A DNA stretch of 64,000 nucleotides from an uncultured Hyphomicrobiales bacterium (lineage in GTDB: Bacteria; Bacteroidota; Ignavibacteria; Kapaibacteriales; UBA2268), in contig CAZDXB010000007.1 of assembly GCA_964509335.1 (NCBI GenBank), positions 44,882 through 108,881 of the forward strand, given 5' to 3'. Shown here piece by piece: positions 1 to 64,000 of the stretch. The position numbers and the translations under genes were made by a program. Numbering within the stretch: the first letter of the stretch is position 1; each line of letters starts with the position of its first letter. Under the pieces are notes generated by a model. That model saw nothing but the letters and a program-made list of their open reading frames with translations, had not been told where the DNA came from and searched no databases.

Positions 1-1342
1 ACAATTTCCTCGGAAGGTCTGACTGAGTTTCCGCTCCGCCTTCTTCGTCGTCTTTTTTTTCCTCTTTCTTTTTGTCCTTCTCTTTCTTGACTCTTTCAGG
101 ACCGGACGAAGGCGTCATTCCCGCGGCGAGAACGACCAAATCCGCTTCCACGGAAATTTGCTCGCCCATAAACGTATCGTCGGCTTCTATCGTGATTTTG
201 CCGTCTTCGCCTTCGCTTACTTCTTTTATTTCGCCTTTGGTTAAAAATATATTGTCTTCGTATTGAACTCTCTTGTAGAATTTTTCGTAATTCCCCGGCG
301 TTCTGACGTCTTTATAAATAACGTATATCGCCGCGTTCGGATATTTCTCCCTGATATACATCGCTTGCTTAAAAGTGGCGGTGCAGCATACGTTCGAGCA
401 ATACGGCAGATGTTCCGGGTCTCTGGAGCCGGCGCATTGTATAAAAGCTACGCTCTTAATATCGCCGCCGTCCGAAGGCTTCTTGAGACCGCCGTTACTC
501 GCCATCTCTTCCACTTCGATATTGGTAACTACGTTCTTGATTTTGCCGTAGCCCAAATGACCCAATCGTTCCGCCGGATAAGGCTTCCAACCGGTAGCTT
601 GAACTATCGAGCCGACCTGAAAGCTCAAATCCTCGTCGCCTATTTTAGCGTTTACGTCAAACTGCCCCGGTTGCCCGGAGATTTTCTTAATAAAGCAATT
701 CGTCAATACTTTAATATTCGGATTAGCTTCGACCTCCGCGATTAGCGAATCGCAGGTGTTCGGCTCTAAAGAGAAATACGGAGCCTTCGTCGGAGCCAAC
801 TTATATAGCTTTTTAAAGAAACCGCCAATGTTTTCGTCTTTTTCGGCTAAAACGACGTTGTAGCCGGTCTTCGCTGCCGATAAAGCGGAGTTCATGCCCG
901 TTACGCCGCCGCCGACAACGAGAATAGTGTCGTTAATATCCAATACCATCGGTTTGGGAACGTTCGCCAGTCTCGCTTTTGCGACTCCCATTCTCATATA
1001 GTCGAGAGCCAAATCCTGAGTGTGCTGGTCGTTAGGTTCGTGAGACCAAGCGACGCCTTCTCTAAGGTTAACTCTTTCAACGAAAGTGTCGCCGTTAAAA
1101 TCAAAAATATCTTTGTGATACCTCGGCGAGCTCGCGCCAATAACAACGGCGTCCAGCGACTCCGCCTCGATATCTTTACGTATTTCGTCCGCCGCCCCGT
1201 CCGTGCAAAGCTTCTTATGAGTTTTGCATACGGCGACGTCTTTTTCCTCTTTCAATGTTTCGACGATTTTGTCGCAATCGAACGTATCGCCGATTCCTTC
1301 TCCAGTATATATATAAACGCCGATTTTCTTTTCTTCAGCCAT
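1..1342 (-). CDS. HdrA-like FAD/Fe-S flavoprotein, QmoB-like; start and N-terminal region only, the gene runs off the window edge
   Basis: This reverse-strand ORF is absent from the supplied track because it has no stop inside the window. ATG at 1342-1340 is preceded by an AAAGAGGAG RBS. Translation MAEEKKIGVYIYTGEGIGDTFDCD... shows a ~140-aa Cys-containing N-terminal domain, then a Rossmann motif (ILVVGGGVTGMNSALSAAKTGYNVVLAEKDENIGG), then CAGSRD and CC motifs as in the heterodisulfide reductase subunit A family. A low-complexity KEKDKKKEEKKDDEE linker sits near the window edge. Confidence 0.55.
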   Translation of the reverse strand, partial: MAEEKKIGVYIYTGEGIGDTFDCDKIVETLKEEKDVAVCKTHKKLCTDGAADEIRKDIEAESLDAVVIGASSPRYHKDIFDFNGDTFVERVNLREGVAWSHEPNDQHTQDLALDYMRMGVAKARLANVPKPMVLDINDTILVVGGGVTGMNSALSAAKTGYNVVLAEKDENIGGFFKKLYKLAPTKAPYFSLEPNTCDSLIAEVEANPNIKVLTNCFIKKISGQPGQFDVNAKIGDEDLSFQVGSIVQATGWKPYPAERLGHLGYGKIKNVVTNIEVEEMASNGGLKKPSDGGDIKSVAFIQCAGSRDPEHLPYCSNVCCTATFKQAMYIREKYPNAAIYVIYKDVRTPGNYEKFYKRVQYEDNIFLTKGEIKEVSEGEDGKITIEADDTFMGEQISVEADLVVLAAGMTPSSGPERVKKEKDKKKEEKKDDEEGGAETQSDLPRKL

Positions 1343-1343
1343 A

Positions 1344-2627
1344 TCACGAACTCCTCTTTATTATTTGAATTGCTTTTAAGGCGGCGCCGGTAGCTTCCTG
1401 AACGCAGCTAGCGACGTCTTTAGGTCCCGTTGCCGTCCCGCAACCGATTATCGAATCGCTAAGGTCGGTTCTGATGAATCCGTTCTCGTCCATTGTCGAT
1501 TTATCCAACAACGCTCCGTTCAAAGCGAGCGTCGGTTGCATTCCGGTAGCCAAAACAGCCATATCCACTGCTTTTTGTTTTAGCTCGCCTGCCATCGTAT
1601 CTTCCGCTTCCACTATCAAATCTTGACTTTCGTAATCCTTGAACACTTTGGCGACCTTGCCTCGGTGCCAGAAAATCTTTTCGTCCTCTTTCGTGTCGGA
1701 ATAAAAGTCTTCCAAAGCCCCCGGAGCGCGCAAGTCTATATAGAAGATATGTATCTCGGCGTCCGGATACTGCTCTCTCAAGTATCTCGCCTGTTTCATC
1801 GAGGCTAAACAGCATACCGTAGAACAGTATTCGAGATGATTTTCGTCTCTAGAGCCGGCGCATTGAACGAACGCTACTTTCTTTAATTCCTTGTCCATTC
1901 CGGGAATAACGATTTTCCCTTCCGTCGGTCCGTTAGGAGCCGCTAAGCGCTCCATCTCGACATTCGTAATTACGTTAGGCTCTTTGCCGTAGCTGAGGTA
2001 ATCTAAATTCTTTGCGTCGTATGGATTCCAGCCCGTGGCAAAAACAATCGCCTTAGTATTTATCTCTACAGTTTCTTCGCTTTGATTTGTATCAATGCAA
2101 TCGCCGCAACTGGACGAAACCTCTTTAATTTGCTCTTCGGTCAATTCGTCCTTGTCGAATGTGTATCTCATAGGAAAAGCGTTGTTATACGGCAGGTTCA
2201 CCGCTTTTTTCTTCGACAGCCCGTAATCGAAATCGTTGTCAATTTCGACGGGACAGTTTTTCGAGCATTCCTCTATAGCTTCTTGGTCCGAAGCGTCCTT
2301 CAAGTAGCGCGGTTTAATCTTAACTTTTGTTTTGTAATCGCCCGACTCGCCTTCAATAGCGACCGGTTCGGCTTGCGTGAAGTAATTAATATTAGAACTT
2401 TCCGTAAGCCTTTTTACGTTAATCTCTAAACCGCAAGTGGGCGGACATAATTTCGGGAAATAATGATTGAACTGCACGACTCTGCCGCCTAAATACGGTT
2501 TCTTTTCCAGCAAGATAACCGAATATCCTGTTTCGGCGGTTTCCAAAGCCGCGGTCATTCCGGCGATTCCGCCGCCCACGACTAATAAATCCGCTGTTAG
2601 CTTATTGTTATCCATTGAACCATCCAT
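1344..2627 (-). CDS. HdrA-like FAD-dependent oxidoreductase, QmoA-like (427 aa, no ferredoxin insert)
   Basis: ORF track 427 aa. N-terminal VVGGGIAGMTAALETAETGYSVILLEKKPYLGGR dinucleotide-binding motif, then CAGSRDENHLEYCSTVCC, which is typical of HdrA/QmoA. The size and the missing Fe-S ferredoxin domain match QmoA. It lies immediately upstream of the second HdrA-like gene (1342..1), a qmoA-qmoB-like order. Confidence 0.6.
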   Translation of the reverse strand: MDGSMDNNKLTADLLVVGGGIAGMTAALETAETGYSVILLEKKPYLGGRVVQFNHYFPKLCPPTCGLEINVKRLTESSNINYFTQAEPVAIEGESGDYKTKVKIKPRYLKDASDQEAIEECSKNCPVEIDNDFDYGLSKKKAVNLPYNNAFPMRYTFDKDELTEEQIKEVSSSCGDCIDTNQSEETVEINTKAIVFATGWNPYDAKNLDYLSYGKEPNVITNVEMERLAAPNGPTEGKIVIPGMDKELKKVAFVQCAGSRDENHLEYCSTVCCLASMKQARYLREQYPDAEIHIFYIDLRAPGALEDFYSDTKEDEKIFWHRGKVAKVFKDYESQDLIVEAEDTMAGELKQKAVDMAVLATGMQPTLALNGALLDKSTMDENGFIRTDLSDSIIGCGTATGPKDVASCVQEATGAALKAIQIIKRSS

Positions 2628-2895
2628 TATTCATACATAATTTATTTAGCGTAGAATTGTGTTTCATCTTTTTACATAAGTATGCCAAATAACAAACAAA
2701 TTGAATTATACAAATCTGAAATTATAATAGTTTAGCTCGTATTACAAATTTTAAAACTTTATTGTAATCTCGGTGTTGTCAACTCTAAGCGATTAATATA
2801 TTTGCAGATATATTAAATCGTTTAATTTTTTTTGTTCTATCTCGCCTAATAATCTTATCTTTGAACTTTATTTTCAATAATAAATAGGAACAGTT

Positions 2896-3855
2896 ATGAA
2901 AACTAAAATAATTACGTTAACGATTGTATTTGCTATAATCATAGCTGGAAAATTGGAAGCTCAAGAATCGGACTCCGTGAAAACATCTCCTTTATTCGAC
3001 GCGGGCGGCAAAGCTTCCTTGGTTTTCAATCAAATAGCGTTCGTTAACTGGGCGAAGGGCGGCGAAAACGCTTTTTCTACAACTAGCTTAGTCAATCTCT
3101 ACGCCAATATGAAGAAAAATAAATTATCTTGGGAGAATAACGCCGACTTAAAGTTCGGCTTACAAAACTCAGAGCAATACGGATTGAGATTCAACGAAGA
3201 TTTAATCGACCTTTCCAGCAAATTCGGCTATAAAGCTCTCGAACAATTTTATTATACGTTTCTGATGAACTTCAAAAGCCAATTCGCCGCCGGATATAAT
3301 TATCCCGACGACTCTACGGAGGTATCAAGATTTATGGCTCCCGGCTACCTAATAGTCTCTTTAGGTATGGACTACCAACCGACGGATTACCTATCTTTAT
3401 ATATATCGCCGATGACGGGCAAGTTCATTTTCGTGCAGGACGAGGAAATAGCCAATCGCGGTTCATATACCAACGAACCCGCTAAAAGAGACGCCGACGG
3501 AGCCATAATACAAAAAGGCGCTCAATCGCTAGCCGATTTCGGAGCGTATTTAAAAGCGAATTTCAAATACGAAATCTTTGAAAACATAGAAATAGCCTCT
3601 AAACTAGAGCTTTTTAACAACTACACCGACAAAAACATCAGCAACCGGGCGAACATCGACGTTGATTTGGAGACAAACATAAATATGAAAGTAAACGAAT
3701 TTATTTCGGCGGGCGCTTTCTTTCGATTATTATACGACCACGACATTAAATCTCCAATTTACAAAATGATAGAAGGCGATAAAACTAAAGTCGGCGAAGG
3801 TCCTCGTCTGCAAGTTAAAGAGTCGATAGGAATCAGCATTTCATATACGTTGTAA
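2896..3855 (+). CDS. DUF3078-like outer-membrane beta-barrel protein with signal peptide
   Basis: N-terminal signal peptide (MKTKIITLTIVFAIIIAGKLEA). The motif FVNWAKGGENAFS resembles the NW..GG signature of DUF3078. Composition is rich in alternating aromatic residues and the protein ends in aromatic ...ISYTL. Confidence 0.45.
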   Translation: MKTKIITLTIVFAIIIAGKLEAQESDSVKTSPLFDAGGKASLVFNQIAFVNWAKGGENAFSTTSLVNLYANMKKNKLSWENNADLKFGLQNSEQYGLRFNEDLIDLSSKFGYKALEQFYYTFLMNFKSQFAAGYNYPDDSTEVSRFMAPGYLIVSLGMDYQPTDYLSLYISPMTGKFIFVQDEEIANRGSYTNEPAKRDADGAIIQKGAQSLADFGAYLKANFKYEIFENIEIASKLELFNNYTDKNISNRANIDVDLETNINMKVNEFISAGAFFRLLYDHDIKSPIYKMIEGDKTKVGEGPRLQVKESIGISISYTL

Positions 3856-3873
3856 TAGCTGATTTTTCAACTC

Positions 3874-3920
3874 GTTCCGTCCGCTCCCGCGGCGGAACGC
3901 ATACTAAGAAGCTCTGCGTC
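3874..3920 (+). repeat. REP-like palindromic element family 1 (GTTCCGNCCGCTCCNGCGGCGGAAC + GACGCTCCGCGTC), copy a
   Basis: Imperfect inverted repeat GTTCCGTCCGCTCCCGCGGCGGAAC followed by a second small palindrome. Five further copies are in this window. This copy sits 19 bp after the stop of the DUF3078 gene. Confidence 0.8.
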
Positions 3921-3945
3921 TTCTAAAAACGCTTATTCTATAATC

Positions 3946-3975
3946 CTCCTTCCCAAATTGCAATTTGGGAAGGAG
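3946..3975. repeat. Hairpin repeat family 2 (CTCCTTCCCAAATTGCAATTTGGGAAGGAG)
   Basis: Perfect 30-bp palindrome. Related copies with core CC(G/C)AAATTGNAATTT(C/G)GG occur at 17428, 21159, 34116 and 43846, and in the 6342-6466 array. Confidence 0.7.
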
Positions 3976-4031
3976 CGCAAGCCTGAACGGCAACGTCGAA
4001 CGGTCTGTTCGCCCCGTTTTACAATTGATTC

Positions 4032-4059
4032 GTAGGAGCTGAAAATCTTCAGCCCCTAC
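4032..4059. repeat. GTAG-type REP palindrome family 4 (GTAGGNGCTGAAAATCTTCAGCCCCTAC)
   Basis: Perfect stem GTAGGGGCTGAA/TTCAGCCCCTAC with a 4-nt loop. It begins with GTAG, as do REPs recognised by REP-associated tyrosine transposases. A second, 1.5-unit copy is at 53560-53603. Confidence 0.7.
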
Positions 4060-4074
4060 ATTTTTAACTCTTCA

Positions 4075-4105
4075 CTCATCCGATGACTCCGAGTCATCGG
4101 ATGAG
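4075..4105. repeat. Palindrome family 3 (CTCATCCGATGACTCnGAGTCATCGGATGAG)
   Basis: 31-bp perfect palindrome between the convergent DUF3078 and yoeB genes. An identical copy is at 56504-56534, downstream of the 1873-aa gene. Confidence 0.7.
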
Positions 4106-4121
4106 TGATGTCTATAAGCTG

Positions 4122-4168
4122 ATTCCGTCCGCTCCCGCGGCGGAACGCATACTAAGACGCTGCGCGTC
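4122..4168 (+). repeat. REP-like element family 1, copy b
   Basis: TTCCGTCCGCTCCCGCGGCGGAACGCATACTAAGACGCTGCGCGTC. It lies 200 bp from copy a and is near-identical to it. Confidence 0.8.
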
Positions 4169-4180
4169 TTCAAAAAACGC

Positions 4181-4441
4181 TTATCCGTAATGCGTCCACA
4201 TTTTAAGTATCTTAATTATCCTATCTTTTTCGTAAACTTGATAAACCAATCTATGTTGTTTATTTATCCTTCTTGATACGAATCCTTTTAATCTTCCTTT
4301 TAAGATTTCGTATTTAGGAGGATACGAGAACGGATCTTCCTTAATTATATCAAGCAATTTCTGAACTTTGCTTTTTAAATTTGATGCGGCAATTTTCTTT
4401 GAATCTTCTCGCGCTTGTTTAGTGAAATATATCTCCCACAT
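4181..4441 (-). CDS. yoeB: YoeB/Txe-family type II toxin (RelE/ParE superfamily)
   Basis: 86 aa. ...GFVSRRINKQHRLVYQVYEKDRIIKILKMWTHY matches the YoeB C-terminal catalytic region (RRI...HRLVY...RYHY-like). It is directly abutted by an upstream small antitoxin ORF. Confidence 0.75.
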   Translation of the reverse strand: MWEIYFTKQAREDSKKIAASNLKSKVQKLLDIIKEDPFSYPPKYEILKGRLKGFVSRRINKQHRLVYQVYEKDRIIKILKMWTHYG

Positions 4442-4654
4442 TTACCATTCTAAGCTTTTTGAGCAGTCGTCTAATTTTTCTTTTGAAGCTTCTATAATTG
4501 AATCGGCGACGCCGGGAATACTTTCCAGATATTCAGTGTCGCTTTCTTTTTTATGCTTTTCTTTCAAAAAAATGGCGTAGTCAAGCAAATCTTGAAGATA
4601 ATAGTATGGTATTTCGTCGATTATCTTTATCAAATTTGATTGTAAACGGTTCAT
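4442..4654 (-). CDS. Putative antitoxin partner of YoeB (small acidic protein, not obviously YefM-like)
   Basis: 70-aa ORF whose stop abuts the yoeB start (4442/4441). Acidic C-terminus. The organisation is typical of a type II TA operon. Confidence 0.5.
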   Translation of the reverse strand: MNRLQSNLIKIIDEIPYYYLQDLLDYAIFLKEKHKKESDTEYLESIPGVADSIIEASKEKLDDCSKSLEW

Positions 4655-4808
4655 ATTTTTGCTAAATTAATAATTTGAACTAACTTAATTAAGTAATATA
4701 ACGTAAAAGAGCGTTTCATATTTCATTCACCTCTTCCAATTGGGAAAAAAATCGTATATTATAAACGTTGTTTTGCAAATAAAAGACGCTCCGCGTCAAT
4801 TCTTATTC

Positions 4809-5834
4809 CTATTCGTTCTGTTTTCTGTTCCGCCTGTATTTAGAGACGTATCTTTGATGCTGTTTGTTTGTCGAGGAAAAATAATGCTCGCCGCTGCCGT
4901 CGCCTTTAGCCACGAAAAACAAATATTTATGTTCGGCTGGTTTCAAAGCCGCTTCAATCGAGGCTTCCGAAGGGCAGTTAATAGGTCCCGGCGGCAATCC
5001 GGGGTATTTATAAGTGTTGTATTGGTTGTTTGTTTTCAAATCGCTGTAAGTCAAGCGTTTCTTGCCTTTTAAAGCGTATTGAACTGTTGGGTCGGCTTGC
5101 AGAAGCATCCCGCGCTCCAAGCGATTATGATATACTCCGCTAACAATCGGACGCTCCTTATCGACGGAAGTTTCCGCCTCTATTATCGAGGCTAAGGTCA
5201 AAACTTCTAGCCGCGTCATACCTCTTCTTTCCGCTAAATCCTCGAATTTTTCGTTCCATAATTTCTCTTGCGTTCTAATCAATTTATTTAAAACGTCATC
5301 GGCTGAAGCGTCGGCGTAAAATTCGTAAGAGCTCGGGAATAAAAATCCTTCCAACGAACTGGCTTTTATTTCCCATTGTTTTCGAGTCTTTCGCGAATTA
5401 GCTAGCTCTAAAAATTCCTCTTTAGTGAAATTAAAATTCGCCGCGCTTATCTCCGCGATTCTCTCGACCGTAACGCCTTCGGGATAAGTTACCGAAACGA
5501 TATTTTGATGAGTTCCGTCAAAAATAGCTTTTAATATTTCCTCGTTTGTCGAACCGCTTTTGAATCGATACAATCCCGCCTTTACTCCTCGCGAATTGAA
5601 ACGAGCGTAAAACTTCGCCAAGAAATCGTAGAACCAGCTCGGCTTTAAAAGACCGCTTTCGTTCATAATTGAAATCGACTCCGAGACGCTCGCGTTTTGC
5701 GGTATCTCGACAACCAACTCGCCGTTTATCGACGCCGCTTCGGAAAGCTCGCTTTTACTCCAACGATAACCCGCGTATGCCGCGATTAACACGACAATCG
5801 CAAATACCAGCGCGAAAATGAAAAATTTCTTCAT
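4809..5834 (-). CDS. mltG: Endolytic murein transglycosylase MltG (YceG family)
   Basis: Single N-terminal TM segment. Hallmark YNTYKYPGLPPGPI motif and EAETSVDKERPIVSGVYHNRL, as in MltG/YceG. Confidence 0.85.
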   Translation of the reverse strand: MKKFFIFALVFAIVVLIAAYAGYRWSKSELSEAASINGELVVEIPQNASVSESISIMNESGLLKPSWFYDFLAKFYARFNSRGVKAGLYRFKSGSTNEEILKAIFDGTHQNIVSVTYPEGVTVERIAEISAANFNFTKEEFLELANSRKTRKQWEIKASSLEGFLFPSSYEFYADASADDVLNKLIRTQEKLWNEKFEDLAERRGMTRLEVLTLASIIEAETSVDKERPIVSGVYHNRLERGMLLQADPTVQYALKGKKRLTYSDLKTNNQYNTYKYPGLPPGPINCPSEASIEAALKPAEHKYLFFVAKGDGSGEHYFSSTNKQHQRYVSKYRRNRKQNE

Positions 5835-5931
5835 TTTAAAATAATCACTCTACTATTTAGTTATATTACTTTAATGAAAATACGATTATAGCGTAATAAA
5901 ATTTAATTATAAAATTTGACAGGAAAAAATT

Positions 5932-6336
5932 ATGAGTATGAAAATTTCGTTTTCGGGAAATTTAAAAATCGACGCGGAAATAAACGGCAAAGTCATTAAA
6001 ACCGACCAGCCGGCGAAAGAGGGCGGCGACGAGTCGGCTCCGGCTCCTTTCGAATATTTTTTAGCTTCTTTGGGAACCTGCGCCGGCGTTTACGTCGCGA
6101 AGTTCTGCCAAACTAGAAACATATCGTATGAAAATATCGAAATCGAACAGAAAATAGATTACGACAGAAAAAACAAACGCATCGGCAAAGTCATAATAGA
6201 CATTAAGTTGCCGGAAGACTTTCCGGAAAAATACAAAAGAGCGGTCGTAAAAGCCTCAAATATGTGCGCGGTTAAGAAATATCTGGAAAATCCGTTCGAA
6301 ATAGAAACGAAGACAACGGCGGTAGAGAGAGTATAA
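5932..6336 (+). CDS. OsmC/Ohr-family peroxiredoxin-like protein
   Basis: 134 aa. APFEYFLASLGTCAGVYVAKFC carries the first conserved Cys, and ASNMCAVKKYL the second Cys, of the OsmC fold. Confidence 0.8.
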   Translation: MSMKISFSGNLKIDAEINGKVIKTDQPAKEGGDESAPAPFEYFLASLGTCAGVYVAKFCQTRNISYENIEIEQKIDYDRKNKRIGKVIIDIKLPEDFPEKYKRAVVKASNMCAVKKYLENPFEIETKTTAVERV

Positions 6337-6341
6337 GCCTT

Positions 6342-6466
6342 ATAGACCTAATTCCCAAATAGACCTAATTCCCAAATTAGAATTTGGGAATTAGAACTGA
6401 AGTGAAATCGGAATTTGGGAATTAGAACTGAAGTGAAATCGGAATTTGGGAATTAGAACTGAAATT
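6342..6466. repeat. Tandem array: 2 x 17-bp direct repeat (AGACCTAATTCCCAAAT) then ~2.8 x 31-bp unit (GAATTTGGGAATTAGAACTGAAGTGAAATCG) containing family-2 palindrome TTCCCAAATTAGAATTTGGGAA
   Basis: Read directly. Units begin at 6380, 6411 and 6442. The array sits between the convergent osmC-like and sensor kinase genes. Confidence 0.8.
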
Positions 6467-6552
6467 TGCATTAGATATCGCGGCAACGCCGATACAGTCG
6501 AGTTCTGAGACAGCCCCAGAGCGCGAGAAAGACGCCCCGTGGTCTTAAGCTC

Positions 6553-9500
6553 TCAAGAAATTCTTTCTGGAATTTTTATCGTGAAAATAATTTTTTCCCC
6601 TTCCGACTGGACGTTTGTCTCTCCCCCCAATATATCAGCGCAATCCTTAGCTATCGCCAAGCTAAAATTGTCCGCGTCGCTGTCTTCGCTCAAGTGTCCT
6701 TCGTAAAAAGGCTCGAATAAGTTCTCAACCCTTTCTTTATCGATTGAGGTCGCTCCGACGTAAATCTCGCAAAGAAGCCATCCGCCAGTTCTTTCTAAAC
6801 ACAGTTTCACTTGCGATTTGTCCAAAGCTAATTCCAAAGCCGTCTTTAAAATTTTGCCGACGACAATTTTCAGCAAATAAGGGTCTGTTTCTACTTTGTC
6901 GTCGTCGATATTGCATTCAACGGAAACGGAGACTTCCTTGTCTTCGGGCTTTGGCGCGCCTTTAACCAAATCGTCGCAGAATTGTTTTAAAACGATTTGT
7001 TCTTTTTTCACTTCGATATCGCTGGACTCAATTTTGCCGAGCAACAGAATATCCTCCAAAAACCGAATCATTCGGTCGATAGCGCTTTGTATCTTGCTTA
7101 AATTCTTTTCAAACTTGTCCTTGTCGCCTTTTTCGTAATGTATTCTTAATAAGTCGATTGAAGTCTGCACTATAGTCAGCGGAGTTCTGTATTGATGAGA
7201 AATATTCGAAATAATAGAAGATTTCATTACGCTGAGTTTGTGTTCTTCCTCGAGCGATTCTTTCAATTTCTTTTCTACGGCTTTACGTTCGTCTATATCC
7301 GTAACAATAATTAGCGCTCCGTATCCAATATCGTATTCTACCTTATTTAGTCGAGCGTCCGCCCAAAATTCGGAGCGGTCGTCTCTTCGTAATTTTATTT
7401 CCATCCTATCAGGCGCTTCCAAGCCTTTTTTCAATCTCTCGATAATTTCCTCGGCTTTGCTTTTGAACTCTTCCGCTACAAAATCGACTATTCTTCTGCC
7501 TATGAGCTTCTTCGGATTTATTCCCAACATTTCCGCCGCTTTAGGGTTCGTATAATTAAAAAGACCGTGTCTAGTGGTAACTATGCCGTCGTTTGCGTTC
7601 TCAATTATGTATCTATATCTCTTTTCGCTCTCTTCAAGGTTCAATCGCGATTGTTTTATCTCATTTAAATATCTCGCTCTTTTTAAGTAGAAAAAGACAA
7701 GAGCCAGATATAAAACTCCGGCTAAAGCTATTAGAGGAATAACAAACCAAGGGTTTTTATACATTGGCGTTTCAAGTTCAAACTTTTGTATAAAAATCTC
7801 TTTGCCTTTGGCGTCGAAAATCCGTTTAAATCTCAATTCGAACGTGTGTTCGCCCGAGCTTAAGTCGTTAAACTCCGCTTTTCTGGATTTTGTCCAACTT
7901 GACCACTCGCCGCCGTCGATTCTATATTGGGAGCAAATTTTCTTTAAATCTAACAAACAAAAACTATTAATTTTCCATTGAACTATTGTTTTGGAGCCTT
8001 CTTTTTTAGTAGAGCTTTCTAGGGCCACGCTGATTTTATCTTTACATACGCGTTCGGCTTGCAATATATTTATCCCGCCGCTGGAGCCGAAATATATTTT
8101 ATTTGAATCTATGAGAAGGGGCCAAATCTTGTCAGACGTCAAACCCGAAGAGATATCTATATTAAAAAAACAGTTGCCGTTATAGTATATCACGCCGCCG
8201 TTTGTGGCAATCCATAAACAGCCGTTATTGTCGATTTCGATTTCCGTTATCGTAAGCCCTTTCATACTTTCGCGTTGTATGATATGAACGGAATCGTCTT
8301 TAATAAAACCGATAGCGCCTTGATGAGTTAGAGAGAAGAACATTTTGTCCTTCGTTTTATCGTAAGCTAAGGAAGAAACTTTGTTTATAGGAAAATCGCC
8401 GTTCGAGTTCCAACGTTTAATTCCGCCGTTTTTATATCTTACGACTCCTTTTGCGGTCGCGAACCAATACGCTCCGGAAGAATCTTCGAGGAAATCGTAA
8501 ATTCTTTCTTCGCTAAACTTCCCGTCGGCGTCGAACTTTCGAATCTCACCGTTTTCCAGCGCGTAAGCGCAGTAACCTTTTGAAGGGTCTTTCGACGATA
8601 AAGTTAAAAACCACAATCTATTTTCTGAATCTTTTCGTATTTTATGCACTCGCAAATCTCTATTGCCGGGGTCGAGAATGACTTTCTTCCAGCGCTCGCC
8701 GTCCCATTTATAGCTTTGCTCCAGCAATGTCCCGCTTCCAACCCAAATATTTCCGTTTTCGTCTTCGTTTATTGCCGTAACTATAGAAAGGGGAACGCCT
8801 AAAATTTTAGTAATAAAACGTTTGCTACCATCGGAGCTTATTACGGTCAGTCCTTTATTGCTCGCTATCCAAGTTGTGCCGTCGCTAGCTTTATAGATTT
8901 CATTTATATTGTTTCTTCTAGAATTTTTGAAAGTTATATAGCTCCACAGCGTTGATTCCAATCGGCACAAGTATATTTTATTTGAGCTAATAACCCATAA
9001 ATCCCCGTTAAAATCGTAATGTATTTCTTTGGCGTATTTTAAATTAAAGGAGGGGTATTTAATGTTTTCCCATTTTGCGCCTTTCCATATCTTTACTTTG
9101 CCGTTTCCAAAAACGATTAGAGCTTCGCCTTCTTGGTTAATATCGGCAGTTTTTATTCTCGGCTCAATCTCCCATTCGTTAAGTTTAGGCTCTCCGTGGT
9201 TGGCGAATTCCCAAACTCCCATAAAATTTTGAGGAAAATAGCATTGAAAAAAGCCGTACCCAAGATTATTCTCCACTATTTTTTGTATTCCGAATTTGTT
9301 GGCGAACGGCGTTTGCATCTTTTGCGTCCATTTACCGTTCCTAAACGAATACAAACCCTGAGGAGCGTTGAGCCACAAACACTTAGATTTAGTATAAAAT
9401 AAAACGTTGTTTGCTTCTATTTCTCGATTTATTTTAACGGCTTTAGGCATAGGAAAACGCTTGAGGTTTTCGCCGTCGTATAAATAAAGTTTGTAGTTTT

Positions 9501-9978
9501 TATCCTCGTTGTTTTCCTGTTTAGCGAGAATTAAGTAGTTGTTATCGTAAGCGACGCCGTCCATAGCGTAATATCTCTTTCCATTCGCAAAGATTTTTTT
9601 TGTTACGGCGCCTTCTTTGTCAACAATAAACATTGAACCTTCGTTGAAATCAAATATTTCGTCTTTCAATCCGGCTCTGAAGTTCTTAAACGGAATGTTA
9701 GCGATTAATTCGATAGCTTTGGAAGAATCGTTCTTTAAAATCGGATGGAAAGAAAAATCCTCGTAATAGTATATTCCTTCTCCGCCCACTATATAGAGAG
9801 AACTGTCGGGCGTTTGGATTATATCGTTGATTGTAGCGCCTGTCAGCCCCGCGTTGGAACCGAACTCAATCCATCGCCACCGCTCATTTAACTTCTCCTC
9901 CAAATCAAGCGCTTTAGAGAAGTTAAAAGTAAAAACCAATATTAAAAGAGCGATTGCAAAACTAAAATAGCGTCTCAT
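6553..9978 (-). CDS. Sensor histidine kinase with periplasmic two-component-regulator beta-propeller/Y_Y_Y region, TM, PAS, HisKA and HATPase_c domains (no receiver domain)
   Basis: 1141 aa. Signal peptide, then a long repeat-rich extracytoplasmic region with WxxG..G..F propeller-like repeats. TM helix PWFVIPLIALAGVLYLALVFFYL. PAS (RYRYIIENANDGIV). H-box ISHQYRTPLTIVQTSIDLL. C-terminal ATPase with G-boxes (GGETNVQSEGEKIIFTIKIP). Confidence 0.8.
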   Translation of the reverse strand: MRRYFSFAIALLILVFTFNFSKALDLEEKLNERWRWIEFGSNAGLTGATINDIIQTPDSSLYIVGGEGIYYYEDFSFHPILKNDSSKAIELIANIPFKNFRAGLKDEIFDFNEGSMFIVDKEGAVTKKIFANGKRYYAMDGVAYDNNYLILAKQENNEDKNYKLYLYDGENLKRFPMPKAVKINREIEANNVLFYTKSKCLWLNAPQGLYSFRNGKWTQKMQTPFANKFGIQKIVENNLGYGFFQCYFPQNFMGVWEFANHGEPKLNEWEIEPRIKTADINQEGEALIVFGNGKVKIWKGAKWENIKYPSFNLKYAKEIHYDFNGDLWVISSNKIYLCRLESTLWSYITFKNSRRNNINEIYKASDGTTWIASNKGLTVISSDGSKRFITKILGVPLSIVTAINEDENGNIWVGSGTLLEQSYKWDGERWKKVILDPGNRDLRVHKIRKDSENRLWFLTLSSKDPSKGYCAYALENGEIRKFDADGKFSEERIYDFLEDSSGAYWFATAKGVVRYKNGGIKRWNSNGDFPINKVSSLAYDKTKDKMFFSLTHQGAIGFIKDDSVHIIQRESMKGLTITEIEIDNNGCLWIATNGGVIYYNGNCFFNIDISSGLTSDKIWPLLIDSNKIYFGSSGGINILQAERVCKDKISVALESSTKKEGSKTIVQWKINSFCLLDLKKICSQYRIDGGEWSSWTKSRKAEFNDLSSGEHTFELRFKRIFDAKGKEIFIQKFELETPMYKNPWFVIPLIALAGVLYLALVFFYLKRARYLNEIKQSRLNLEESEKRYRYIIENANDGIVTTRHGLFNYTNPKAAEMLGINPKKLIGRRIVDFVAEEFKSKAEEIIERLKKGLEAPDRMEIKLRRDDRSEFWADARLNKVEYDIGYGALIIVTDIDERKAVEKKLKESLEEEHKLSVMKSSIISNISHQYRTPLTIVQTSIDLLRIHYEKGDKDKFEKNLSKIQSAIDRMIRFLEDILLLGKIESSDIEVKKEQIVLKQFCDDLVKGAPKPEDKEVSVSVECNIDDDKVETDPYLLKIVVGKILKTALELALDKSQVKLCLERTGGWLLCEIYVGATSIDKERVENLFEPFYEGHLSEDSDADNFSLAIAKDCADILGGETNVQSEGEKIIFTIKIPERIS

Positions 9979-10162
9979 ATCTTTTCTAATTTAACCTTTT
10001 ATTATTGCAAAGATAAAACTAACTCAATAACCAAGCAATTTTATCTCAATATATTATAAAAAAATTATTCGAATTTCGCCCATAATTTTGAATATATTTG
10101 AAAAAATAATTAAGTTGATTTTTTTATTATCTTGTTATAAAGTAAAAAGGAAGGCGATAAAT

Positions 10163-11356
10163 ATGAGCGGTTCAAAAATAATACCGGCGGAGAAGACTAA
10201 AGGCATAACCTACGCTATCAGAGATATAATAGTAATAGCGAACGAAACGGCTAAAACCGGCAAGGAAATGATGTATCTAAACATCGGCGACCCAAACGCA
10301 TACGACCACGTAACGCCGCCTCATATAGTAGAAGCGGTTTGCAAGGCTATGCGCGACAACAAGAACGGCTATTGCCCATCTTCGGGAATACCGGAAGCTC
10401 TCGACGCGATAGTCGAGGACGCGGAGTCAAAAGGAATTACAAACGTATTGGACGCGTTCGTAACTTCCGGGGCGAGCGAGGCGATAGAAATTTGCTTGAC
10501 GGCGTTGCTGAACAAAGGCGAGAATTTTCTGATGCCGACGCCGGGGTATCCGCTATACACGGCGGTTCAGAGCAAATTGGAATTGGAGCCGAATCCTTAT
10601 TATCTGGACGAGTCGAACGGTTGGCAACCCGACATCGAGGACATTAAATCTAAGATAAACGATAAGACGCGCGCTATTGTAGTCATTAATCCAAACAACC
10701 CGACAGGTTCGGTCGCTTCGAAAGAAATTTTAGAGCGAATCGCGGAAATAGCTATCGAAAATAATTTGCTCGTCATAGCCGACGAAATTTACGATAAACT
10801 ACTTTTCAGCGGCGAGAAGCACGCTTCGATAGCGTCGTTGAGCGAAGATTTGTCTTGCGTAACCTTTTCCGGTATGTCGAAAAACTACGTCGTTCCCGGT
10901 TTCCGTTTGGGTTGGGGCGTAGCGAGCGGAAAAAAAGAAGAGACGGCGAAATTTATAGAAGCCGTCAATAGAATACTTCGAGCGAGAGTTTGCGCCAACC
11001 ATCCCGAGCAATACGGAGCGATAGCGGCTTTGAAGGGCGAACAAACTCACTTGAAAAAAATGAACGAAACTTTGAAGCGGCGAAACGACTTGACGGTAAA
11101 ATATCTTAACGAAATACCGAGAACTTCGTTAGTTCAGCCGAAGGGAGCGTTTTACGCTTTTCCGAGCGTAGAAGTCGAGGACGATTTTCAGTTCGTCAAA
11201 GATTTGATTAAAGCTACCGGCGTAGTTGTAGTTCCCGGTTCAGGATTTGGTCAAAAGTCCGGGACAACGCATTTCAGAGCGGTTATATTACCCGACGAAG
11301 AAACGATAGAGAAATCTTATAAATTGATAGGCGACTTTTTAGCGGATTACAAATGA
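10163..11356 (+). CDS. PLP-dependent class I/II aminotransferase (alanine/aspartate aminotransferase-like)
   Basis: Track ORF 10088 starts at TTG. ATG at 10163 has an AAAAGGAAGG RBS. Motifs LNIGDPN, ...NPNNPTGSV and the PLP-lysine context FSGMSKNYVVPGFRLGW. Confidence 0.8.
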   Translation: MSGSKIIPAEKTKGITYAIRDIIVIANETAKTGKEMMYLNIGDPNAYDHVTPPHIVEAVCKAMRDNKNGYCPSSGIPEALDAIVEDAESKGITNVLDAFVTSGASEAIEICLTALLNKGENFLMPTPGYPLYTAVQSKLELEPNPYYLDESNGWQPDIEDIKSKINDKTRAIVVINPNNPTGSVASKEILERIAEIAIENNLLVIADEIYDKLLFSGEKHASIASLSEDLSCVTFSGMSKNYVVPGFRLGWGVASGKKEETAKFIEAVNRILRARVCANHPEQYGAIAALKGEQTHLKKMNETLKRRNDLTVKYLNEIPRTSLVQPKGAFYAFPSVEVEDDFQFVKDLIKATGVVVVPGSGFGQKSGTTHFRAVILPDEETIEKSYKLIGDFLADYK

Positions 11357-13278
11357 ACCGTCGAAAGAATCTAATATGCTTTTTAGTCTCTTTCGTCGTA
11401 AGCTATGTTTTCTATATTATGACGACTGCGCCGGACGTTACTTTTACTGACAACGGCGAGCTAGCGGCGGTTTGCTCGACTTTGGGAATAGCTCATCCGA
11501 CTGGCTATCCGCTTTTCGCGATCCTCGGATATCTTTGGTCGCTTTTGCCGTTGCCATTTTCTGAGGTATATTCTCTAAATCTGTTCGCGGGTTTTTTAAC
11601 CGCCGCTTCCGTCGGCGTATTTTATTTACTGGTAGAATCTTTGTTAAAAATAAAGCCGCGGAACGAGACAAAATCTAAAAAGAGAAAAGGCGCGAAAGGA
11701 AAAAAGAATGATTCTTCGCTAAGCGAGAAATTAGGGGAGGACGGCGTAAAATTAATAGCTCTCGCGTCGGCGTTCTTCTACGCTTTCGCGGGAATTATTT
11801 GGGCGCAGGCGACTTCGCTGGAGGTTTACTCTTTGCATCTTTTGTTGATGAATTTAACGCTTTTGCTAGTAGTAAAAGGCGTGTCGTCTGAAAAGAAAAA
11901 GGAGGCTTATTTCTTCGTCGCCGCCTTGGTTCTTGGGATGAGTTTTTCGAACCATATGACGTCGATATTGTTAATCCCGCCGATATTATTTATGTACTTC
12001 AAGCGTCCGGGCGAGAAATTTGATTTCGGCGAGGGAAGATTTAAAATTCTGCTAGTATTGCTAATCCCATTCTTCGTTGGGTTGAGCTTCTATCTATATC
12101 TGCCGCTTCGCTCGGCGGCTATGCCCGAATTCAATTGGGGTTGGGTCTCGCGTAGTTTTGATAAATTTCTTTATCACGTTAGCGGCAAGCAGTATCAGGT
12201 TTGGATGTTTTCAGACCCTTCGACTTGGCAAACAAATATCCAAAAGTTTATAGAAATACTTCCTCGGCAATTAGCTTGGATAGGCTTTATTCCGGCGGTT
12301 GTCGGTATATACGCGAGTTATAAAGCGGCGAAAGAAATATTCTGGTTTTTGGCGCTTTTAGTTCTTTGCTGCGTCCTTTATTCGATGAATTACTCAATCA
12401 CGGATATCGAGTCCTACTTTATTACGGCGGTAGCGGGCTTGATAGTTTTCGCGGCTTTCGGGGTCGCTTATCTTATTCGAACTAAACCGAAGCTCGTTCC
12501 TTTGGCGTTCGTTCTACCGGTATTGGCTCTAGCGTTTAATTATACTTCCAACGACCGTTCGGACGGTTACGTCGTTCCAGAATACACAAGAATTTTACTA
12601 AAGAAAATAGAGCCGAACGCCGTAATAATATCGGCGCAATGGGATTTTTTCTGTTCGGCTTTTTGGTATAAACAGAGAGTCGAGGGCGTTCGACCGGATA
12701 TTACTTTAATCGAGCAGGAGTTGCTTAGAAGGACTTGGTATTTAGAACAGCTCAAACGCTGGTATCCCGAAACGATAACGCCCTGCGAAGCGGAAATAAA
12801 CGCTTATCTGAAGGACTTAGAACTGTTCGAATCAGGTGAAGACTATCAGGCGGGCGTTTTGCAAGGGAAATACGAAAATCTTCTTAATTGTTTTATCGAC
12901 AAAAATATCGGCGAAAAGCCAGTTTATATCACGCTCGACATAATGCAAAAAGAAAATAACGTCGGTAGGAAATACGAAAAAATTGCAGACGGCTTCGCTT
13001 TGAAATTAGTTGAAAACAGAAAAGGGATATCGGTTACAACCGACGATATAAATATTGAAAAATTCTTGAAATCCTTGAACGACAGCGAAGGATTGTTTGT
13101 AGAGGCGACGAGAAACAACGCGGCGATTAATTTTGTAAACGTAGCCCGCTACCAATTTACTACGGGAGACGTCGAGGGAGCGAAGAATACAATGCAAAAA
13201 GCTTATAAAATCGCGCCGGAGAACGAATACGTGTTAAATACAATGAGGAATATGACAAACGCAAATATTAGAAATTAA
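11353..13278 (+). CDS. DUF2723 family polytopic membrane protein (GT-C-like glycosyltransferase fold) with C-terminal helical/TPR-like domain
   Basis: 641 aa, >10 predicted TM helices. The N-terminal motif TTAPDVTFTDNGELAAVCSTLGIAHPTGYPLF matches the DUF2723 signature (D.GE...GIAHPPGYP). Start overlaps the upstream stop (ATGA). Confidence 0.65.
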   Translation: MNRRKNLICFLVSFVVSYVFYIMTTAPDVTFTDNGELAAVCSTLGIAHPTGYPLFAILGYLWSLLPLPFSEVYSLNLFAGFLTAASVGVFYLLVESLLKIKPRNETKSKKRKGAKGKKNDSSLSEKLGEDGVKLIALASAFFYAFAGIIWAQATSLEVYSLHLLLMNLTLLLVVKGVSSEKKKEAYFFVAALVLGMSFSNHMTSILLIPPILFMYFKRPGEKFDFGEGRFKILLVLLIPFFVGLSFYLYLPLRSAAMPEFNWGWVSRSFDKFLYHVSGKQYQVWMFSDPSTWQTNIQKFIEILPRQLAWIGFIPAVVGIYASYKAAKEIFWFLALLVLCCVLYSMNYSITDIESYFITAVAGLIVFAAFGVAYLIRTKPKLVPLAFVLPVLALAFNYTSNDRSDGYVVPEYTRILLKKIEPNAVIISAQWDFFCSAFWYKQRVEGVRPDITLIEQELLRRTWYLEQLKRWYPETITPCEAEINAYLKDLELFESGEDYQAGVLQGKYENLLNCFIDKNIGEKPVYITLDIMQKENNVGRKYEKIADGFALKLVENRKGISVTTDDINIEKFLKSLNDSEGLFVEATRNNAAINFVNVARYQFTTGDVEGAKNTMQKAYKIAPENEYVLNTMRNMTNANIRN

Positions 13279-13327
13279 CTTTTAGAAGGAAGACTTAAGT
13301 AAGTATAACAAATAAATTACAATTTAT

Positions 13328-14410
13328 ATGAGAAAAATAAACATAGCGCTAATAACGCTTATAATAGCTTTCGCGGCTATAGGGCGAGCCGCGGGACAGG
13401 AGCCTTTGGTAGCTTACAAATACATGGGGCAGTGGCATGTATTAGACAATCGAGGCAACGAGTTTTTTCCGCCTTTTCAAGCGAATAAAGTAAAGGGATA
13501 CGGCGACGGATTGATATGTTTTTCCAAAAAGCGTTTCGGATTGGAAAGATGGGGCTATATGAATATGAAGGGCGATGTCGTCATTTCGCCCCAATACGAC
13601 ATAGCTTTTCCTTTTTCCGACAATAGAGCCTTGGTAGCTAATTACTTAAACGAAACGACGATGGCTCTTAATTTTCATTATATAAATAAAAAAGGCGAGA
13701 AAATAAACGATAAAGAGTATATCGACGCTTTGCCATTCAGCGAGGGGTTGGCTTTTTGTATGGAGAAAAAAAACAAAAGCGGATATATTGATACTTCAGG
13801 CGCTAAGGTTCTCGATATGAACGGTCTAATCGGCAATAAATTCAGCGAAGGATTGGCTTCGTTTGTCGACCATTCGATGCAACAAGGATATATTAATAGG
13901 GACTCTGAAGTAATTATCGAGTCAGAATATTCTACGGCAAAGGAATTTTCGGAAGGATTAGCCGCCGTTTCTATCGGTACCAAATTCGGATACGTTAACG
14001 CCAAAAGCGAAACGCAAATAAAGCTCAAATTCGACGACGCCAAATCGTTCAATTGCGGCAGAGCGTTCGTAGGAGATTTATACCCCAAAAAGTTTCAAAC
14101 AAAATGGGGTATTATCGATACTTCCGGCTTTTTTGTTGTTCACTATAAATATTGGAAAATTAATAATTTCAGAGAAGGATTAGCTTCCGTAAAGGAAACA
14201 GATAAGTGGGGATTCGTCGATAAAAAAGGCGAATACGCAATCGAGCCGAAATTCAGCTACGCCGGTTCTTTCTTCGACGGATTAGCTTACGTCGCTATCG
14301 AGGAAGAAGAAAAATTCGGATTTATAGATAAAAAGGGGAAGTTCATTTTGCAGATTCCTCGCTTTTCTTTGGCGGTAGATTTGAGATTAAACGAACAAGT
14401 TTATAAATAA
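13328..14410 (+). CDS. WG-containing repeat (KWG) secreted protein
   Basis: Signal peptide. Repeated units of the form WGYM/WGII/WGFVDKKG...PxF..A..FSEGLA, characteristic of the WG_beta_rep family. Confidence 0.6.
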   Translation: MRKINIALITLIIAFAAIGRAAGQEPLVAYKYMGQWHVLDNRGNEFFPPFQANKVKGYGDGLICFSKKRFGLERWGYMNMKGDVVISPQYDIAFPFSDNRALVANYLNETTMALNFHYINKKGEKINDKEYIDALPFSEGLAFCMEKKNKSGYIDTSGAKVLDMNGLIGNKFSEGLASFVDHSMQQGYINRDSEVIIESEYSTAKEFSEGLAAVSIGTKFGYVNAKSETQIKLKFDDAKSFNCGRAFVGDLYPKKFQTKWGIIDTSGFFVVHYKYWKINNFREGLASVKETDKWGFVDKKGEYAIEPKFSYAGSFFDGLAYVAIEEEEKFGFIDKKGKFILQIPRFSLAVDLRLNEQVYK

Positions 14411-14422
14411 AAGGATTTTGCT

Positions 14423-15361
14423 ATGAAACGGTTAAATTTAATTCTCGCCGTTCTCTTTTCCGGTCTTATCATTTTCGGTTCTTGCGAGGAGGAATCTTCG
14501 GGTCCTTCTTGCAACACCGATATAGACGACAGAGTAGCCGATTTATACGATTGTCCGCCCGACGCCGGCAATTGTTACGAGGGCGACCTCGCGCAAAGGG
14601 TGCAAGACGACGTTTTAGAGCGAGTCAACTATTTCAGAAATATTCACAATTTGCCGGACGTATCCTACAATCCAACCTTCGACGATTACGTTCAAAAAGC
14701 TTCTCTTATTGCCGCCGCGAACAAGGCGCTAACGCATTACCCGAGCGAATCGGCAAAATGTTATACAGCCGTCGGCGATACGGGCAGCCAGAAAAGCAAT
14801 TTAGCTCTTTCTTGGAGCGGCGGATTTGTAGATAAAGCATCCGAGTATTTTGTAGATGGATGGATAAGCGAAATCCACTCTGCCAGTATCGGACACAGGC
14901 GTTGGATTCTACATCCTTTTTTAAATACGGTTTCTTTCGGCAGGGTGGATAGTTTTGAAGAAGGACACGTCGTCGGTTCGGCGTTATACGTAATGGATTC
15001 GAAATCGCCAAGCCAAGCAAACGTAGAGTTCATAGCTTGTCCGTTCCATAATTATCCATCGTCCGCTTTTCCGAATAACGCGCGATTTTCTTTTCAAATT
15101 CTCGCCGATAAGGATTCGCCTTGGGGCGCTAACCGAAACGTAGATTTTTCTAACGCGAGCATAGAGGTTTACCAAGGCTCGCCGGATAATTCGCTCTCCG
15201 TTAATTCCGTTAAATACGACAACGATGGATACGGTTTGCCGAATTGCATTCAATGGAAAACAAGTACGTTTTCCTACGGGGCGAGATATACGGTTAACGT
15301 TTCGAACGTTATTGTCGGCGGCGAATCAAAAGATTACGAATATTGGTTCGAGATTGATTAA
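14423..15361 (+). CDS. Lipoprotein with CAP/SCP-like domain (tentative)
   Basis: Signal peptide ending IIFGSC (lipobox-like). VNYFRNIHNLP resembles the CAP2 motif and GHRRWILHP is a CAP1/3-like motif. The assignment is weak. Confidence 0.4.
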   Translation: MKRLNLILAVLFSGLIIFGSCEEESSGPSCNTDIDDRVADLYDCPPDAGNCYEGDLAQRVQDDVLERVNYFRNIHNLPDVSYNPTFDDYVQKASLIAAANKALTHYPSESAKCYTAVGDTGSQKSNLALSWSGGFVDKASEYFVDGWISEIHSASIGHRRWILHPFLNTVSFGRVDSFEEGHVVGSALYVMDSKSPSQANVEFIACPFHNYPSSAFPNNARFSFQILADKDSPWGANRNVDFSNASIEVYQGSPDNSLSVNSVKYDNDGYGLPNCIQWKTSTFSYGARYTVNVSNVIVGGESKDYEYWFEID

Positions 15362-15468
15362 CAAAATATGCCCGTAATACCTACTTTGATTTTTTGACAA
15401 AGATGAAAGATAATAAAGCAAAAAATCGCCGAAAATTAATACGTTTGGAGTAAGACGGAAAAGCGAAG

Positions 15469-15903
15469 TTGAATGACGCGGGCAAAATGATTGAGAAATG
15501 GTATCTTGAGTTAGAGAATAAATTCAAAGACGTTCAGAGCGATTATTTTGTAGTAATGCCAAATCATTTTCATTGTATCATATCAAAAGTAGGGGCAGAC
15601 CTATGTGTCTGCCCCAAGAATAAGCGGATAGAGAAAAATAGCGAACGCGATATTAATAAGGAATCCATAAAAAGGGTCGAACACACAGGTTCGCCCCTAC
15701 ACTCGATAATCCAATGGTTTAAAACAATGACAACCAATGAATATATTAGAGGAGTTAAAAACAACAATTGGCGTCCTTTCCCCAGCAAATTGTGGCAACG
15801 CAACTACTACGAACGTGTTATCCGAAGCGACCGCGATTTATACGAATTACGAAAATATATCAAATACAACCCATTAAAATGGACATACGACAAATACTAT
15901 TAA
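15469..15903 (+). CDS. IS200/IS605-family Y1 (HuH) transposase, REP-associated tyrosine transposase (RAYT)-like; N-terminally short or interrupted
   Basis: HuH motif VVMPNHFHCII at residues ~30-40. C-terminal LWQRNYYERVIRSDRDLYELRKYIKYNPLKW carries the catalytic-Tyr motif (WQ..YY.H/R.IR) of Y1 transposases/RAYTs. The usual ~30-aa N-terminal beta-strand region is absent. An in-frame TAA at 15451-15453 separates an upstream MKDNKAKNRRKLIRLE segment (15403..) from the rest. Confidence 0.7.
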   Translation: MNDAGKMIEKWYLELENKFKDVQSDYFVVMPNHFHCIISKVGADLCVCPKNKRIEKNSERDINKESIKRVEHTGSPLHSIIQWFKTMTTNEYIRGVKNNNWRPFPSKLWQRNYYERVIRSDRDLYELRKYIKYNPLKWTYDKYY

Positions 15904-15924
15904 ATAAAAACAAGTAATTGAAAT

Positions 15925-17235
15925 ATGACCCATTACAACATAATTAGCTTCTTCGGTTTGTTTGTTCTGATGGGAGTCGCTTGGCTGTTCTCTTCGGATA
16001 AAAAAAATATGAACTGGAGGGCGATTCTGTGGGGGACGGCGTTTCAATTCGCGATAGCGGCTTTTGTTTTTCTCGTTCCAATTGGAACGGACATATTTCT
16101 ATTCGTAAATAAATCGGTGATAAAATTCCTCGATTCCGCTTTCAAAGGGGCGGAATTCGTATTCGGACCTTTAGCGATACCGCCCGGAGAGACCGGCGAA
16201 GGCGGACAAAAATCTTTGGGCTTCATACTCGCTTTTCAAGGCTTGCCGACTATAATCTTCTTCGCCGCTTTTATTTCCATACTTTACTTCTTCGGCATAA
16301 TGCAAGTTATAATCAGGGGCTTCGCTTACGCGTTCGCCAAGCTGATGAAACTTTCCGGCGCCGAATCGCTCTCGGCGGCGAGCAATATATTCGTCGGCAT
16401 CGAGTCGGCTCTGACGATTAAGCCGTATTTGGAAAAGATGACGAAATCGGAGTTGTGCCTTGTTTTGACGGCGGGAACGGCGACAATCGCGTCAAGCATC
16501 CTCGCGACATACGTTTATATTTTGCAGAACCAAATCCCAACTATAGCGGGGCATCTAGTTTCCGCCTCGCTAATTTCCGCGCCCGCCGCGATTGTTATGG
16601 CGAAAATCGTCGAGCCGGAAAAAGACGAGCCGGAGACTTTGGGCGAAAGAGTCGAGCCATACTACGAAAAAGACCGCAACTTCTTCACGGCAATTATCAA
16701 CGGAGCGAATTCGGGCGTGAAAATGATTGTCGGCATAGTCGCTTTGCTCATCGCCGTCGTCAGCTTAGTGGCATTAGCGAACCAAATAGTAGGATTGCTC
16801 GGAGACTTAATAAACTGGATTTTCGGAACGGAAATAGACTTATCTTTGGAGAAAATTCTCGGCTACGTTTTCTATCCGTTCACTTTACTTATAGGAATAC
16901 CGCTGGAAGACGCCGCTAAAATGTCGGAAATAATAGGCGAGCGAATAATCGTTACCGAGCTGGTGTCTTATCAAGATTTAGCGGAGGCGATTAATCGGGG
17001 ACAAATAACTAATCCGCGTTCGATGGTCGTCGGCGCTTACGCTCTGTGCGGTTTCGCGCATTTCGCCTCAATCGCGATATTCACTGGCGGCATATCCGCT
17101 CTAGTCCCCAATAAAACGAAAGTCCTTACTTCGGTTGCGCTGAAAGCCTTGTTCGCCGCCGTTCTGGCTACGCTCGCCACCGCTTGCGTCGCCGGCGTTT
17201 TCTACGTTCAGGATCCGTCGATAATAGAGTTTTAA
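15925..17235 (+). CDS. nupC: NupC/CNT-family concentrative nucleoside transporter
   Basis: 436 aa polytopic protein. Conserved CNT motifs (GIESALTIKPYL, LTAGTATIASSILATYV, GFAHFASIAIFTGG). Confidence 0.85.
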   Translation: MTHYNIISFFGLFVLMGVAWLFSSDKKNMNWRAILWGTAFQFAIAAFVFLVPIGTDIFLFVNKSVIKFLDSAFKGAEFVFGPLAIPPGETGEGGQKSLGFILAFQGLPTIIFFAAFISILYFFGIMQVIIRGFAYAFAKLMKLSGAESLSAASNIFVGIESALTIKPYLEKMTKSELCLVLTAGTATIASSILATYVYILQNQIPTIAGHLVSASLISAPAAIVMAKIVEPEKDEPETLGERVEPYYEKDRNFFTAIINGANSGVKMIVGIVALLIAVVSLVALANQIVGLLGDLINWIFGTEIDLSLEKILGYVFYPFTLLIGIPLEDAAKMSEIIGERIIVTELVSYQDLAEAINRGQITNPRSMVVGAYALCGFAHFASIAIFTGGISALVPNKTKVLTSVALKALFAAVLATLATACVAGVFYVQDPSIIEF

Positions 17236-17250
17236 ATATTATATCGACTC

Positions 17251-17296
17251 GTTACGTCCGCTCCGGCGACGGAAAGCATACTAAGACGCTCCGCGT
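17251..17296 (+). repeat. REP-like element family 1, copy c (degenerate)
   Basis: CGTTACGTCCGCTCCGGCGACGGAAAGCATACTAAGACGCTCCGCGT, 16 bp after the nupC stop. Confidence 0.65.
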
Positions 17297-17331
17297 TGGT
17301 AGAGCCGAGCCGCTAACCAAAACAGTAGAAC

Positions 17332-17423
17332 GGGCTTTCTAGCCTGATTATTATACCTTTTTATTGTTTTTTTTATTGCTCAAGCTAGGAAGCTTGAGCT
17401 ACTTTTGGAGATGTTATTACGCG
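17332..17423 (+). repeat. ~95-bp repeat family 5 (GGGCTTYCTAGCCTG...CTCAAGCTRGGAAG.TTG.GCTACTTT.GAGA.ATRTTATTACG), copy A; contains terminator-like hairpin GCTCAAGCTAGGAAGCTTGAGC (17378-17399)
   Basis: Aligns at ~75 % with 56238-56330. Both copies lie just downstream of a + strand gene stop. The internal perfect 22-bp hairpin is followed by ACUUUUGG. Confidence 0.65.
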
Positions 17424-17427
17424 TCTT

Positions 17428-17451
17428 TTTCCGAAATTGCAATTTCGGAAA
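17428..17451. repeat. Hairpin repeat family 2 copy (TTTCCGAAATTGCAATTTCGGAAA)
   Basis: Perfect palindrome. Confidence 0.7.
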
Positions 17452-17594
17452 GAGAGAATGGAACCCGCCCTTACTTTTATGTATTTCACAGCTTTATAGC
17501 TTATTAACAAATTTTTCCTTAACTTACGCCTTCAAGAATTCTGAAAAAATTACGATAACTATACTTATAATATGTGATTCTAAAGAATTTGACT

Positions 17595-19625
17595 ATGAAA
17601 CGCTTAATACTGTCGCTTTTTATACTCGCTCTGGCGGCTACTCAGCTTGACGCCGGTCCTTACGACTCGACTCGCTACCGCTTCGGCGTCTGGGGCGATT
17701 ATTATATGAACTTCCACTATCCAAAGCTGAATCATATCGAGGGAATAACCGCTCAGCCGGCGGATTTTTCTTCTCTGCCTTGGCTCGGCTACGCCGGAGG
17801 CGTCGTGTTTGAGTACCCTCTGCTGAACGATTTCCTAATTTCGTTTAAGTTGGGACATTACGCCAAAAACGGCATCGTAGTTTTAGAAAGCGCGTCCGAC
17901 CAAACTATTTACTCTTATCTAAATATTGTCGGTCTGGAGCCGACTTTTAAATATCGGCTTTTTGACGAGTTCTATTTCAATTTCGGCTATACCATAGGCG
18001 TTTTATACGACGCGAAGTATAAATTGGATTTAGGCTACAAAGGAATCGACTTAATCGACGGGGAATTCAACAACGCTTATCCGCTCTACGCGGATATAGC
18101 GGCGGGATTCGGCTACGATATATTTTTCAACGACAGGAGGACTTTTTTAATAACGCCCGAAGTTTCTTATTCGGTGGGTCTGACGGACGTCAGCGAAGAC
18201 GGATACTGGAAAGTCAACTCGTTTAGAGCGGGGCTCTCTTTTAAATATTCTCCCGCGCCTACGATTTACGCGACGAGAGAGAGATTCCACATCGACACGG
18301 TTGAGAAAAAATCAATTGAGTACATAGTTGAAACGATTGAACCGGGAGTAGCCGATTTCGAGAAAAGAATAGTCGAGCGCGGCGACTCGGTCCTGACTAT
18401 TTGGGACGTTTACCGAACCGACACTTTATTCGTTCCGAAACCGACGACCGCCGCGACTATGGAAGTTTACGGCAAATTGCTTTCGGGAGAGTTAACGCCC
18501 GTTAATTCGATACTAATTAAAACCAGACAGCTTAAAGAGGTTTTTCCTTTGCTCATCCAGATATTCTTCGATTCCAAATCGACTAATATACCAAGCAGAT
18601 ACGAGTTTGTTGAGAACAAAGATTATTTCGATATTGAGGAACTAAATCCAAATCCTTTATCTTATCATAAGAATCTTCTGAATATAATCGGCTACAGAAT
18701 GGAGCAAAAGACGGGAACGGAGATTAACTTAATAGGGTTTGCCGACCCAAACACGGAAGAAAATCTCTGCCCTCTGGCAAACAAAAGAGCGGAGAAAATA
18801 GCGGCTTATTTGAATGAAATTTTGGGAATCGACAAGAGCAGAATTATTCCCGAGAAACAAAAGAAAAACTGCTATCCCGCCGACGCTTTTAAAATAAACA
18901 ATTTAGATTACTTCGCGGAAAACCGGAACGTTAGTCTTTACGGTTCGGTTAGCGCTTTGAAACCGATAGAATTAGGCTTTCGCAAAGAAGCTTTGACAGT
19001 CGCGCCGGAAGAAATTATATTCGACTTCTCGGCGAGCGATTTTTCCCAAATTGATTACTGGAACTTTAAACTGAAGCAAGGCGATTTTGTTTTCTACGAC
19101 ATAAAAGGCGACGGAGAGACGAAAAAGATAAAATACGCTTTCCAAAAAGAATTGGTGGAATATTTGGACTTTGACCGACCGATAACCGCGGAGTTTTACG
19201 CTTTCAACGAGCGGGGAGAATACACTTCGGCGACGAAGTCGCTTAATCTGGTTATTGATTCTATAAATCAAAAAGTAACGTCGTTAAAATTCGTTTTATT
19301 CGATTACGGCGAGAGCGATTTGACGGAAAAAGCTAAAACGCTAATCGGCTTGTATTGGAACGACATACAACGAGCCGAACATATTACTATAAAAGGATAC
19401 GCCGATAAATACGAACGGCAATTCGAATCCGGCTTTTTGCCATTGGAAAGAGCTTTGAACGCCGCTTATTATATTCGCCAGAAACTGCCGACCGCGGTCG
19501 TAAAAGAAGCCGTCGCCGGCGACGAGAAACAGCCCGACTGGATAGATTCGCAAGACCTGCCGGAAGAGCGCAAATTATCCAGAACCGTCGAAATCCGTCT
19601 TTTTTATACTATAGATGGATTGTAG
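17595..19625 (+). CDS. Outer-membrane protein with N-terminal beta-barrel-like region and two OmpA-like peptidoglycan-binding domains
   Basis: ATG 17595 gives signal peptide MKRLILSLFILALAATQLDA; the track start 17574 is GTG. INLIGFADPNTEENLCPLANKRAEKIAAYL and ITIKGYADKYE...LERALNAAYYIRQKL resemble OmpA-C-like domain cores (G.[TA]D..G....N..LS..RA..V). Confidence 0.55.
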   Translation: MKRLILSLFILALAATQLDAGPYDSTRYRFGVWGDYYMNFHYPKLNHIEGITAQPADFSSLPWLGYAGGVVFEYPLLNDFLISFKLGHYAKNGIVVLESASDQTIYSYLNIVGLEPTFKYRLFDEFYFNFGYTIGVLYDAKYKLDLGYKGIDLIDGEFNNAYPLYADIAAGFGYDIFFNDRRTFLITPEVSYSVGLTDVSEDGYWKVNSFRAGLSFKYSPAPTIYATRERFHIDTVEKKSIEYIVETIEPGVADFEKRIVERGDSVLTIWDVYRTDTLFVPKPTTAATMEVYGKLLSGELTPVNSILIKTRQLKEVFPLLIQIFFDSKSTNIPSRYEFVENKDYFDIEELNPNPLSYHKNLLNIIGYRMEQKTGTEINLIGFADPNTEENLCPLANKRAEKIAAYLNEILGIDKSRIIPEKQKKNCYPADAFKINNLDYFAENRNVSLYGSVSALKPIELGFRKEALTVAPEEIIFDFSASDFSQIDYWNFKLKQGDFVFYDIKGDGETKKIKYAFQKELVEYLDFDRPITAEFYAFNERGEYTSATKSLNLVIDSINQKVTSLKFVLFDYGESDLTEKAKTLIGLYWNDIQRAEHITIKGYADKYERQFESGFLPLERALNAAYYIRQKLPTAVVKEAVAGDEKQPDWIDSQDLPEERKLSRTVEIRLFYTIDGL

Positions 19626-19697
19626 AGTTGTTTTTATTATATCTCCGTTCTGAAAGAAGTATTCATAAATTTTCATTTGGAATTACGCGTAATATTG

Positions 19698-19711
19698 CGT
19701 ATAATTATACG
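19698..19711. promoter_or_regulatory. Perfect 14-bp palindrome CGTATAATTATACG embedded in direct repeats GCGTAATATT / ACGTAATATT, 30 bp upstream of the Phd-like antitoxin; candidate autoregulatory operator/-10 region
   Basis: Read from 19685-19725: ACGCGTAATATTGCGTATAATTATACGTAATATTATTCGC. It contains TATAAT. Confidence 0.45.
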
Positions 19712-19742
19712 TAATATTATTCGCAAGATATAAGGAAGTAAA

Positions 19743-20033
19743 ATGATAACATACGCAAAAGACGAATTGGTCTCCGCTTCTAAACTGGGGCGGAAACTGG
19801 GTAGCATCCTTAAAAGGCTTAGGGAAAAGAAAATAAAGAAAGTGGGCGTATTGAGAAACAACAATCTCGAAGCGGCTCTTATCCCGATAGAAGAATACGA
19901 AAGGCTGTTGGAGATAGTCGAGCATATTGAAACGGCAAAACAGATAGAGGAACGCGAAAAAACAGATTTGAAAGAAGCCGTCAGTATGGAAGATTTGGCT
20001 AAAGAAAATGGGATAGATATTGATGAGTTATGA
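19743..20033 (+). CDS. Phd/YefM-family type II antitoxin
   Basis: 96 aa. MITYAKDELVSASKLGRKLGSILKRL...VLRNNNLEAALIPIEEYERLLEIVEHIE matches the Phd/YefM N-terminal fold and its IP.EEYE..LE motif. Its end overlaps the start of a toxin remnant. Confidence 0.7.
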   Translation: MITYAKDELVSASKLGRKLGSILKRLREKKIKKVGVLRNNNLEAALIPIEEYERLLEIVEHIETAKQIEEREKTDLKEAVSMEDLAKENGIDIDEL

Positions 20034-20190
20034 AGTTTTATTCCATCCTGAAGCGAATTATAAAAAGCTTATCAAAGAAAAAGCAGAGATAATTTTTGAA
20101 TAAGAATCCTTCTCCGCCCTAAAGGACGGAGATAGCGAGTTGTTCATCCGAATTGGAGCGTTTTAGAAATAGCTTATCAAGTCTTCTTTC
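20023..20190 (+). pseudogene. Decayed RelE/ParE-family toxin gene (in-frame stops)
   Basis: ATG at 20023 overlaps the antitoxin stop, a classic TA junction. MSYEVLFHPEANYKKLIKEKAEIIFE resembles a RelE/ParE N-terminus but ends at TAA 20101. The same frame continues ...SELFIRIGAF, resembling the RelE core ELR[IV]GDYR, before a TAG. Confidence 0.4.
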
Positions 20191-20234
20191 CTTATTTTAG
20201 CGCTTTTGTTGTTTACATAAAAGCGAGGAGAAAT

Positions 20235-21140
20235 TTGAAAGCTTGGAAAGCGGAATTGGCTTTGTTGTTCGTTACAAGCGTTTGGGGCGGGACTTTCATA
20301 TTCACTAAGCTCGGTCTCGGCGACGCTTCGCCTTCGCTATATCTTTTTTTCCGCTTCTTAATCGCTTTTGTCATATCTTTGGCGCTCTTCCGCAAAAAAA
20401 TAACGAAAATTAACAGAGACACGTTATTCAAAGGCGTCGTTTTAGGTCTGTTCTTCGGCGGCGGCTTTTTGCTGCAAACGTTGGGACTAAAATACACCAT
20501 AGTTACCAAATCCGCTTTTATCACCGGACTATCGGTTGTTTTGACGCCGTTCGTCTTTTGGCTTTTGAAGCGAAAGAAAGTTCAACTGGGACCGAAAATC
20601 GGCGTTATCGTCGCGGCAATAGGACTATGGATTTTTACCAATCCGCGCTTCGGCTCGATTAATATCGGCGATATGATTACTATAGTATCAACTTTTTTCT
20701 GGGCGTTTTATATTGTTTATATGGACACATTCACGAAAGGCAAAGAGTCCTTCGACGAAACGGTGCAACTCGTTTTCCTTCAAATAACGACGACTATGAT
20801 AATCGCGGCGCTCGGCGCTTTCGCTATCGACGGGGCAAGCGTTAGAATAGAATTCACGAGCTTCCTGATTATCTCGCTCGCTTACAACGGCATACTAGCT
20901 TCCTTCGTCTTGACGTTTATTCATACCAGCTTCCAAAGATATACTACGCCCGTAAAGGCGGCTTTGATATTCTCGTTGGAGCCGGTCTTCGCGGCGTTCT
21001 TCGCAGTTTTGGCGATGCAAGAAATCCTATCGGTCAGAGGCTATATCGGAGCCGCGGTATTGTTCTTGGGCGTTTTAATCGCGGAGTTGGGAGAACCTTT
21101 GGCTATGCGCTTCAATAGGAAAATCAAAGCGGGAGAGTAG
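20235..21140 (+). CDS. DMT-superfamily transporter (two EamA domains)
   Basis: TTG start 20235 with a GAGGAG RBS 5 nt upstream. 10 TM helices in two halves. Composition is typical of EamA/RhaT drug-metabolite transporters. Confidence 0.75.
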   Translation: MKAWKAELALLFVTSVWGGTFIFTKLGLGDASPSLYLFFRFLIAFVISLALFRKKITKINRDTLFKGVVLGLFFGGGFLLQTLGLKYTIVTKSAFITGLSVVLTPFVFWLLKRKKVQLGPKIGVIVAAIGLWIFTNPRFGSINIGDMITIVSTFFWAFYIVYMDTFTKGKESFDETVQLVFLQITTTMIIAALGAFAIDGASVRIEFTSFLIISLAYNGILASFVLTFIHTSFQRYTTPVKAALIFSLEPVFAAFFAVLAMQEILSVRGYIGAAVLFLGVLIAELGEPLAMRFNRKIKAGE

Positions 21141-21158
21141 GGGATAAATAATCTTATT

Positions 21159-21190
21159 CTCATTCCAAAATTTCAATTTCGGAATGAGGG
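21159..21190. repeat. Hairpin repeat family 2 copy (CTCATTCCAAAATTTCAATTTCGGAATGAGGGG)
   Basis: Imperfect palindrome between the convergent DMT transporter and S24 peptidase genes. Confidence 0.65.
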
Positions 21191-21231
21191 GAATACCGGT
21201 GAAAATACGCTTTTCCTTAAAAGACACGGGG

Positions 21232-21660
21232 TTACAAATCTTTGATAACGTGCTTGACGACGCCTTGAATTTCGAAACGCCAGAACGGTTTTATTTCGAT
21301 TGGAAGGAAGTTTTTGTTCGCGGAGAAGAGGTATATAGCGCCGTCGATTACTCTAAGCGTTTTTACGGCTAACTCGCCGTTTACGGCGGCGATAACGACT
21401 TTTCCGTTTTTGGGTTCTTCGCTCGAATCGACCACTAGAATATCGCCGGCGTCTATTCCTTCCTCTATCATACTGTCGCCGACCACTCTGACCAGATAGG
21501 TGTTTTTTGGATTTGGCGTCAAATACGCTTTGAGGTCTATTTTTCTTATTCCGCTACCGTTCTTCTTAGCTAATCCGAGCGGTATAGCGGTTTTATAGAC
21601 TTCTGTCTCAAAGGCGTACTTAGCGCTCACCTTTATCGTTTTGTCTATTTTTGTTCCCAT
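21232..21660 (-). CDS. UmuD/LexA-like S24 peptidase domain protein (no DNA-binding domain); Ser/Lys dyad intact
   Basis: 142 aa. VVGDSMIEEGIDAGDILVVD holds the Ser nucleophile and NGELAVKTLRVI the Lys of the S24 dyad. No N-terminal wHTH. Leu-Gly sits where the Ala/Cys-Gly cleavage site is expected. Confidence 0.75.
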   Translation of the reverse strand: MGTKIDKTIKVSAKYAFETEVYKTAIPLGLAKKNGSGIRKIDLKAYLTPNPKNTYLVRVVGDSMIEEGIDAGDILVVDSSEEPKNGKVVIAAVNGELAVKTLRVIDGAIYLFSANKNFLPIEIKPFWRFEIQGVVKHVIKDL

Positions 21661-21663
21661 AAG

Positions 21664-22089
21664 CTAAAGCGAATGAATTACTTTTGTTACAAGCCCGAGT
21701 ATTTCGAATTTGACGTAGGGATTGATTTCCATAGGCAGAAATTGATTGTTAGTCGATTGAAGAAAAGCTTCTCCGTCGAAGACCCTATAGACTTTCAACG
21801 TCAATTCCTCGTTGCATCGCGCTACGACAATTTTGCCGTCTTTAGGTTCGAGCGACGAGTCGAATATAACCAAATCGTCGTCTCGGACGCCCAAATCCGC
21901 CATAGCGTCGCCGCAGACTTTTGCGAAAAAAGTCGCCGCCGGATGTTTGACGAGAAATTCGTTAATGTCAACCTCTTCGTCCTTCTCGCTGCCGACCGAA
22001 ACAGGCGTTCCGGCGGAAACGGACATAGAATAAAGAGGCGCTTTCTCGCCCGCTCCCGGCTCTAAAGCGAAAACTTCTTTTAGTTCCAT
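21664..22089 (-). CDS. UmuD-like S24-fold paralog with nucleophile Ser replaced by Ala (GDAM) but a canonical Ala-Gly cleavage site
   Basis: 141 aa. VCGDAMADLGVRDDDLVIFD aligns with GDSM of the neighbour but is S->A. The Lys is retained (EELTLKVYRV). VSAGTP places Ala-Gly exactly 35 residues upstream, as in UmuD/LexA. Confidence 0.7.
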   Translation of the reverse strand: MELKEVFALEPGAGEKAPLYSMSVSAGTPVSVGSEKDEEVDINEFLVKHPAATFFAKVCGDAMADLGVRDDDLVIFDSSLEPKDGKIVVARCNEELTLKVYRVFDGEAFLQSTNNQFLPMEINPYVKFEILGLVTKVIHSL

Positions 22090-22198
22090 ATGTCTTTTAA
22101 AGTATTTATTTAGAATTCCCCCCGAAAGTTTGAGCTAATATAAGGGAAATTCCTCAAAATTCCTAACAATTCTTGTTTTCTATCCTTATCTTGCGATT

Positions 22199-22696
22199 AT
22201 GACGAAGACAAAAAAAGTAATTATATATACGGACGGCTCAAGTTTAGGCAACCCGGGACCGGGTGGTTGGGCGGCGGTTCTAATTTACGGACCGAAGCGC
22301 AAGGAGATTAGCGGCGGTTTTCGCTCGACCACCAATAACAGAATGGAGCTTTACGCGGCTATTCGCGGCTTGGAAGCGATTAAGCGAAGCGACAAATGGA
22401 CGATTGAATTGCACACCGATTCGCGCTACTTAGCCGACGCCGTCAACAAAGGCTGGCTGGAAAGCTGGCGAAGACGCGGCTGGAAAAGAAAAAGCGGCGA
22501 AATCCTGAATTTGGACTTATGGAAAAGATTTTGGAAAGCTTACGAGGCGAGAAAAATGGAAATCGTTTGGGAGCGGGGGCATTCCGGCGTAAAAGAAAAC
22601 GAACGCTGCGACGAGTTAGCCAAGAAAGCCGCCCAAGAGCCAAATTTGCCTCGAGATGAAGAGTATGAGAGGTATTATGGGAATAAAAAGGGATGA
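22199..22696 (+). CDS. rnhA: Ribonuclease HI
   Basis: IYTDGSSLGNPGPGGWAAVL, ...NNRMEL..., HTDSRYL and GHSG..ENERCDELAKKAA are canonical RNase H catalytic DEDD-context motifs. Confidence 0.9.
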   Translation: MTKTKKVIIYTDGSSLGNPGPGGWAAVLIYGPKRKEISGGFRSTTNNRMELYAAIRGLEAIKRSDKWTIELHTDSRYLADAVNKGWLESWRRRGWKRKSGEILNLDLWKRFWKAYEARKMEIVWERGHSGVKENERCDELAKKAAQEPNLPRDEEYERYYGNKKG

Positions 22697-22705
22697 GGAT
22701 TTAAT

Positions 22706-23635
22706 TTAGTAGGAGTTTTGGGCGACTTCTTCTGCAAATAACGATTTTTGAGCAATTGTATCGTCTTCTCCGTGATTGTGATCTTTAATATTTTTGTCCA
22801 ATTCAAAATTACATACTAAAGCTTCTACTATTCTATTTCTATTTTCAATTTTACCGCCCGAATGATAGAAATGGTCTCTTGTGATTATGTTGAAATTGTC
22901 CCAATATTTATTTATCATTTCGTTGTTACGGAAGTCGTTGTGATGCCAAGTAGAAAGGATAAAATAAGCGTCCGTCTCTTTTAATTGGTTGAACAATAAT
23001 TCTTCTTCCTTTTCGGACCAGCCGTTGTAATAATCTACATAACGTCCGAGATACGGAGGATCGCAATATATAATATCGCCCTTTCTAGCCTTAGGTATAA
23101 CTTTATGAAATTGCTCGTTCAGAAATATCCATTCCTTTCCAATTCTTCTCTTTGCTTTATAGGCTTGATTTACAATTTTAGTAATGTAAGATTTCGAAAA
23201 TCTATTTGGTTTTTTACAAAACGGTATATTCCATTCCCCTTTTTTATTGAATCTCATCATTCCGTTAAATGCGGCTCTAGAAAGAAAAATGAAATCTAAC
23301 GACGACCCTTCTTCGTTAAATCTATTTTTAACGAATCTGTAATGAACGTAGCCGTCTTCTTTTGCGTTTCTTAAATTCTCGCCTTCTTTTTTTAAGTATA
23401 TCCTCACGGTTTCAGGAGTTATGTCGTTGTTTTGTAGCTCTTTGTAGAACTTTATGATATGAGGATTTATATCGTTTAGTATTGCTTTCTCAAAATTCAA
23501 ATTTAGAGCGACAACTCCGGTTCCCAAAAAAGGTTCTACCCAACGTCCGCTTGAACTTGGAGCAATCGATTTTATCCACGGGACTAATTTTGTTTTAATA
23601 CCCTGGCTTTTTATAGGCGGCACGCAAACTTTCAT
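22706..23635 (-). CDS. Dam-family (alpha-class) N6-adenine DNA methyltransferase, M.EcoRV-like
   Basis: N-terminal motif PPIKSQGIKTKLVPWI (AdoMet/Dam K.QG.K motif) and catalytic DPPY (IIYCDPPYLGR). Overlaps the start of the adjacent EcoRV-like endonuclease by 4 nt. Confidence 0.85.
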   Translation of the reverse strand: MKVCVPPIKSQGIKTKLVPWIKSIAPSSSGRWVEPFLGTGVVALNLNFEKAILNDINPHIIKFYKELQNNDITPETVRIYLKKEGENLRNAKEDGYVHYRFVKNRFNEEGSSLDFIFLSRAAFNGMMRFNKKGEWNIPFCKKPNRFSKSYITKIVNQAYKAKRRIGKEWIFLNEQFHKVIPKARKGDIIYCDPPYLGRYVDYYNGWSEKEEELLFNQLKETDAYFILSTWHHNDFRNNEMINKYWDNFNIITRDHFYHSGGKIENRNRIVEALVCNFELDKNIKDHNHGEDDTIAQKSLFAEEVAQNSY

Positions 23636-24555
23636 AACGTTTTCTTTCTTTTTTTAGCTCCTTTTAATATAACTTTTTTGAATAAATCTTTTCTTCCTTT
23701 GAACTCTAAAAAATCCCAAATATTAGTAATTTTTACCGTCTTGTCTTTTTTAACCATAGTGGCTTCTCCATAGTTCATCCAGTATTCGTCAAACCATTCC
23801 TCGCCTAAATTACTGAATACGCCATTTTCATTTTTCAAATCTTTAATGTCCTTAATAGAACCAATATTTGCAGTATTGCCCGACCCTCTACTATCGCTTG
23901 CTATTTTCCATTTTTCCGCTACGAAAAAGTCAAAATCTTTAATTATGGAAGTTAAGGAAACCAATTTATCGACAGTTCTAATTCGCTTTTTATTAAAGGA
24001 GTTTCTAAACTCTTCTTTGCATTCGTTCAGCTCTTTAACGCGATAAATTTCAGTTTCTCCAAGTTTATCGGAATAATCAATTTTCGAATAAATAATACCT
24101 AAACAATAATGCCCAAGATATTGATTATATGGAAATTGTATGTTCTTATCTTTATTCCTTTCTTTGAAATAACCGCCGTGGCTCCCTAACGTGAAGCCTG
24201 CGGTCTTGTCGTTTCGTCTGTAAGTAGTTTTTAGATCTAATGCAAACTTAACGTCGTCGTTGTTCTTATAAATGAACGTTAAATCAGGATAGTAATTCTG
24301 TTTTTCCGCTAGTATAATTTTGTAATCATTTTCTTCCGCAAATTTTAAAATCAACGGGAAAATGTGGGTTTCAAGGATTTTCGATACAATTTTTGTATCC
24401 GGCGATATCGTATATATATTCTTATAAATATCTATAAATCCTTTAATCGTCCAGCTACCGTCGTCCGAAGAAACATAATCCTTGAGTTCTAATACAAATT
24501 TTTTTAGATTGTTTGAAAATTCTCTTTTATACTTTTTCTTTTCCAATAATTTCAT
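23632..24555 (-). CDS. Type II restriction endonuclease, EcoRV family (predicted GATATC specificity)
   Basis: From recall of R.EcoRV, collinear matches include: DTKIVSKILE (EcoRV DTKVLSTIFE); AEKQNYYPDLTF (EPKQQNHYPDFTL, Asp74 region); ALDLKTTY (AIDIKTTY, Asp90/Lys92); FTLGSHGGYF; QFPYNQYLGHYCLGIIYS (VYPFDQYIAHWIIGYVYT); KWKIASDSRGSGNTANIGSI (KWVIAGDLAGSGNTTNIGSI); WFDEYWMNY (FLDYWRNY). Confidence 0.8.
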   Translation of the reverse strand: MKLLEKKKYKREFSNNLKKFVLELKDYVSSDDGSWTIKGFIDIYKNIYTISPDTKIVSKILETHIFPLILKFAEENDYKIILAEKQNYYPDLTFIYKNNDDVKFALDLKTTYRRNDKTAGFTLGSHGGYFKERNKDKNIQFPYNQYLGHYCLGIIYSKIDYSDKLGETEIYRVKELNECKEEFRNSFNKKRIRTVDKLVSLTSIIKDFDFFVAEKWKIASDSRGSGNTANIGSIKDIKDLKNENGVFSNLGEEWFDEYWMNYGEATMVKKDKTVKITNIWDFLEFKGRKDLFKKVILKGAKKRKKTL

Positions 24556-24732
24556 TTTTTTCGTTTAGTGATTTTTGATAATCAGATATTATAAAATATT
24601 TGAGTCATTTACAAATAAAAATAATAATTGTCTTATCAAGTAAAAAGGACGAACGATTCCGTCCGTCCCTTTAAATTATGAAGTCAACTTGTTTGAATTT
24701 GTATTGATTGTGTCGCTTAATTCCTGACTTCG

Positions 24733-25347
24733 CTAGAACTTGCCGAATTTAAAGGCGCAGTTAATCGATAATCCGCTAAAATCGGCGTCGCTCGAATGCG
24801 GAATGTTTAATCCGCCGATAAATCTATAGCTCGCGCCCACTTCCATTCGAAAGAACTTCAGGAAATTGATTTCGGCGCCAATTCCCGGCTCGAATATGAA
24901 GAAACCGGACGATTCGTATTCTCCGTCAATATCTTCTTCCATTAAGTCTAGTTCCGGCGTATAGCTTAGTCCGCCGCCGCCTATTAGCGACGACATTATT
25001 ATATGCACGACTTTGTTAGGCTTGTAGGCGTATTGCAGATATAAACCGCCCCAACCGGCTCTGGCGTAATAATTTGTATCTACGTCTTCTTTGTAGCCTT
25101 CGACTAACGGACTAGAAACCAGACCGTAACCGCCGCCGCCGATGGAAAAGGAGTGGTCGATTATCCAGCCGCCTCTTCCGCCGATTAAAATGGCGTTATG
25201 GTCGAAAAGTCTCGAATATTTCATTTCAAGAGCGCCGTAACCGCCGTGAGTTACGTCTTCGCCGCCAAAAATTGTTTCTGCCTTATCTTTAGCAAGCGCT
25301 TGCGTAGCTATTAATAACGCGATTAGGACTAAAAATTTTGACTTCAT
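24733..25347 (-). CDS. Small secreted beta-barrel-like outer-membrane protein (hypothetical)
   Basis: Signal peptide MKSKFLVLIALLIATQALA, with the start probably at the internal Met. Gly/aromatic-rich alternating pattern. Ends ...CAFKFGKF with an aromatic terminal residue. Confidence 0.4.
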   Translation of the reverse strand: MKSKFLVLIALLIATQALAKDKAETIFGGEDVTHGGYGALEMKYSRLFDHNAILIGGRGGWIIDHSFSIGGGGYGLVSSPLVEGYKEDVDTNYYARAGWGGLYLQYAYKPNKVVHIIMSSLIGGGGLSYTPELDLMEEDIDGEYESSGFFIFEPGIGAEINFLKFFRMEVGASYRFIGGLNIPHSSDADFSGLSINCAFKFGKF

Positions 25348-25460
25348 TATCCTTTCTCCCAACTTTTATTTCACATAATCCAAACTCATCTAATCGAAAT
25401 AAATTTCTTATTTTTGATATTCTACGAATTGCAATTGTATTTGTTTCATAAATTAATGTT

Positions 25461-27191
25461 ATGTTAAGTATGCTGGAATTAGATTTAAACGACCAAGAAA
25501 AAAGGAGACTGGAAGAGCTGGAAGAGCTTGAAGAAGCTGGAATTAATCCGTATCCTCACAAATTTGAAAAGACTCATTCCGCTAATGAAATATTGGATAA
25601 ATTTTCCGACGATAACCCTGACGAATTAAGCGAAGTCGCCGTCGCCGGAAGAATTATGAGCATCCGAAAAATGGGCAAGGCGAGCTTTTGCCATATGCAA
25701 GACCAGAGCGGCAAGATACAGATATATCTGAAGAAAGACGACTTAGCCGAAATGTACGAGCATTTCAAGAAGCGTTTCGATATTGGCGACATAATCGGCG
25801 TTAAAGGATTCGCTTTCAGAACGAAGATGGGCGAAATTTCCGTTCACGCGAAAGAGTTGCGCTTGCTGACCAAATCGCTTAGAATACTTCCCGTGAGAAA
25901 GGAAGAGACAGACGAAAAGGGGAACAAAATAGTCCACGACGCTTTCGCCGACGTTGAGTTGCGTTATCGCAGAAGATACGTGGATTTAATCGTAAATCCC
26001 GAAGTAAAAGAGACTTTCGTGAAAAGGTCGAAAATCATCGCCGAAATACGCGACTATTTCAATTCGAGAAACTGGCTGGAAGTGGAAACGCCGATATTGC
26101 AACAGATATACGGCGGCGCTACGGCGCGACCGTTTATCACGCATCATAACGCTTTGGACGTGGACTTCTATTTACGAATAGCCGACGAATTGTATCTTAA
26201 AAGGTTAATCGTAGGCGGCTTCGAAGGCGTTTACGAGATAAGCAAGAACTTCAGGAACGAGGGAATGGACAAGATGCACAATCCCGAGTTCACGGCGCTG
26301 GAAATTTACGTCGCTTACAAGGACTACGAGTGGATGATGGAAATGACGGAGAACCTTATTAACGAAGTCGCCAAGCGAGTCAACGGCGAGGAGTATATAG
26401 AATACGCGGGCAAGAAAATTAATTTGGAACTGCCTTTCAAAAGGGCGAAAATGTTCGATTTATTCGAAGAATATACAGGAAAAGACATAAGAGGTAAAAG
26501 TCGGGAAGAACTTTACGAAATAGCCAAAGACTTGGATTTGGAAGTTGAGAAAGATTTCAGCAAGATGAAGTTATACGACGAGATATTCAGCGAAAAAGTC
26601 GAACCGAACTTAATCGAGCCGACCTTCGTAGTTGATTATCCCATTGAATTGTCTCCCTTGGCTAAAAAGCATCGTTCAGGCGAAGAAAAGATAGTGGAGA
26701 GATTCGAATTATTTATCAACGGTTTTGAAATCGCCAATGCCTTCACCGAATTGAACGACCCGAGAGACCAAAGGGAAAGACTGGAAGAGCAAGCCAGAAT
26801 TAGAGCCGCCGGCGACGACGAAGCTATGATTGTCGATGAGGACTTCCTTTACGCGTTGGAAGTGGGGATGCCGCCCACGGCGGGATTAGGAATCGGCGTC
26901 GATAGGCTGGTTATGCTTCTAACCGGAGCGACGACAATCAGAGACGCCGTGCTGTTCCCGCAAATGAGACCGGAAAAGAAATCCAAGCCGTCGCCCGAGC
27001 CTGCGTTTAAAGAAATGGGCGTCCCGGAAGAATGGATAAGACACTTAATAAAAATGGGATTCGAAACAGCCGAAGATTTAAAAAAGGAACATCCGAACAA
27101 GCTTTTCAACGATATGGCGGTTTACAGAAAAAAGAACAAGCTCGACATAAAATTGCCTTCTAACAAAGAAGTTAAAAAGTGGCTTAAATAA
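25461..27191 (+). CDS. lysS: Lysine--tRNA ligase (class II) with ~75-aa C-terminal extension
   Basis: N-terminal anticodon-binding OB domain and class II motifs ([30 protein letters not shown]). An extra C-terminus [37 protein letters not shown]... follows the catalytic core. Confidence 0.9.
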
Positions 27192-27205
27192 ATAGCGGGG
27201 ATAAT

Positions 27206-28120
27206 ATGTTTCAAGACGCCTTCGATATAATTAAAGAGAAATTCGGCTCGTGGGGAAACGATTTGGTAAATATTCTACCTTATTTTTTCGTTTCGCTTTT
27301 AGTATTTTTTATTTTCGCTTTGATAGCTAAAATTTCCAAGAAAATTACGCAAAAGGCGCTGGGTAGATTAACTTTCTCAAAATCGGTCAACAAGTTAATA
27401 TCAAATCTGATTTTTCTGACTATATTGATTATAGGCGCCGTCGTAGCTTTGGGAGCTTTAAAGTTGGAGAAAACGGTAACGTCGGTTTTAGCCGGCGCCG
27501 GTATCGTCGGTTTGGCTTTAGGCTTCGCTTTTCAGGATTTGGCTTCTAATATTATTTCCGGCGTAATACTTTCTATTCGCAAACCTATTAATATCGGCGA
27601 CTACATAGAGGCGAAAGGATATTTTGGACGAGTGATGGATATTAGATTGCGCTCGCTCGAGATGCACAATCTCGACGGACAAATAGTCTATATCCCGAGC
27701 AAGGAAGTTTTGCAAAATCCGATTACGAATTACACCCAAATGGGCAAACGCAGAGTCGTTTTAGACGTTGGCATCTCTTACGGGGATAACCTTGAAAAAG
27801 TAAGGAAAGTAACCTTAGAAGCTATTGACGAAGTGGAAGGCATCTTGAAAGACGAACCGGTAGAGTTTTACTATAAAGAATTCGGAGATAGCTCGATTAA
27901 TTTTATCGTCAGGTATTGGGTGAATTTCGAGAGACAGCCGGATTATTTGCAGTCGGTTAGCGATTCGATAATGAACATAAAAGCTAAATACGACGAGAAC
28001 GATATTACTATACCGTTCCCGATTTCGACTTTGGATTTCGGAATAAAAGGCGGCGAGAAACTTCACGAATCTTTGAACGAGTTGAGCGAGTTTAATTTTA
28101 AAGATAGCAACGGAAGTTGA
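27206..28120 (+). CDS. MscS-family mechanosensitive ion channel
   Basis: 3 TM helices, then conserved MscS beta-domain motifs (INIGDYIEAKGYFGRVMDIRLRSLEMHNLDGQIVYIPSKEVLQNPITNYT). Confidence 0.85.
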   Translation: MFQDAFDIIKEKFGSWGNDLVNILPYFFVSLLVFFIFALIAKISKKITQKALGRLTFSKSVNKLISNLIFLTILIIGAVVALGALKLEKTVTSVLAGAGIVGLALGFAFQDLASNIISGVILSIRKPINIGDYIEAKGYFGRVMDIRLRSLEMHNLDGQIVYIPSKEVLQNPITNYTQMGKRRVVLDVGISYGDNLEKVRKVTLEAIDEVEGILKDEPVEFYYKEFGDSSINFIVRYWVNFERQPDYLQSVSDSIMNIKAKYDENDITIPFPISTLDFGIKGGEKLHESLNELSEFNFKDSNGS

Positions 28121-28135
28121 TTAGATTTTGCCGAT

Positions 28136-29215
28136 ATGAAAGAAGACGAATTAAATTTTGAGCAAGCTGGACGGAAAAAGAAGAAACCGTCGTCGATAAT
28201 AAATATACTTTTAATCGTAGCGACTTTTTTTACGACTTCGATAGCCGGAGTCTTGTGGGCGGGCAAGGATTTTACCGACCTGTCCAACATTCATTTGGGA
28301 TTCGCTTACGCTATATTGATTGTAACTTTTTTAGGAGCGCACGAGTTCGGACATTACATAGCGTCGCGAGTTCACAAAGTGGACGCTACTTTGCCGTTTT
28401 TTATTCCGTTCCCGCCCGCGCCCAATTTGCCGAGTATATTCGGAACTTTCGGCGCTGTAATCAAAACTTATTCGCCTATACGCTCTCGCAAAGCTTTGTT
28501 CGACATAGGAGTAGCGGGACCTATCGCGGGCTTTGTCGTAGCGTTCGCCTTTTTGATTTACGGGCTTTCGACTTTGCCCGGCAAAGAGTTCATCTACAAT
28601 ATTCATCCCGAGTATTTAACCGAATTCGGCGGGAAAATACCTGAAACGAGCTTGCACTTTGGCGACACTTTGCTCTTTTGGATTAGCGCGAAACTCTTCG
28701 CTAATCCGGACGGCTTTCTGCCGCCGATGAACGAAATTTATCACTATCCTTTTCTGAACGTCGGCTGGTTCGGTTTGTTCGTAACGACTTTAAATTTAAT
28801 ACCCATCGGTCAGTTGGACGGCGGACACGTAGCCTACGCTATGTTCGGCGAGGAAAAACAATACAAAGTCGCCAATATCGCTTGGAAAATTATGATGGCG
28901 ATAGGGATAGTTGGATTGCTGGGAATATTATACGATTTTATGTCCTTTGATTATCCCGACAAAACTTATCAGTTTTTCAAAGATTTGCTCCTGCCGCCTC
29001 TGAAATTTATTAAAGCAAAGGTCCCTTGGTTGCTGCAGTGTTGGCCCGGATGGCTCTTTTGGGGATTGATAGCTAGATTTTTCATTAAGTTGCGGCATCC
29101 TCCTTTAATTGAACACGGCGAACCGCTAGATTCAAAAAGAAGAGCAATTGGTTGGTGCGCCTTCGTAATTCTTTTCTTGAGCCTATCTTATAACGGCATA
29201 TACTTTATTCAGTAA
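28136..29215 (+). CDS. Site-2 protease (M50) family intramembrane zinc metalloprotease
   Basis: Polytopic. HExxH inside a TM helix (LGAHEFGHYIASRVH). A second conserved motif region is LNLIPIGQLDGGHV (LDG of the S2P family). Confidence 0.7.
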   Translation: MKEDELNFEQAGRKKKKPSSIINILLIVATFFTTSIAGVLWAGKDFTDLSNIHLGFAYAILIVTFLGAHEFGHYIASRVHKVDATLPFFIPFPPAPNLPSIFGTFGAVIKTYSPIRSRKALFDIGVAGPIAGFVVAFAFLIYGLSTLPGKEFIYNIHPEYLTEFGGKIPETSLHFGDTLLFWISAKLFANPDGFLPPMNEIYHYPFLNVGWFGLFVTTLNLIPIGQLDGGHVAYAMFGEEKQYKVANIAWKIMMAIGIVGLLGILYDFMSFDYPDKTYQFFKDLLLPPLKFIKAKVPWLLQCWPGWLFWGLIARFFIKLRHPPLIEHGEPLDSKRRAIGWCAFVILFLSLSYNGIYFIQ

Positions 29216-29320
29216 AAACATATGCTATACAGTATCCGATTTATTTGATAAGGCTAATTATTTTTTTTATATTGTCAAATCTAAGAAACAGTGTTAAAAA
29301 ATAAACAGAGGTAGATAGTA

Positions 29321-30868
29321 ATGGGTGAAAAGGTAGAAAATTTAGCTTTAACGAATCCTTTGTCGAAAATAATTGATAAAGGCCCTAAGGATTTTACTAG
29401 AGAAGACTTAATTAAAGTTATAGAAGAAAAAGAGATAGAAAGAATCACCTTCCATTATACGGGCGTTGACGGAAAAATAAAAGAATTAAAACTGCCGGTA
29501 AATAGCAAAAGATACGCGGAGCTAGTTTTAACCGAAGGCGAGCGAGCGGACGGCTCCTCGTTGTTCAAAGGAATGGTTGACCCCGGCAAATCGGATTTAT
29601 ACGTAGTTCCCAAATACAGCACGGCTTTTCTTAATCCTTTTGTGGAAGGCAGTTTGGATTTCGTTTGCCGTTTTATCAATCCTCAAGGCGAGTTGGCGGA
29701 GTTCCCGCCGGATAACATTCTTCGCCGAGCGAGCGATATGTTAAAGGACAATACGGGATTCGATTTGCACGCTTTGGGCGAGCTGGAATTCTTTCTTTTA
29801 AGCGACCCGGAAAACAGAACGTTTCCGCTTCCTAAGCAAGCGGGCTATCACGCCAGTTCGCCGTTCGTTAAGAACAACGAAGCTCTAAACGAAATGCTCA
29901 GGCTGATAACGCAAATAGCGGGGAACGTAAAATACGCTCACAGCGAAGTTGGCTTTTTGTCTAGAGTGGAAAGCGAATTAGAAGAAATCGACGGCAAAAT
30001 GGCGGAACAAGTGGAAGTTGAATTCCTGCCGACGCCTATAGAAGAAACGGGCGACTCGCTGGTGTTGGCGAAATGGATTATTCGCAACGTAGCTTATAAA
30101 CACGATTGCGTCGCTACTTTCGCTCCGAAAATTGAAGTCGGGCACGCCGGCAACGGAATGCACGTTCATCTTGCTTTAATGAAGGACGGCAAGAACGCGA
30201 TGGTCGATTCAAACAACCAATTGAACGAAAATTCCAAAAAAGTAATAGGCGGTTTGTGTAAATACGCTTCTAGCTTGAACGCTTTCGGCAATACGGTAGC
30301 CGGTTCTTATTTAAGACTGGTGCCGCATCAAGAAGCGCCGACAAAAGTATGCTGGAGCGAGATGAACCGCAGCGCGTTGATTCGCGTGCCGCTTGGATGG
30401 AACGAAGTCGAAAATTTAGCGTCAATAGTCAATCCCAACGAAAAGCTGCCCGAAACAAAGTTCGATTCAAGGCAGACCGTCGAGCTTAGAAGCCCAGACG
30501 GAAGCTGTAACTCGCATTTGCTATTGTCCGGAATTACTATGGCTGTCGATTGGGGATTGACCAACGGCGAAGAAGCTCTTAAAATTTCCGACAAATGTTA
30601 CGTAGCCGGCAATATCCACGACGAGGACAACGAGTTAAACTTGGAAGAAATCGCCGAAAGTTGCGAAGATTCCGCCGACGTATTGCTCGAGCATAGGGAT
30701 ATATTCGAAAGGAAAGATATTTTCCCCAAAAACGTAATAGACTTCATTGCTGAAAAGTTAAAAGAAGAGGAAGATAGAGATTTACATAAACGATTGATGT
30801 CGCTTTCGGACGAAGAAAAAGTTAAAGAGTCGAGACGAGTTATGCACAAGGATTTGCATAAACATTAA
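29321..30868 (+). CDS. Glutamine synthetase family protein (GS beta-grasp + catalytic domains)
   Basis: 515 aa. The N-terminus ITFHYTGVDGKIKELKLP resembles the GS beta-grasp domain. Catalytic-domain-like motifs NGMHVHLAL and SYLRLVPHQEAPT... are present. Type I versus other GS classes was not resolved. Confidence 0.65.
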   Translation: MGEKVENLALTNPLSKIIDKGPKDFTREDLIKVIEEKEIERITFHYTGVDGKIKELKLPVNSKRYAELVLTEGERADGSSLFKGMVDPGKSDLYVVPKYSTAFLNPFVEGSLDFVCRFINPQGELAEFPPDNILRRASDMLKDNTGFDLHALGELEFFLLSDPENRTFPLPKQAGYHASSPFVKNNEALNEMLRLITQIAGNVKYAHSEVGFLSRVESELEEIDGKMAEQVEVEFLPTPIEETGDSLVLAKWIIRNVAYKHDCVATFAPKIEVGHAGNGMHVHLALMKDGKNAMVDSNNQLNENSKKVIGGLCKYASSLNAFGNTVAGSYLRLVPHQEAPTKVCWSEMNRSALIRVPLGWNEVENLASIVNPNEKLPETKFDSRQTVELRSPDGSCNSHLLLSGITMAVDWGLTNGEEALKISDKCYVAGNIHDEDNELNLEEIAESCEDSADVLLEHRDIFERKDIFPKNVIDFIAEKLKEEEDRDLHKRLMSLSDEEKVKESRRVMHKDLHKH

Positions 30869-30875
30869 ATCGCCC

Positions 30876-31085
30876 TTAACGTTTGGGCTTGAAGTCGGGT
30901 TTTTCTTCTTTTTCCCAGAATTCCGGCGAGTTGACTTTTTTGTAAGAATCCTCGCTTTCGATGATAGATTCGATACTATTATCGGCGGGGATTTTTTTAT
31001 GAATTTCCCGACTAGAAGTATAGCCCGCGTCTCCTATAAAAGACGCGAGCCATACGAAAGTCAATATTGCTAAAACTGCTTTCAT
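30876..31085 (-). CDS. Small secreted protein (hypothetical), C-terminal ...EKPDFKPKR motif
   Basis: 69 aa with signal peptide MKAVLAILTFVWLASFIG. Shares a C-terminal motif with the adjacent 84-aa ORF. Confidence 0.3.
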   Translation of the reverse strand: MKAVLAILTFVWLASFIGDAGYTSSREIHKKIPADNSIESIIESEDSYKKVNSPEFWEKEEKPDFKPKR

Positions 31086-31096
31086 AGTTAACTAAA

Positions 31097-31351
31097 CTAG
31101 TCGTTGATTGGGTCTCTCTTAGGCTTCCAATCGGGCGGGTCGTCCCAAGGTTCTACAACGCCGCAATTCGGGTCGTAGGTTTCCTCGAAATACTGAACCG
31201 CGTCTTGCTGAAGGTTTTCGTCGTAGTACACGTCTTCGACGACTTGCTGGTTTTCTTCGTAGATGTAGATTAGGTCGTCGGCAGTGTACTGAGTTCCCGT
31301 TCCCGGTATCAACAATTGAAGATACCATAAAATAGCGATTAAAATATCCAT
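31097..31351 (-). CDS. Small secreted acidic protein (hypothetical), C-terminal ...PDWKPKRD motif
   Basis: 84 aa, hydrophobic N-terminus, acidic Tyr-rich body. Paralogous C-terminus to 30876-31085. Confidence 0.3.
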   Translation of the reverse strand: MDILIAILWYLQLLIPGTGTQYTADDLIYIYEENQQVVEDVYYDENLQQDAVQYFEETYDPNCGVVEPWDDPPDWKPKRDPIND

Positions 31352-31644
31352 TTTTACCCCCTATAATAATAAATAAAAAACGAATTTAACGGCTATAGTT
31401 CCAACTGGCGTGCCATATAAAACAGAAGAGCTTTAAAAAAGGGGAGTCTAAGGGTTTTTGCTCCTTTCGGCAAACCAATGACGCTGTAAACGCTTTAACA
31501 TCTATAATTTGCAAGTTCGGTAAAAAAAGCAATGCTTTAACGATTAGTTTTAAATAAATGGTATGGGTTTTGCTTAAAAGGAAACAAATAGGTTTATTTT
31601 AGCCAATGCGGCTAATTATTTAACCAATTGAAAAATGGTAGGAT

Positions 31645-34035
31645 ATGCGAAAGATGAAAAATAAAAGCTTGACTGGGGCTATAATCGCGATTATAGTAAC
31701 GGCGATTTGTATTTTTCAAACGCCGTTGTTAGCGAAAGGGCGCTTGGATAGTTTGACCAAGTCGCTTCAAGCCGCTGATTACGAGGACAGCGCCGAGATA
31801 TATAATGAAATATCCGAAAAGTATTTAGCCGAATCCCCCAAAAAGAGCATAGCTTTCGGCAAAAAGGCTTTGATGGTCGCCGAAAGAAACAACGACGAAG
31901 CCTTAAAAGCCAGAGCCTATATGTCTATCGGAGCCGGGTTCGAGTTTCAAGAGCAATACGATTTGGCTTTGTCTTATTACAAAGACGCTTTGTCGATTCA
32001 AAAGAAAATTGGCGACCAAAAAGATATTTCGAGGTCTCTAAACAATATCGGGGTTTTATATCAAAAAGCGGGGAATTTAGATTCAGCCGCCAAATATTAT
32101 GAAATAGCCTTGAATATTAAAGAGAAATTTAGCAATTACGAAGAGATAGCTAAAACGCTATATAACTTGGGTTCGGTTTATTCAATAAAGGGAGAGTATA
32201 ACAAAGCCATAGAATTTTTTAATAGACTGCTTAAAATACAAAAGAGACTTTCGAACAAAGAAGAACTCGCGAATGTTCACAACTACTTAGCCTATTCTTA
32301 CCAAAAAGTTGGCAAATACGACGCCGCTTTAAACAATTATTTGTCTGAATTGAAATTACGAGAGGAACTGAATCAAACCGAAAACGTCGAGAGATTCTTC
32401 TCGAAAATCGGGAAAATATACTACCAGATGCAGAATTACGAGAAGGCTATCGAATATTATAACAAAGCTTTGTTGATTGTTAAAGATAAAGACGAGGAGA
32501 TGGAAACGGCGAAGACTCTATCGAATCTAGGCAACGTTTATTACGAGGCAAAAGACTTTCGGGAAGCTTTGGAATACTATAAAAAATCGTTAAAAATAAC
32601 GGAGGACAAAGAGCAGTCCAGCGAAGACTTTAAATTGAGCGACAACGCCTTAAGGGGCAAGGCAATTCTTCTTAACAACTTGGGTTTGGTTTATAAAAAT
32701 TCCGGCGATTACGAAAAAGCGCTAGTTTATTGCAAAAGAGCAATTGAACTGAAAGACTCGATAAGCGAAGACAGCGACATTTTCTATCCGCTCACAAGCT
32801 TAGCCGAGATTTATTTGAAATTGGACAAACCCCAAGAAGCGCTAAATAACCTCGAAAAATCACTCGATATAGCCGAGCGAAAAGACAATATAAATTTAAA
32901 GAAAATCGCCCGAAAATTGCTCTACGAAGTTTACGCGAAAATCGGCGATTACGAACATGCTCTTGAAAACCATAAGAAATACTCCGCTCTAAAGGACAGC
33001 ATCTTGAACAAAACGACTAATAAGATAATTTCGGAGATGCAGGTCAAATACGAGACGAAAAGAAAAGAGCAGGAAAACAAAGCTCTGAAACGCGTAAACG
33101 AGACTCAGCGAAATTATTTTATAGTAATATCCGCTCTGATACTAATTATTTTAGGCGTTCTATATAGTAGATACAGAGGCAAGCAAAAAGCCAACAAGAT
33201 GTTGCGCGATATGAACAAGCAAATCAAAAAGCAGCACGGCGAGTTAGAATACATGTTTTCGCAATTGCAAGCGAAAGAAGAGCGATTGCGAGAAGCCAAC
33301 GCCACAAAAGACAAATTCTTTTCAATAATAGCGCACGATTTGAAGAATCCCTTGCAAGCTATAACCTTGTCGGCGGATATGCTGAAGAACAAATATAGAT
33401 ACATGGAAGCCGAGCAATTGGTTTCGCTAATCGGTAACATCAATAACGCCGGCGAGCATCTGTCCTCGCTTTTGGAAAATCTGCTGCAATGGTCGAGAAC
33501 GCAGAACGGAAAAATCAAGTATTATCCAGAGGAAATAGATTTAAAGGTCGTGGCGAAAGAGAACGTACAACTGATTTCCGCTTACGCCGAAAAGAAAGGC
33601 GTAAAAGTAAAAAGCGACATCGCCGCTCAAAAGAGAGCTTTTATCGACAAAAACATGATAAGCACCGTATTCCGCAATTTGATTTCCAACGCCGTTAAAT
33701 TTACCGAGGAAGACGGAGAGGTCAACTTGTCGGTAAACGAAAAAGATTTGTTTTACGAGGTGGCGGTAAAGGACACCGGAGTCGGCATAAGCGAAAAAGA
33801 CTTAGATACATTGTTTAGAATAGACGCTCATCGCACAACCAAAGGCACCCGCGACGAAAAAGGCACTGGCTTGGGCTTGATTTTATGCAAAGAATTCGTC
33901 GAGATGAACGGCGGAAGGATTTGGGCTGAAAGCGAGCTTGGCGAAGGCTCGACATTCTATTTCACCGTCCCGAAATTTATGAAAGACAAAAACAAAGGAC
34001 CGAGAGACGACGTTAATATCGTTAATATGAATTAA
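31645..34035 (+). CDS. TPR-repeat sensor histidine kinase (signal peptide, ~12 TPR units, TM, HisKA, HATPase_c; no receiver)
   Basis: 796 aa. Repeated A..YY..AL.I....G TPR pattern. TM NYFIVISALILIILGVLY. H-box FFSIIAHDLKNPLQAI. G-boxes DTGVGIS and GTGLGLILCKEFVEMNGGRIWAESE. Confidence 0.8.
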   Translation: MRKMKNKSLTGAIIAIIVTAICIFQTPLLAKGRLDSLTKSLQAADYEDSAEIYNEISEKYLAESPKKSIAFGKKALMVAERNNDEALKARAYMSIGAGFEFQEQYDLALSYYKDALSIQKKIGDQKDISRSLNNIGVLYQKAGNLDSAAKYYEIALNIKEKFSNYEEIAKTLYNLGSVYSIKGEYNKAIEFFNRLLKIQKRLSNKEELANVHNYLAYSYQKVGKYDAALNNYLSELKLREELNQTENVERFFSKIGKIYYQMQNYEKAIEYYNKALLIVKDKDEEMETAKTLSNLGNVYYEAKDFREALEYYKKSLKITEDKEQSSEDFKLSDNALRGKAILLNNLGLVYKNSGDYEKALVYCKRAIELKDSISEDSDIFYPLTSLAEIYLKLDKPQEALNNLEKSLDIAERKDNINLKKIARKLLYEVYAKIGDYEHALENHKKYSALKDSILNKTTNKIISEMQVKYETKRKEQENKALKRVNETQRNYFIVISALILIILGVLYSRYRGKQKANKMLRDMNKQIKKQHGELEYMFSQLQAKEERLREANATKDKFFSIIAHDLKNPLQAITLSADMLKNKYRYMEAEQLVSLIGNINNAGEHLSSLLENLLQWSRTQNGKIKYYPEEIDLKVVAKENVQLISAYAEKKGVKVKSDIAAQKRAFIDKNMISTVFRNLISNAVKFTEEDGEVNLSVNEKDLFYEVAVKDTGVGISEKDLDTLFRIDAHRTTKGTRDEKGTGLGLILCKEFVEMNGGRIWAESELGEGSTFYFTVPKFMKDKNKGPRDDVNIVNMN

Positions 34036-34037
34036 GC

Positions 34038-34067
34038 GAGCGTTATCGGAACGCTCTCTTACTTTTT
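34038..34067 (+). terminator. Rho-independent terminator after TPR-HK gene
   Basis: GAGCGTT-atcgg-AACGCTC hairpin followed by TCTTACTTTTT, 3 bp after the stop. Confidence 0.6.
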
Positions 34068-34115
34068 CCCGCATCCGACGAGCTAAATCTCGTCGCAATT
34101 GAACGACTTTTTATA

Positions 34116-34147
34116 TCATTCCGAAATTGGAATTTCGGAATGAGGGA
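34116..34147. repeat. Hairpin repeat family 2 copy (TCATTCCGAAATTGGAATTTCGGAATGAGGG)
   Basis: Perfect palindrome. Confidence 0.7.
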
Positions 34148-34195
34148 TAGAGATAGAAGACTTGTTCTGCCGTTCTATCTACGGCTAATCAGAGT

Positions 34196-34869
34196 TTAAG
34201 GTGACAGGCGCTAACGATAGGCGGATAACCGACACGCTTTAGCGGTCGGATATCCTTTTTCGGCGATATCGAGCGATGGCAAATAGTTAAAGAGACTGTC
34301 TCGAAAGCAATAAATTCATACACGGGGGGCAAGCCCCGTGTGCTTCCAAAGTAAATCAGCGTAAAGCGATGGAATATAAACTTATCAGTCAATATTGAAA
34401 GGACGCATCGGGGCTAGCCCCGATGTAATATTTAAGTTTTTTAGGCAGTCGCTTCAGTTGTCGGCTTTCGTCAAGCGGCTTCTTAGCGTTAGCGGAAAGC
34501 TAAAGCTTTCCGTTTCCTTGGATTGCGAAGACGGGGGCGTCTTCGCTACTCTGTTTTGAAAAAATAAAAATAATATTTGGATTGTATAAATTTTGTTTTT
34601 ATATTTGTATTGGAATGTTATAAGTTCATATATATATATGATTTACAAAAACAAATAGAGGAGGCGTAAATTTGCCGGACATAATAGTTATAGAATGCCA
34701 AAGATTAAAACTGCCAAAATAAAGGACCGGCGAGAGTAAGCCGCGTCGCCGGTCCAATTATTGCGTCAACGCGCGTTCCCGAGTTTAAGATGTTATATTC
34801 GCGTTATAACTGCGGCTCGGGAACGCCGCCTATAATAACAATTACAAATTTAATAAAAAGGAAAGAGTT
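34196..34869 (+). promoter_or_regulatory. Long conserved non-coding leader, copy 1: ~100-bp conserved block (34196-34300), ~260-bp hairpin-rich unique segment, then ~310-bp block (34560-34869) with AT-rich promoter-like region, SD-preceded 16-codon uORF (34672-34722) and two GC-rich stem-loops (34724-34755; 34773-34826)
   Basis: 34560-34886 is ~95 % identical to 38566-38891, and 34196-34300 is ~85 % identical to 38336-38440. Hairpins GGACCGGCGA-N12-TCGCCGGTCC and GCGTTCCCGAG-N32-CTCGGGAACGC are identical in both copies. The uORF AGAGGAGG-7nt-TTG is MPDIIVIECQRLKLPK. Confidence 0.6.
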
Positions 34870-35457
34870 ATGAAAAAGATAATTTTGTTAATAATAGGTT
34901 TAATGTTTTTATCGTTTGTAATTTTGAAATCGCAACCAGCTTGCGAGCCTTGTTCATCTCAAACTACTTGGGCAAATGCACCTGTTAGTGTTTTACACGT
35001 TGTAATATCTGGTTCGGGATGCGAATTTGACGTTGAATACCAAACAATATTCTGCCTGACAGATGGAACTTGTAATTTTAGAATATTAAAACTCTACAAT
35101 ATTTTGGAGGCTTGCGACGGTTATGGTCCATTGGAATTACTAGAACAAGCGGCGCTGCAAATTATAAAAAACGATGGTATGTTCAAACAATGCTGGCCAT
35201 CTGGCTCTGGAGATTGTGTAGAACAAACTAGAGAGTGGTCCGCGGCTTGCTGGAAGTGGAAAGGAAACGTTGGTCCAGGACCGGGAACTACAGCTACGCT
35301 TAAGCCTTGCGAAACAGAGTCCTGTTGCGAATCCTATTATATGATTTGTAATGAAGGAGGAGCAATTATTGTTTATAAAACATATACAGAGGCAACTCAT
35401 CCTTGCGTGAATCCCGGTCCTGAGTGCTTTATAAGATGTGATTCTGGAGAAAAATAA
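34870..35457 (+). CDS. Cysteine-rich secreted protein (195 aa, ~19 Cys), uncharacterised family; paralog of 38875-39450
   Basis: Signal peptide MKKIILLIIGLMFLSFVILKS. C.PC near the mature N-terminus and the motif GCEFDVEYQTIFC match C.C and HCVFEAYYC in the paralog. The first 17 nt of the CDS are identical to the paralog, as part of the duplicated leader. Confidence 0.6.
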   Translation: MKKIILLIIGLMFLSFVILKSQPACEPCSSQTTWANAPVSVLHVVISGSGCEFDVEYQTIFCLTDGTCNFRILKLYNILEACDGYGPLELLEQAALQIIKNDGMFKQCWPSGSGDCVEQTREWSAACWKWKGNVGPGPGTTATLKPCETESCCESYYMICNEGGAIIVYKTYTEATHPCVNPGPECFIRCDSGEK

Positions 35458-35467
35458 GGAGTAAAAT

Positions 35468-35992
35468 ATGAAAAAAATAATGTATATAATCGTGATGGCG
35501 TTAATGTTAACGATTATTTCGTCGGAGCAAAAATTAGACGCCAAAACAATATCGTTTGACGAAATTAAATACAAAACGTTTATTTATTATAACTTAGAAG
35601 ATAATTATGTTAAAAGATTTTACGAAGGATATTCTCTTAAAGAATACTTGCCGGTTAAAAAAGTAAAAGAGATAAAAAATAATCTGGAAACAATAAGGAA
35701 TGATAGCCAAGCTAAAATAGAAAATTTCGATTGTTTCAACGTCGATATAAGAATTTATCCGAATCCCGCTAGTAGTTATTTTAACGTTTCGCTAAATTCT
35801 GACGACGATATTAAGGAAGTGAAGATAGAGATAATAGACAAATTGGGAAGAACTATTCGCGTTTACAATCGCGAAGGATTGAAAGGAAAAAATAAAGTTA
35901 GAATAGATTTAAGCGGCGTTGAGAAAGGTAGCTACATAGTTAGAGCGGCAATAGGCTCGGCGATGAAAACGGCAAAATTAATCGTTTATTAG
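35468..35992 (+). CDS. Small protein consisting mainly of a T9SS C-terminal sorting domain
   Basis: 174 aa, signal peptide. The C-terminal ~80 aa IRIYPNPASSYFNVSLN...IEIIDKLGRTIRVYN...IDLSGVEKGSYIVRAAIGSAMKTAKLIVY matches the T9SS type-A CTD pattern. Confidence 0.6.
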   Translation: MKKIMYIIVMALMLTIISSEQKLDAKTISFDEIKYKTFIYYNLEDNYVKRFYEGYSLKEYLPVKKVKEIKNNLETIRNDSQAKIENFDCFNVDIRIYPNPASSYFNVSLNSDDDIKEVKIEIIDKLGRTIRVYNREGLKGKNKVRIDLSGVEKGSYIVRAAIGSAMKTAKLIVY

Positions 35993-36062
35993 AGAAGGAT
36001 AAAAGGGGAGGGAATAAATTCTCTCCCCTCGAATTTTCAATAAAAATCGGAGGCTTAATAAA

Positions 36063-38219
36063 ATGAAACGAAATATAATGTTATCAATATTAATATTTAC
36101 CGCTTCTTTCGCCGTTTGTTTTTCCCAGTTAGTTCCAAAATGGGAAATTGGCGCAGCGTCATTTACTCATAATGAATACAGATACGACGGATACCAATTT
36201 AATAAAATAGCGGGAACGAGTGAAAACGATATTATCGTTTTAGGTCAAAGTTACAATGCTGAAAATGGTTATTTTCCTGCAATTTGGCGTTTTAAAAATA
36301 AAGCCGACGAAAGAGAAATATTATATACAGACACAACTAAACAAGATAAAGGCCCCGATATCGCTACTCACGAGTTTAGGTCAATCGCGAAACCCGCACA
36401 TAACTACATAATCGCCGTCGGGGATTCTAACAAATATCAAGGAGAGTTTAAAGTCGAAGGAAAATTCGGCGAAGCTTGGCAAGAGTTTTATTTTAGAACT
36501 GGTTTTATGTTAATCTCAACCGACGGCGGCGAAAGTTGGAATAAAACAACGCTCGATTCTAACACCAAGTTAAACGAGGTAAGAATGCTCGATAACGACT
36601 ATGGGGTAATACTCGAGGAAGGTTGGGAGAATTATTACAACCAAAGAGAATTAATAAATAACGACACTTTGCTAATAACTAAAGACGGATGGAAAACATA
36701 CGAACAAATAAAACTTCCAGAAACAATAGAATATCCGGACGATATTTTCATTTTATCAAAGGATACGTTGGCTATTTTATGCTGGGACGCGGACACAAAA
36801 CGAACGTTTATTATTTTTTCCTACGACGGCGGCAAAAATTGGGAAGACGAATTTTACTTCGACGAAACCGTTCGTATTCAGGATATTGAATTTATAGGAA
36901 ACAAAGCTTACGCCGTTGGATGGTACGAACCGAGTTTATTGTCCGACACCGTTACTAATCCTTATGTTGATATTTCCGTTCAATTTCCTTATATCGCTTA
37001 TAGCGAAAATCGCGGACGTTCTTGGAGAAAACTCGAAAGCTTTCCAGTAGAAATTAACGATATAATTAAAGATTACGGACATAGGTTATACAGCGTTGAT
37101 TTTTGCGACAGTATAAACGGTATCGTAAGCGGATTTAGCGACAGTGCGAATCCTTACGTTTTTAAAACGACCGACGGCGGCGAAAGTTGGGAACGAGAAT
37201 ATTTGCCCTTTAGTTATCACAATCAAGCTTTGCTTATGAATATATATTTTCCGAGAAAAAATTACGCTCTAGTTTTTAATCAATCCAGATATGTTTACAA
37301 ATATGAAGGCGATAAACTTTTGGCTATGCCGAAATTTTATAAATTTAGCAACGTTCCAATAGAGAATTTGAAATTGAGATGGGCGTCGATAGAAGGGGCT
37401 AAAAATTATAGAATAAAAATTGACAGCACGAGAAAATGGTTTAGCGAATCTACCGGAATTAAAACCTATCCCGAGCCGGATTTCGAAAGTCCAATTATCG
37501 ATACTACAATAGCAGATACGTCTGTACTATTTGAGAAACTTATGTACGAATCGCGCATAGTCGCTTTTGTGAAAGCTATCGGCGAGTCGAGAGAAAGTTA
37601 CTGGCGTCGCTATATATTTGTAACTAATACTAGAGAAAATTATTTATATCAACCGAAGTTTGTATTTCCTAAATCTGTTACGATTATACGTGAATCGAGA
37701 GCGGAATTTAAATGGCGCGCTGTTAAGCCCGCAACCAAATATTACTTGACCATAGAAAATAAAGCTAACAGAGAAGTAATATTCAGGGATACGTTATCAG
37801 CCGTAGATACTAGCGTCGTAGTAATCGGTTTCGAGCCGAACACGGGTTATATGGCGCGTTTAGAAGCGACGAGAGGAAATGAATCATCCGGGGACTTAGC
37901 TTTTTTTATAACGGCGACGGAGTTGCCTGTTAGAGAGCGCAAAGAATACGAACCGATAACGAGTTTACGTATTTACCCTAACCCGACTTATTCTAGTATT
38001 AATCTTTCCGTGAATTTAAAAAGCCGAAGCAAAATTGAAATAGATTTGATAAATAGTTGGGGTTCAAAAATTGACAGGATATTTGGCGGTTATCAAACTG
38101 ACGGTTGTCATACTTTCCGCCATGCGCCGGAACCGGATTTGCCATCGGGAACGTATTGGATACGAGCGACTATTGACGGAGAGAAGCAAGTAGCAAAGCC
38201 GGTTGTGATATTAAAATAG
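36063..38219 (+). CDS. BNR/Asp-box repeat beta-propeller protein with FN3-like domains and T9SS C-terminal sorting domain
   Basis: 718 aa, signal peptide. Asp-box repeats STDGGESWNKT, SYDGGKNWEDE, TTDGGESWERE. FN3-like segments (KLRWASIEGAKNYRIKID; EFKWRAVKPATKYYLTIEN). C-terminal LRIYPNPTYSSINLSVN...VVILK CTD. Confidence 0.7.
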   Translation: MKRNIMLSILIFTASFAVCFSQLVPKWEIGAASFTHNEYRYDGYQFNKIAGTSENDIIVLGQSYNAENGYFPAIWRFKNKADEREILYTDTTKQDKGPDIATHEFRSIAKPAHNYIIAVGDSNKYQGEFKVEGKFGEAWQEFYFRTGFMLISTDGGESWNKTTLDSNTKLNEVRMLDNDYGVILEEGWENYYNQRELINNDTLLITKDGWKTYEQIKLPETIEYPDDIFILSKDTLAILCWDADTKRTFIIFSYDGGKNWEDEFYFDETVRIQDIEFIGNKAYAVGWYEPSLLSDTVTNPYVDISVQFPYIAYSENRGRSWRKLESFPVEINDIIKDYGHRLYSVDFCDSINGIVSGFSDSANPYVFKTTDGGESWEREYLPFSYHNQALLMNIYFPRKNYALVFNQSRYVYKYEGDKLLAMPKFYKFSNVPIENLKLRWASIEGAKNYRIKIDSTRKWFSESTGIKTYPEPDFESPIIDTTIADTSVLFEKLMYESRIVAFVKAIGESRESYWRRYIFVTNTRENYLYQPKFVFPKSVTIIRESRAEFKWRAVKPATKYYLTIENKANREVIFRDTLSAVDTSVVVIGFEPNTGYMARLEATRGNESSGDLAFFITATELPVRERKEYEPITSLRIYPNPTYSSINLSVNLKSRSKIEIDLINSWGSKIDRIFGGYQTDGCHTFRHAPEPDLPSGTYWIRATIDGEKQVAKPVVILK

Positions 38220-38239
38220 CTTCGAATATCATTAAACTC

Positions 38240-38313
38240 TTCCGTCCGCTCCAGCGGCGGAACGCATATTGAGACGCTCCGCGTCGTTTTTTCTTTGCCG
38301 CGCAGAGCGCGGG
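38240..38313 (+). repeat. REP-like element family 1, extended copy d (three hairpins: GTTCCG..CGGAAC, GACGCTCCGCGTC+T6, CCGCGCAGAGCGCGG)
   Basis: Begins 21 bp after the 36063-38219 stop. The long form is shared with copy e. Confidence 0.8.
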
Positions 38314-38335
38314 TTATTTTGGAATGAGGGGGAAG

Positions 38336-38874
38336 AGGGCGCTAACGATAGGCGGTAAACCGACACGCCTTAGCGGTCGGCAATCGTATCGCGGCAATAT
38401 TGAGCGCTGGCAAATAGTTAAAGCTATCGGTTGCCGAAAGATTACTTTGAAATATCGCATAGTTTTTGTGCGTATAAACCAATATAATATAAAATATTTA
38501 TAGAATATCTATGTTCACATGTGAACATTTTCAGCCCGCTATGTTCATATGTGAACATAGCTTAAATAATAAAAATAATATTTGGATTGTATAAATATTG
38601 TTTTTATATTTGTATCGGAATGTTATAAGTCCATATATATATATGATTTACAAAAATAAATAGAGGAGGCGTAAATTTGCCGAACATAATAGTTTTAGAA
38701 GGGCGAAGATTAAAACTGCCTAAATAAAGGACCGGCGAGAGTAAGCCGCGTCGCCGGTCCAATTATTGCGTCAAAGCGCGTTCCCGAGTTAAAGATGTTA
38801 TATTCGCGTTATAACTGCGGCTCGGGAACGCCTCCTATAATAACAATTGCAAATTTAATAAAAAGGAAAGAGTT
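38336..38874 (+). promoter_or_regulatory. Conserved non-coding leader, copy 2 (100-bp block 38336-38440; unique AT-rich segment with two perfect palindromes at 38511-38528 and 38539-38560; 310-bp block 38566-38874 with uORF 38677-38727 MPNIIVLEGRRLKLPK and the same two stem-loops)
   Basis: See copy 1. Palindromes ATGTTCACATGTGAACAT and CTATGTTCATATGTGAACATAG, read directly. Confidence 0.6.
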
Positions 38875-39450
38875 ATGAAAAAGATAATTTTAATATCGAT
38901 AACAATAGTCTTATTAGGATTAACTTTTAGCGCTAATAAGCTTAACGCACAGTGCGATTGCCCTCAAGACATACCGCCAACGAATATACCTTGGACTGTG
39001 GAAGGTCCCCATTATATCTTCATATACGACGACGAAGGTGACCATTGCGTTTTTGAGGCATATTATTGCTGGCGTAAAATTCTAGATTATTATCCGTCGC
39101 CGGAAATTCAAGTTGTTGTTTGTAAATATAGTCCTACGGAAGATTGCAACGAGAATTTTAATCTTTCGGTTTGGGAAATATATAAAAAATTGGGAATAAA
39201 AATAATTGAATTAAATCCAGATAATTTAGATTGGCCCGCTCCACCTTGTCCATATGGTTATCCATATTACTCAGTAGTAACTTTCGGTTGCTATGATGTA
39301 TATGACGAAACCCCGTGCGGCGGTTTAGTGTATTGTAAATACTTATTTGAAGTTTGTATGAGTGCGGGTCAAAGGATAACTAAGCCATTAGGAGCGACGA
39401 CGGTTGGAGACGAATGTCCGGTCGGGTGCGATAACAAATGCGGCGATTAA
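38875..39450 (+). CDS. Cysteine-rich secreted protein (191 aa, ~18 Cys), divergent paralog of 34870-35457
   Basis: Signal peptide MKKIILISITIVLLGLTFSANKLNA. Mature QCDCPQD...; HCVFEAYYC; C-terminal ECPVGCDNKCGD. Confidence 0.6.
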   Translation: MKKIILISITIVLLGLTFSANKLNAQCDCPQDIPPTNIPWTVEGPHYIFIYDDEGDHCVFEAYYCWRKILDYYPSPEIQVVVCKYSPTEDCNENFNLSVWEIYKKLGIKIIELNPDNLDWPAPPCPYGYPYYSVVTFGCYDVYDETPCGGLVYCKYLFEVCMSAGQRITKPLGATTVGDECPVGCDNKCGD

Positions 39451-39476
39451 TGATTGTAATAAAAAAGGAACTTGCT

Positions 39477-41954
39477 ATGTCGATTACAAAATATATTTTA
39501 ACAACGATAACAATAACTATAATCTTAGTTAATCCGTTGAAAGCCGAAAAGAAAATTGTTTGGCAAAATACAATATCGCGAATTTTGGATTGTCAAGTTA
39601 TCGATTCGCAGAATTACGTGATAGTCGGCGACGACGGCAAGATAATCTCGACGAGCGACGGCGGTTTTACTTGGCGATGGTTAGAATGCGGTTTGAGAAA
39701 TATATTTTACGGCGTAGATTTCCTCGACAAGAATACGGGCGTCGTTGTCGGCGACGGCGGCGCCTTCACCGCCACTACCGACGGCGGCGAGACTTGGCGT
39801 ACAGAAACTATAGATACGACCGCGTTTTTTTCGGTCGAAATGAAGAGCAAAAACGCGATATTCGCAAGCGGAATGAATACTTGTATTTACAAATCGAGCG
39901 ATTTCGGCGAGACTTGGAAAAAGGTTTTTAGCGGCGATAACGCCGTATTAGAAAACTATTTTTTCTTTAAAGACAGCATAAAAACAATAAAAGCCTATTC
40001 AAACAATAGCGATATTCATTTTGTAAACGACTCTATCGGTTTTGCCGCGGGCGTCGGACCTTTCGTTTTAAAAACCGAGGACGGCGGGGAGAGCTGGCGC
40101 AAAGTTCTGCAAAAAGGAGACAGCGCTCTATTTACGGATATCGACTTTTACGACGATAAACGCGGCGTAGCGGCGGGAGGCGATTTCGTATATAACGATT
40201 CGTTAAACTATGGGTATTTAAAAGCGAAGGCGTATTATACATTGGACGGAGGAGAAAACTGGATAGAAATGGATGCGCCGGGAGCGGGGCATTATATAGG
40301 CGCGAAGATGTTCGATAGCTCTTATATATATTTACTCGGCGGAACTCATTGGTCTCATATAACTAAAGATTTCGGTAACAGTTGGCGAAAAATTAAGTTT
40401 ATCGATTACAAATACTTCAAAAACAATCTGGACACTGATAATTATAAAGATACGACCGCGGCTTGGGGATCTGATTATACGCCGACAGCTATGTCCTCCG
40501 ATAACGAAGGGGTTATATTGTCTATCGACAAACAAGGAGTGATAATGAAATCGACCAATTTCGGCATAAATTATCAAACTTTAAAGAAGTTTGAAATGTA
40601 TGAATTTATTGGACATTATTTTAGACGCATTCACGGTTTTGCATCGCTTTCGGAAAACAAAGCGTTATTTTTTGGCGAGGAAAGCAAAGTTTATAGAACT
40701 TCCGACGGGGGAACAAGCTGGGACATTATTTTCCCTCGTTATGAAATAAAAAACTGGGATGATAAAGAATTTTGGAGTAGTATTTCATCGTCCAACGCTT
40801 CTTTTTATACTAGTTATTTACCCGATAGCGCGAACGGTTTCATTGCAGGCAAACTCGACGGTTGGAAGCCGTCAAATACGATATTTACTTCCGACGGCGG
40901 CGAAACTTGGGATATCGTAAATAATTTGAAATCGAAGAGCCTTAGTTTTATATCAAGAGATACAGGATTCGCAATAGGTTACGATTCATTACTTTTAAAA
41001 ACTGAAAATTTTGGGCTTAGTTGGGATACTCTGAGAATTTTTCATAGATCGGGCGATTATAATGAACGGCAACTTAACAATCGACCTCTACAAATAGTTT
41101 TTCCCGACTCAAGCGCCGGATATCTAATCATTAATTCAGCTTATATAAAAACAAACGATACGATTACTTATCCTACGGGTTATAAAGGGATCTCTAAGCT
41201 TTATAGAACTACAGACCGCTGGCAAACTTTCGATTCAATTTTTTGCGAGGAAACTCGCTGGCCCTTCGATAAAATTCACTTTATGGATAAAAATACGGCG
41301 TATATTTTTAGCGGCGACCATAAAACAATCTATAAAACGACCGACGGTTGCAAGACTTGGGATACGCGTATGCTTCCGGGAAATTACCATTTCGTAAACG
41401 ACGTTCATTTTATAGACGAAAATTTCGGGGTCGCCGTGGGGCGGCAGGACACAATATTTACTACGCGAGACGGCGGAAAATCTTGGGAAATAAAAGTTCT
41501 GCCTTTTAATAGAAATTATTTTGGCGATAAAAGGGGGGAGGATTTATATGATTTTATAGAAATAACCGAAGCAAAAAACGGTGATTTGTTTATTGTTGGC
41601 AAGGGCAGGGTTGTTAGAGGGTTAATAATAAACGACACGACGACGGTAGAGGGCCAAACGGAAGGCGGCAGGTATTGTCAGTTTTATTACATCACGATTA
41701 TCCCAAATCCTGTTAAGGGAACAGCGAAAATAAATTTATATGGATTGACACAGGCTAAGGGGCATAAATTGAGCTTAAAAATATACGATATAAACGGAAA
41801 TTTCGTTAAAGATATATCTAAGAAGGCGAACGCCAACAGCGATGGCAAAACCGCCGAGTTTGAAGTTAATTTGCACGGTTTGCCGAGCGGCATATATTTT
41901 ATTCAATTGGAGAGCAACAGCCGGACTAGATCCCGGAAGTTTATAAAGTATTAA
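39477..41954 (+). CDS. Large BNR/Asp-box repeat (Ycf48/sortilin-like) double beta-propeller protein with T9SS C-terminal sorting domain
   Basis: Track start 39438; ATG 39477 gives signal peptide MSITKYILTTITITIILVNPLKA. At least 12 Asp-box-like repeats (SDGGFTWRW, TDGGETWRT, SDFGETWKK, EDGGESWRK, LDGGENWIE, SDGGTSWDI, SDGGETWDI, TDGCKTWDT, RDGGKSWEI ...). C-terminal IIPNPVKGTAKINLYGL...FIKY CTD. Confidence 0.7.
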   Translation: MSITKYILTTITITIILVNPLKAEKKIVWQNTISRILDCQVIDSQNYVIVGDDGKIISTSDGGFTWRWLECGLRNIFYGVDFLDKNTGVVVGDGGAFTATTDGGETWRTETIDTTAFFSVEMKSKNAIFASGMNTCIYKSSDFGETWKKVFSGDNAVLENYFFFKDSIKTIKAYSNNSDIHFVNDSIGFAAGVGPFVLKTEDGGESWRKVLQKGDSALFTDIDFYDDKRGVAAGGDFVYNDSLNYGYLKAKAYYTLDGGENWIEMDAPGAGHYIGAKMFDSSYIYLLGGTHWSHITKDFGNSWRKIKFIDYKYFKNNLDTDNYKDTTAAWGSDYTPTAMSSDNEGVILSIDKQGVIMKSTNFGINYQTLKKFEMYEFIGHYFRRIHGFASLSENKALFFGEESKVYRTSDGGTSWDIIFPRYEIKNWDDKEFWSSISSSNASFYTSYLPDSANGFIAGKLDGWKPSNTIFTSDGGETWDIVNNLKSKSLSFISRDTGFAIGYDSLLLKTENFGLSWDTLRIFHRSGDYNERQLNNRPLQIVFPDSSAGYLIINSAYIKTNDTITYPTGYKGISKLYRTTDRWQTFDSIFCEETRWPFDKIHFMDKNTAYIFSGDHKTIYKTTDGCKTWDTRMLPGNYHFVNDVHFIDENFGVAVGRQDTIFTTRDGGKSWEIKVLPFNRNYFGDKRGEDLYDFIEITEAKNGDLFIVGKGRVVRGLIINDTTTVEGQTEGGRYCQFYYITIIPNPVKGTAKINLYGLTQAKGHKLSLKIYDINGNFVKDISKKANANSDGKTAEFEVNLHGLPSGIYFIQLESNSRTRSRKFIKY

Positions 41955-41974
41955 GCGGAAACTAACTTTCAACT

Positions 41975-42051
41975 CGTTCCGCCCGCTCCAGCGGCGGAAC
42001 GCATACCCAGACGCTCCGCGTCGTTTTTTCTTTGCCGCGCAGAGCGCGGGG
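41975..42051 (+). repeat. REP-like element family 1, extended copy e
   Basis: GTTCCGCCCGCTCCAGCGGCGGAACGCATACCCAGACGCTCCGCGTCGTTTTTTCTTTGCCGCGCAGAGCGCGGG, 21 bp after the 41954 stop. Confidence 0.8.
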
Positions 42052-42153
42052 AATTTATGAGGCGAAACACTGATTCAGCTTACCCTCCTTCCAAAACTCC
42101 GATTTTGGAAGGTTATTTATATCAATTTGTCGCGGTGTCGTTTAATGACGCGC

Positions 42154-43740
42154 CTAAGGTAGATTCGGCTCCGCCATTATTACTTGCTCCCTCGCTATTA
42201 CGACGCTGCCGGGATTCGCTCCTTTCGGTTTGCGAACGTATTTTTTGTATGTGTAGGCGACCGGAGCGTATTTGGCGTTTCTCGCTTTTGAGTAATACAA
42301 AGCTATAGAGGCGGCTTTTTGTATTATGTGTTTCGACGGTTTTTGCTTTTTTCCCAGTCTAAGAACGGCGTGCGAGCCGCCCGCGCCGCGAGCGTGAAAC
42401 CATAAGTCGTTTGGCTTGGCGAATTTCATCGTCAGTTCGTCGTTTTCGGCGGCGTTCTTGCCTACGTATAGAACGAAGCCTTCGCCTAAATCGAATGTTC
42501 TGAATTTCGCGTCTGCGCTATCTTCTTTCATTCCGCTTCCCAATATTTTATTCGCTTCTTTCTGTATCTTTTCAATTTCTTTGACGGTTCGCGCTTTTTC
42601 TAATTGATTGAGAATTTTTTGAACCGCGCTAAGCTCGTCTTTTGTTTTCGGTATTCTTTTCTTTCTGATTTTTAACTCTTCCCTCGTCGAGCGGGCTTTG
42701 TCGAAATATTTTTGCGCGTTCTCCAGCAAGCTTCTTTCTTTTTCGAGCGGTATTTCGATAGTTTCGCCGCTAAAATCTTCGAGATTTATCGAATCGCCCG
42801 CTTTGATTTTTGGATTTGGTTGCGCCATTAACACTTCGGCGTATTTTTGGTATTTTGCCGCTCTACTTTCCGCTTTCGTTTCGTTTTGCAATTCCGTTAG
42901 CGTTTTCGCGAGCTTATCTTTCCTTCTAATTAATCTCTTTTCGAGGCTTCCGCTAATCGAATCGAACTTTTCATTTTTCAAATAGCCGACGACGCGTTCG
43001 CGAATGGCAGCGCTTATTGAATCGAATATTTTTTCCGGCTCTTCCCTTTCGCTTAGCGGCGTTAAAGACAAAACCGAAGAACGCCCGCCGTATAAATAGA
43101 ATTTTTCCGAAGACTTTAGCTCGGCGATAAATTTCTCCGCTTCGCTTTTCAAGCGCTCTAGCGAAAATTCTCCGAGCTTCGCGTTTTTATCGATTCCCGC
43201 GCGACTTAATATCTCGGCGGCGTAGCGTTTGCCGAGCTTATAGTTGGATTTAGAAAGAACTTTGTAAATTGTCGTTTCGGGCTTGAAATCATCTATAGAC
43301 TTAAGCGAGCCTTTCGGCGCGGATAATTTCGAGCCGACGTATTTATCGGAAGATTTGAACGCGTCTGTAACGGTATCCTTCGAGTCGGTCAAGAAAACGT
43401 TGCTTTTAGGACCGCCGAAGACGAAAAAATATAAGTTATACTCGCCAAAGTAGAGTTTAATAATTCTATCGTCGGAAGAAATCTCGACGGATTCAACGGT
43501 TTCGCCGACGATTGGCGCGAATAAATCGACGACGTTCTTTCTGGCTTTGGCGAAGTCGTCCCTGAGAAACATGGACGCTATTTGCGGCTTGCCGTAATAT
43601 TGAACGTAAAATTCCTCGTCGCCAAAAAGCTCCAGAACGAGCGAATTCTTCTCTTGGCTAAAGCAATCCGACAGAGTCGCCCCCTTAAGAACTTGAAATT
43701 CCTCGACGACCTTTAGCAATGTATAGTAATTTCTAATCAT
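42154..43740 (-). CDS. rqcH: NFACT-family protein (FbpA/RqcH-like ribosome quality-control factor) with C-terminal NFACT-R/DUF814 domain
   Basis: 528 aa. The C-terminal WFHARGAGGSHAVLRLGKKQKPSKHIIQKAASIALYYSKARNAKYAPVAYTYKKYVRKPKGANPGSV is typical of DUF814/NFACT-R. A coiled-coil middle region is present. Confidence 0.7.
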   Translation of the reverse strand: MIRNYYTLLKVVEEFQVLKGATLSDCFSQEKNSLVLELFGDEEFYVQYYGKPQIASMFLRDDFAKARKNVVDLFAPIVGETVESVEISSDDRIIKLYFGEYNLYFFVFGGPKSNVFLTDSKDTVTDAFKSSDKYVGSKLSAPKGSLKSIDDFKPETTIYKVLSKSNYKLGKRYAAEILSRAGIDKNAKLGEFSLERLKSEAEKFIAELKSSEKFYLYGGRSSVLSLTPLSEREEPEKIFDSISAAIRERVVGYLKNEKFDSISGSLEKRLIRRKDKLAKTLTELQNETKAESRAAKYQKYAEVLMAQPNPKIKAGDSINLEDFSGETIEIPLEKERSLLENAQKYFDKARSTREELKIRKKRIPKTKDELSAVQKILNQLEKARTVKEIEKIQKEANKILGSGMKEDSADAKFRTFDLGEGFVLYVGKNAAENDELTMKFAKPNDLWFHARGAGGSHAVLRLGKKQKPSKHIIQKAASIALYYSKARNAKYAPVAYTYKKYVRKPKGANPGSVVIAREQVIMAEPNLP

Positions 43741-43845
43741 TCAAATCTTCAGATTGTATTTGTCGCAAAAATAAAAAAAGGAGAGGAGTATTTAACAATT
43801 CCCCTCTCATAAAACTCTGTTGAGAGAACGTTTAATGAACTCCTA

Positions 43846-43866
43846 CTGAAATTGAAATTTCGGAAG
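43846..43866. repeat. Hairpin repeat family 2 partial copy (CTGAAATTGAAATTTCGGAAG)
   Basis: Read directly. Confidence 0.5.
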
Positions 43867-43893
43867 AGACAAACAAAATCGCTACGATTAAAC

Positions 43894-43943
43894 GACGCGG
43901 AGCGTCTCAATATGCGTTCCGCCGCGGGAGCGGGCGGAACGAG
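43894..43943 (-). repeat. REP-like element family 1, copy f (reverse orientation)
   Basis: Reverse complement reads GTTCCGCCCGCTCCCGCGGCGGAACGCATATTGAGACGCTCCGCGTC. It lies ~80 bp downstream of the minus-strand metalloprotease stop, in matching orientation. Confidence 0.8.
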
Positions 43944-44020
43944 CCGAGTAAACGGGGTATCCCTTCTACTAGTCGTTGTAGAGACGCAAAATTTTGCGTC
44001 TCTACTTTTTCAGCTTCGAA

Positions 44021-47000
44021 TTATTGTTGCTTAACTATTAATTTACCGCCGCCTATTCTTTCGCCGTCGATAATCTTATAGAAATACATTCCGGGCGCGA
44101 CTGAGTTGTTTTGAGAGTCCGTCGCGTCCCAAACGACGGTTTGAATTCCTTGAGAGAGCTTGTTTGCTTCTATAGTTTTGATTTTGCTTCCTAAGGAATT
44201 ATAGATTAAAACTTTCGTTCGCTCCGGTTTGTCCGAATAAAACGAAATCGTCGTTTTATAAGTGAGCGGGTTAGGCGAAGCTTTATATTTGCTCAAACTT
44301 AAATCGCTTTCGTCATCAACTGAATATGCTAAACTCGCCGTTAGAACTTCGAAATCGTCTATAAGAGCGTCGGTAAATGAAGCTGGGTATCCCCCTTGAC
44401 CGGGTTTCCCGTAAAACAAAAACTTCATCTGGAATTCGCTTAAATCGTCGCCTATAACTTGAATTGGCAACAGAAGTTGTCCCCATTGGAAATTCCCTTG
44501 CTGTAATTGTTCGGTAACTGACCAGCTGTCGCCGCCGTTCGTAGAATGATATATTATTAAAGACGATTGTCCGTTTTGAAATAGCGGCACGTTTGAATAG
44601 AAATAGTAAAAACGAATTAAGGGATTGCGCAAAGGAGATAAATCCAGCACGGGAGTAAACAAAGTTGTTCTTCCGTCCGGAGTGCTTTGAATCATTTGCA
44701 TTATATTTCCGCCGCCTTCAGCTCCCGTAACCGCGCAAATATTTCCAAATTGGGTATGGTCGTTTTCCGGTTGTATAGGAATTTGGGTTCCTTGGATGTT
44801 AAGAGTGTATCCTCTTGGGTTGTCTATTTCCCATTCGCCTTTGTTCGCGTTATCGTTGGCGTCTCCAATCGACCAATCAGGAGCGTTATCTTCAAAATCT
44901 TCCAAATAAGCGGACTTATATCCGACTAAAAATCTATAAGGTTGAAACGAGGAAATATCTTTTGTAAGCGTTAGCTCGGCGTCGGAATACTTGTCTTTCG
45001 CTTCCATATAATAAGAAACTATCGTTCCAGCCTCCAGAGCCGGAATTTCCGCCCTGAATTTTCCTTCTTCGTATTCTACGGCTTCAACGGTATTTTGGGT
45101 TGTCATCCCGTCCGTCGAATAAATTAACTTTACGTCGTAAGGGTCGTTGTCGAGGAATTCCAGAGGATTGTTAAGCGTGAATTCCGCTACGTAAGGGCTC
45201 TCGGTTTCCTGCGTGTCTTCTAATGGGTCGTGATTGTAAGTGGTTCTGACTAACAAACTAGTTCCAATATTATGATTTCCGAAGGATTCAATAATTTCAT
45301 CGTCGTGCGGAGTTCCGTTTGACAAATCGTTGTCGCCCTCGGGACCGCTATCGTCCGTTATTAATGTTTCTAAAAACCATTCGGCGAAAGCTATAGCAAT
45401 GTCGGGGTCGTCGGGAGTTCCCATTTTTTTAGTATAATGCGAAATCCATCTGCCGTAATCCAAAGAAGTCATTTCGCGCAAATCCCAAAGGGAACCTCCT
45501 AGTATTAAACCGTTAATGTGGGAGTCGCTTTCTAAATCGTCAGGGTATTTATTGTTGTTTTTTAGATTTCGTATTACTTTATTAGTGTCTGCGAACGCCT
45601 TGTATCCTATTTTATTATCGTCTAATAAAAAGCCGGCGTAAATGTCCGCCAAAGCCTCGTGGCAAGACATATTAACCATGCCTTGATACGCTCCGACCTC
45701 GTAATATAATTGTTGGTTAACGGTATGACCGTATTCGTGATACAAAATGCCCGCCGTTAAGGGGAAACGATAACTAGGGTTTGAAATACCGGTAAAAGTA
45801 ATATTAGACTCAAGGTCCGACATCGCGTTTGGCGTGGATTGCTCCGTCAAAGTTACGGTTATTTGATAATCGACGGCTTCGGATTCCGGATCCAATGTTT
45901 TATAATAACTATGCGCGTTGTTTGTGTGGTGGTATAAACTTCTTTCGTATATGTGCGAATTATCGTCGTCCCAGAGTAACTCGAAATCCTCTCCGGGCGT
46001 TACGTTCCCCGAATAATTTGCGGAAGCTTTTCCGTCAAAAACTACTTTCGCCCAAGTTCCCGCAAGTCTCGCGGTAATAGAAGATTCTTCGCTAATATCT
46101 TTAAAAATTTCGCCGTTTTCGTCTGTGTAAACGTTATCTCCGTCTATTGTAGTTTTTAAATTTCCGAAAGGTTTAACGGTGGTTTCGTCTTCTGAAGTTC
46201 TTTCTTTTATTCCGCCTTTGGCGGTAATTTTAGTCTGCGCTCTAGTTATCATATCGCGTCGCCATACGATATCCGAGGAATGAGCGTCCACGAATGATTT
46301 GTATTTGAATGGGATTCCAATTTTGCAGCCCTCGACAAGTATATCGTAAACTAGGCTGTAATTAACTCCGTTTTTAGTTTTTACCGGCAGAACGTAAAGC
46401 TTCCCAGCCGACTGGATTTTTGCTTTTTTGTCGTCGATATTCAATCCTTTTGTAGCGGCGTTCTTCGCCGTTTGGATATTTACCTTCGGTTCGGTCGGTA
46501 TATTTATATCCTCGTAATACTGAACGCCTAAAGCGGAAACTTTGCCGTCGGTTCTTATTCTTAACTCTACTTCGGTTAACAACACTTCGATTCCGTTGTA
46601 AGTTTGAGCGTAAGAAAGCGACCATAAGTCGTTAATCTTGATTTTCTTAGTTAGTTTCAGGTTTTCTGTATTCAAATCAAGCAAATCGGAGTATTCGTTC
46701 AAGAAACGCAAAGCCGCCGACTCGACGTTTTCTTCCGTTATATCGTAATATCCGTTTATCTGAATCGGTTTTCCGAAAGCTCTATGGGCGTCGCCGGTTA
46801 AATTATCAAATAATATAGTCCAAGACGGATTATTCTCTTTAAATTTATTCCATTTTTGCTGTTGGAAATTCGGTTTGGCGGTTAAACCTACAGAGTTTTG
46901 AAAAGATTCTGTCGGCAATTGAATAGCTCCAGAATTTATGGTCCCCGGCGAATTGTTTTCTAATTTTTCTCCGGTAATCGCGAAAGCGTGAAGCGCCGCA

Positions 47001-47041
47001 AATATAAGCGCGATAAACAAAGCGGAAGCGAACTTTTTCAT
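44021..47041 (-). CDS. Secreted thermolysin-like (M4/M36-type) zinc metalloprotease with T9SS C-terminal sorting domain
   Basis: 1006 aa, signal peptide. HExxH (GILYHEYGHTVNQQL) with the third zinc ligand in HEALADIYAGF ~28 residues on, comparable to thermolysin NEAISDIFG. N-terminal propeptide-like region. C-terminal ...VLIYNSLGSKIKTIEAN...GMYFYKIIDGERIGGGKLIVKQQ CTD. Confidence 0.65.
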   Translation of the reverse strand: MKKFASALFIALIFAALHAFAITGEKLENNSPGTINSGAIQLPTESFQNSVGLTAKPNFQQQKWNKFKENNPSWTILFDNLTGDAHRAFGKPIQINGYYDITEENVESAALRFLNEYSDLLDLNTENLKLTKKIKINDLWSLSYAQTYNGIEVLLTEVELRIRTDGKVSALGVQYYEDINIPTEPKVNIQTAKNAATKGLNIDDKKAKIQSAGKLYVLPVKTKNGVNYSLVYDILVEGCKIGIPFKYKSFVDAHSSDIVWRRDMITRAQTKITAKGGIKERTSEDETTVKPFGNLKTTIDGDNVYTDENGEIFKDISEESSITARLAGTWAKVVFDGKASANYSGNVTPGEDFELLWDDDNSHIYERSLYHHTNNAHSYYKTLDPESEAVDYQITVTLTEQSTPNAMSDLESNITFTGISNPSYRFPLTAGILYHEYGHTVNQQLYYEVGAYQGMVNMSCHEALADIYAGFLLDDNKIGYKAFADTNKVIRNLKNNNKYPDDLESDSHINGLILGGSLWDLREMTSLDYGRWISHYTKKMGTPDDPDIAIAFAEWFLETLITDDSGPEGDNDLSNGTPHDDEIIESFGNHNIGTSLLVRTTYNHDPLEDTQETESPYVAEFTLNNPLEFLDNDPYDVKLIYSTDGMTTQNTVEAVEYEEGKFRAEIPALEAGTIVSYYMEAKDKYSDAELTLTKDISSFQPYRFLVGYKSAYLEDFEDNAPDWSIGDANDNANKGEWEIDNPRGYTLNIQGTQIPIQPENDHTQFGNICAVTGAEGGGNIMQMIQSTPDGRTTLFTPVLDLSPLRNPLIRFYYFYSNVPLFQNGQSSLIIYHSTNGGDSWSVTEQLQQGNFQWGQLLLPIQVIGDDLSEFQMKFLFYGKPGQGGYPASFTDALIDDFEVLTASLAYSVDDESDLSLSKYKASPNPLTYKTTISFYSDKPERTKVLIYNSLGSKIKTIEANKLSQGIQTVVWDATDSQNNSVAPGMYFYKIIDGERIGGGKLIVKQQ

Positions 47042-47337
47042 ACTAGTCCTCTGAATTATTGTTACTGTAGAATTACGTTCAATATAGTATTAAGACACAT
47101 AAATTAATTAAAAGTTACAAAAAGGCAAGATAATGAAAAATTCAGCCAATTTGCAAAACAAATTCGATAGTTATTACATAACCCCGCAGTTATATATAAA
47201 TTAACGTATTAGAACGTAAATATTTTATAAAAAAAGCCCGAAAGCGCCGCGGCGTTTCAGGCTTACAACTTCAAGAGGACTTTAAGGTCTAACCTTGACA
47301 GAGAATACGAACGCTTTCAAAAAAAGTTTCAAAAAAA

Positions 47338-48447
47338 TTAACGCCAATTAATAAGCATCGAAAAACGCATAGTGTTCGCTAGCGGATGGTTCGCTTCGAC
47401 AGTGTTAATGTAACTGAAGTCAAGCTGGAACATATCGTAACGAACTCCGGCGCCGAAATTATAAAACTTTCTGTTGCCTAAGGTGGAAGGCTCCCAGAAA
47501 TAGCCTCCTCTAAGAGCGACGAGATGTTGGTACCAATACTCCAATCCGAAAGAAACTTCCGCTCCGGGATTTTCCCAGCCGGTGATTAAAGATTTCGGCA
47601 ACGGGTCGGAGTCGATAGAATCTCTTTTGACTAATAGCTTCGAAACGTCAAAAGCGAACTTCAATTCGTTAAATTCGTTTTCGAATACTTTAATTGCCGT
47701 GCCGACTCTCAAAGTAGTGGGAAGCGGGTCGGCTTCGTTTCTGTAAGTCATTTTCGGACCTACGTTCTGGATATTAAAACCTAAAGCGATTCTGTCCCGA
47801 ATAGGAAGTCCGAAAACGTTCAAATCTTGCGGCGACCACAGTATGCCCAAATCAAAAGCGCCGCTGATTCCGGTGCCGGCTCCTTCGTTCTGTCCGGGAG
47901 CGGCGGGCGCTAAGTTCGATTGTATATATTTAAGTTGAACTCCGACAGCTAAGTCTCTCGCCACTATTGTTCCGTAAGCGATATTAAAAGCGAATTCGCT
48001 CGAAAGGAATTTTCCGAGAACTCTGCCGCTTTCGTGAGTTCTGGTAAATTCGCCTAAGTTCATAAAAGTAAAATTAGCGGCGACGGTTCCGTCGAGTTCT
48101 TCGAAGAATTGACCGAATGTTCCGTAACTGTAAAATAAATCAGCGTTAAATTGCGGCAGCCATCGCGAAAAGGCGAACGCTATTTGCCTCCAAGGGCTGT
48201 AGTCGTCCGGGTTTGTCGGATTCACGAAATAGTCGTGAAACCCTAAACCGGCGGGATTCCAGTAAATAGCGTTTATATCGTCGGCTATTGCCGTGCCTAC
48301 CTCGCCCATTCCGCTAGCTCTGGCGTCGGGTGAAATCAATAGGAAGGGAACGGCGGCGCCGCCCGCTTGCGATTTCGCTACGTTTGTGGAAAACCCAAAA
48401 ACTAGTAGGGCTATTAGTATGATTTTTAGTTTGCTTAACCGTTTCAT
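47338..48447 (-). CDS. porV: T9SS outer-membrane shuttle protein PorV (LptO) family, FadL-like beta-barrel
   Basis: 369 aa, signal peptide. N-terminal AAVPFLLISPDARASGMGEVGTAIADD, as in PorV-family proteins. Immediately downstream of a C25-peptidase PorU-like gene, the canonical porU-porV order. Ends in aromatic ...LINWR. Confidence 0.65.
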   Translation of the reverse strand: MKRLSKLKIILIALLVFGFSTNVAKSQAGGAAVPFLLISPDARASGMGEVGTAIADDINAIYWNPAGLGFHDYFVNPTNPDDYSPWRQIAFAFSRWLPQFNADLFYSYGTFGQFFEELDGTVAANFTFMNLGEFTRTHESGRVLGKFLSSEFAFNIAYGTIVARDLAVGVQLKYIQSNLAPAAPGQNEGAGTGISGAFDLGILWSPQDLNVFGLPIRDRIALGFNIQNVGPKMTYRNEADPLPTTLRVGTAIKVFENEFNELKFAFDVSKLLVKRDSIDSDPLPKSLITGWENPGAEVSFGLEYWYQHLVALRGGYFWEPSTLGNRKFYNFGAGVRYDMFQLDFSYINTVEANHPLANTMRFSMLINWR

Positions 48448-48508
48448 CTTTATTCCTCCTAAATTTTATTTTAATAATTTATTTTCATTTATTCCAAAAA
48501 TAATACCA

Positions 48509-51500
48509 TTATTTGATAATATTCAAAAAATTTGTTGATTCTACCATAATTCCGTCTTTATTTATCGCTTTTAGACGATAATAATAAGCTCCGCTAGTTA
48601 GATTTTTTCCGTTGTCGTCTTGGCAATTCCAACGTATTTCGGTTTTATATTTCGTTTGCGCTTCGCTCGATAGGGTAGATACGATTCTGCCCAAAGCGTC
48701 GCGCACGGTAATTTCGTAATCGAACGGCGGGTTTATAGTGTGATTAAAACTGAAAGTCAAGCTTGAACTAGCGGGATTTGGATAGGTCGTAAGATTATGA
48801 ATAATCAATCCGTCGCAAGACGCGGTTCTGAAGTAGGTCTCGGTTATCGAAAAGTTGTTGAACACGTCCCAAGCGCGAATTTTTATTTTATGTAGCCCGG
48901 GTTCCAAATCATACAGGATTTTTGTCGCTTCTCCCGAACGTGAATCTCCGAAAGAAGCGGAGAAGTTATCAGTTAAATCGATAGATTTGCGCGCGTCGTC
49001 TATCCAAGCTTCGATATTATGTCCTAAACCTATGCCTGTGGCGTTAATGCCGCTCTCGTCTGATAGCTCGACGATTAGCGTAGGCTCGCAACTAACGTAA
49101 TCGCCGGAAACGAACTCTTTTGAGTCTAAATAAACTTCGATTTCCGGTCCTCTGGAATCTGCGTGTGTGGTAGTATCAAGCCCGTCTATTATAAATTTGC
49201 GAGTGTCGCCTTTAGCAAATCTGTCGTCGTCGGAGTAAGCGTAAACTAAAAGTCTGCCGGGTTCGCCGGAAAAACTAATATCCTTCGGAATAATAAACTC
49301 GCTCGTAAATTTTCCGTTCTTAACTTCGCAGGAGCTTTGGTTTAGCGTTCCGCCGTATTTTGTGAAATGATGAGTCGTGCCGTTCGGAGAGCCGTCGTCT
49401 TCGAAAGCTCTTATTTGTTTGTCGCTATCGAGCATAGTGATTATTGCCGTTCCGTTGAATGTTTCGTCCGTAACGGTTGAAGACGCAGAAGTTACGCTTC
49501 CTTCAATCGTTACTTCCGACAAACCTTTCAATTTAGCCGTGTCTCCTTTTGATACGTTTACGTCGTTAATCTTGTTAATACGAGCGTTGTATTCGGGAAT
49601 TAGTATTTTTATCGTGGGGTCGCCGAGCAAACAGTATTTTTTGTCGTTCCTTTTATACTTTTCGTATTTTGTAATCATATTCACTACGCCTAAAGAGAAA
49701 TATTCGCCCGTTTCTTCGTTTTTTTCGAAGAAATTTCGGTAAAGAGTTTCGTTAAGCCTAGCGTTTGGGTCTGCAAATACGAGTCTCGTCGAAGAGAAAA
49801 CGCCTATGGCTCCGCCTCGCTCGCTAAGCAATAATTCTTCGGCGCCGCTTCTTATCTCCGGCGAATCGAATCGTCCGAAGTCGCAACTGGCGGCGGTGGC
49901 GAAAAATAATTTATCGAGATTAGTGAATTGCGGAATCGTTAAACTCCTCTCTAAGATTTCTTCGTGCGCCCAAACTCTTGGATTTCCGTGTCCAATATAG
50001 CATAAGAATAAGTTGCCGTCGTTATTGGAAGCCGAGAGCATTTCCTGAGTTACGCGCGGTTTTCTTTTGCCGCCGGTAACGCTTTCGCTTGGATATTCTG
50101 CCATATAGATTTTATTTACTCGCAAAAAATTCGGGAGATGATTTCTACATAGCTGTTCAGCGTCGTTTGTATGCAAGGTTCCGTCGGTAGAACCGCTTTT
50201 TTTCCAGCTATCGTCGGCGACGACCGTTATATTAGTTCTCCAAGAGTCCTCGCTCGATTCGTTTTCGTATTTACCGATTTTTTCTATCATCCAATTTCCC
50301 TCGCCGTTGGATTGAACGGGGATTCTGCCCAGCGCTATATCGATTAAGTCGTCGTCGCCCGCTATATTGGCGAAAAAGTCGTCGCTTGTGTAAGAATCAA
50401 TTTCGTCGTAAGAAAAAGAACTATTCGGTATTTGATAAGTCGGCGCGTAATTTTTCTCGTCCGTTCCTATTAACTTATAGTCGTAATGCCCGTCGCCCCA
50501 AAGCAAAACATATTTCGGCTTGCGCTCCCAACGGTCGAAAGCGTCCGCTATAAAATCTCTTATCGCCGTCGGGTCGGGCGTTCCTGAATTATATTCGTTG
50601 TAAATTTGAGTCAATGTCGCTATAAAAACTGAAATGTTCGAGCGCTCTTCTCTATATTCTTTATAATTGTTCGCCGATTCGAGTAAGTCTTTATGCGTTA
50701 TTAAAATTAAGTCAGAGCCTTTGCTCTCGCCCCTTAAGTTAGCGAATTCGGCTATTTGCAGAGACGGTTCTTTTATTTTTGAAGAAATGAAAAACTTCTT
50801 AGGACGATTTGCTTCCGTCTCGTTTTTAAAGCGGAACATTCCGCCGGTAACCGCTTTGTTTTCGATTAGTTTCGGATTCGCCGCGTCGGTTGTTTCAAAA
50901 CCGTAGATTTCCCCGCCGGAAAAGCCGTTTGTTAAGTATTCAACTACTCCGTCGTTTTCGGGATTTGAAAAGAAACTTAATTCATTGTTTATCGGCTCTA
51001 GATAGGCGGGATAGTGGATTTCATACCAATCGAAGTATCCTTGCGCTCCGCCGTCGCCGGAATAGTTTGTGTATTCAAATTTCAACGAGCTTCTGTTGTC
51101 AGCCGATACGTAGGAGGCGGGAGCTTTCGCGGTAACTTCTTCTCGTTCGGCGTCGTCGTGTCCCGAAGTTATTTTTAAATGCGCCTCGCATAACTTGTTG
51201 TCGTTTTCGTAGATGTCGAAAGTTCCAGTGTAGGGAGCGCGGTGCGCCACTGAAAAGCGGTAGAATATTTCGCCGTCTCTTTTCAAATTATTTAGTCGCT
51301 CGACAAACACAGCCGGCAACAAGTTCCTGCCGAACCAAGCCCTTCCCGAACCCGCGATATAAGCGTTGTGCATCTCTTCTTCGTAAAATATTCTTCTGGT
51401 ATAGGTATTCGGTTCGTAATCGGCTTCATATGTCGGTTGAACAATCGGTTCGGCTCTTTTGCCCGAATCGCCCGACCAAGTCAACATATAATAAGAGTTC

Positions 51501-52543
51501 TCGCTGAAATGGTTTATGTAATGACGGAATCCATTTGCGGAGTCGTATTTAAAACCCGAAGCGGGCGAGGCGTAAAAGATTATTTTATCCAGCGTTCCGT
51601 CGCCTTTTTTTTTGACGATTATTTCTTGTTCGTTCATTTCGTTGTTTACCGCGTCGGTTACGTTTTCGCTTAATTGCAAACCGCCGTTTCCGTAAATCTT
51701 TATTTTATGGATGTCTTCTTTGGGTATTAAAAATCCCAAGTTGTTTAATTTTCCTGCGGTTATTTGATAAACGCCCTCTTCCTCGATTTTTATTTTTACC
51801 CAGTCAGCGTCTGTTTCCGATTGAGTGTGGGATTTTTTAAGCGACAAGTCCGATTCTAAATTTTCTTTTATCAGCCAAGATTTAGTTTCGTTGTGGTTTA
51901 AGGAAAGGGGCGGGTCGAATATTCGTTCATTATTATAATAAGCGCCGCCTTCAGATTGGCTGTTGAATTTAATCTCGACGGTAATTTTTTTGGGGATTAA
52001 TATCGCTTTTTGTTCGGAAGAATATTTAGCGGCAATCAATTGAAGTTTTGCTAAGTGGCGATGACGGGAAATCCCCGAATACGATAATTTCGCCCAAACG
52101 ATATTGTTGTTTCGCCTGTAATCTTGCTCGTCGGTTATATAAATAGCGTGATAATTCCCGTCCAATTTATAGCGCATAGGGTAGGGAACGATTTTAACCG
52201 GAATTTTCTTAAACCCTGAAATATCATAATCGATTAACTCGAATCCTTCGGGATTTGGAACGGTTATGAAACTTTCGCCGACATACGTAGTCGGCGCGCC
52301 CGCTCCGCCGTTAAGAGAAGTCGCGTTGGTGAATTTTGGACGGACTAATCTTTGCCCGTCGGCGGCGTCGATAGTGTCTAACGCGACAAAATCAGGCTTG
52401 AAAACAAGCGTCAAACTTTGCTTGTTGGAATGAACGACTTGCCAGCCGTCTTTTGCCGATGATATAGAATAAGCGCTCGCGGTTAAAAAAGTAAAAGCCG
52501 CGACTATATATAGAGCCTTTTTAAGTTTACTTAAAATCTTCAT
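48509..52543 (-). CDS. porU: T9SS C-terminal signal peptidase PorU-like (gingipain-family C25 peptidase domain + CTD)
   Basis: 1344 aa, signal peptide. C25-like catalytic region with His (LFLCYIGHGNPRVWAHEEIL) and Cys (FFATAASCDFGRFD). YVLLWGDGHYDYK region. C-terminal CTD-like ...LIIHNLTTYPNPASSSLTFSFN...FLNIIK. Confidence 0.7.
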   Translation of the reverse strand: MKILSKLKKALYIVAAFTFLTASAYSISSAKDGWQVVHSNKQSLTLVFKPDFVALDTIDAADGQRLVRPKFTNATSLNGGAGAPTTYVGESFITVPNPEGFELIDYDISGFKKIPVKIVPYPMRYKLDGNYHAIYITDEQDYRRNNNIVWAKLSYSGISRHRHLAKLQLIAAKYSSEQKAILIPKKITVEIKFNSQSEGGAYYNNERIFDPPLSLNHNETKSWLIKENLESDLSLKKSHTQSETDADWVKIKIEEEGVYQITAGKLNNLGFLIPKEDIHKIKIYGNGGLQLSENVTDAVNNEMNEQEIIVKKKGDGTLDKIIFYASPASGFKYDSANGFRHYINHFSENSYYMLTWSGDSGKRAEPIVQPTYEADYEPNTYTRRIFYEEEMHNAYIAGSGRAWFGRNLLPAVFVERLNNLKRDGEIFYRFSVAHRAPYTGTFDIYENDNKLCEAHLKITSGHDDAEREEVTAKAPASYVSADNRSSLKFEYTNYSGDGGAQGYFDWYEIHYPAYLEPINNELSFFSNPENDGVVEYLTNGFSGGEIYGFETTDAANPKLIENKAVTGGMFRFKNETEANRPKKFFISSKIKEPSLQIAEFANLRGESKGSDLILITHKDLLESANNYKEYREERSNISVFIATLTQIYNEYNSGTPDPTAIRDFIADAFDRWERKPKYVLLWGDGHYDYKLIGTDEKNYAPTYQIPNSSFSYDEIDSYTSDDFFANIAGDDDLIDIALGRIPVQSNGEGNWMIEKIGKYENESSEDSWRTNITVVADDSWKKSGSTDGTLHTNDAEQLCRNHLPNFLRVNKIYMAEYPSESVTGGKRKPRVTQEMLSASNNDGNLFLCYIGHGNPRVWAHEEILERSLTIPQFTNLDKLFFATAASCDFGRFDSPEIRSGAEELLLSERGGAIGVFSSTRLVFADPNARLNETLYRNFFEKNEETGEYFSLGVVNMITKYEKYKRNDKKYCLLGDPTIKILIPEYNARINKINDVNVSKGDTAKLKGLSEVTIEGSVTSASSTVTDETFNGTAIITMLDSDKQIRAFEDDGSPNGTTHHFTKYGGTLNQSSCEVKNGKFTSEFIIPKDISFSGEPGRLLVYAYSDDDRFAKGDTRKFIIDGLDTTTHADSRGPEIEVYLDSKEFVSGDYVSCEPTLIVELSDESGINATGIGLGHNIEAWIDDARKSIDLTDNFSASFGDSRSGEATKILYDLEPGLHKIKIRAWDVFNNFSITETYFRTASCDGLIIHNLTTYPNPASSSLTFSFNHTINPPFDYEITVRDALGRIVSTLSSEAQTKYKTEIRWNCQDDNGKNLTSGAYYYRLKAINKDGIMVESTNFLNIIK

Positions 52544-52715
52544 AGTATTCCCGTTGAACTTAACGTCAAACTTAATTATTTAATCCGTAACAAAGGCTCT
52601 ATAAACGCGACTTCTTTTGTTTGAAATACTTAACTCAAAGATAATACAAAATTTCTTTTTTCAAAAACTTTTTTATAAGACGGAAGTGAATAACTTATAT
52701 TATTGGTATAAATAA

Positions 52716-52755
52716 AAAAATGCCTCGCCATCGGGGGGAATGACGGCAAGGCACG
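52716..52755 (-). terminator. Terminator-like hairpin downstream of tRNA-Gly (minus strand), followed by T7
   Basis: TGCCTCGCCATCGGGGGGAATGACGGCAAGGCA forms an imperfect stem, and the minus-strand reading is followed by TTTTTTTATT. Confidence 0.5.
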
Positions 52756-52789
52756 CAGCATAAAGAGGAAATGACGACGTGGGCCGTCG

Positions 52790-52862
52790 AGCGAAAGACG
52801 AGATTCGAACTCGCGACCCCAACCTTGGCAAGGTTGTGCTCTACCAGCTGAGCTACTTTCGC
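52790..52862 (-). tRNA. tRNA-Gly (anticodon GCC)
   Basis: The reverse complement GCGAAAGTAGCTCAGCTGGTAGAGCACAACCTTGCCAAGGTTGGGGTCGCGAGTTCGAATCTCGTCTTTCGCT folds as a cloverleaf. 7-bp acceptor stem, D-arm GCTC/GAGC, anticodon stem CAACC/GGTTG with loop TTGCCAA (anticodon GCC), T-arm GCGAG-TTCGAAT-CTCGT. Confidence 0.85.
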
Positions 52863-52917
52863 TTAATTACTTCCTCATATTTCAAAGGACAATTCTAATT
52901 TAAAATTATTTTAGCTT

Positions 52918-53547
52918 CTATCCAAATTTTTTTTCAAAAACCTCAGAACATTCGTTTTTTAATCTATCAAAATCAATTTCAGCGCCAATTTCCCGTTCTA
53001 TGGAAGTTATTTCTTTATCCTTTATGCCGCAAGGCGTTATGTAATCGAACTCGTCTATATTATTTTTGGCGTTAAGGGCGAATCCGTGCGAAGTTACCCA
53101 TTTGGAGCAATGCAACCCCATAGCGCATATTTTTCTTTCGCCGCCGACCCAAACCCCCGTAAGCCCTTTCATTCTATCTGATTCTATGCCGTAGAGACTC
53201 AACAAGTCTATAATCGCTCCTTCAATTTCTCTTAGAAACCAATGCAAATCTTCTTTATAGTCCGACAAATTGAAAATTGGATATCCGACAAGCTGACCGG
53301 GGTTGTGCAAAGTTACGTCTCCGCCTCTGTCGTTATGTATTATTTTGACGCCGCGGGATTCGAGAAAGGAACGCGCGCTCAGAACGTTTGTTTCCGAGCC
53401 TGTTCTGCCGATAGTGATTACGGTCGGATGCTCGCACAATATGAGAACGCTTCGGTTTCTTTTCGCCTTTATATCCTCGGCTAATTCTCTTTGCCGCCGC
53501 CAACCTTCTTTGTAATCTATTAGACCCCAGTCTTGTATTTCTATCAT
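52918..53547 (-). CDS. lipB: Lipoyl(octanoyl) transferase LipB
   Basis: LILCEHPTVITIGR, DRGGDVTLHNPGQLVGYP and KICAMGLH (catalytic Lys context) are canonical LipB motifs. Confidence 0.9.
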   Translation of the reverse strand: MIEIQDWGLIDYKEGWRRQRELAEDIKAKRNRSVLILCEHPTVITIGRTGSETNVLSARSFLESRGVKIIHNDRGGDVTLHNPGQLVGYPIFNLSDYKEDLHWFLREIEGAIIDLLSLYGIESDRMKGLTGVWVGGERKICAMGLHCSKWVTSHGFALNAKNNIDEFDYITPCGIKDKEITSIEREIGAEIDFDRLKNECSEVFEKKFG

Positions 53548-53559
53548 TTTCGTTGTTTA

Positions 53560-53603
53560 GTAGGGGCTGAAAATCTTCAGCCCCTACAATCTTCAGCCCC
53601 TAC
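53560..53603. repeat. GTAG-type REP palindrome family 4, 1.5-unit copy
   Basis: GTAGGGGCTGAAAATCTTCAGCCCCTACAATCTTCAGCCCCTAC between lipB and lpd. Confidence 0.7.
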
Positions 53604-53633
53604 ATTATATTACAATTATACTATACAATTTTA

Positions 53634-55037
53634 CTATATATTCACCGCTTCGTCGTATGCTTGCGCGGAAGCTTCCATAATCGCTTCGCTTAAAGTCGGA
53701 TGCGCGTGTATCGTTTTGAAAATCGTTTTCGCGTCCGCTTCCAAAGTTCTAGCGGTTCCTACTTCTCCAATTAATTCCGTAACGTCCGGTCCTACTATAT
53801 GCGCTCCCAAGATTTCGCCGTATTTTGCGTCGAAAATCATTTTTACGAATCCTTTAGCTTCGCCTATGCCGTGCGCTTTGCCGTTAGCCGTGAACGGGAA
53901 CTTGCCGATTTTGAGCTCGTAGCCGGCTTCTTTTGCCTCGTCTTCGGTCATACCGACGCTTGCCACTTGCGGATTGCAGTATGTGCAGCCGGGGATGTTA
54001 TTGTAGTCTATTCCGGTAGTTTCCTCGCCGGCGATATATTCGGCGCACTCGATTCCCTCGGCGGAAGCTTTGTGAGCCAGCCAAGGCGGTCCGGCGACGT
54101 CGCCGATAGCGTAAACGCCCTCGACGTTCGTTCTCATATGCTCGTCTATCTTGATGAAACCGCGTTCGATTTTCACTCCTAAATCTTCTAAGCCTATATT
54201 TTCGAGATTTGCTTGTATGCCGATGGCGTTTAATGCTATGTCGGCTTTCAGAGTTTCTTCTTTGCCGTCTTTCTTTTCTACTTTTACTTCTACTCCGTCG
54301 CCCTTGGCTTTCGCGGAAAGGACTTTTGTTTTGGTCATTAACTTCATCCCGCTTTTCTTAAAGTGTCGATTCAATTCGCGGGATACGTCTTTATCCTCGA
54401 CGGGCAGAATTCGGTCCATCATTTCAATTATCGTTACTTTCGTTCCGAAAGCGTTGTAGAAATAAGCGAACTCGACGCCTATCGCGCCCGCGCCCATTAT
54501 TATCATAGACTTCGGCGGCTCTTTCGGTACCAACGCTTGTTTGCTGGTTATAATTTTCTCGCGATCGACTTCAATTCCTTCGAACATTCTCGGTCTCGCT
54601 CCGGTGGCGATTATAATGTTCTTGGCTTCGATTAGCTCTTTCGCTTTGCCGTTTTCGTCTCTTACTTCAACTTCGTTCTTGTTCTTTATATATCCGAAGC
54701 CCTTAGCGTGTTCTACTTTGTATTTCTTAAACAAAAAGCCGATGCCGTTAGACATTCGCTTGGAAACGTCTCTGCTTCTTTTGATGATTTTGTCGAAATT
54801 AACGTCGTAGTCTTTGATATCGAATCCCAACTTCTTCGATTCTTTGAGAAAGTTAGCTTGCTCGGCGCTTTTAAGCAGCGCTTTGGTGGGTATGCAACCC
54901 CAATTGAGGCAAATTCCGCCTAAATCCGATTTCTCTATGCAAACAGCTTTTAATCCAAGTTGCGAAGCTCTAATAGCGGCAACGTATCCTCCGGGACCGG
55001 AACCTATAACCGCTATGTCAAATTTTCTTTTATCCAT
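53634..55037 (-). CDS. lpdA: Dihydrolipoyl dehydrogenase (E3)
   Basis: FDIAVIGSGPGGYVAAIRASQLGLK, then the redox disulfide GGICLNWGCIPTKALL. NADH-binding GAGAIGVEF. C-terminal HAHPTLSEA dimerisation motif. Confidence 0.9.
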   Translation of the reverse strand: MDKRKFDIAVIGSGPGGYVAAIRASQLGLKAVCIEKSDLGGICLNWGCIPTKALLKSAEQANFLKESKKLGFDIKDYDVNFDKIIKRSRDVSKRMSNGIGFLFKKYKVEHAKGFGYIKNKNEVEVRDENGKAKELIEAKNIIIATGARPRMFEGIEVDREKIITSKQALVPKEPPKSMIIMGAGAIGVEFAYFYNAFGTKVTIIEMMDRILPVEDKDVSRELNRHFKKSGMKLMTKTKVLSAKAKGDGVEVKVEKKDGKEETLKADIALNAIGIQANLENIGLEDLGVKIERGFIKIDEHMRTNVEGVYAIGDVAGPPWLAHKASAEGIECAEYIAGEETTGIDYNNIPGCTYCNPQVASVGMTEDEAKEAGYELKIGKFPFTANGKAHGIGEAKGFVKMIFDAKYGEILGAHIVGPDVTELIGEVGTARTLEADAKTIFKTIHAHPTLSEAIMEASAQAYDEAVNI

Positions 55038-55385
55038 TTCGCTTCCTTTTATTATTCAAAATGATAATACGCGATTGTCAATTTATGAATTTAACGTAAT
55101 TAGGCGAAGCATATTATTAATTATTTATTTACTTTCCGCGCGACTTTTTCTTAACTTATGACTCTATTTATATAAAGCGAATTAGACCAAATTGATTTTA
55201 ACACCGAATACAGCGGCAACGTAAGTTTACACACTTACGGTTTTAATGAAAATCAACTGGATTTAAACGATTTTATTCCTTTTCATAAAAAGTTAGTTTC
55301 TTTATACTATTTAGAATTTAAATCCAACAAAATTCCAGAAAAATTTCCCCCGAAAGTTGATAGTAGTATAAAAAAATTAAATTCA

Positions 55386-56234
55386 TTGTTAGTTGAATAT
55401 CAATCGGCGACGGAAGGCTTCGAGATACTTGAACATAAGATTGAGCAAAAACTTACGGGAATATATAATTACTTCGAGAAAATATCCTATAAAAATAACG
55501 ACTTGAGTAAAAGAAGAAACGATAGTTCTGACAAAGATAGCACGGAAGACATCTACAGAGAAAATTTTTACTCAGACGGAGAAAGCGACGATGATTCAGA
55601 GGGAGAAAATAACGAATGGAGCGATTTGGGAGTTCATACAAATTATGTAGATAATATAACTTTTATGGAAAAAATATTAAAGAGAAGATACAAATCCCTC
55701 GAAGAAAAACTGACGGCGCTTCACGATAAAATTGAAAATTACGTGATGATAAATAAGATGATAGCTATTAATATTTCGTTCAAAGACGACCCGGAAAACG
55801 AGGGACTGCTGTTCTGGTATAAGCCGTCCGAAAAATTGCTGAAATATCTGCCCAAAGACGCAAGGGCTCAAATCAAAAGGGAGTTTGAACTGTTGGAATC
55901 GGGAGCTATATGCGGCGCTCCGATAGACGGGGAGAACGCTTATATGGATATCTGGAAGTCTTGCAGCGGCGACGTTCAGAATTTGAGGATATTCCCGAAT
56001 CCCGTTAGCGAAGCGCTGAAAGTGAAATTCGAGCTCGCGACCCCCAGAAAAATATCCATAGCGGTTTGCAATTTAAAGGGACAAAAAGTCTTAACGCTCA
56101 AAGACCGCGAAGATTTAACGACGGGAACGCATTTTACGACGTTCGACGTCTCATCGCTAAAGCCCAATATATATTTCATCGTAGTAACTTCGGAGAAGGG
56201 CGAAAAGGCGTCTTTAAAGTTTATTAAGGAGTAG
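55386..56234 (+). CDS. T9SS C-terminal-domain protein without recognisable signal peptide (start uncertain)
   Basis: The C-terminal ~80 aa LRIFPNPVSEALKVKFELATPRKISIAVCNLKGQKVLTLK...NIYFIVVTSEKGEKASLKFIKE is a type-A CTD. The ORF is open upstream to 55176 with no ATG, and the TTG at 55386 gives a non-hydrophobic N-terminus. Confidence 0.45.
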   Translation: MLVEYQSATEGFEILEHKIEQKLTGIYNYFEKISYKNNDLSKRRNDSSDKDSTEDIYRENFYSDGESDDDSEGENNEWSDLGVHTNYVDNITFMEKILKRRYKSLEEKLTALHDKIENYVMINKMIAINISFKDDPENEGLLFWYKPSEKLLKYLPKDARAQIKREFELLESGAICGAPIDGENAYMDIWKSCSGDVQNLRIFPNPVSEALKVKFELATPRKISIAVCNLKGQKVLTLKDREDLTTGTHFTTFDVSSLKPNIYFIVVTSEKGEKASLKFIKE

Positions 56235-56237
56235 AGC

Positions 56238-56330
56238 GGGCTTCCTAGCCTGCTTCTTACTATGGTCTTTAATAATTTCTCTTTTTTCTCAAGCTGGGAA
56301 GTTTGCGCTACTTTGAGAAATATTATTACG
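56238..56330 (+). repeat. ~95-bp repeat family 5, copy B
   Basis: GGGCTTCCTAGCCTGCTTCTTAC...TCTCAAGCTGGGAAGTTTGCGCTACTTTGAGAAATATTATTACG aligns with 17332-17423. It lies 4 bp after the 56234 stop. Confidence 0.65.
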
Positions 56331-56503
56331 TTGTCATTTAATTTATCAAATCGAGGAATGTTTTGTTTCGCCGCATTTGTGAGGCGTTCTAAGGGGGATT
56401 TGATTAATCATATCTATACCTCTACGGAAACAAATTGTAGTTTTCACTAGCTCCGTCCTTTAGAGCGGAGGAATGAAAACTACGTAATTCGTAATTTTTC
56501 CTA

Positions 56504-56534
56504 CTCATCCGATGACTCGGAGTCATCGGATGAG
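56504..56534. repeat. Palindrome family 3 copy (CTCATCCGATGACTCGGAGTCATCGGATGAG)
   Basis: Perfect palindrome 29 bp downstream of the 1873-aa gene stop. Confidence 0.7.
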
Positions 56535-56562
56535 TTTCGTCTCTTCAGAAGATTAATTAAAT

Positions 56563-59500
56563 CTAGTCTTTTACAAATCTTCCCGAATAAGTTACGGGTT
56601 TGCCTTCGGAATCTATTCCGTCGAACGAATATATATAAGTTCCCTTTGGATGATTCGAAGCTCGCCAGTAAATTGAATTTCTGCCCAAATCGATTGGACA
56701 ATCCTTGAATTTGGCGACTTCCGAGCCGTCGAAGGAATATATCGTCAGCTTCAACGAATTCATTTCGCGAGTCAGATAATACGAAATATACGTTCTGTAA
56801 TCCATCGGGTTCGGATAGTTCTTTACTTCTACTATCCAATCTGGACCTTTCATCGGAATTTGCAATTTTCGGTCGTTGTTTTGAGAGCAGAATTCCGAGT
56901 TGGGGTCTTGCGACTCAACCGACGCGTAGAATTCGACGTATTCCGCCGAATCTTCGATAGCGTAATATACGTCCATGCGTCTTTCTTGGAATCTGTCGAG
57001 CGAATCCAAGGGTTTCTCGCCGATAAGAAGCGTGTCGCCGTCATTGCCGATAGCGAAGAATCTGACTATCGCGCCGCTAATCGCTCTTGCGCCGTTGCGG
57101 ACTTTTCCGGTAATTCTAACGTCCGAACCTCTTTCCAGAACTTCTTTATTAGCGCTCAAGTCGTATAAATATAAGTCGGGCGCTTCCAAGTCGAGATTTT
57201 CCCAGTCGGGATATCTGAATATAGTAGGTCCGGCGGAGCTTTTGCCCGCGTTTCCGCGATAGCTCACCATTACGTTCGGAATAACGGCGTTCGTGTCGAA
57301 CAAGCAGGAACATACGCCCGCTTTCTCGATAAACGGCAAATGTATTCTCTTCTTCTCGCCGGGAACGCAAGCGCCTATGCTCGCTACAATTCTATTGTTT
57401 GTGTAGGCGCAATTTGGCGGCAGAGCTTCGGCGATTGGGTTGAAATACGGTCCGACTTCGATGTCCAAAATCACGTTTTCAGCCATATCGTTGCCGTAGT
57501 TTGTTACTTGAACCATCGCGTCCACTCGTTTCCTGCCTTCCGAATCGAACTTCAGCGGTTGATTTTCTTTTATTTCTTTGCCGTTAATCGCCGCTATTTT
57601 CTTGAAGTTCATCAGTTTCGGACCGACCGCGGTTACCTCTACGTCTCTTCCGCTAGTCAGTAATTGAGAGCCGAAGTCGTCGCTTTCGTAACTCAGTATT
57701 TGCCGGTCTGATAATAGTATATCTCTTTTATCAGAATAAGCTTGAACTTTGCCTTTCTGTAGAATATAGAATTTCGAAAAATCGGTATTCGGGAAATTTG
57801 TAAATTGAGACAAATCTATCGTCTCTTTGCCGGCTTCGGCGTCGTATTCGGACGGGAGAGACGCCAAATCGTCAAATTCTGTGTAGTTGACGTCCTCGTC
57901 CGACCATCTCGCTTCTCCCATACCTTCGAAAAATCCGCTAGTTTCGACTAGCAAGCTCTTCAAATCGGCGTCGCCGACTACGATTTTTTCGTATCCGACG
58001 GGCGCGCCGTTCTCGTTTCTGTCCGAAACGCTGAACTTAAGCGGGGGAACTTCGTAGTTAATATCAATCGATTGCGCTTTGTCTTTCTTTCTAGCGTTCG
58101 ATTCGTCGTAATGCTTGCGAGTTCCGGATATTGAGAAGTTGATGTCGTAAACGTCGTTTTCCAAGTTCTCGTCGATTTTGAATAAAATGACGAAGTAAGC
58201 CCTACGGGAAGGTTGCATTAGCGGCAAAGTGTTGCCCATTTTAATCAAGACTTCGTCTTCGGGCTGATTGAAGCGCCAACCGGCTCTGAACGAGCCTAAG
58301 TCGTCGCCGCCTCTTATAACTTCGCCGGTCGCCGGGTCAACCTTCGCCGGCACGAGAGGTCTCGGATACGCGACGTATGACATTACGACTTCGCTATTGC
58401 CAAGCCCGTTAGGTATTTGCGGCGTTATAGTAGTGTTAATCCAATTGTCGTCGGTGCCGTTCATTATCTCGATTTTCGCTTCCAAGAAACAGCCGCTGAC
58501 CGTCTTTGGATAATCGGCTAAATCTGGATTGTCCGGGTCGGCGTTTGGAATTAAAGTAACGTTTTCTCTATAGTTATAATCGCCGTCTATTATGGTGGAC
58601 ATATTAAAAGACGGTTCTATTAAACTGCACGGGTCTCTGCCGCCGGCGTAAGTAGTAATTGTCGCCTCGCCGTAGCCGTATGAAACGCGGTACGGGTCGA
58701 ATCTGGCGTCGAAATAATGCGGCTCGTTTCTGTCTTCGATAGAGTATTTAATATAAGCGGTGTCTAAACCGAACTTAACAATAGAAGGCGTCGGTTTGGC
58801 GATTAATCTGTAATCGACGCCCTTGGCGTAGCCGGTCAATACGTGCGAGAATATCACCCAAGGCGAACCGCCGAATATCTCCTCCACTACAAGCCAGCCG
58901 CCTTTGCTAATATCGACAGAGCCTTCTTTGCCGTTGCCCTCGTATTTACAATTGAACTTGAAATGCGTCTTACCTAAAGTTTCGAAATAATCGTCTCCGT
59001 ATTCGCCGTCGGGTCCGTGATACCAGCCCGAATCGACTCTGCCGTAGATGTCGTCGATAAAAGGCTCTTCGGGATAATCCAGCCAGTCCTCGCCGTCGTC
59101 TAGCATAAAGTCGTCGTGCAAGAAGCCCGTGCTGGAACAGAACCTGTCGCCTCTGTCGTCAATCCAGTCGTCGATTCCGTCGAAGTTGTCATCGTCCAAC
59201 GCCGGCGGTATCAATACTTGCGGAATGTAGATATGATATTGATACGGGTCTTCCCATATCTCAATCGAATCTTTTGTGTTTGGATTATCTATCCATTTGT
59301 GATAGGGCGCGCCGTCTATTTCTACTATTGCGTCGATGTCGTAAGTTCCGTCTTGTCGTTTCGGCAATTTGATATTATATCCGCCGATGCCCTTCGGGAT
59401 ATCGTAAACAAAATAGCCGAAAACGCCGTCGCCCAACTCTTCGACATCTTCGTATTTCAAATCGCCCGAAGAGTCGTTATAATCGACGTCGTAGCCGACG

Positions 59501-62184
59501 TTTCTTATCCAATAATACGAGTATTCAGTCGAAGCGTCAACGTCGAACGTCAAGTTTGCCTCGCCGTTGGCGGGCAAATACTTTAACGTGTCGCCGTCGT
59601 CGTTCGTTATCGTGAAGTTGTTCGTCAAATACTCGAATTGCAGAGGATTGGGAAGCGGCGCCCAGTAGGTGTACGTGCTCCTAATAGGAGTTTTTCTGTT
59701 TTCGTCGAATATCGTTTTGTATTCCAAGTTCGAATAGGGCGAATTCGACGGTCGATAATGTTCCATATCTATTTCCTCGCCGCCTAGCGAAAGAACCGCT
59801 ATAAATTCTCTGTGCGGTTGCGGAACGGTTCCGACGCATTTATCCGTCGGCTTTAATTTATAGCCGGTCTTGGCGGTATCTATAAAAGTAAAGCCCTGGT
59901 AATTGTTAATTCTTTGGTATATCAATTGTTTCCAGATTACGTTGCCGTCGTCGTCTCTTTCCATCCAGTGCGACCAAGTCGTATCGTTCAAATCGGCGTT
60001 TTCGATGTTCGGCGTATAGGGGTAGAACATACCGCCGTTATAATTATCGTCCAAAGAGCCGTGAGCTTTGCCTACTGCCGCGGATAGATTGACTAGCTTT
60101 GGCGGGTCAACCCATATTTCGTAGTAACAGTAAGGGTCGAAATAATCGTAGCCGGAAATATCGCCTATATCCCAAGTTACTTTCCAGACCCGAATTTTAT
60201 CGCCGGCTTCCTCTAGGTCGATTTCGCCGTCGCCGTCCAAGTCTTTAGCTCTTCTGCCGTCGTGGTCGATGTCCTCGTAATAATCGTAATTCCCGGAACG
60301 CAGATGCTCCCAAGGATTTCTCCAATAAACAGAATCTTCTTCTATGGTGTATCCTTTCGGATAAATCGAAGCGGTGTCGAGCCATACGTCCGGATTTCCG
60401 TCGTTGTCCATATCGTATTCGGGATTGTCTTCGTCGTTGCTTCCCCGCAGAACATCGACAAATTTACCGCCGGGGGTTTTCAGAATCGGTATATTAATAG
60501 ATTTGTCGCTCCAGTAAAACGGCACGTCTTTGGGTATGTATTGAACGTATTTGGTTTCCAGAGCGGGCGTTCTTTCTTTGTTCTCCATTATCATAAACAC
60601 TTTGAAAGGCTGATAGTAAAGCCCGAGGAAGTTTTTCCAGTTTAAATCGGTGTCCGCCGCTAAGAAGGCGCTGAACATCATATCGGCGTAGTTGCGGTAT
60701 TTCCAGAACTTCCTTTTTGAGCCTTGATTCTCGTATTCCGTTTCATTATAGGAGACGTAAATATACGTCTTCCAGGATATGTATTTATCGACTTGCTCGT
60801 GAATTTCGTCGTCCGGTTCTGGGGTAGCCAATCGATAAACTATTACCTTCTCGGAGCGAGGAGGCATATTTAATCCGGTGAACTTGACGTCCTCGCCGTT
60901 GACTTCGTAAGTAACTCCCTGCGTTTCGACGTTCAGAAATTCGAAATAGTCCCTTACGTTTTCCTCGATTTCTATGCTGTTAATTGGCTCGTCGGACAAG
61001 TTTCTGACAGTGATTTGCACCTTAAACGTGTCTTTTCTGTCGTAAGAAACGGCGTTTTTACCCGCCGCGAGAGTGTCCGGGACCTCGTTTAAAATCGCTC
61101 GGGTTACGTCAATTTTCTGAACCCAAGTATAGAATATAGCGTTGAGCGACCACTGAAGCTGACGACTATCGTATTCTACTTCCTTAATTCCCCCGATAGT
61201 GGGGATTCCGGCGTTGCAAAGGATGCGTCCGCCGTCGGCTTTGTCGTCTTCGATTAGGAAGCAAGCGGGATAGCCTTTGTTGGCGGTCGAAGCTATTATT
61301 TTAGAGGAGCCTACGTCGGTATTAGGAATAATCGTAGCGTATAAGTTGCCGTTTACCGCGTCTTCTGTAAACGCGATGGGGTATTGCGAACTATTAAAGT
61401 TCACGCCGATTAAATTCGTTTGATAATCCGCTTCGTCGTAATCGTCGAAATCAACAGCGCCGGCGCTTAGATAGCCGAGCTTCTCGATAAAGTAAGAAGC
61501 GTTGCCCTCGGCGTAAATCGTTCCGCCGCTTTGCAAAAAGCTCTCGATTTTCTCTCCTATATTCGGGCAGATTTTGAATACGCTGTCGATATAATACTTT
61601 TGGTCTTCTCCTTTCAGCGAAAACGAGGGGATAATCAACAGCTGGGTGGCGCTTGAAATATCGTTAGTATCCAAGAAGCTTTCGTTTACTTCGTAATAGA
61701 TGTTGTCGTAAAGATATGTATTGAACAAATTCTCGAAGTAAATCGCCCCCCAAGTTACCGTGTTGTCGTCTTTTAGGATTTCGCTCCTAAAAATCGCTAC
61801 TCTTTTGGAATTTGGTTTATACTGCAGGGAATAGTGCGGAGTCGCTTCCCAGTCGTATTCGTCGTAGCTCTCGTTAGTAACGGAGCGATAGTTGTAAGGA
61901 ACTTTTTCCGGCAAAATGAAACTTCCTTTATTCTCGCCTTCGGCAGCCCAGTAAATTGAAAATTCTCCCCAGCGCGAGAATAAATTTGTGTCGAGATTTT
62001 GTCGGTAGAATCGCATATCAGCGTACGATTCGTACATAGCTAGTTTATACGCTTTCAGGAAATCCTCCTGAGTAGCGTCCGTCGGTATTATCGCGCCGCC
62101 GTCGGCAAGGGCGGGACGAAAAAGAGGCGTCAGAGTCAATAAAAGCGTTATTAAGGCAAGTTTAAGCGGTAGATTTTTTTTCAT
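56563..62184 (-). CDS. Giant (1873 aa) secreted protein with Asp-rich Ca-binding-like segments and T9SS C-terminal sorting domain; function unknown
   Basis: Signal peptide MKKNLPLKLALITLLLTLTPLFRPALA. Asp-rich stretches (DMDNDGNPDVWLD; DIDHDGRRAKDLDGDGEIDLEE; DDDNFDGIDDWIDDRGD). C-terminal VKNYPNPMDYRTYISYYL...SGRFVKD CTD. The N-terminal ~350 aa is possibly a GATase1-like/ThuA-like fold (weak). Confidence 0.65.
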   Translation of the reverse strand: MKKNLPLKLALITLLLTLTPLFRPALADGGAIIPTDATQEDFLKAYKLAMYESYADMRFYRQNLDTNLFSRWGEFSIYWAAEGENKGSFILPEKVPYNYRSVTNESYDEYDWEATPHYSLQYKPNSKRVAIFRSEILKDDNTVTWGAIYFENLFNTYLYDNIYYEVNESFLDTNDISSATQLLIIPSFSLKGEDQKYYIDSVFKICPNIGEKIESFLQSGGTIYAEGNASYFIEKLGYLSAGAVDFDDYDEADYQTNLIGVNFNSSQYPIAFTEDAVNGNLYATIIPNTDVGSSKIIASTANKGYPACFLIEDDKADGGRILCNAGIPTIGGIKEVEYDSRQLQWSLNAIFYTWVQKIDVTRAILNEVPDTLAAGKNAVSYDRKDTFKVQITVRNLSDEPINSIEIEENVRDYFEFLNVETQGVTYEVNGEDVKFTGLNMPPRSEKVIVYRLATPEPDDEIHEQVDKYISWKTYIYVSYNETEYENQGSKRKFWKYRNYADMMFSAFLAADTDLNWKNFLGLYYQPFKVFMIMENKERTPALETKYVQYIPKDVPFYWSDKSINIPILKTPGGKFVDVLRGSNDEDNPEYDMDNDGNPDVWLDTASIYPKGYTIEEDSVYWRNPWEHLRSGNYDYYEDIDHDGRRAKDLDGDGEIDLEEAGDKIRVWKVTWDIGDISGYDYFDPYCYYEIWVDPPKLVNLSAAVGKAHGSLDDNYNGGMFYPYTPNIENADLNDTTWSHWMERDDDGNVIWKQLIYQRINNYQGFTFIDTAKTGYKLKPTDKCVGTVPQPHREFIAVLSLGGEEIDMEHYRPSNSPYSNLEYKTIFDENRKTPIRSTYTYWAPLPNPLQFEYLTNNFTITNDDGDTLKYLPANGEANLTFDVDASTEYSYYWIRNVGYDVDYNDSSGDLKYEDVEELGDGVFGYFVYDIPKGIGGYNIKLPKRQDGTYDIDAIVEIDGAPYHKWIDNPNTKDSIEIWEDPYQYHIYIPQVLIPPALDDDNFDGIDDWIDDRGDRFCSSTGFLHDDFMLDDGEDWLDYPEEPFIDDIYGRVDSGWYHGPDGEYGDDYFETLGKTHFKFNCKYEGNGKEGSVDISKGGWLVVEEIFGGSPWVIFSHVLTGYAKGVDYRLIAKPTPSIVKFGLDTAYIKYSIEDRNEPHYFDARFDPYRVSYGYGEATITTYAGGRDPCSLIEPSFNMSTIIDGDYNYRENVTLIPNADPDNPDLADYPKTVSGCFLEAKIEIMNGTDDNWINTTITPQIPNGLGNSEVVMSYVAYPRPLVPAKVDPATGEVIRGGDDLGSFRAGWRFNQPEDEVLIKMGNTLPLMQPSRRAYFVILFKIDENLENDVYDINFSISGTRKHYDESNARKKDKAQSIDINYEVPPLKFSVSDRNENGAPVGYEKIVVGDADLKSLLVETSGFFEGMGEARWSDEDVNYTEFDDLASLPSEYDAEAGKETIDLSQFTNFPNTDFSKFYILQKGKVQAYSDKRDILLSDRQILSYESDDFGSQLLTSGRDVEVTAVGPKLMNFKKIAAINGKEIKENQPLKFDSEGRKRVDAMVQVTNYGNDMAENVILDIEVGPYFNPIAEALPPNCAYTNNRIVASIGACVPGEKKRIHLPFIEKAGVCSCLFDTNAVIPNVMVSYRGNAGKSSAGPTIFRYPDWENLDLEAPDLYLYDLSANKEVLERGSDVRITGKVRNGARAISGAIVRFFAIGNDGDTLLIGEKPLDSLDRFQERRMDVYYAIEDSAEYVEFYASVESQDPNSEFCSQNNDRKLQIPMKGPDWIVEVKNYPNPMDYRTYISYYLTREMNSLKLTIYSFDGSEVAKFKDCPIDLGRNSIYWRASNHPKGTYIYSFDGIDSEGKPVTYSGRFVKD

Positions 62185-62597
62185 CTCGACCTCGTTCTAT
62201 GTTAATAATTCCATTTCAAAACAGTCGTTAGTCAAAGGATTGGCTGTCTCTGACTAAAATTTCACGGAACGCGTAATTGACCCCGTTTTTTAACGTTCCT
62301 AACTTTCTATTAATCTTTATTGATTATAATATAAAAATAATTTGTAAAATCCAAATAAAAATTAAAAGAAGATTTAATCAAGATGAATTAACATTAATGA
62401 TTTTGGACATAAAGAGCGGGACGGAGTTTTCGCTCATCGCGTATGACAATTCAAGGAAAAGAAAAATTAGCGCTTTTAAGGGCGGCAACTCATAACTGTT
62501 TTTATATCAACAGTATAAGAAATTATATTCTTGGCATATCTATTGCTTATAGCACAAAAAGAAGCTATATTATTAATTAATTATTTGGGGGGATAAA

Positions 62598-62741
62598 ATG
62601 AACGAGCAACTGCTGAAATCGTGTTTTATCTTGGCGGCTACCGTCGGAATGATTTTGTTCGGCGTTAGTTCGAAAAGGAATTTGAGGAAAATCAAACGAC
62701 TATTTTTTAAATCAAAGAGCAAGAATCCTCGGGTAGCGTAG
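62598..62741 (+). CDS. Small hypothetical membrane peptide (47 aa)
   Basis: ATG 62598 preceded by GGGGGGATAAA. MNEQLLKSCFILAATVGMILFGVSSKRNLRKIKRLFFKSKSKNPRVA has a hydrophobic core and a basic tail. Not in the track because it is under 60 aa. Confidence 0.25.
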   Translation: MNEQLLKSCFILAATVGMILFGVSSKRNLRKIKRLFFKSKSKNPRVA

Positions 62742-62745
62742 AGCA

Positions 62746-63303
62746 ATGAAGGCGAAATTAATTATAGCGGTCGTTTTGGGGAGCGCGTTGCTTGCCAGTT
62801 GCTCTCAGAGCGTTCGTTTCACTTCGGCGGATAATTCTTATAATCGCGATGCGCGGAAAGCGACTGTAAAATCCAACGAAGTCAAAAGAAAAATAGGAAA
62901 AGCCGAGAACGTTTTTTCTTTCGGGGCTTCAGTAGTGGAAAAGGCTAAGGATTATTTAGGCGCGCCTTACTGTTGGGGCGGCGAAAGCGAAGATTGTTTT
63001 GATTGCTCGGGATTCGTCTCGAAGGTTTTTAACGAAGCCGGCGTTCAGTTGCCGCGAACCTCTTACAATCAGTATGACTATTGCGTTAAAATAGACAAAG
63101 ACGACGCGCGAATCGGCGACTTGGTGTTTTTCTATAGGAAAGGAAAAATTGGACACGTAGGCATATATTTAGGCGGCGGCAAGTTTATTCATTCATCGTC
63201 GTCTAACGGCGTCGAGTTGCAATCTCTTTCGAATTCGTATTATAAACAAACCTTTGCCGGTTTTGGTAGAGTTGATTTGGACCGAGATTATTCGAGAAAA
63301 TGA
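62746..63303 (+). CDS. NlpC/P60 (C40) family peptidoglycan endopeptidase lipoprotein
   Basis: Lipobox LLASC. Catalytic Cys in GAPYCWGGESEDCFDCSGFVSKVF, His in GHVGIYLGGGKFIHSS, and a third polar residue. Confidence 0.85.
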   Translation: MKAKLIIAVVLGSALLASCSQSVRFTSADNSYNRDARKATVKSNEVKRKIGKAENVFSFGASVVEKAKDYLGAPYCWGGESEDCFDCSGFVSKVFNEAGVQLPRTSYNQYDYCVKIDKDDARIGDLVFFYRKGKIGHVGIYLGGGKFIHSSSSNGVELQSLSNSYYKQTFAGFGRVDLDRDYSRK

Positions 63304-63515
63304 GTTCTGTCGCGTATAAATTGCCCTTCCGAAAGTTATGAGCTATCGGAAGGGCGCCCCCTATACTTTAAAATCTATACTTCCGGAAACGTCTATTTAC
63401 TCGCTGAATCAAAAGCTAATATAAATAGTAAATAATCAAAGACTATTTAGAGTCAATTTTTTAAAAAACTTTCCTTATATTAGAAATTTGAACATTTTAT
63501 AGAATTCCAGAAAAT

Positions 63516-64000
63516 ATGACGCTTAACAAAATAGTGATAAAAGAGGCGGAAGCGCTACTAAGTCAAATCGATTCGGTAGCGAATTTTATTCCTCTGTCTG
63601 CGATAGCCGAGAAAGACTCGATTGACAAAGCCTATAAGCAATTCTTCAACGCCGAGGTTGAATGGCGAATATTCGAAGAAAAGCTCTTTCGCAAATTGAA
63701 CAGAGGCTCCTTCATCGAAAAATTTATTGAAAAAGCCGAGCCGGAAATCGAGAAAATCTATCGCGAGAACGCGGGATTCGCTAAGGACGAATTGCGTCGT
63801 TTAGCCGAAACGGCGGTTAAAATGCGAATGAATTACTTGATTAGACCGCGTTTTACTTTGAACTGGTTTGTCTTCCGCGGCGAGAATTTTAAAAGATACG
63901 GCGAAATTGAGAAAAGACTCTACTATTTTAGCGACTATCCTTATTTAATCGAGGCGGTCAAAAATTTCGTCCGCGAAAACAATTTGAACTTAAAGCAGGA
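63516..64000 (+). CDS. Hypothetical protein, 5' part (ORF continues past the window end)
   Basis: ATG 63516. Open frame to the window end (MTLNKIVIKEAEALLSQIDSVANFIPLS...). No recognisable motif. Confidence 0.35.
   Translation, partial: MTLNKIVIKEAEALLSQIDSVANFIPLSAIAEKDSIDKAYKQFFNAEVEWRIFEEKLFRKLNRGSFIEKFIEKAEPEIEKIYRENAGFAKDELRRLAETAVKMRMNYLIRPRFTLNWFVFRGENFKRYGEIEKRLYYFSDYPYLIEAVKNFVRENNLNLKQ

What the first reader, a model, noticed from the sequence alone, without database searches (positions are those of the whole stretch)
21232..22089. Tandem UmuD-like S24 paralogs with complementary features: one has the nucleophile, the other only the cleavage site
Two adjacent ~141-aa proteins each consist of only the LexA/UmuD C-terminal peptidase fold. 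Neither has a DNA-binding domain, and no umuC or Y-family polymerase gene lies nearby.

The downstream paralog (21232-21660) keeps the GDSM serine and the lysine. It has Leu-Gly where the scissile Ala/Cys-Gly bond is expected.

The upstream paralog (21664-22089) has GDAM. This is the same Ser to Ala change used experimentally to make non-cleavable LexA. It retains a perfectly positioned Ala26-Gly27 site 35 residues upstream, which is the UmuD Cys24-Gly25 to Ser60 spacing.

UmuD cleavage is known to occur in trans within dimers. A plausible reading is therefore a heterodimeric enzyme and substrate pair, in which one paralog cleaves the other upon RecA* activation. The alternative is a pseudo-protease regulator. 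Either way it is an unusual natural split of the S24 self-cleaving module.
Basis: partly seen in the sequence, partly recalled or inferred. Interest (0 to 1): 0.6.

Follow-up and report, generated by a model that had tools for sequence, protein, structure and literature searches.

The report
Split UmuD: protease and substrate paralogs
Two adjacent small genes encode a conserved pair of UmuD-like DNA-damage-response proteins in which one keeps the cutting machinery and the other keeps only the site that is cut. This looks like a natural two-gene version of a protein that normally cuts itself.

Summary
Window 21664-22089(-) ("A", 141 aa) and 21232-21660(-) ("B", 142 aa) are both Peptidase_S24/UmuD-like, without a DNA-binding domain.

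**Active and cleavage sites**
- A aligns to E. coli UmuD without gaps: A26-G27 = C24-G25, A62 = S60, K99 = K97.
- B has GDSM and Lys, but Leu-Gly at the aligned cleavage site.
- I found no Y-family polymerase, lexA or recA in the 64 kb.

**Conservation of the pair**
- It is a co-inherited two-gene operon in 41 non-redundant loci from Kapaibacteria, Ignavibacteriota and Chloroherpeton MAGs.
- A keeps Ala-Gly in 40/40 loci but Ser in only 11/41.
- B keeps Ser in 46/46 and Lys in 48/48, but Ala-Gly in about 10/45.

**Fit to known structure**
- Residues used by the outer (substrate) protomer of UmuD on RecA* (PDB 8gmt) are conserved in A and lost in B.
- Residues used by the inner (enzyme) protomer are conserved in B and relaxed in A.

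**Independent support**
- Fourteen fused two-S24-domain proteins from other lineages show the same polarity: cleavable arm plus mostly dead domain, then live armless domain.
- All three whose flanks I fetched sit directly upstream of umuC.

**Best reading:** an obligate heterodimer in which B cleaves A in trans. This is inferred and untested. The polymerase partner is unknown. It is a new variant of a known kind.

The parts
21664..22089 (-). Gene A: UmuD-like S24 paralog, 141 aa. It has a cleavable-type N-terminal arm and a globular domain lacking the Ser nucleophile. Proposed substrate subunit.
   Evidence: PF00717, 81.1 bits. NCBIfam UmuD subfamily 101.6 bits, cut-off 110. The stretch holding the cleavage site and the catalytic positions aligns to E. 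coli UmuD 8gmt_B without a gap. Member of a monophyletic clade of 41.
22009..22014 (-). Codons for Ala26-Gly27 of A, the predicted scissile bond. Equivalent to UmuD Cys24-Gly25.
   Evidence: Read from the sequence and aligned. Ala 40/40, Gly 40/40, P3 Val 40/40 and Pro29 40/40 in the A clade.
21904..21906 (-). Codon for Ala62 of A, at the nucleophile position (UmuD Ser60), within GDAM.
   Evidence: Family column: S11 N8 A6 D4 E4 F3 T2 R1 K1 G1.
21793..21795 (-). Codon for Lys99 of A, equivalent to the general base UmuD Lys97. Retained.
   Evidence: K in 36/41 and R in 5/41 of the A clade.
21232..21660 (-). Gene B: UmuD-like S24 paralog, 142 aa. It has an intact Ser-Lys dyad and a divergent basic N-terminal arm without a canonical cleavage site. 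Proposed protease subunit.
   Evidence: PF00717, 84.2 bits. NCBIfam UmuD subfamily 103.4 bits. Aligns to UmuD' from residue 39. Monophyletic clade of 45. AF2 core pLDDT about 90, arm 1-38 below 50.
21472..21474 (-). Codon for Ser63 of B, the nucleophile within GDSM.
   Evidence: Ser 46/46 and Met 46/46 in the B clade.
21361..21363 (-). Codon for Lys100 of B, the general base.
   Evidence: Lys 48/48 in the B clade.
21574..21579 (-). Codons for Leu28-Gly29 of B, which sit under the Ala-Gly column. A degenerate former cleavage site.
   Evidence: Family alignment. In the B clade P1 is Ala in 11/45, P1' is Gly in 19/45 and Pro29 is kept in 4/45.
22090..22198 (.). Intergenic region of 109 bp, shared with divergently transcribed rnhA. 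It holds a TTATATTAG box (22134-22142, minus strand), similar to the Bacteroidetes -7 promoter element (own knowledge, not tested), and the conserved G-run leader element.
   Evidence: Sequence. The same type of box appears upstream of A in most loci. rnhA is divergent upstream of A in 13/41 loci.
22117..22123 (-). GGGGGGA run in the 5' leader of the A-B operon, ending 28 nt before the A start codon.
   Evidence: A run of five or more G lies within 150 nt upstream of A in 27/39 loci, against 2% of control windows. Of 21 ORFs in these loci preceded by a G6+ run, 17 are A. Function unknown.

Best explanation
A and B are the two halves of a naturally split UmuD.

**Origin (shown).** An old duplication of a UmuD-type gene in the Bacteroidota/Chlorobiota group gave two co-transcribed, co-inherited paralogs. 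These lost complementary parts.
- A keeps the UmuD-type N-terminal arm: the PLF-type motif, Val-Ser-Ala|Gly-x-Pro, and the aromatic residue that helps form the pocket that receives RecA Phe203. Its catalytic Ser and the RecA-facing acidic patch are no longer under selection.
- B keeps an invariant Ser-Lys dyad and the RecA-facing residues. Its arm no longer carries a conserved Ala-Gly.

**Proposed mechanism (inferred).**
1. A and B form a heterodimer through the conserved UmuD dimer surface.
2. On a RecA-ssDNA filament, B takes the position of the inner protomer and A that of the outer protomer.
3. Ser63/Lys100 of B cut the Ala26-Gly27 bond of A in trans. This removes a 26-residue peptide and exposes a UmuD'-like N-terminus, Gly-x-Pro.

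**Downstream role (speculative).** The A'-B heterodimer would then do what UmuD'2 does. One processed arm and one docking subunit would modulate a Y-family polymerase encoded elsewhere (DinB or an unlinked UmuC) or the replisome.
For: **Anatomy**
- Both proteins have the S24 fold only.
- A aligns to UmuD without gaps across the arm, the cleavage site and the catalytic positions, with Ala at the nucleophile and an intact Ala-Gly.
- B has the intact dyad and Leu-Gly at the aligned site.

**Operon**
- The A stop and B start are 3 nt apart here, with a median gap of 35 nt across 39 loci.

**Conservation**
- Forty-one non-redundant loci have A followed by B.
- A and B are each monophyletic with congruent sub-trees.
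- A: Ala-Gly 40/40, Ser 11/41. B: Ser 46/46, Lys 48/48, Ala-Gly about 10/45. Canonical single UmuDs have all three features in 42/42.

**Structural logic**
- In RecA*-UmuD (PDB 8gmt; PMC9926225, read), the inner protomer supplies Ser60 and contacts RecA through Y52, 54, D91, E93 and F94.
- The outer protomer supplies the cleavage region, with F18, L21, Q23, F26 and P29.
- The outer determinants are kept in A and lost in B. The inner determinants G92, E93, V54, Ser and Lys are invariant in B and relaxed in A.

**Experimental precedent**
- Engineered UmuD S60A/UmuD-delta18 heterodimers cleave the S60A arm efficiently in trans (PMC5342242).

**Convergent design**
- Fourteen fused two-S24-domain proteins have domain 1 with the arm and (A/C)-Gly (13/14). 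Ser is lost in 10/14 of these first domains.
- Domain 2 is armless with Ser and Lys in 14/14.
- All three whose flanks I fetched are followed directly by umuC.

**Asymmetric use of the subunits**
- The Pol V model in PMC12926913 uses the two UmuD' subunits asymmetrically.
Against: - No biochemical data exist, and no multimer model could be run. The monomer AF2 models leave both arms disordered, so docking of A's arm into B is not shown.
- The split is not absolute. Eleven of 41 A orthologues keep Ser, 36/41 keep Lys, and about 10/45 B orthologues keep an aligned Ala-Gly. Some pairs may therefore still self-process.
- Three related genomes have B with no A within 10 kb.
- B arms have a conserved FSFEAP-x3-Ala motif, so a shifted non-canonical self-cleavage site in B cannot be excluded.
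- No polymerase partner is linked. umuC is absent from all 41 loci, and dinB is adjacent in only 2 of them. The downstream role is therefore a guess.
Confidence: 0.6

Rival explanations
1. A is a pseudo-protease that is never cleaved. It heterodimerises with B or binds other UmuD partners. Its conserved arm acts as a permanent docking element or pseudosubstrate, so A behaves as a locked full-length UmuD, a checkpoint or inhibitor form. B has a different substrate.
For: - The nucleophile motif in A is degenerate.
- Full-length UmuD has cleavage-independent roles and many partners (PMC5342242).
- A keeps Lys99 in 36/41 although it would be useless for catalysis without Ser.
- The AF2 models do not dock the arm.
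Against: - Ala, Gly and P3 Val are invariant, and the post-cleavage Gly-x-Pro N-terminus is conserved in 40/40. This is exactly what a scissile site and a UmuD'-type new N-terminus require, and more than a docking strand needs.
- B keeps an invariant dyad but mostly has no site of its own. A is the only conserved candidate substrate, and it is encoded a few bases away.
- The fused proteins keep the same site in domain 1 and sit in umuDC-type operons, where cleavage is the activating step.
Confidence: 0.2
2. A and B work as separate homodimers with separate jobs. A2 would be a non-cleavable UmuD-like regulator. B2 would be a constitutively UmuD'-like factor or a protease for an unrelated target. 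They are neighbours only because they arose by tandem duplication.
For: - UmuD family proteins form homodimers.
- The residue equivalent to the dimerisation residue UmuD N41 is kept in A (41/41) and mostly in B (28/43).
- B occurs without an adjacent A in 3 loci.
Against: - Adjacency, order and strand are kept in 41 of the 44 loci where the DNA upstream of B could be read, across lineages whose flanking genes differ completely.
- The A and B trees are congruent.
- The complementary retention of outer versus inner RecA*-complex determinants has no explanation under independent homodimers.
- Covalently fused versions exist.
Confidence: 0.12
3. A is a decaying duplicate on its way to becoming a pseudogene, and the pattern has no functional meaning.
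For: The catalytic motif of A is free to vary.
Against: - A is an intact ORF of constant length in 41/41 loci.
- It has 29 invariant columns among 13 members that are 45-62% identical to the window protein.
- Mean pairwise divergence within A (0.45) is similar to that within B (0.40).
- Decay would not spare the cleavage site and arm while hitting only the active site.
Confidence: 0.02

Closest known systems
E. coli UmuD / UmuD' (MEROPS S24, accessory subunit of DNA polymerase V)
   Same: - Same fold, size and lack of a DNA-binding domain.
- Best PDB matches are 8gmt, 1umu and 1ay9.
- A has the same arm-to-active-site spacing and an Ala-Gly where UmuD has Cys-Gly. B has the same Ser-Lys dyad.
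- UmuD cleavage on RecA* is intermolecular and asymmetric (PMC9926225).
   Different: - UmuD is one gene whose homodimer holds both functions in each chain. Here the functions are divided between two paralogs.
- umuD is followed by umuC. Here no Y-family polymerase is linked, neither in the window nor in 39 of 41 loci.
- Both proteins score just below NCBIfam's UmuD subfamily cut-off.
Engineered UmuD S60A + UmuD-delta18 heterodimers (and the earlier trans-cleavage experiments of McDonald et al. 1998, as cited in PMC5342242)
   Same: The design matches. One subunit has an intact arm and a dead active site. It is cleaved in trans by a partner with a live active site whose own arm cannot be cleaved.
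   Different: Those are laboratory mutants of a single gene. The window pair is a natural, anciently fixed and co-evolving two-gene version, and its cleavage is untested.
Fused two-S24-domain UmuD-like proteins found here (e.g. P0315, P0308, P0298), encoded directly upstream of umuC
   Same: Same polarity and same division of labour. The arm with (A/C)-Gly sits on a mostly Ser-less first domain, followed by a live, armless second domain.
   Different: - They are a single polypeptide with canonical AGFPSP arms.
- They are linked to umuC in mobile-looking contexts.
- They are not members of the A or B clades, so they are probably independent inventions.
- They are not described in the paper library searched.
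LexA, lambda cI and UmuDAb (S24 repressors)
   Same: Same catalytic domain, Ala-Gly site and Ser-Lys dyad. All respond to RecA*.
   Different: [quoted passage not shown]
- LexA cleaves intramolecularly.
- TIGR00498 lexA scores 68 bits against a cut-off of 111.
HumD (phage P1) and YolD/YqjX (Bacillus)
   Same: They are accessory factors for Y-family polymerases that dispense with part of the self-cleaving module. HumD is pre-truncated, and YolD/YqjX lack the protease.
   Different: - The HumD model scores only 39-40 bits against a cut-off of 120.
- YolD/YqjX are not S24 peptidases.
- None of them is a two-gene enzyme-and-substrate pair.

Membership tests
Peptidase S24 (LexA/UmuD) superfamily | S24 catalytic-domain fold and sequence signature (Pfam PF00717) | tested here: met
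   A scores 81.1 bits and B 84.2 bits against a cut-off of 23.3. Foldseek of the A model puts UmuD', UmuD and LexA C-terminal domains on top. phmmer to PDB UmuD gives E about 1e-17 for both.
Peptidase S24 (LexA/UmuD) superfamily | Ser-Lys catalytic dyad | tested here: not met
   This verdict is for A: it has Ala62 at the Ser position, with Lys99 present, and Ser is kept in only 11/41 of its clade. B meets the feature: Ser63 and Lys100 are present and invariant in its clade, 46/46 and 48/48. A is therefore a pseudo-peptidase member and B a catalytic member.
Peptidase S24 (LexA/UmuD) superfamily | Ala/Cys-Gly self-cleavage site about 35 residues N-terminal to the nucleophile | tested here: met
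   This verdict is for A: Ala26-Gly27, with the same spacing as UmuD, is present in 40/40 of its clade. B does not meet the feature: it has Leu28-Gly29, and only about 10/45 of its clade have Ala-Gly.
UmuD (Pol V autoproteolytic subunit) | No DNA-binding domain; about 140 aa made of an arm plus an S24 domain | tested here: met
   141 and 142 aa, with PF00717 as the only Pfam hit.
UmuD (Pol V autoproteolytic subunit) | Score above the curated NCBIfam subfamily cut-off (NF007621, 110 bits) | tested here: not met
   101.6 bits (A) and 103.4 bits (B). It is the best-scoring family for both, but both fall below the cut-off.
UmuD (Pol V autoproteolytic subunit) | Encoded in an operon with umuC | tested here: not met
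   No Y-family polymerase was found in the 64-kb window. None is adjacent in 39/41 A-B loci, and dinB (Pol IV equivalog) lies convergent to the pair in 2. By contrast, 21 of the 36 control loci with a single canonical UmuD have umuC on the same strand within about 750 nt downstream.
UmuD (Pol V autoproteolytic subunit) | RecA*-stimulated cleavage to a UmuD'-type product, and dimer formation | not testable with these tools
   Only indirect evidence is available. RecA-contact residues from 8gmt are conserved in a complementary way, and the N41-equivalent residue is conserved. No multimer prediction or biochemistry was available.
LexA repressor | N-terminal winged-HTH DNA-binding domain; TIGR00498 cut-off of 110.95 bits | tested here: not met
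   Only the C-terminal part of the model matches, at 68 bits for each protein. No HTH Pfam hit.
HumD (pre-truncated UmuD' homologue) | NF051876 cut-off of 120 bits; lacks the N-terminal arm | tested here: not met
   39.5 and 40.2 bits. Both proteins have arms of about 40 residues.

The most novel reading that the evidence does not exclude
The A-B pair may not be a polymerase accessory at all. It could be a free-standing, RecA*-triggered proteolytic switch in bacteria of the Bacteroidota/Chlorobiota group.

From my own knowledge, unverified here, this group largely lacks canonical LexA. DNA damage would be sensed by B cutting A. Either the released 26-residue peptide or the remodelled A'-B dimer would then signal to the replisome or to another target. 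The operon itself would be controlled through the conserved G-run leader element.

That would be a new post-translational, SOS-type signalling module built from a split self-cleaving protein.
Probability: 0.15. Interest if true: 0.85.

Novelty: new variant of a known kind. Interest (0 to 1): 0.68.

Why it matters
UmuD is the textbook case of a self-cleaving regulatory protein. Recent cryo-EM shows that its homodimer works asymmetrically on RecA*: one chain is the enzyme and the other is the substrate.

The pair found here, and the fused proteins that mirror it, would show that evolution has repeatedly frozen that asymmetry into separate genes or domains. If confirmed, four things follow.
- It is natural evidence that cleavage in trans is the physiologically relevant mode.
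- It indicates that one processed arm per dimer is enough.
- It is a clean example of duplication, degeneration and complementation acting within a single self-processing reaction.
- It opens a question: which polymerase, or what else, is controlled by a UmuD-type module not linked to umuC, in a little-studied branch of the FCB group?

It also warns annotators that "Pol V autoproteolytic subunit" is a misleading name for A-type proteins, most of which cannot be autoproteolytic.

Tried and rejected
**Structure prediction**
- I tried to model a covalent A-B chain by translating 21232-22089(-) across the TAG stop.
- Monomer AF2 models of A (pLDDT 69.7) and B (75.6) confirm the cores but leave the arms disordered. 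They say nothing about docking.

**Leader and intergenic region**
- An Rfam scan of 20500-23000 found nothing.
- I tested whether the G-run leader element sits in a conserved hairpin. Some loci have a hairpin with the G-run in the loop, but many, including the window, do not. I rejected a conserved hairpin.
- The sigma-70 and terminator scan gave nothing above the shuffled background.

**Gene context**
- Conserved-neighbour analysis found only divergent rnhA in 13/41 loci plus a gene of about 295 aa next to it. No polymerase, recA or lexA linkage appeared.
- I searched with the dinB that neighbours the pair in L008, hoping to find polymerases on the same contigs as B genes.
- I looked for a degenerate A upstream of the lone B genes in L026, L027 and L032. 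None was found.

**Origin and naming**
- A tblastn search against phages found only canonical UmuD at under 41% identity, so a phage origin is rejected.
- Readthrough fusion: A-TAG-CTT-B is in one frame here, but the frame is not conserved in L004 or L005. I treat it as coincidence.

**Literature**
- Searches found no description of the pair or of the fused forms.
Full report
**1. What is in the window**

Two ORFs lie head to tail on the minus strand. "A" is at 21664-22089 (141 aa) and "B" is at 21232-21660 (142 aa). They are separated by the A stop codon plus three bases.

- Both match only Pfam Peptidase_S24, at 81 and 84 bits against a cut-off of 23.3.
- In NCBIfam, both score best on the UmuD subfamily model, at 101.6 and 103.4 bits. 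That is just under its cut-off of 110, and far above the lexA and HumD models.
- They are 43% identical over the C-terminal 104 residues, and their N-terminal arms of about 40 residues do not align pairwise.
- Read from the DNA, A has V24-S25-A26-G27 and G60-D61-A62-M63.
- B has G61-D62-S63-M64.
- phmmer aligns A residues 18-119, which hold the cleavage site and the catalytic positions, to full-length E. coli UmuD (PDB 8gmt_B) without a gap. So A26-G27 = C24-G25, A62 = S60 and K99 = K97.
- B aligns from residue 39 onward with S63 = S60 and K100 = K97. In the family alignment its L28-G29 falls under the Ala-Gly column.
- A Foldseek search with the AF2 model of A returns UmuD', UmuD and LexA C-terminal domains as the best matches.

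The rest of the window is ordinary chromosomal DNA of a bacterium with a type IX secretion system. It encodes LysRS, glutamine synthetase, PorV, Por_Secre_tail proteins, histidine kinases and similar genes. Neither the jackhmmer search of all ORFs of 70 aa or more nor the Pfam scans of the large ORFs found a Y-family polymerase, and those scans found no lexA or recA.

The immediate neighbours are:
- rnhA, divergent, at 22199-22696
- an EcoRV-type restriction-modification pair at 22706-24555
- an EamA transporter at 20235-21140.

**2. The pair is a conserved, co-inherited operon**

Searches with A and with B and a scan of one genome per species gave 90 sources: 89 loci and the window. I classified every S24 ORF with profile HMMs of the two clades.

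- In 41 non-redundant loci an A-type gene lies immediately upstream of a B-type gene on the same strand. The median gap is 35 nt, and it is under 120 nt in 36 of 39.
- The record titles name Kapaibacterium/Kapabacteria, Ignavibacteriota/Ignavibacteria, Chlorobiota and Chloroherpeton, all in the Bacteroidota/Chlorobiota group.
- The flanking genes differ completely between distant loci. The pair is therefore kept as a unit.
- Exceptions are three related genomes with B but no A within 10 kb, and three B genes cut by contig ends.
- In a neighbour-joining tree of the core domain, A (41 sequences) and B (45) are each monophyletic. Their internal groupings mirror each other, for example L076/L046/L051, L028/33/34/39, L038/40/41 and window/L010.
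- This is what one old duplication followed by joint vertical inheritance predicts.

**3. Complementary conservation**

Counts by alignment column:

| Feature | A clade | B clade | Canonical single UmuD (42 sequences, other phyla) |
|---|---|---|---|
| P1 Ala (or Cys) | 40/40 | 11/45 | 42/42 |
| P1' Gly | 40/40 | 19/45 | 42/42 |
| P3 Val | 40/40 | 11/45 | V30, I12 |
| Pro after the site | 40/40 | 4/45 | 42/42 |
| Nucleophile Ser | 11/41 | 46/46 | 42/42 |
| Met after the nucleophile | 11/41 | 46/46 | 42/42 |
| General-base Lys | 36/41 (R in 5) | 48/48 | 42/42 |

- The nucleophile column in A reads S11 N8 A6 D4 E4 F3 T2 R1 K1 G1.
- Both Ala and Gly are present together at the aligned site in about 10/45 B sequences.
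- Of the 40 pairs with both sites readable, 29 have an A without Ser. Thirty have a B without Ala-Gly. Twenty-one are fully complementary, like the window.
- Very close relatives differ at the A nucleophile. L040 has Ser, while L038 and L041 have Ala. The site is drifting and was not lost once.
- A is not decaying overall. It is an intact ORF of constant length everywhere, with 29 invariant columns among 13 members that are 45-62% identical to the window protein.

**4. Fit to the known mechanism**

The cryo-EM structure of UmuD on the RecA filament (PMC9926225, read) shows an asymmetric dimer.
- The inner protomer provides Ser60. It touches RecA through Y52, residue 54, F94 and the acidic pair D91/E93.
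- The outer protomer provides the cleavage-site region, with F18, L21, Q23, F26 and P29 near RecA.
- Its Cys24 carbon lies 3.0 Å from Ser60 of the inner protomer.

I mapped these residues onto the family alignment.

| Determinant (UmuD numbering) | A clade | B clade |
|---|---|---|
| Outer: aromatic at F18 | 40/40 | 18/45 |
| Outer: P27 | 40/40 | 4/45 |
| Outer: P29 | 32/40 | 0 |
| Inner: G92 | 20/41 | 45/48 |
| Inner: E93 | 21/41 | 47/48 |
| Inner: V54 | Ala in 38/41 | 46/46 |

- The scissile Ala-Gly follows the outer pattern. Ser and Lys follow the inner pattern, as listed in section 3.
- A thus looks like a permanently "outer" (substrate) subunit and B like a permanently "inner" (enzyme) subunit.
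- There is a direct laboratory precedent. Heterodimers of UmuD S60A with the arm-truncated but catalytically intact UmuD-delta18 cleave the S60A arm efficiently in trans (PMC5342242).

**5. Independent convergent evidence: fused versions**

A profile of the A clade was searched against 1.84 billion representative proteins. It gave 112 hits at E ≤ 1e-30. Among the best 150, 14 are proteins of 220-301 aa with two S24 domains.

- Domain 1 always carries the arm, with (A/C)-Gly-Phe-Pro in 13 of 14. It has lost the nucleophile Ser in 10 of 14.
- Domain 2 has no arm or cleavage site and keeps Ser and Lys in 14 of 14.
- All three whose flanks I fetched (P0315, P0308, P0298) are followed directly by a umuC-type gene with IMS, IMS_C and DUF4113 domains, 420-428 aa.
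- A fourth, P0294, lies on a 1.7-kb contig that ends inside the next gene.
- Their arms are of the canonical AGFPSP type, so they are probably independent inventions.
- The same division of labour, in the same order, has thus arisen at least twice. In the fused form it belongs to a Pol V-type operon.
- This also fits the Pol V model in PMC12926913. There one UmuD' binds the UmuC C-terminus and the other inserts its processed arm into the polymerase.

**6. What it most likely does**

Shown:
- a conserved two-gene operon of complementary UmuD paralogs
- a catalytic motif that is dead in the window's A and free to vary across its clade
- an invariant site in A
- an invariant dyad in B.

Inferred:
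- A and B heterodimerise. The equivalent of the UmuD dimerisation residue N41 is kept in A (41/41) and mostly in B (28/43).
- On RecA*, B cuts A at Ala26-Gly27. This leaves an A' that starts Gly-x-Pro, like UmuD'.

Speculative:
- A'-B then acts like UmuD'2 on a Y-family polymerase encoded elsewhere, or on the replisome.

The pair is not linked to umuC in any of the 41 loci. A dinB (Pol IV equivalog) lies convergent and adjacent to it in two related loci. By contrast, 21 of the 36 control loci with a single canonical UmuD have umuC on the same strand within about 750 nt downstream. UmuD also binds and modulates DinB in E. coli (cited in PMC5342242), so DinB is a reasonable candidate partner, but this is only a lead.

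**7. Rival readings**

- **Uncleaved pseudo-protease regulator.** A would be a locked full-length UmuD. This is possible. It explains less well why Ala, Gly, the P3 Val and the post-site Pro are invariant, and why B keeps a dyad with no conserved site of its own.
- **Two independent homodimers.** This does not explain the strict linkage, the congruent trees, the complementary RecA-contact pattern or the fused proteins.
- **Decaying duplicate.** This is contradicted by the conservation of A.

Weak points in the favoured reading:
- About a quarter of A orthologues keep Ser, and about a quarter of B orthologues keep an aligned Ala-Gly.
- Three genomes have a lone B.
- B arms have their own conserved motif (basic N-terminus, then F/Y-S-F-E-A-P-x3-A) of unknown role.
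- No multimer modelling or biochemistry was possible.

**8. Comparison with what is known, and novelty**

- Both proteins belong to the S24 superfamily and are closest to UmuD.
- A fails the defining Ser-Lys dyad and B fails the defining cleavage site. Both miss NCBIfam's UmuD cut-off narrowly, and the umuC linkage is absent.
- They work like the two protomers of one UmuD dimer, but neither is a canonical UmuD.
- Full-text searches found no description of such a pair or of the fused forms. The library is incomplete, so prior mention elsewhere cannot be excluded.
- I rate it a new variant of a known kind.

**9. Regulatory region**

- Upstream of A, a run of five to seven G (consensus about TTCGGGGGGA) lies on the sense strand within 150 nt in 27 of 39 loci. 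The rate in control windows of the same loci is 2%.
- Of 21 ORFs in these loci preceded by a G6+ run, 17 are the A gene.
- In the window the run is at 22117-22123. It lies 10 nt downstream of a TTATATTAG box that resembles the Bacteroidetes -7 promoter element (resemblance from my own knowledge, not tested).
- Its distance to the start codon varies from 2 to about 70 nt. It is not in a consistent hairpin, and it has no Rfam match. Its role is unknown.

Noticed in passing
window 22117-22123 (-), and upstream of gene A in L004-L076: A run of 5-7 G (about TTCGGGGGGA) lies in the 5' leader of the A-B operon in 27/39 loci, against 2% of control 150-nt windows. Of 21 ORFs in these loci preceded by a G6+ run, 17 are gene A. 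Its distance to the start codon varies from 2 to about 70 nt. There is no consistent hairpin and no Rfam match. It may be a regulatory site or a standby ribosome site.
   Followed up: partly
L091 6001-8038; L092 5001-7068; L094 5001-7096 (proteins P0315, P0308, P0298 and 11 others): Fused proteins with two S24 domains (220-301 aa). Domain 1 has the cleavable arm and has usually lost the catalytic Ser. Domain 2 is armless with an intact Ser-Lys dyad. All three with fetched flanks are followed directly by umuC, in mobile-looking contexts. I found no description of them in the paper library.
   Followed up: partly
L047 9462-10402: A different kind of tandem: two UmuD-like genes that both keep Ala-Gly, Ser and Lys. 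The first has an N-terminal GGRRxGAGRP extension. The pair is flanked by transposase-like genes, with no Y-family polymerase within the 7-9 kb of flank held for this locus.
   Followed up: partly
L026, L027, L032 (around 9950-10420): B-type genes with no A-type gene anywhere in the surrounding 10 kb. They come from three related Kapaibacteriales MAGs. A may be elsewhere in those genomes or lost.
   Followed up: partly
window 22706-24555 (-): A complete EcoRV-family restriction endonuclease (335 bits) with a D12-class N6-adenine methyltransferase. It is inserted between rnhA and an outer-membrane beta-barrel gene. It is present in L002 from the same organism but not in the related loci.
   Followed up: no
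window 22199-22696 (+), and 12 other loci: rnhA (RNase HI) is transcribed divergently from the A-B operon in 13/41 loci, usually with a conserved gene of about 295 aa behind it. This may be plain synteny or a shared control region.
   Followed up: partly
L008 4936-6015 (-), L021 10396-11505 (-): dinB (Pol IV equivalog, about 435 bits) lies convergent to B, with the 3' ends abutting or overlapping. This is the only polymerase linkage seen for the A-B pair, and it occurs in the sub-clade whose A has the most degenerate active-site motif.
   Followed up: partly
window 21661-21666: The A stop codon (TAG), one CTT codon and the B ATG are in the same reading frame, so readthrough would give a fused A-B chain. 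The frame is shared in L006 and L008 but not in L004 or L005, so this is probably coincidence.
   Followed up: yes
window 19743-20033 (+): A small Phd/YefM-like antitoxin ORF scoring 24 bits, below the Pfam cut-off of 29.8. No toxin gene of 40 aa or more follows it on the + strand before the EamA gene.
   Followed up: no
window 56563-62184 (-): An ORF of 1873 aa with no Pfam match at E ≤ 1e-5.
   Followed up: no

Follow-up and report, generated by a model that had tools for sequence, protein, structure and literature searches.

Two tandem operons in an uncultured Kapabacteria-like lineage carry expression modules that are probably kept near-identical by gene conversion, an explanation to which, taken as a whole, we assign a probability of roughly 0.72. 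The DNA analysed (the window) is 64 kb long, and in it the same stretch precedes each operon, or cassette:

34559-34886, + strand: shared expression module, copy 1, with an A-rich upstream stretch, a predicted promoter, a putative 5'UTR of ~255 nt, a ribosome-binding region, and ATG plus five codons
38564-38891, + strand: shared expression module, copy 2, 95.4% identical to copy 1

Repeat search, MAFFT and blastn align these copies without gaps at an offset of 4005, with 313 of 328 positions matching and 15 differences, and blastn finds two copies of the leader in the window. Identity inside the block is 0.85-1.0 per 20-nt bin; directly outside the left edge it is 0.25-0.30, and on the right the bins beyond 34886 drop to 0.65, 0.5 and 0.2. 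The right edge lies 17 nt into the coding sequence, the common stretch including ATGAAAAAGATAATTTT (34870-34886). An earlier sequence-only reading, which had described two long leader blocks of about 95% identity extending 17 nt into the coding sequence, is thus borne out; its coordinates for the second copy are 1-2 nt off. The block is regulatory by position, since promoter, 5'UTR and translation start all lie inside it. The leader could have further copies in other contexts elsewhere in the genome, of which 64 kb is visible here.

The genes downstream encode the following proteins:

34870-35457, + strand: Cys-rich secreted protein of cassette 1 (195 aa, 16 Cys), divergent within its uncharacterised family
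35468-35992, + strand: small extra T9SS substrate of cassette 1 (174 aa; Por_Secre_tail, Pfam E = 1.7e-15)
36063-38219, + strand: BNR-repeat protein of cassette 1 (718 aa) with a sub-threshold T9SS C-terminal sorting domain
38875-39450, + strand: Cys-rich secreted protein of cassette 2 (191 aa, 14 Cys), of the core type and orthologous to proteins of other genomes
39438-41954, + strand: BNR/Ycf48-like propeller of cassette 2 (838-aa ORF, true start likely ATG 39477) with a T9SS C-terminal sorting domain

Formal alignment sets the 95.4% identity of the leaders against about 22-24% for these proteins, in agreement with the earlier claim that the coding sequences are far more diverged than the leader. 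The two Cys-rich proteins are 22% identical globally, and BLASTP joins them at the N-terminus only (E = 0.011). The cassette 1 protein has no Pfam or NCBIfam match; because HHalign matches it to a family profile built without it (95.9% probability, E = 6e-9), the two are, on profile comparison, true distant homologues. For the cassette 2 protein, an AlphaFold2 model reaches a pLDDT of 90.5. The BNR proteins share about 24% identity in their best segment and score only 40 bits against each other, and both have BNR/PSII_BNR/Sortilin domains together with Por_Secre_tail. In the 838-aa protein these matches are firm (Pfam; PSII_BNR, E = 4.7e-29; Por_Secre_tail, E = 2.4e-12). In the 718-aa protein the sorting domain scores 25.4 bits for Por_Secre_tail (cut-off 27) and 20.7 for TIGR04183 (cut-off 23), so that the proposal of T9SS-exported BNR propellers holds for the BNR domains of both cassettes, with a sub-threshold sorting-domain match in cassette 1.

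Elsewhere, the Cys-rich family has 37 representatives, always with a BNR/PSII_BNR gene 3' of the family gene, and a Por_Secre_tail match is on record in most. The cassette 2 Cys-rich protein is 59% identical to its counterpart in P0004, 44% to those in L084 and L085C, and 37% to those in L090, L091a and L089; the 838-aa BNR protein is 50-51% identical to those of L085C/D and 46% to that of L084. No orthologue of the 718-aa protein was found in other arrays (best 53 bits or less). Three array-bearing lineages were compared, namely the window and two metagenomic genomes, L085 (a JGI contig) and L091. L085 has five tandem cassettes whose leaders are 88-98% identical over 400-600 nt, an identity that stops 14-79 nt into the coding sequence, and its three Cys-rich proteins are 17-20% identical. 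Its cassettes C, D and E are mosaics, with the 5' end of the BNR gene 99% identical and the middle 77%, which in sequence terms is a signature of recombination. In the two cassettes of L091 the leaders match block by block at 82-97% identity, up to 32 nt into the coding sequence, and the paralogous Cys-rich proteins are 19% identical.

Comparison within and between genomes carries most of the weight. Inside one genome the leaders are 92-96% identical in the identity matrix (78% in L091, because its (AG)n tract is length-variable), with an overall range of 78-99%; between genomes they are 46-54% identical, about 51%, where shuffled sequence gives 50.7%. For the proteins the order is reversed: orthologues are 37-51% and within-genome paralogues 17-25% identical overall. 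Among Cys-rich proteins the figures are 37-44% for orthologues (37-59% with P0004 included) and 17-22% for paralogues, and the 838-aa BNR protein likewise stands closer to L085C/D than to its own neighbour. This pattern, as read from sequence comparison, suggests that gene conversion has made the regulatory module, and it alone, evolve in concert. Of the two causes offered earlier for the conserved leader, gene conversion is thereby strongly supported in three independent lineages, and purifying selection is not, as cassettes with orthologous proteins have leaders no more alike than shuffled sequence. The leader is accordingly absent, at sequence level, from orthologous loci; the idea of a cis-regulatory element stands as regards the promoter, 5'UTR and start inside the block, and falls as regards a deeply conserved element specific to the family.

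The flanks of the module show where identity begins and ends:

34207-34292, + strand: 86-nt upstream block, copy 1, an extended imperfect hairpin 86% identical to copy 2
38338-38423, + strand: 86-nt upstream block, copy 2 (repeat search, MAFFT, consensus fold)
34293-34558, no strand: spacer 1, 266 nt with several GC-rich hairpins, the left limit of the identity tract
38424-38563, no strand: spacer 2, 140 nt, AT-rich, with two 18-nt perfect palindromes
38240-38319, + strand: REP-like repeat at the end of cassette 1, with terminator-like hairpins, 93% identical to 41977-42056
41977-42056, + strand: REP-like repeat at the end of cassette 2, with terminator-like hairpins

The architecture proposed from the letters alone is recovered here: the conserved block of ~100 bp measures 86 nt, the variable spacers are without similarity to each other in MAFFT and blastn, and a REP element closes each cassette, with additional copies elsewhere in the window. 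Spacer 1 has a terminator-like hairpin at 34525-34546. In spacer 2 the palindromes ATGTTCA(C/T)ATGTGAACAT at 38511-38528 and 38541-38558 (2 matches in the window, 0.19 expected) look like operator sites. The 86-nt block is a remnant of a formerly homologous intergenic region; its consensus fold has 25 pairs and tolerates one G-C to G-U change on the + strand only. It has diverged more than the leader (12/86 against 15/328 differences, Fisher P = 0.005), and to account for that one must further assume that the two regions were converted in separate tracts or are constrained to different degrees.

The best-placed alternative, though an unlikely one, is a single recent copying of the promoter and leader, by promoter capture or as a putative mobile promoter, with no ongoing homogenisation and no selective meaning. 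The sharp edges, the 4.6% divergence and the even spread of the 15 substitutions (uniform rate, largest gap P = 0.79) all agree with it, and on their own the two window copies fit one recent copying event as well as ongoing homogenisation, the two being impossible to tell apart from this pair. Families of near-identical regions upstream of different genes are, moreover, common in prokaryotic genomes (Matus-Garcia, Nijveen and van Passel 2012; PMC3488235). Isolated accidents are nevertheless hard to credit, because three lineages show this arrangement independently, at 78% to 99% identity and in up to five copies. The 86-nt block and other short homologous patches also show common ancestry of the whole intergenic region. 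Putative mobile promoters measure 50-100 nt and precede non-homologous genes, whereas the segment here is at least 328 nt long, takes in the start codon and all of the 5'UTR, and stands before tandem genes that are distantly homologous; common descent with conversion is therefore more likely than mobilisation, and we infer conversion rather than a single copy event as the mechanism.

Within the conversion reading, the content of the module can be described from consensus and folding predictions:

34576-34607, + strand: predicted Bacteroidota-type promoter, copy 1, TTTG-N20-TATATTTG (-33/-7)
38581-38612, + strand: predicted promoter, copy 2, same motif
34724-34755 (copy 2: 38729-38760), + strand: predicted leader hairpin 1, a 10-bp perfect GC-rich stem GGACCGGCGA / TCGCCGGTCC in MFE and centroid folds
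34773-34826 (copy 2: 38778-38831), + strand: predicted leader hairpin 2
34864-34886, + strand: weak 8-bp hairpin at the translation start, predicted in both copies

The window has 5 instances of the pattern TTTG-N19-21-TAnnTTTG (0.88 expected), and the strict motif lies 263 nt 5' of the ATG in the window, 292 nt in L085 and 282-285 nt in L091; the sole BLAST match to the leader is a similar promoter in a Kapaibacterium MAG. Transcription would start near 34614 in copy 1 and 38619 in copy 2, giving a probably strongly structured 5'UTR of ~255 nt. Hairpin 1 has zero substitutions between copies, and hairpin 2 combines an outer stem of 11 Watson-Crick and 2 G-U pairs with an inner stem of 6 bp. 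In the start-site hairpin, an SD-like AGAG together with the start codon's AU (34864-34871) would pair with codons 4-6 (34879-34886), its 3' end being the final conserved base of the block; this hairpin may have a functional role. Overlapping the main ATG is a 27-codon uORF (34790-34873) that starts in the hairpin 2 loop, and an (AT)6 palindrome lies at 34627-34640.

Such folding raises a second alternative, a conserved riboswitch-like or attenuator RNA whose structure, under strong purifying selection and without recombination, keeps the copies alike. The leaders resemble Rfam leader RNAs (riboswitches, attenuators, T-boxes) in being long, stably folded 5'UTRs directly 5' of an operon and present in several copies. 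They are more stable than dinucleotide shuffles in the window (z = -3.7 and -4.3), as in all three array lineages (-3.7, -4.3, -3.3 and -4.8); their predicted stems, 58 positions, contain 0 of the 15 substitutions (P = 0.05, marginal); L084 and L085 retain a 10-bp stem in the leader 3' domain via three compensatory pair changes; and the uORF would suit such an element. The idea is nonetheless improbable, since orthologous cassettes lack the leader sequence, the intergenic regions of genomes with one cassette measure just 85-121 nt, and the spread of the 15 substitutions along the leader matches a uniform rate. Unlike Rfam leader RNAs, the leader has no family match (Rfam, at gathering or E-value thresholds, consistent with the earlier remark that no riboswitch class was recognisable), no terminator/anti-terminator alternative or intrinsic terminator was found in it on the + strand, and no structure is conserved across lineages. 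A covariance model from the window leader (R2) found nothing in 36 related loci, and one from L084/L085 (R1) left the window leaders unscored (E > 3 in the leader region, filters off). The suggested check for hairpin covariation gave perfect Watson-Crick stems and zero covariation between the two window copies. A functional role of the structured leader itself is plausible, as a candidate, and some leader function is likely because every multi-cassette lineage has long, structured leaders of much the same length.

A third alternative is programmed variation of surface or secreted proteins, in which direct-repeat recombination or repeat-length change adds, deletes or switches cassettes, as in the variable lipoprotein loci of Mycoplasma or Borrelia. 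It draws on the recent cassette duplications in L085, where two cassettes have lost the Cys-rich gene between leader and BNR gene, on the unequal length of the (AG)n tract between the L091 copies, on the (AT)6 palindrome, and on a secreted, extremely diverged cargo. Every cassette, however, has its own complete promoter, hence no single expression site; the (AT)6 tract is equally long in both window copies; and no integrase, invertase, recombinase, transposase or flanking inverted repeats were found in the window, which together make it very improbable. That no integrase, recombinase or transposase turned up also favours conversion, since any of these might have pointed to a different mechanism. 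That the repeat is an artefact of assembly or binning, such as a MAG repeat that was collapsed or made chimeric, is a negligible prospect even for this metagenome-derived NCBI contig, as the copies differ at 15 positions and lie in different flanks, unrelated JGI assemblies show the same architecture, and cassette 1 is recovered in an independent Logan assembly (SRR7048228), its contig L001 beginning exactly 30 nt before the shared-block end, the expected k=31 de Bruijn branch point at the repeat edge.

Under gene conversion, the 328-bp block would make up the whole expression module of operons of a conserved type, which encode a Cys-rich secreted protein and then one or two T9SS-exported BNR propellers. 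In order, it would comprise a Bacteroidota-type sigma-A promoter at the 5' edge, the 5'UTR, in which A-rich single strands lie on either side of two GC-clamped hairpins, and the ribosome-binding region with ATG and five codons. The two operons would be old, very diverged paralogues, with orthologues elsewhere for cassette 2 and none for cassette 1, and non-reciprocal homologous recombination between the tandem copies would homogenise their modules. The edges would be sharp because the conversion tract halts at the unrelated left-hand spacer and, on the other side, at the diverged coding sequence, and the module as a whole would drift fast between lineages. Concerted evolution by gene conversion is known from tandem gene families such as rRNA operons and rDNA intergenic spacers, and its defining pattern is that copies are alike inside one genome and differ from one genome to the next (PMC3036644, PMC2720389, PMC8022953); rDNA spacers are similarly regulatory, non-coding and fast-evolving between species, yet uniform inside each species. 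Unlike in those cases, homogenisation here would stop at the limits of the regulatory module, next to coding sequences that rank among the most diverged paralogues detectable, and arrays are small, at two to five cassettes.

The finding resembles the upstream homology box of the Borrelia burgdorferi erp (ospE/ospF-related) genes, a conserved 5' module thought to allow simultaneous co-expression and to have been spread by recombination (PMC10016077). In both, highly diverse secreted or surface genes share a conserved 5' end made up of promoter/operator, leader and first codons. The two elements have no sequence homology, and they differ in that erp conserves the entire lipoprotein leader peptide and here six codons (ATG plus five) are shared, erp copies occupy allelic sites on cp32 prophage plasmids and these are tandem on the chromosome, and erp operators and binding proteins are known, and the 5'UTR here is long (~255 nt) and structured. 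The hairpins of that 5'UTR may adjust the stability or translation of the mRNA, or serve as the binding site of a lineage-specific regulator. With homogenised modules, transcription and translation signals would be common to all the cassettes of a genome; the cassettes are therefore presumably co-regulated, and this co-regulation may be the selected benefit.

The near-identity of the two leaders, the 328-nt blocks that precede the tandem cassettes, is best explained by gene conversion. In a formal alignment the two copies, which are offset by 4005 nt, pair without gaps and differ at 15 of 328 positions (313/328, 95.4% identity), whereas the products of the downstream genes retain 22% (Cys-rich secreted proteins) and about 24% identity (BNR proteins, best segment), which confirms what the sequence-only reading had described as near-identical leaders in front of diverged coding sequences. 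The shared elements of the two cassettes are listed here, with positions in cassette 1 followed, where available, by those in cassette 2.

34207-34292 and 38338-38423: upstream block, 86 nt, 86% identical
34559-34886 and 38564-38891: leader (shared module)
34576-34607 and 38581-38612: promoter TTTG-N20-TATATTTG at the 5' edge of the module, motif match
34724-34755: hairpin 1, predicted fold, perfect and GC-clamped, with A-rich flanks
34773-34826: hairpin 2, predicted fold, perfect and GC-clamped, with A-rich flanks
34790-34873 and 38795-38878: 27-codon upstream open reading frame
34864-34871 with 34879-34886: weak 8-bp hairpin, predicted, over the SD-like AGAG and the AU of the start codon

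The leader forms a discrete tract. Identity in 20-nt bins is 0.25-0.30 up to position 34558, 0.85-1.0 over 34559-34878, and then 0.65, 0.5 and 0.2; it thus rises from 0.30 to 0.95 at 34559 and falls from 1.0 to 0.2 across 34887-34938, so that both edges are abrupt. The right edge lies 17 nt into the coding sequence (ATGAAAAAGATAATTTT), and the last base of the weak start-codon hairpin is also the last conserved base of the module. Between the 86-nt upstream block and the leader lie spacers of 266 nt and 140 nt that are unrelated to each other. The 86-nt block has diverged more than the leader (Fisher P = 0.005), which fits a separate or rarer conversion of this block, as the unrelated spacers now interrupt the homology. 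Cassette 1 is reproduced in an independent Logan assembly (L001, from SRR7048228), whose start lies exactly 30 nt short of the shared block's end, as expected for a k=31 graph branch at a repeat edge. Spacer 1 (34300-34558) contains many GC-rich perfect hairpins in an AT-rich background, such as ACACGGGGGGCAAGCCCCGTGT, GCATCGGGGCTAGCCCCGATG and GCGAAGACGGGGGCGTCTTCGC; they have no counterpart in cassette 2 and may be inserted REP-like units or terminators.

Both cassettes encode the same type of operon.

Cys-rich secreted protein, first gene after the leader: 195 aa (cassette 1), 191 aa (cassette 2)
Small T9SS substrate: 174 aa, cassette 1 only
BNR/Ycf48-like protein: 718 aa (cassette 1), 838 aa (cassette 2)
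REP-like repeat with terminator-like hairpins: closes each cassette

The Cys-rich pair is matched by BLASTP only at the N-terminus (E = 0.011), and 22% is its global identity. Comparison of the cassette 1 protein with a family profile built without it gives an HHalign probability of 95.9% (E = 6e-9), which establishes the two proteins as homologous despite this divergence. The Cys-rich protein yields a confident AlphaFold2 model that has no match in the PDB. The C-terminal sorting domain of type IX secretion (Por_Secre_tail) is matched clearly in the 838-aa BNR protein, and in the 718-aa protein the match falls just under the curated cut-off. REP-like repeats of the kind that closes the cassettes form a family that is 86-96% identical (38240-38319, 41977-42056, 43881-43943 on the minus strand, 3869-3920, 4123-4168 and 17247-17296). 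Its members are intergenic, also occur outside the cassettes and consist of GC-rich hairpins, two of which score as intrinsic terminators.

Two public contig collections, one of genomes and one of metagenomes, gave no exact match to a 21-mer taken from the best-conserved stretch of the leader. Judged by the adjoining NFACT gene, the nearest relatives are Ca. Kapaibacterium MAGs with at most 46% identity, and the loci around NFACT in other genomes contain neither cassettes nor leader. Word-based protein searches with the Cys-rich proteins returned only the queries themselves and one Logan homologue, and a protein-pattern scan of metagenome contigs based on a six-sequence alignment found two loci only; it took a full HMMER search, based on a small profile, to recover 37 family representatives of about 190 aa. 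Genomic context was examined for nine of these 37. In every context long enough to judge, a BNR/PSII_BNR gene comes directly after the Cys-rich gene, mostly with a Por_Secre_tail match in the BNR protein, and this pairing marks the two genes as a conserved module. In genomes with a single cassette the intergenic region mostly measures 85-121 nt, the exceptions being the loci L084 (272 nt), L093 (291 nt) and L090 (660 nt). The closest homologue of the cassette 2 protein (59% identity) is carried by two Logan contigs, L082 and L083, which come from different sequencing runs and start at the same base; as this start lies 82 nt upstream of the ATG, both are too short for leader comparison. Together with the position at which L001 begins, the identical contig starts suggest that in this organism, too, a repeated leader interrupts the assembly.

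The decisive evidence comes from comparing leaders within and between genomes, over the 300 nt upstream of the ATG and against a shuffle baseline of 50.7%. Within a genome, leaders are 95% identical in the window, 92-96% in L085 and 78% in L091, the latter two being metagenomic loci with cassette arrays. Between genomes they are 46-54% identical, which is the level of the baseline, with the single exception of L084 versus L085 (62%), and local alignments across genomes recover only promoter-like and start-codon patches. The proteins show the opposite pattern. Cys-rich paralogues are 17-22% identical, versus 37-44% for orthologues (cassette 2 against L084, L085C, L090, L091a and L089); similarly, the 838-aa BNR protein is about 24% identical to its own neighbour (40 bits), versus 50-51% to the proteins of L085 cassettes C and D and 46% to that of L084. 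Since the flanking genes are closer between orthologues than between paralogues, the duplication must be old. Homogeneity within genomes, divergence between them and the reverse pattern in the flanking genes together indicate concerted evolution of the leader, and this inversion between leader and protein is seen in three independent lineages. The general pattern is that of textbook concerted evolution, known from rDNA spacers and rRNA operons (PMC3036644, PMC8022953).

Both metagenomic arrays reproduce the architecture of the two window cassettes. In L085, the leaders of five cassettes are 88-98% identical across 400-600 nt, identity stops 14-79 nt into the coding sequence, and the three Cys-rich proteins are 17-20% identical. 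Cassettes D and E of this locus (13092-17554) are recent duplicates of cassette C, each with a deletion in the Cys-rich gene that spans from the leader to the final 33 nt of that gene, and the BNR genes of C-E form a mosaic in which identity is 99% at the 5' end but drops to 77% towards the middle. Such recent duplications, deletions and mosaic identity show that these arrays undergo active recombination. In L091, two cassettes have leaders that are 82-97% identical block by block, with identity stopping 32 nt into the coding sequence and Cys-rich proteins that are 19% identical. The shared L091 leader also contains an (AG)n microsatellite of about 13 versus about 20 repeats (9768-9793 versus 12929-12962), a candidate slipped-strand variable tract in the 5'UTR.

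Under gene conversion, each cassette would be transcribed from its own promoter, and the shared module would give all of them the same signals for transcription and translation. The module would be kept uniform by non-reciprocal recombination of the RecA type, acting between the tandem direct repeats, and heterology on both sides, in the spacer and in the diverged coding sequence, would limit the conversion tracts and thereby account for the sharp edges and for the sharing of only six codons (ATG plus five). Co-regulation of the cassettes would presumably be the selected benefit. The promoter motif, which corresponds to the -33/-7 type of Bacteroidota, occurs five times in the window against 0.88 expected, and its strict form precedes the ATG by 263 nt in the window lineage, by 292 nt in that of L085 and by 282-285 nt in that of L091. 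In a BLAST comparison of the leader with 26 Kapabacteria/Ignavibacteria loci, the sole similarity was a look-alike promoter in a Kapaibacterium MAG locus (L009). The motif position would place the transcription start near 34614 and thus predict a 5'UTR of about 255 nt. The window leaders fold better than dinucleotide shuffles (z = -3.7 and -4.3), and the leaders of all three array lineages do so significantly; the hairpins may act in mRNA stability, in the tuning of translation or as a site for regulator binding.

Two perfect 18-nt palindromes, ATGTTCA(C/T)ATGTGAACAT, lie 30 nt apart at 38511-38528 and 38541-38558, stopping 23 nt short of the downstream -33 box of cassette 2. They are the only two occurrences in the window, against 0.19 expected, and cassette 1 has none. 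They look like operator sites in tandem, to which a dimeric DNA-binding protein might bind, and cassette 2 could thereby come under extra regulation. The genes immediately upstream of the arrays include no regulator common to the lineages: the window has a TPR-HisKA-HATPase sensor kinase (31645-34035), and L091 has an ECF-type sigma factor (7951-8550).

One rival to conversion is purifying selection on a specific RNA element. The sequence-only reading had offered conversion or purifying selection as the cause of leader conservation and had seen the leader as a likely functional element; the comparison within and between genomes upholds conversion, and the conserved specific RNA element is not borne out. 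In favour of selection on structure, a 10-bp stem in the leader's 3' domain is preserved between L084 and L085 by three compensatory pair changes and G-U changes, so that some leader structure is probably selected in that lineage. Within the window, the distribution of the 15 substitutions agrees with a uniform rate (largest gap, P = 0.79), and all of them lie outside the 58 predicted stem positions, a marginal result (0/15, P = 0.05). A covariance model of the L084/L085 3' domain left the window leaders unscored even with filters off, and a second model, of the window hairpins and ribosome-binding region, found nothing in 36 related loci; each model recovers its own lineage only, and L084 and L085 are the one pair that shows covariation. 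Related genomes, in which the sequence-only reading had proposed to look for the leader and for covarying hairpins, speak against such an element on both points, as the leader sequence has no match at orthologous loci (46-54%, the shuffle level) and its hairpins lack covariation across lineages. At the gathering threshold, Rfam gave no match in the leader or in five related loci; the window as a whole yielded a tRNA only, and the related loci nothing. At E values up to 10, the leader region gave chance-level hits only, the best scoring 20.7 bits against a gathering score of 70. A known Rfam riboswitch or leader was therefore rejected, as no model matched significantly and no structure covaries across diverged genomes, and a deeply conserved riboswitch-like element is not supported.

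The pattern also overlaps with putative mobile promoters (PMC3488235), in which a near-identical segment lies upstream of different genes. Those genes are non-homologous, unlike here, where the leaders precede distantly homologous genes (HHalign 95.9%, E = 6e-9) in the same operon layout; because of this homology the definition fails.

A leader peptide was considered for the 27-codon upstream reading frame, which starts in the loop of hairpin 2, ends in a TGA that overlaps the main ATG (ATGA), and differs between its copies by one synonymous and one non-synonymous change, too few to reveal coding constraint; the small reading frames of the leaders are not conserved between lineages, which makes a leader peptide doubtful. 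An antisense sRNA was suggested by hairpin 1 read on the minus strand, with its U-run and a TAAATTTG box at 34852-34845, and was rejected because the box is not conserved in L084/L085 and A-rich flanks are general in these leaders. A MITE or REP-type repeat would be scattered in many copies, whatever the gene context, and would show terminal inverted repeats or a REP hairpin; the 64-kb window has only two copies of the leader, both placed exactly from promoter to start codon in the same operon type. Integron arrays combine an adjoining integrase with promoterless cassettes that each end in attC, and invertible promoters or shufflons combine inverted repeats around the promoter with a site-specific recombinase; both were dismissed, as a Pfam scan of window ORFs turned up no integrase, invertase, recombinase or transposase, neither leader copy (34559-34886, 38564-38891) is flanked by inverted repeats, and every cassette is a homologous operon with its own promoter motif.

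Several further genes of the window were recorded. A WG-repeat protein and a CAP gene (cysteine-rich secretory protein family) form a pair at 13328-15358, and the same pair adjoins the cassette array in L085 (577-2633, minus strand). About 5 kb downstream of the cassettes, PorV (47338-48447, minus strand) and a PorU-like peptidase of the C25 family that carries a T9SS sorting domain (48509-52543, minus strand) belong to the core of type IX secretion. At 22706-24555 (minus strand), an EcoRV-like restriction endonuclease (Pfam E = 2.6e-100) and an adjacent D12-class N6-adenine methyltransferase make up a complete type II restriction-modification pair.

Among known systems, the closest functional analogue, not a homologue, is the 'upstream homology box' of the Borrelia erp loci, a conserved promoter/operator and leader before very diverse, co-expressed lipoprotein genes (PMC10016077). 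What is common in the present cassettes, at the sequence level, is the promoter, the leader and the first six codons. A broader reading, unlikely as a whole, would make the leader a lineage-specific regulatory platform, built from the structured 5'UTR and perhaps an operator, whose evolution is coupled to that of a dedicated trans-acting factor; all cassettes of a genome would then need the leader in its current version. The same doubtful reading would see the arrays and their fast-diversifying cargo as a variable T9SS secreted-protein system of free-living Kapabacteria-like bacteria, which would liken them to the variable-lipoprotein loci of Borrelia and Mycoplasma, and would allow that the Cys-rich partner may have a previously unseen fold.

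The probable gene conversion of the leaders provides a clean, replicated case of bacterial concerted evolution limited to the promoter plus 5'UTR, with adjoining genes that have diverged to the edge of detectability. It also advises caution: that a non-coding segment exceeds its gene in conservation inside a single genome does not suffice to call a riboswitch-like RNA, and it is the comparison within and between genomes that settles this question. The Cys-rich and BNR genes are newly outlined here, against a literature comparison that covered analogous systems, as an uncharacterised, recurrent two-gene T9SS module. Some lineages expand this pair into tandem arrays, and the module is a possible entry point to the diversification of T9SS cargo in Kapabacteria-like organisms.

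Follow-up and report, generated by a model that had tools for sequence, protein, structure and literature searches.

Two operons for secreted proteins in the 64,000-nt stretch of DNA that we analysed (hereafter the window) are preceded by near-identical copies of one regulatory module, and the interval under study is the middle of this module of around 330 bp, which comprises a Bacteroidota-type promoter, a 5' UTR of around 255 nt, and the first codons of the downstream gene. On balance, we consider it probable that this is a copied promoter-leader module with a conserved hairpin (hairpin 2 below) that acts post-transcriptionally in front of two neighbouring and anciently diverged operons. A sequence-only reading had seen in the same leader the classic layout of attenuation, i.e., a short upstream ORF (uORF) followed by alternative hairpins, but our analyses describe what is probably a structured, homogenised 5'-UTR module and not a leader-peptide attenuator. 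The module contains the following features (window positions):

34559 to 34886, forward strand: repeat module copy 1, i.e., promoter, 5' UTR, and the first 17 nt of the CDS (95.4% identity to 38564-38891)
38564 to 38891, forward strand: repeat module copy 2, the same 328-nt repeat with every sub-feature offset by +4005
34576 to 34607, forward strand: Bacteroidota-type promoter TTTG-N20-TATATTTG with -33/-7 boxes, located by motif
34628 to 34639, forward strand: (AT)6 simple repeat within the leader, equally long in both copies
34657 to 34664, forward strand: Shine-Dalgarno (SD)-like sequence AGAGGAGG (second copy at 38662-38669)
34672 to 34722, forward strand: 16-codon TTG uORF MPDIIVIECQRLKLPK (copy 2 is MPNIIVLEGRRLKLPK at 38677-38727)
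34724 to 34755, forward strand: hairpin 1, a perfect 10-bp stem GGACCGGCGA/TCGCCGGTCC with 12-nt loop and no U-tract, occurring just twice in the window
34773 to 34826, forward strand: hairpin 2, a perfect 11-bp stem (13 bp with G.U pairs) GCGTTCCCGAG/CTCGGGAACGC with 32-nt loop, from sequence inspection and folding
34777 to 34785 paired with 34814 to 34822, forward strand: conserved core of hairpin 2, UCCCGAGUU with GGCUCGGGA, which has counterparts in L131 and L138 (see below)
34792 to 34810, forward strand: inner hairpin GUUAUA/UAUAAC within hairpin 2
34824 to 34831, forward strand: anti-SD-like CGCCGCCU (CGCCUCCU in copy 2) directly 3' of hairpin 2, from folding
34855 to 34872, forward strand: main ribosome-binding site (RBS) AAAAAGGAAAGAG and ATG of the gene for a 195-aa Cys-rich secreted protein, predicted to be largely unpaired

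The two module copies differ at 15 of their 328 positions, where around 14 substitutions had been counted before, and their identity drops to random level directly beyond both edges. Independent Logan assemblies of this organism, which is present in SRR7048228, SRR7048219, and SRR7048225, are interrupted at positions 34857 and around 38283 of the window, i.e., at the repeats, which are therefore not an assembly artefact. It had been pointed out that the hairpin stems are perfectly conserved between the copies, and indeed none of the 42 stem positions differs, but at around 4% divergence this is the chance expectation (P = 0.14-0.25) and uninformative on selection: the stems are untouched because a 328-bp block has recently been copied and not because of selection acting on them. 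More generally, two near-identical paralogous leaders say almost nothing about selection on stems or uORF. The identity of the leaders arises from concerted evolution of the promoter-leader block, and the near-identity of modules within one genome is evidently maintained by recent copying or gene conversion. Several other origins or roles of the block were considered and dropped, namely phase variation via the (AT)6 run (identical length in both copies), a MITE or transposon (block ends without terminal inverted repeats or target duplications), an integron attC site (core sites absent), and an invertible promoter (direct repeats, arms just 32 nt apart).

Transcription is predicted from the promoter motif to start around position 34614. 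A TAnnTTTG box is found 22-167 nt upstream of around ten other gene starts in the window and 263 nt upstream at the leader, and the same promoter layout recurs in L138, a related metagenomic contig with five tandem operons behind five promoter-leader modules of around 340 nt that share roughly 95% identity or more. Both window leaders fold far better than shuffled sequences (z = -4.2 and -4.9), as do the related leaders of L138 (z = -3.3) and of another lineage, L131 (z = -4.5). Apart from hairpins 1 and 2, the 64-kb window has no perfect stem that reaches 10 bp with 8 G-C pairs, and their arms are found nowhere else in it; given this uniqueness and the fold z-scores, the hairpins are beyond chance. 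Most likely, the region is a genuinely structured mRNA leader, as far as promoter motifs, which are what places the hairpins on a transcript, can tell. An ECF-type promoter reading of GGGAAC was dropped for want of a -10 partner.

Comparison with the two outside lineages singles out hairpin 2. Its perfect 11-bp stem and 32-nt loop were confirmed in both window copies, with the hairpin ending 43 nt before the ATG at 34870, and hairpin 2 shares the UCCCG...YGGGA base of its stem with the counterparts from L131 and L138. Counted from the A of GGGA, the ATG follows at 47 nt in L138 operon 1, in L131, and in both copies of the window, and at 49 nt in L138 operons 2-4. Between L131 and L138, all 14 pairs of the hairpin are formed, 3 of them with compensatory double changes, while pairs 5-9 covary among all three lineages and the inner hairpin, too, changes in a compensatory manner (UUGGGUA/UACCCAA, UUGGAC/GUCCAA, and GUUAUA/UAUAAC). 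The family of leader hairpins at Cys-rich/T9SS operons was defined here from L131 and L138, and hairpin 2 of the window has its UCCCG start, YGGGA end, stem of at least 9 bp, and enclosed inner hairpin; in the low-GC DNA that was scanned, UCCCG...YGGGA hairpins of at least 9 bp are limited to these leaders. R1, a covariance model of the L131 and L138 elements, scored window positions 34768-34838 at 6.1 bits, which is not significant (E of around 7 in 5.5 kb), though its effective sequence number is only 1.18 and the interior sequence of two lineages dominates it. The homology of hairpin 2 hence rests on base motif, position, and architecture. A MAFFT alignment of the window leader with those of L131 and L138 misplaced hairpin 2.

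Judged by these sequences from three lineages only, the conservation of hairpin 2 as an RNA element is real, and the local stem-loop is one form of a cross-lineage leader hairpin that keeps base sequence, pairing, and position. The earlier proposal that it has a function, for instance in processing or as a roadblock, agrees with the shared base, the position 47-49 nt before the start codon, and the compensatory changes. Hairpin 2 is followed by CGCCUAUAAUAAC instead of a U-tract and is not listed by a terminator scan; with neither a terminator tail nor occlusion of the RBS, its role is most likely post-transcriptional. It would act as a determinant of processing or stability or as the docking site of a regulator that controls the paralogous operons together. 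Looking for covariation among homologs, as the sequence-only reading had suggested, gave compensatory changes for hairpin 2; of hairpin 1, no counterpart was found in L131 and only a 6-bp hairpin, broken in 2 of 5 copies, at the equivalent site of L138.

Wider searches were performed at the level of both sequence and structure. Rfam 15 gave no match for the leaders of the window, L131, or L138 at gathering or permissive thresholds, so that the element is like Rfam's cis-regulatory and sRNA families in that it is structured, non-coding, and placed upstream of a gene family, and unlike them in that it matches none. A scan of genome contigs with the palindrome GGACCGGCGA-N8-16-TCGCCGGTCC returned at least 117 loci and was swamped by chance hairpins of G+C-rich genomes; BLAST of the leader against these loci found nothing. 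The four matches of a metagenome scan with the 19-mer CGCCGGTCCAATTATTGCG were all due to chance, and nothing relevant was found by scanning viral contigs for hairpin 2 or by leader blastn against plasmid and phage collections.

If the leader worked by attenuation, translation of the uORF would pick between alternative leader structures and in this way control read-through into, or translation of, the Cys-rich gene. The elements that had suggested this are all present in both copies: a strong SD sequence, a 7-nt spacer, and the TTG (34672 in copy 1), an intact uORF frame, and, 1 nt past the uORF stop, hairpin 1 with its perfect stem and 12-nt loop. Like trp/his/pheA and ermC/cat attenuators, the module thus combines a long leader and a short, SD-preceded ORF with stable hairpins close behind, and a ribosome on the uORF stop would open the 5' arm of hairpin 1. 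This same arm is complementary to the uORF start region UUUGCCGG over 8 bp in a 1:2 versus 2:3 layout, SD-like sequences are also present at other genes of the organism and of L138, and occupation of the uORF SD in copy 2 would free CCUCCU, upon which the main SD is predicted to become less accessible (0.38, down from 0.63). Yet folding both leaders, which had been proposed as a way of finding mutually exclusive structures, yielded as the sole competitor of hairpin 1 this weak helix of 7-8 bp with G.U pairs, which is weakened further in copy 2 by G34678A and has no downstream consequence: opening hairpin 1 leaves its 3' arm without an alternative partner and hairpin 2 unaffected. Neither hairpin is followed by a U-tract (AAUUAUUGCG follows hairpin 1, which the terminator scan does not list either), and every fold of copy 1 leaves the main RBS open, which in copy 2 is open for the most part (probability of the main SD being unpaired in the free leader 0.79 and 0.63, respectively), with no gain in accessibility when a ribosome is placed on the uORF start or stop. 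Therefore, the module has neither the G+C-rich hairpin with U-tract between uORF and gene nor the choice between antiterminator and terminator by ribosome position that define attenuators of the trp/his type, nor the sequestered RBS of the ermC/cat type.

The uORF itself adds to these differences, given that leader ORFs of the trp/his type carry regulatory codons and are conserved. With 6 differences in 51 nt versus 9 in 277 nt elsewhere (Fisher P = 0.017), it varies more than any other part of the module; the variation had been noticed before, but five changes were counted instead of six (TGC to GGG being two). Between the copies, 4 amino-acid replacements stand against 1 synonymous change, and the ends of the peptide are conserved while its centre varies. 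There are no runs of regulatory codons, and the lone Cys codon of copy 1 is replaced by Gly in copy 2, for which reason a Cys-sensing leader peptide was dropped. The combination of SD and start codon is also common in the window: of 41 GGAGG sites, 14 are followed by ATG, GTG, or TTG at 4-10 nt, mostly at short chance ORFs, and only 2 sites with GGAGG and start codon mark real genes. SD plus uORF alone is thus not beyond chance, and the strong SD, 7-nt spacer, and TTG look compatible with uORF translation yet are a frequent chance arrangement. Homologous leaders without a conserved frame had been named as evidence against attenuation, and this is what both outside lineages show. The leader of L131 lacks the uORF-bearing half and with it the ORF; that of L138 is without the strong SD, reads CAA in place of the stop, and has its two shared blocks spaced differently (+7 nt) so that the uORF frame is lost, and no AGAGGAGG-type sequence was found in either. 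The 5' half of the leader including the uORF region is weakly but significantly similar to L138 (local z = 2.5, or 4.6 with the promoter), where an ORF spans the shared GATTAAAA block in the same frame, making a coding role possible. In the preferred reading, strong SD, 16-codon uORF, and stem-loop 1 are lineage-specific additions, and the uORF may well be translated in the present organism, though outside the conserved core. The sequence and fold analyses gave no evidence that it gates expression by attenuation, and we regard attenuation as very unlikely.

The remaining alternatives to a copied module with a post-transcriptional hairpin assign other roles to the same elements. AGAGGAGG is either the RBS of the uORF or pairs over a long range with 34824-34831, in a helix of which it is the 5' strand and that could close a multi-helix domain of around 170 nt; or else it could serve as a stabilising decoy of the STAB-SD type. 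Both the MFE and the centroid fold of copy 2 close this domain via AGGAGGC/GCCUCCU, which stacks on hairpin 2 and is extendable to 9 bp (AGGAGGCGU/ACGCCUCCU in the MFE fold), but in copy 1 the helix is broken by an A.G mismatch, and only a shifted 5-bp version is predicted. One of the 15 inter-copy differences (34828 G/T) falls within the anti-SD-like sequence. A 7-bp complementarity within 255 nt is, moreover, expected by chance, and L138 and L131 lack the SD-like sequence. To our knowledge, STAB-SD function has been shown only in Gram-positive bacteria that have RNase J. While leaders with STAB-SD elements are established for Firmicutes (PMC4113751, PMC5737220), a closing helix or stabilising decoy seems very unlikely here. 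The hairpins might also have no role as RNA and be operator or recombination sites at the DNA level, or passengers of a gene-conversion tract and of the REP-like GC-rich palindromes found throughout the intergenic regions, considering that GC-rich hairpin modules recur as a family behind genes of this genome, six times within the window, and that the leader itself has been homogenised as a repeat. A second promoter could further be present at 34831-34836, where a perfect TATAAT lies 33 nt before the ATG; this would put hairpin 2 upstream of the transcript. However, this TATAAT has neither a -35 partner nor a TAnnTTTG box, the hairpin arms are unique to the leaders within the window, and nested covarying stems with a compensatory inner hairpin are typical of RNA and not of protein-binding palindromes, all of which makes hairpins with no role as RNA improbable.

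We consider it highly unlikely, and the least likely of these alternatives, that the upstream promoter serves a separate small gene whose short transcript (encoding the 16-aa peptide or acting as an sRNA) ends at hairpin 1 or 2, with the Cys-rich gene having its own promoter. The peptide with conserved ends and variable centre, the hairpin directly after its stop codon, and the TPR-domain histidine kinase encoded directly upstream of the module would fit such a gene, but both hairpins lack a terminator tail, no convincing downstream promoter is apparent, neither L138 nor L131 conserves the peptide, and the L138 array has no adjoining kinase.

The preferred reading, a copied module with a conserved hairpin 2, is also shaped by the two operons that follow the module copies:

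34870 to 38219, forward strand: operon 1, encoding a 195-aa Cys-rich secreted protein, a 174-aa protein with T9SS tail, and a 718-aa BNR protein with T9SS tail
38875 to 41954, forward strand: operon 2, encoding a 191-aa Cys-rich secreted protein and an 838-aa Ycf48/BNR-like protein with T9SS tail

The Cys-rich proteins of both operons share around 28% identity (BLASTP E = 0.011) and common Cys landmarks, and their BNR partners are around 24% identical; judged by their sequences, the genes behind the module copies are ancient paralogs. Likewise, the Cys-rich proteins of L138 share around 20-26% and their BNR partners 24-27% identity (18-27% for the operons overall), apart from one BNR pair that is a recent duplicate at 92%. 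In these tandem arrays, regulatory modules have thus been homogenised and proteins have diverged to about 20-28% identity, as is typical where diversifying selection acts on surface or secreted repertoires. The Cys-rich family is small and unannotated, with 37 cluster representatives of secreted proteins of around 190 aa, each paired with a beta-propeller that is T9SS cargo, and a confident AlphaFold model of the Cys-rich protein has no structural relative among solved structures. A word-indexed protein search with the 195-aa protein returned only the self-match, and the 191-aa protein has one homolog (59%) on 1.9-kb contigs with just 81 nt upstream of its start codon. The closest relative found via glutamine synthetase synteny (67% identical) has the upstream genes in common and is without kinase and Cys-rich locus.

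A conserved leader hairpin at so precise a position is a concrete, testable candidate for the control of such a secreted repertoire in a phylum whose post-transcriptional regulation is poorly known and where even the use of SD sequences is atypical (PMC7797042, PMC9976891). Going further, one could tentatively propose, as a rather unlikely extension, that the UCCCG...YGGGA hairpin is an undescribed cis-regulatory RNA of Cys-rich/T9SS beta-propeller arrays in uncultured Bacteroidota near Kapabacteria/Ignavibacteria, read by a dedicated trans-acting factor that would co-ordinate the operons or choose among them. Shared control would then drive the homogenisation of modules, and SD-uORF and SD/anti-SD pairing would add a translation-coupled layer. 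We know of no 5'-UTR stabilisers of the ompA, cryIIIA, or hbs kind described in Bacteroidota. Such stabilisers (E. coli ompA, the STAB-SD of B. thuringiensis cryIIIA, and B. subtilis hbs; PMC4113751, PMC5737220) resemble the module in combining stem-loops and an SD-like sequence with a long leader and an accessible RBS, and the gene product is secreted and presumably abundant. They act, however, at or near the mature 5' end, which in our case is predicted from the promoter motif, and they have neither the fixed spacing of 47-49 nt to the AUG nor the UCCCG/GGGA base.

The arrangement of the operons finds its closest likeness in the vsp, vpma, and vsa loci of Mycoplasma (PMC2268961), where tandem genes for secreted or surface proteins share a conserved 5' UTR and signal-peptide start and are dissimilar in the remainder; the same combination is met in the window and in L138. 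Such loci have an adjacent site-specific recombinase, inverted gene orientation, and a single movable promoter. Here, by contrast, all units point the same way, every one of them with a promoter-like sequence of its own, and no recombinase domain was found among the neighbours checked beside either array (window and L138), so that inversion-based switching is not indicated. Related Mycoplasma loci carry simple-sequence tracts near the promoter, and in L138, too, a poly-C tract is found near the promoter.

The 16-codon TTG frame (uORF), the SD-like site ahead of it and the two stem-loops that follow were found, by direct reading, a coordinate script and a perfect-hairpin scan, where the sequence-only reading had placed them in both copies, and the same tools locate the second set of all leader features at an offset of +4005. 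Both sets lie within a 328-bp direct repeat (copy 1, 34559-34886; copy 2, 38564-38891) of 95.4% identity, beyond whose edges identity is at random level and whose 3' end lies 17 nt inside coding sequence.

Leader features of copy 1 and the operons behind both copies
34576-34607, plus strand: Bacteroidota-type promoter motif TTTG-N20-TATATTTG, at the repeat start
34657-34664, plus strand: SD-like AGAGGAGG (direct reading, coordinate script)
34672-34722, plus strand: TTG uORF (direct reading, coordinate script)
34724-34755, plus strand: hairpin 1, stem 10 bp, loop 12 nt (perfect-hairpin scan, coordinate script)
34773-34826, plus strand: hairpin 2, stem 11 bp, loop 32 nt (perfect-hairpin scan, coordinate script)
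34870, plus strand: main ATG of the copy-1 operon (direct reading, coordinate script)
Behind copy 1: 195-aa Cys-rich secreted protein, 174-aa T9SS-tail protein, 718-aa BNR/T9SS protein
Behind copy 2: 191-aa Cys-rich secreted protein, 838-aa Ycf48/BNR-like T9SS protein

The uORF/hairpin interval sits within a promoter plus 5'-UTR module that has been copied or converted between paralogous operons. The Cys-rich proteins of the two operons share Cys landmarks at only about 28% identity and their BNR partners are about 24% identical, so that, given the 95.4% identity of the block, a young leader block stands ahead of operons that are old paralogs. The leader is also exceptionally long, since the TAnnTTTG box lies 263 nt from the gene start compared with 22-167 nt for about ten other genes of the window. 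In Logan assemblies made independently for this organism, breaks fall at 34857 and ~38283, both at repeats. The copy-2 promoter alone has two perfect 18-bp palindromes a short way upstream, ATGTTCAcATGTGAACAT (38511-38528) and ATGTTCAtATGTGAACAT (38541-38558); they resemble operators and could regulate the two operons differently although the leaders are identical. Upstream of each leader copy lies an 86-nt element (34207-34292 and 38338-38423, 86% identical) that folds into a closed hairpin domain, is crossed by minus-strand ORFs with a common frame and has no match in Rfam.

Searches with the leader itself returned only chance matches in a 19-mer scan of metagenomes and nothing from viral, plasmid and phage collections or Rfam. 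The source organism is isolated in its lineage; no glutamine synthetase on record exceeds 67% identity to its own, with best matches labelled Bacteroidota, Kapabacteria or Ignavibacteria, and the nearest genome keeps the upstream synteny and lacks the Cys-rich locus. A profile search with the Cys-rich proteins recovered a small family (37 cluster representatives, mostly 170-220 aa), and the contigs of three members, L131, L137 and L138, were examined. The closest homolog of the 191-aa protein (59% identical) lies on two Logan contigs from different samples, L118 and L119, which both begin at the identical base, 81 nt before its start codon; a break in assembly at a leader repeat that is multi-copy in that organism too would have this effect.

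L138 (a JGI contig, 17.5 kb examined) is the situation of the window enlarged, with a regulatory block homogenised within the genome and proteins that diverge. A promoter-leader module of ~340 nt, of roughly 95% identity or more, stands ahead of all five of its tandem units, while the Cys-rich proteins of units 1-3 are about 20-26% identical and the BNR proteins 24-27%, except for one recent duplicate pair (92%). All that is left of the Cys-rich gene in units 4 and 5 is a 35-codon in-frame remnant (13636-13743 and 16818-16925) made up of the signal peptide and the last 9 residues, evidence that recombination or deletion is still under way in the array. Each module has a poly-C tract ~75 nt ahead of its predicted start of transcription (9650-9659, for example), which measures 5 (interrupted), 9, 10, 8 and 8 C over the five modules, a variation that would fit slipped-strand phase variation of single operons. 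In L131 a promoter and a comparatively short leader of ~140 nt precede a gene of the same family, and L137 has a spacer of just 85 nt before its family gene and no such leader.

The leaders of L131 and L138 are clearly homologous across a 97-nt segment (z = 17-19), a long irregular hairpin whose main stem of 11 bp keeps all its pairs in every sequence and shows three compensatory double changes. Three independent observations point to hairpin 2 as the window's version of this element: the base motif, the distance to the ATG and compensatory pairs. The stem starts with UCCCG and ends with YGGGA in all three lineages, and among the low-GC sequences searched, which were the window and most related loci, hairpins of this kind with 9 bp or more are confined to these leaders. 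From the A of GGGA to the ATG there are 47 nt in both window copies, L131 and L138 operon 1, and 49 nt in L138 operons 2-4; the sequences in between differ. Pairs 5-9 are compensatory across lineages (A-U/G-C/G-U, G-C/A-U, U-G/A-U/G-C), and the inner hairpin is lineage-specific in sequence and perfectly paired in each. A covariance model built from L131 and L138 did not recover hairpin 2 of the window (6.1 bits). We take hairpin 2 as a real, conserved and precisely positioned RNA stem-loop in the three lineages compared. Further upstream, GGATAGAGATAG (34145-34156) matches 12 nt of the L138 leader exactly and follows a UCAUUCCGAAAU/AUUUCGGAAUGA hairpin (34116-34143) similar to the L131 stem; 34116-34156 may be what remains of an earlier copy of the leader.

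The uORF and hairpin 1 are, by the same comparison, lineage-specific. The conserved frame expected of a leader peptide was not found in homologous leaders: L131 wholly lacks the corresponding half, and L138 keeps neither frame nor stop. Positions 34638-34722, which make up the 5' half of the leader in the window, bear a weak but significant likeness to the 5' half of the L138 leader (local z = 2.5, or 4.6 once the promoter is added), with the blocks ATAGAG, TGC(C)GGAC and GATTAAAAYTNCC(C)AAA in common. The strong SD is not present in L138, the stop TAA reads CAA, and the GGAC block is 33 nt from the GATTAAAA block compared with 26 nt in the window, so the reading frame is not preserved across the region. 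Its candidate ORFs there (a 9-codon ATG and a 42-codon GTG ORF) differ from each other, and each agrees with the window frame at one block only. These details argue against a conserved coding frame. The predicted covariation is seen as compensatory pairs in hairpin 2; at the hairpin-1 position a small L138 hairpin is broken in two of five copies. Between the window copies, the repeat holds 15 differences in 328 nt (about 14 had been counted), of which the uORF, its most diverged segment, has six rather than five (6/51 nt versus 9/277 nt, P = 0.017); four changes are replacements and one is synonymous, and local hairpins within the uORF region differ between copies. The uORF may be translated in this organism because SD-like sequences precede several genes of the window and the main genes of L138; the analyses made found nothing that ties it to regulation of the gene downstream. 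The TTG start codon of the uORF is overlapped by another TAnnTTTG box, TAAATTTG (34667-34674), and if this box served as a promoter, the transcript would begin within the uORF.

Attenuation of the downstream gene by the uORF and alternative hairpins, as proposed from the layout, is not supported, and we consider it improbable. The layout is that of known attenuators, but the defining features tested (U-tract, RBS sequestration and effective alternative pairing) are lacking: no U-tract follows either hairpin, a terminator scan calls neither terminator-like, and predicted folds leave the main SD and AUG largely unpaired both in the free leader and with a modelled ribosome sitting at the start or at the stop of the uORF. 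Only one pairing competes with hairpin 1, a helix of 7-8 bp that involves the uORF start, and opening hairpin 1 changes nothing downstream. An SD decoy or closing helix has an equally slim chance; in copy 2 the SD-like sequence is predicted to form a long-range helix with a CCUCCU-like sequence right after hairpin 2, but one of the 15 differences weakens this helix in copy 1 and the relatives lack it.

That the stems matter at the DNA level or are passenger palindromes seems unlikely, and least of all would we expect a separate small gene. The hairpins stand out in the window, where no other perfect stem reaches 10 bp with 8 G-C pairs, and both leader copies fold far more stably than shuffled sequence (z = -4.2 and -4.9). 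The claim that the stems do not differ between copies holds (0 changes at 42 positions), but at this divergence such an outcome has P = 0.14-0.25. The SD-plus-uORF arrangement does not stand out: GGAGG occurs at 41 sites in the window, a start codon follows after 4-10 nt at 14 of them, and just 2 belong to real genes. Because the RBS is left free and termination is not possible, a post-transcriptional role of hairpin 2 is favored; most likely it would act on mRNA processing or stability, or dock a factor that co-regulates the array.

Closest in working mode would be, by analogy, the 5'-UTR stabilisers (ompA, STAB-SD, hbs; PMC4113751, PMC5737220). At the locus level, the conserved 5' UTR/signal-peptide start ahead of dissimilar genes resembles the Mycoplasma vsp/vpma families, whose genes keep a common 5' UTR and signal-peptide region and are otherwise unrelated (PMC2268961), but no recombinase was found among the neighbouring genes checked, and the window locus has neither inversion geometry nor a single promoter. 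Ribosomes of the class Bacteroidia ignore SD sequences (PMC7797042, PMC9976891); the SD-like sequences before several genes suggest that this rule may fail in this lineage. What appears new is a structured leader motif without Rfam counterpart, embedded in a regulatory module that is homogenised within a tandem repertoire of secreted proteins.

Other repeats occur in the window. G+C-rich hairpin modules (plus strand: 3865-3936, 4123-4184, 17244-17296, 38232-38319, 41967-42056; minus strand: 43888-43947) run in the order CGTTCCGCC..GGCGGAACG, then GACGCtccGCGTC with a T run, then GCCGCGCagaGCGCGG; they are 85-96% alike, lie nearly all just 3' of a gene and look like REP-like or shared terminator cassettes. 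Perfect palindromic hairpins of the TCACTCATCCGATGACT type occupy two distant intergenic sites (4072-4108 and 56503-56535), and a cluster of CTAATTCCCAAAT hairpins lies in the intergenic stretch 6348-6425.
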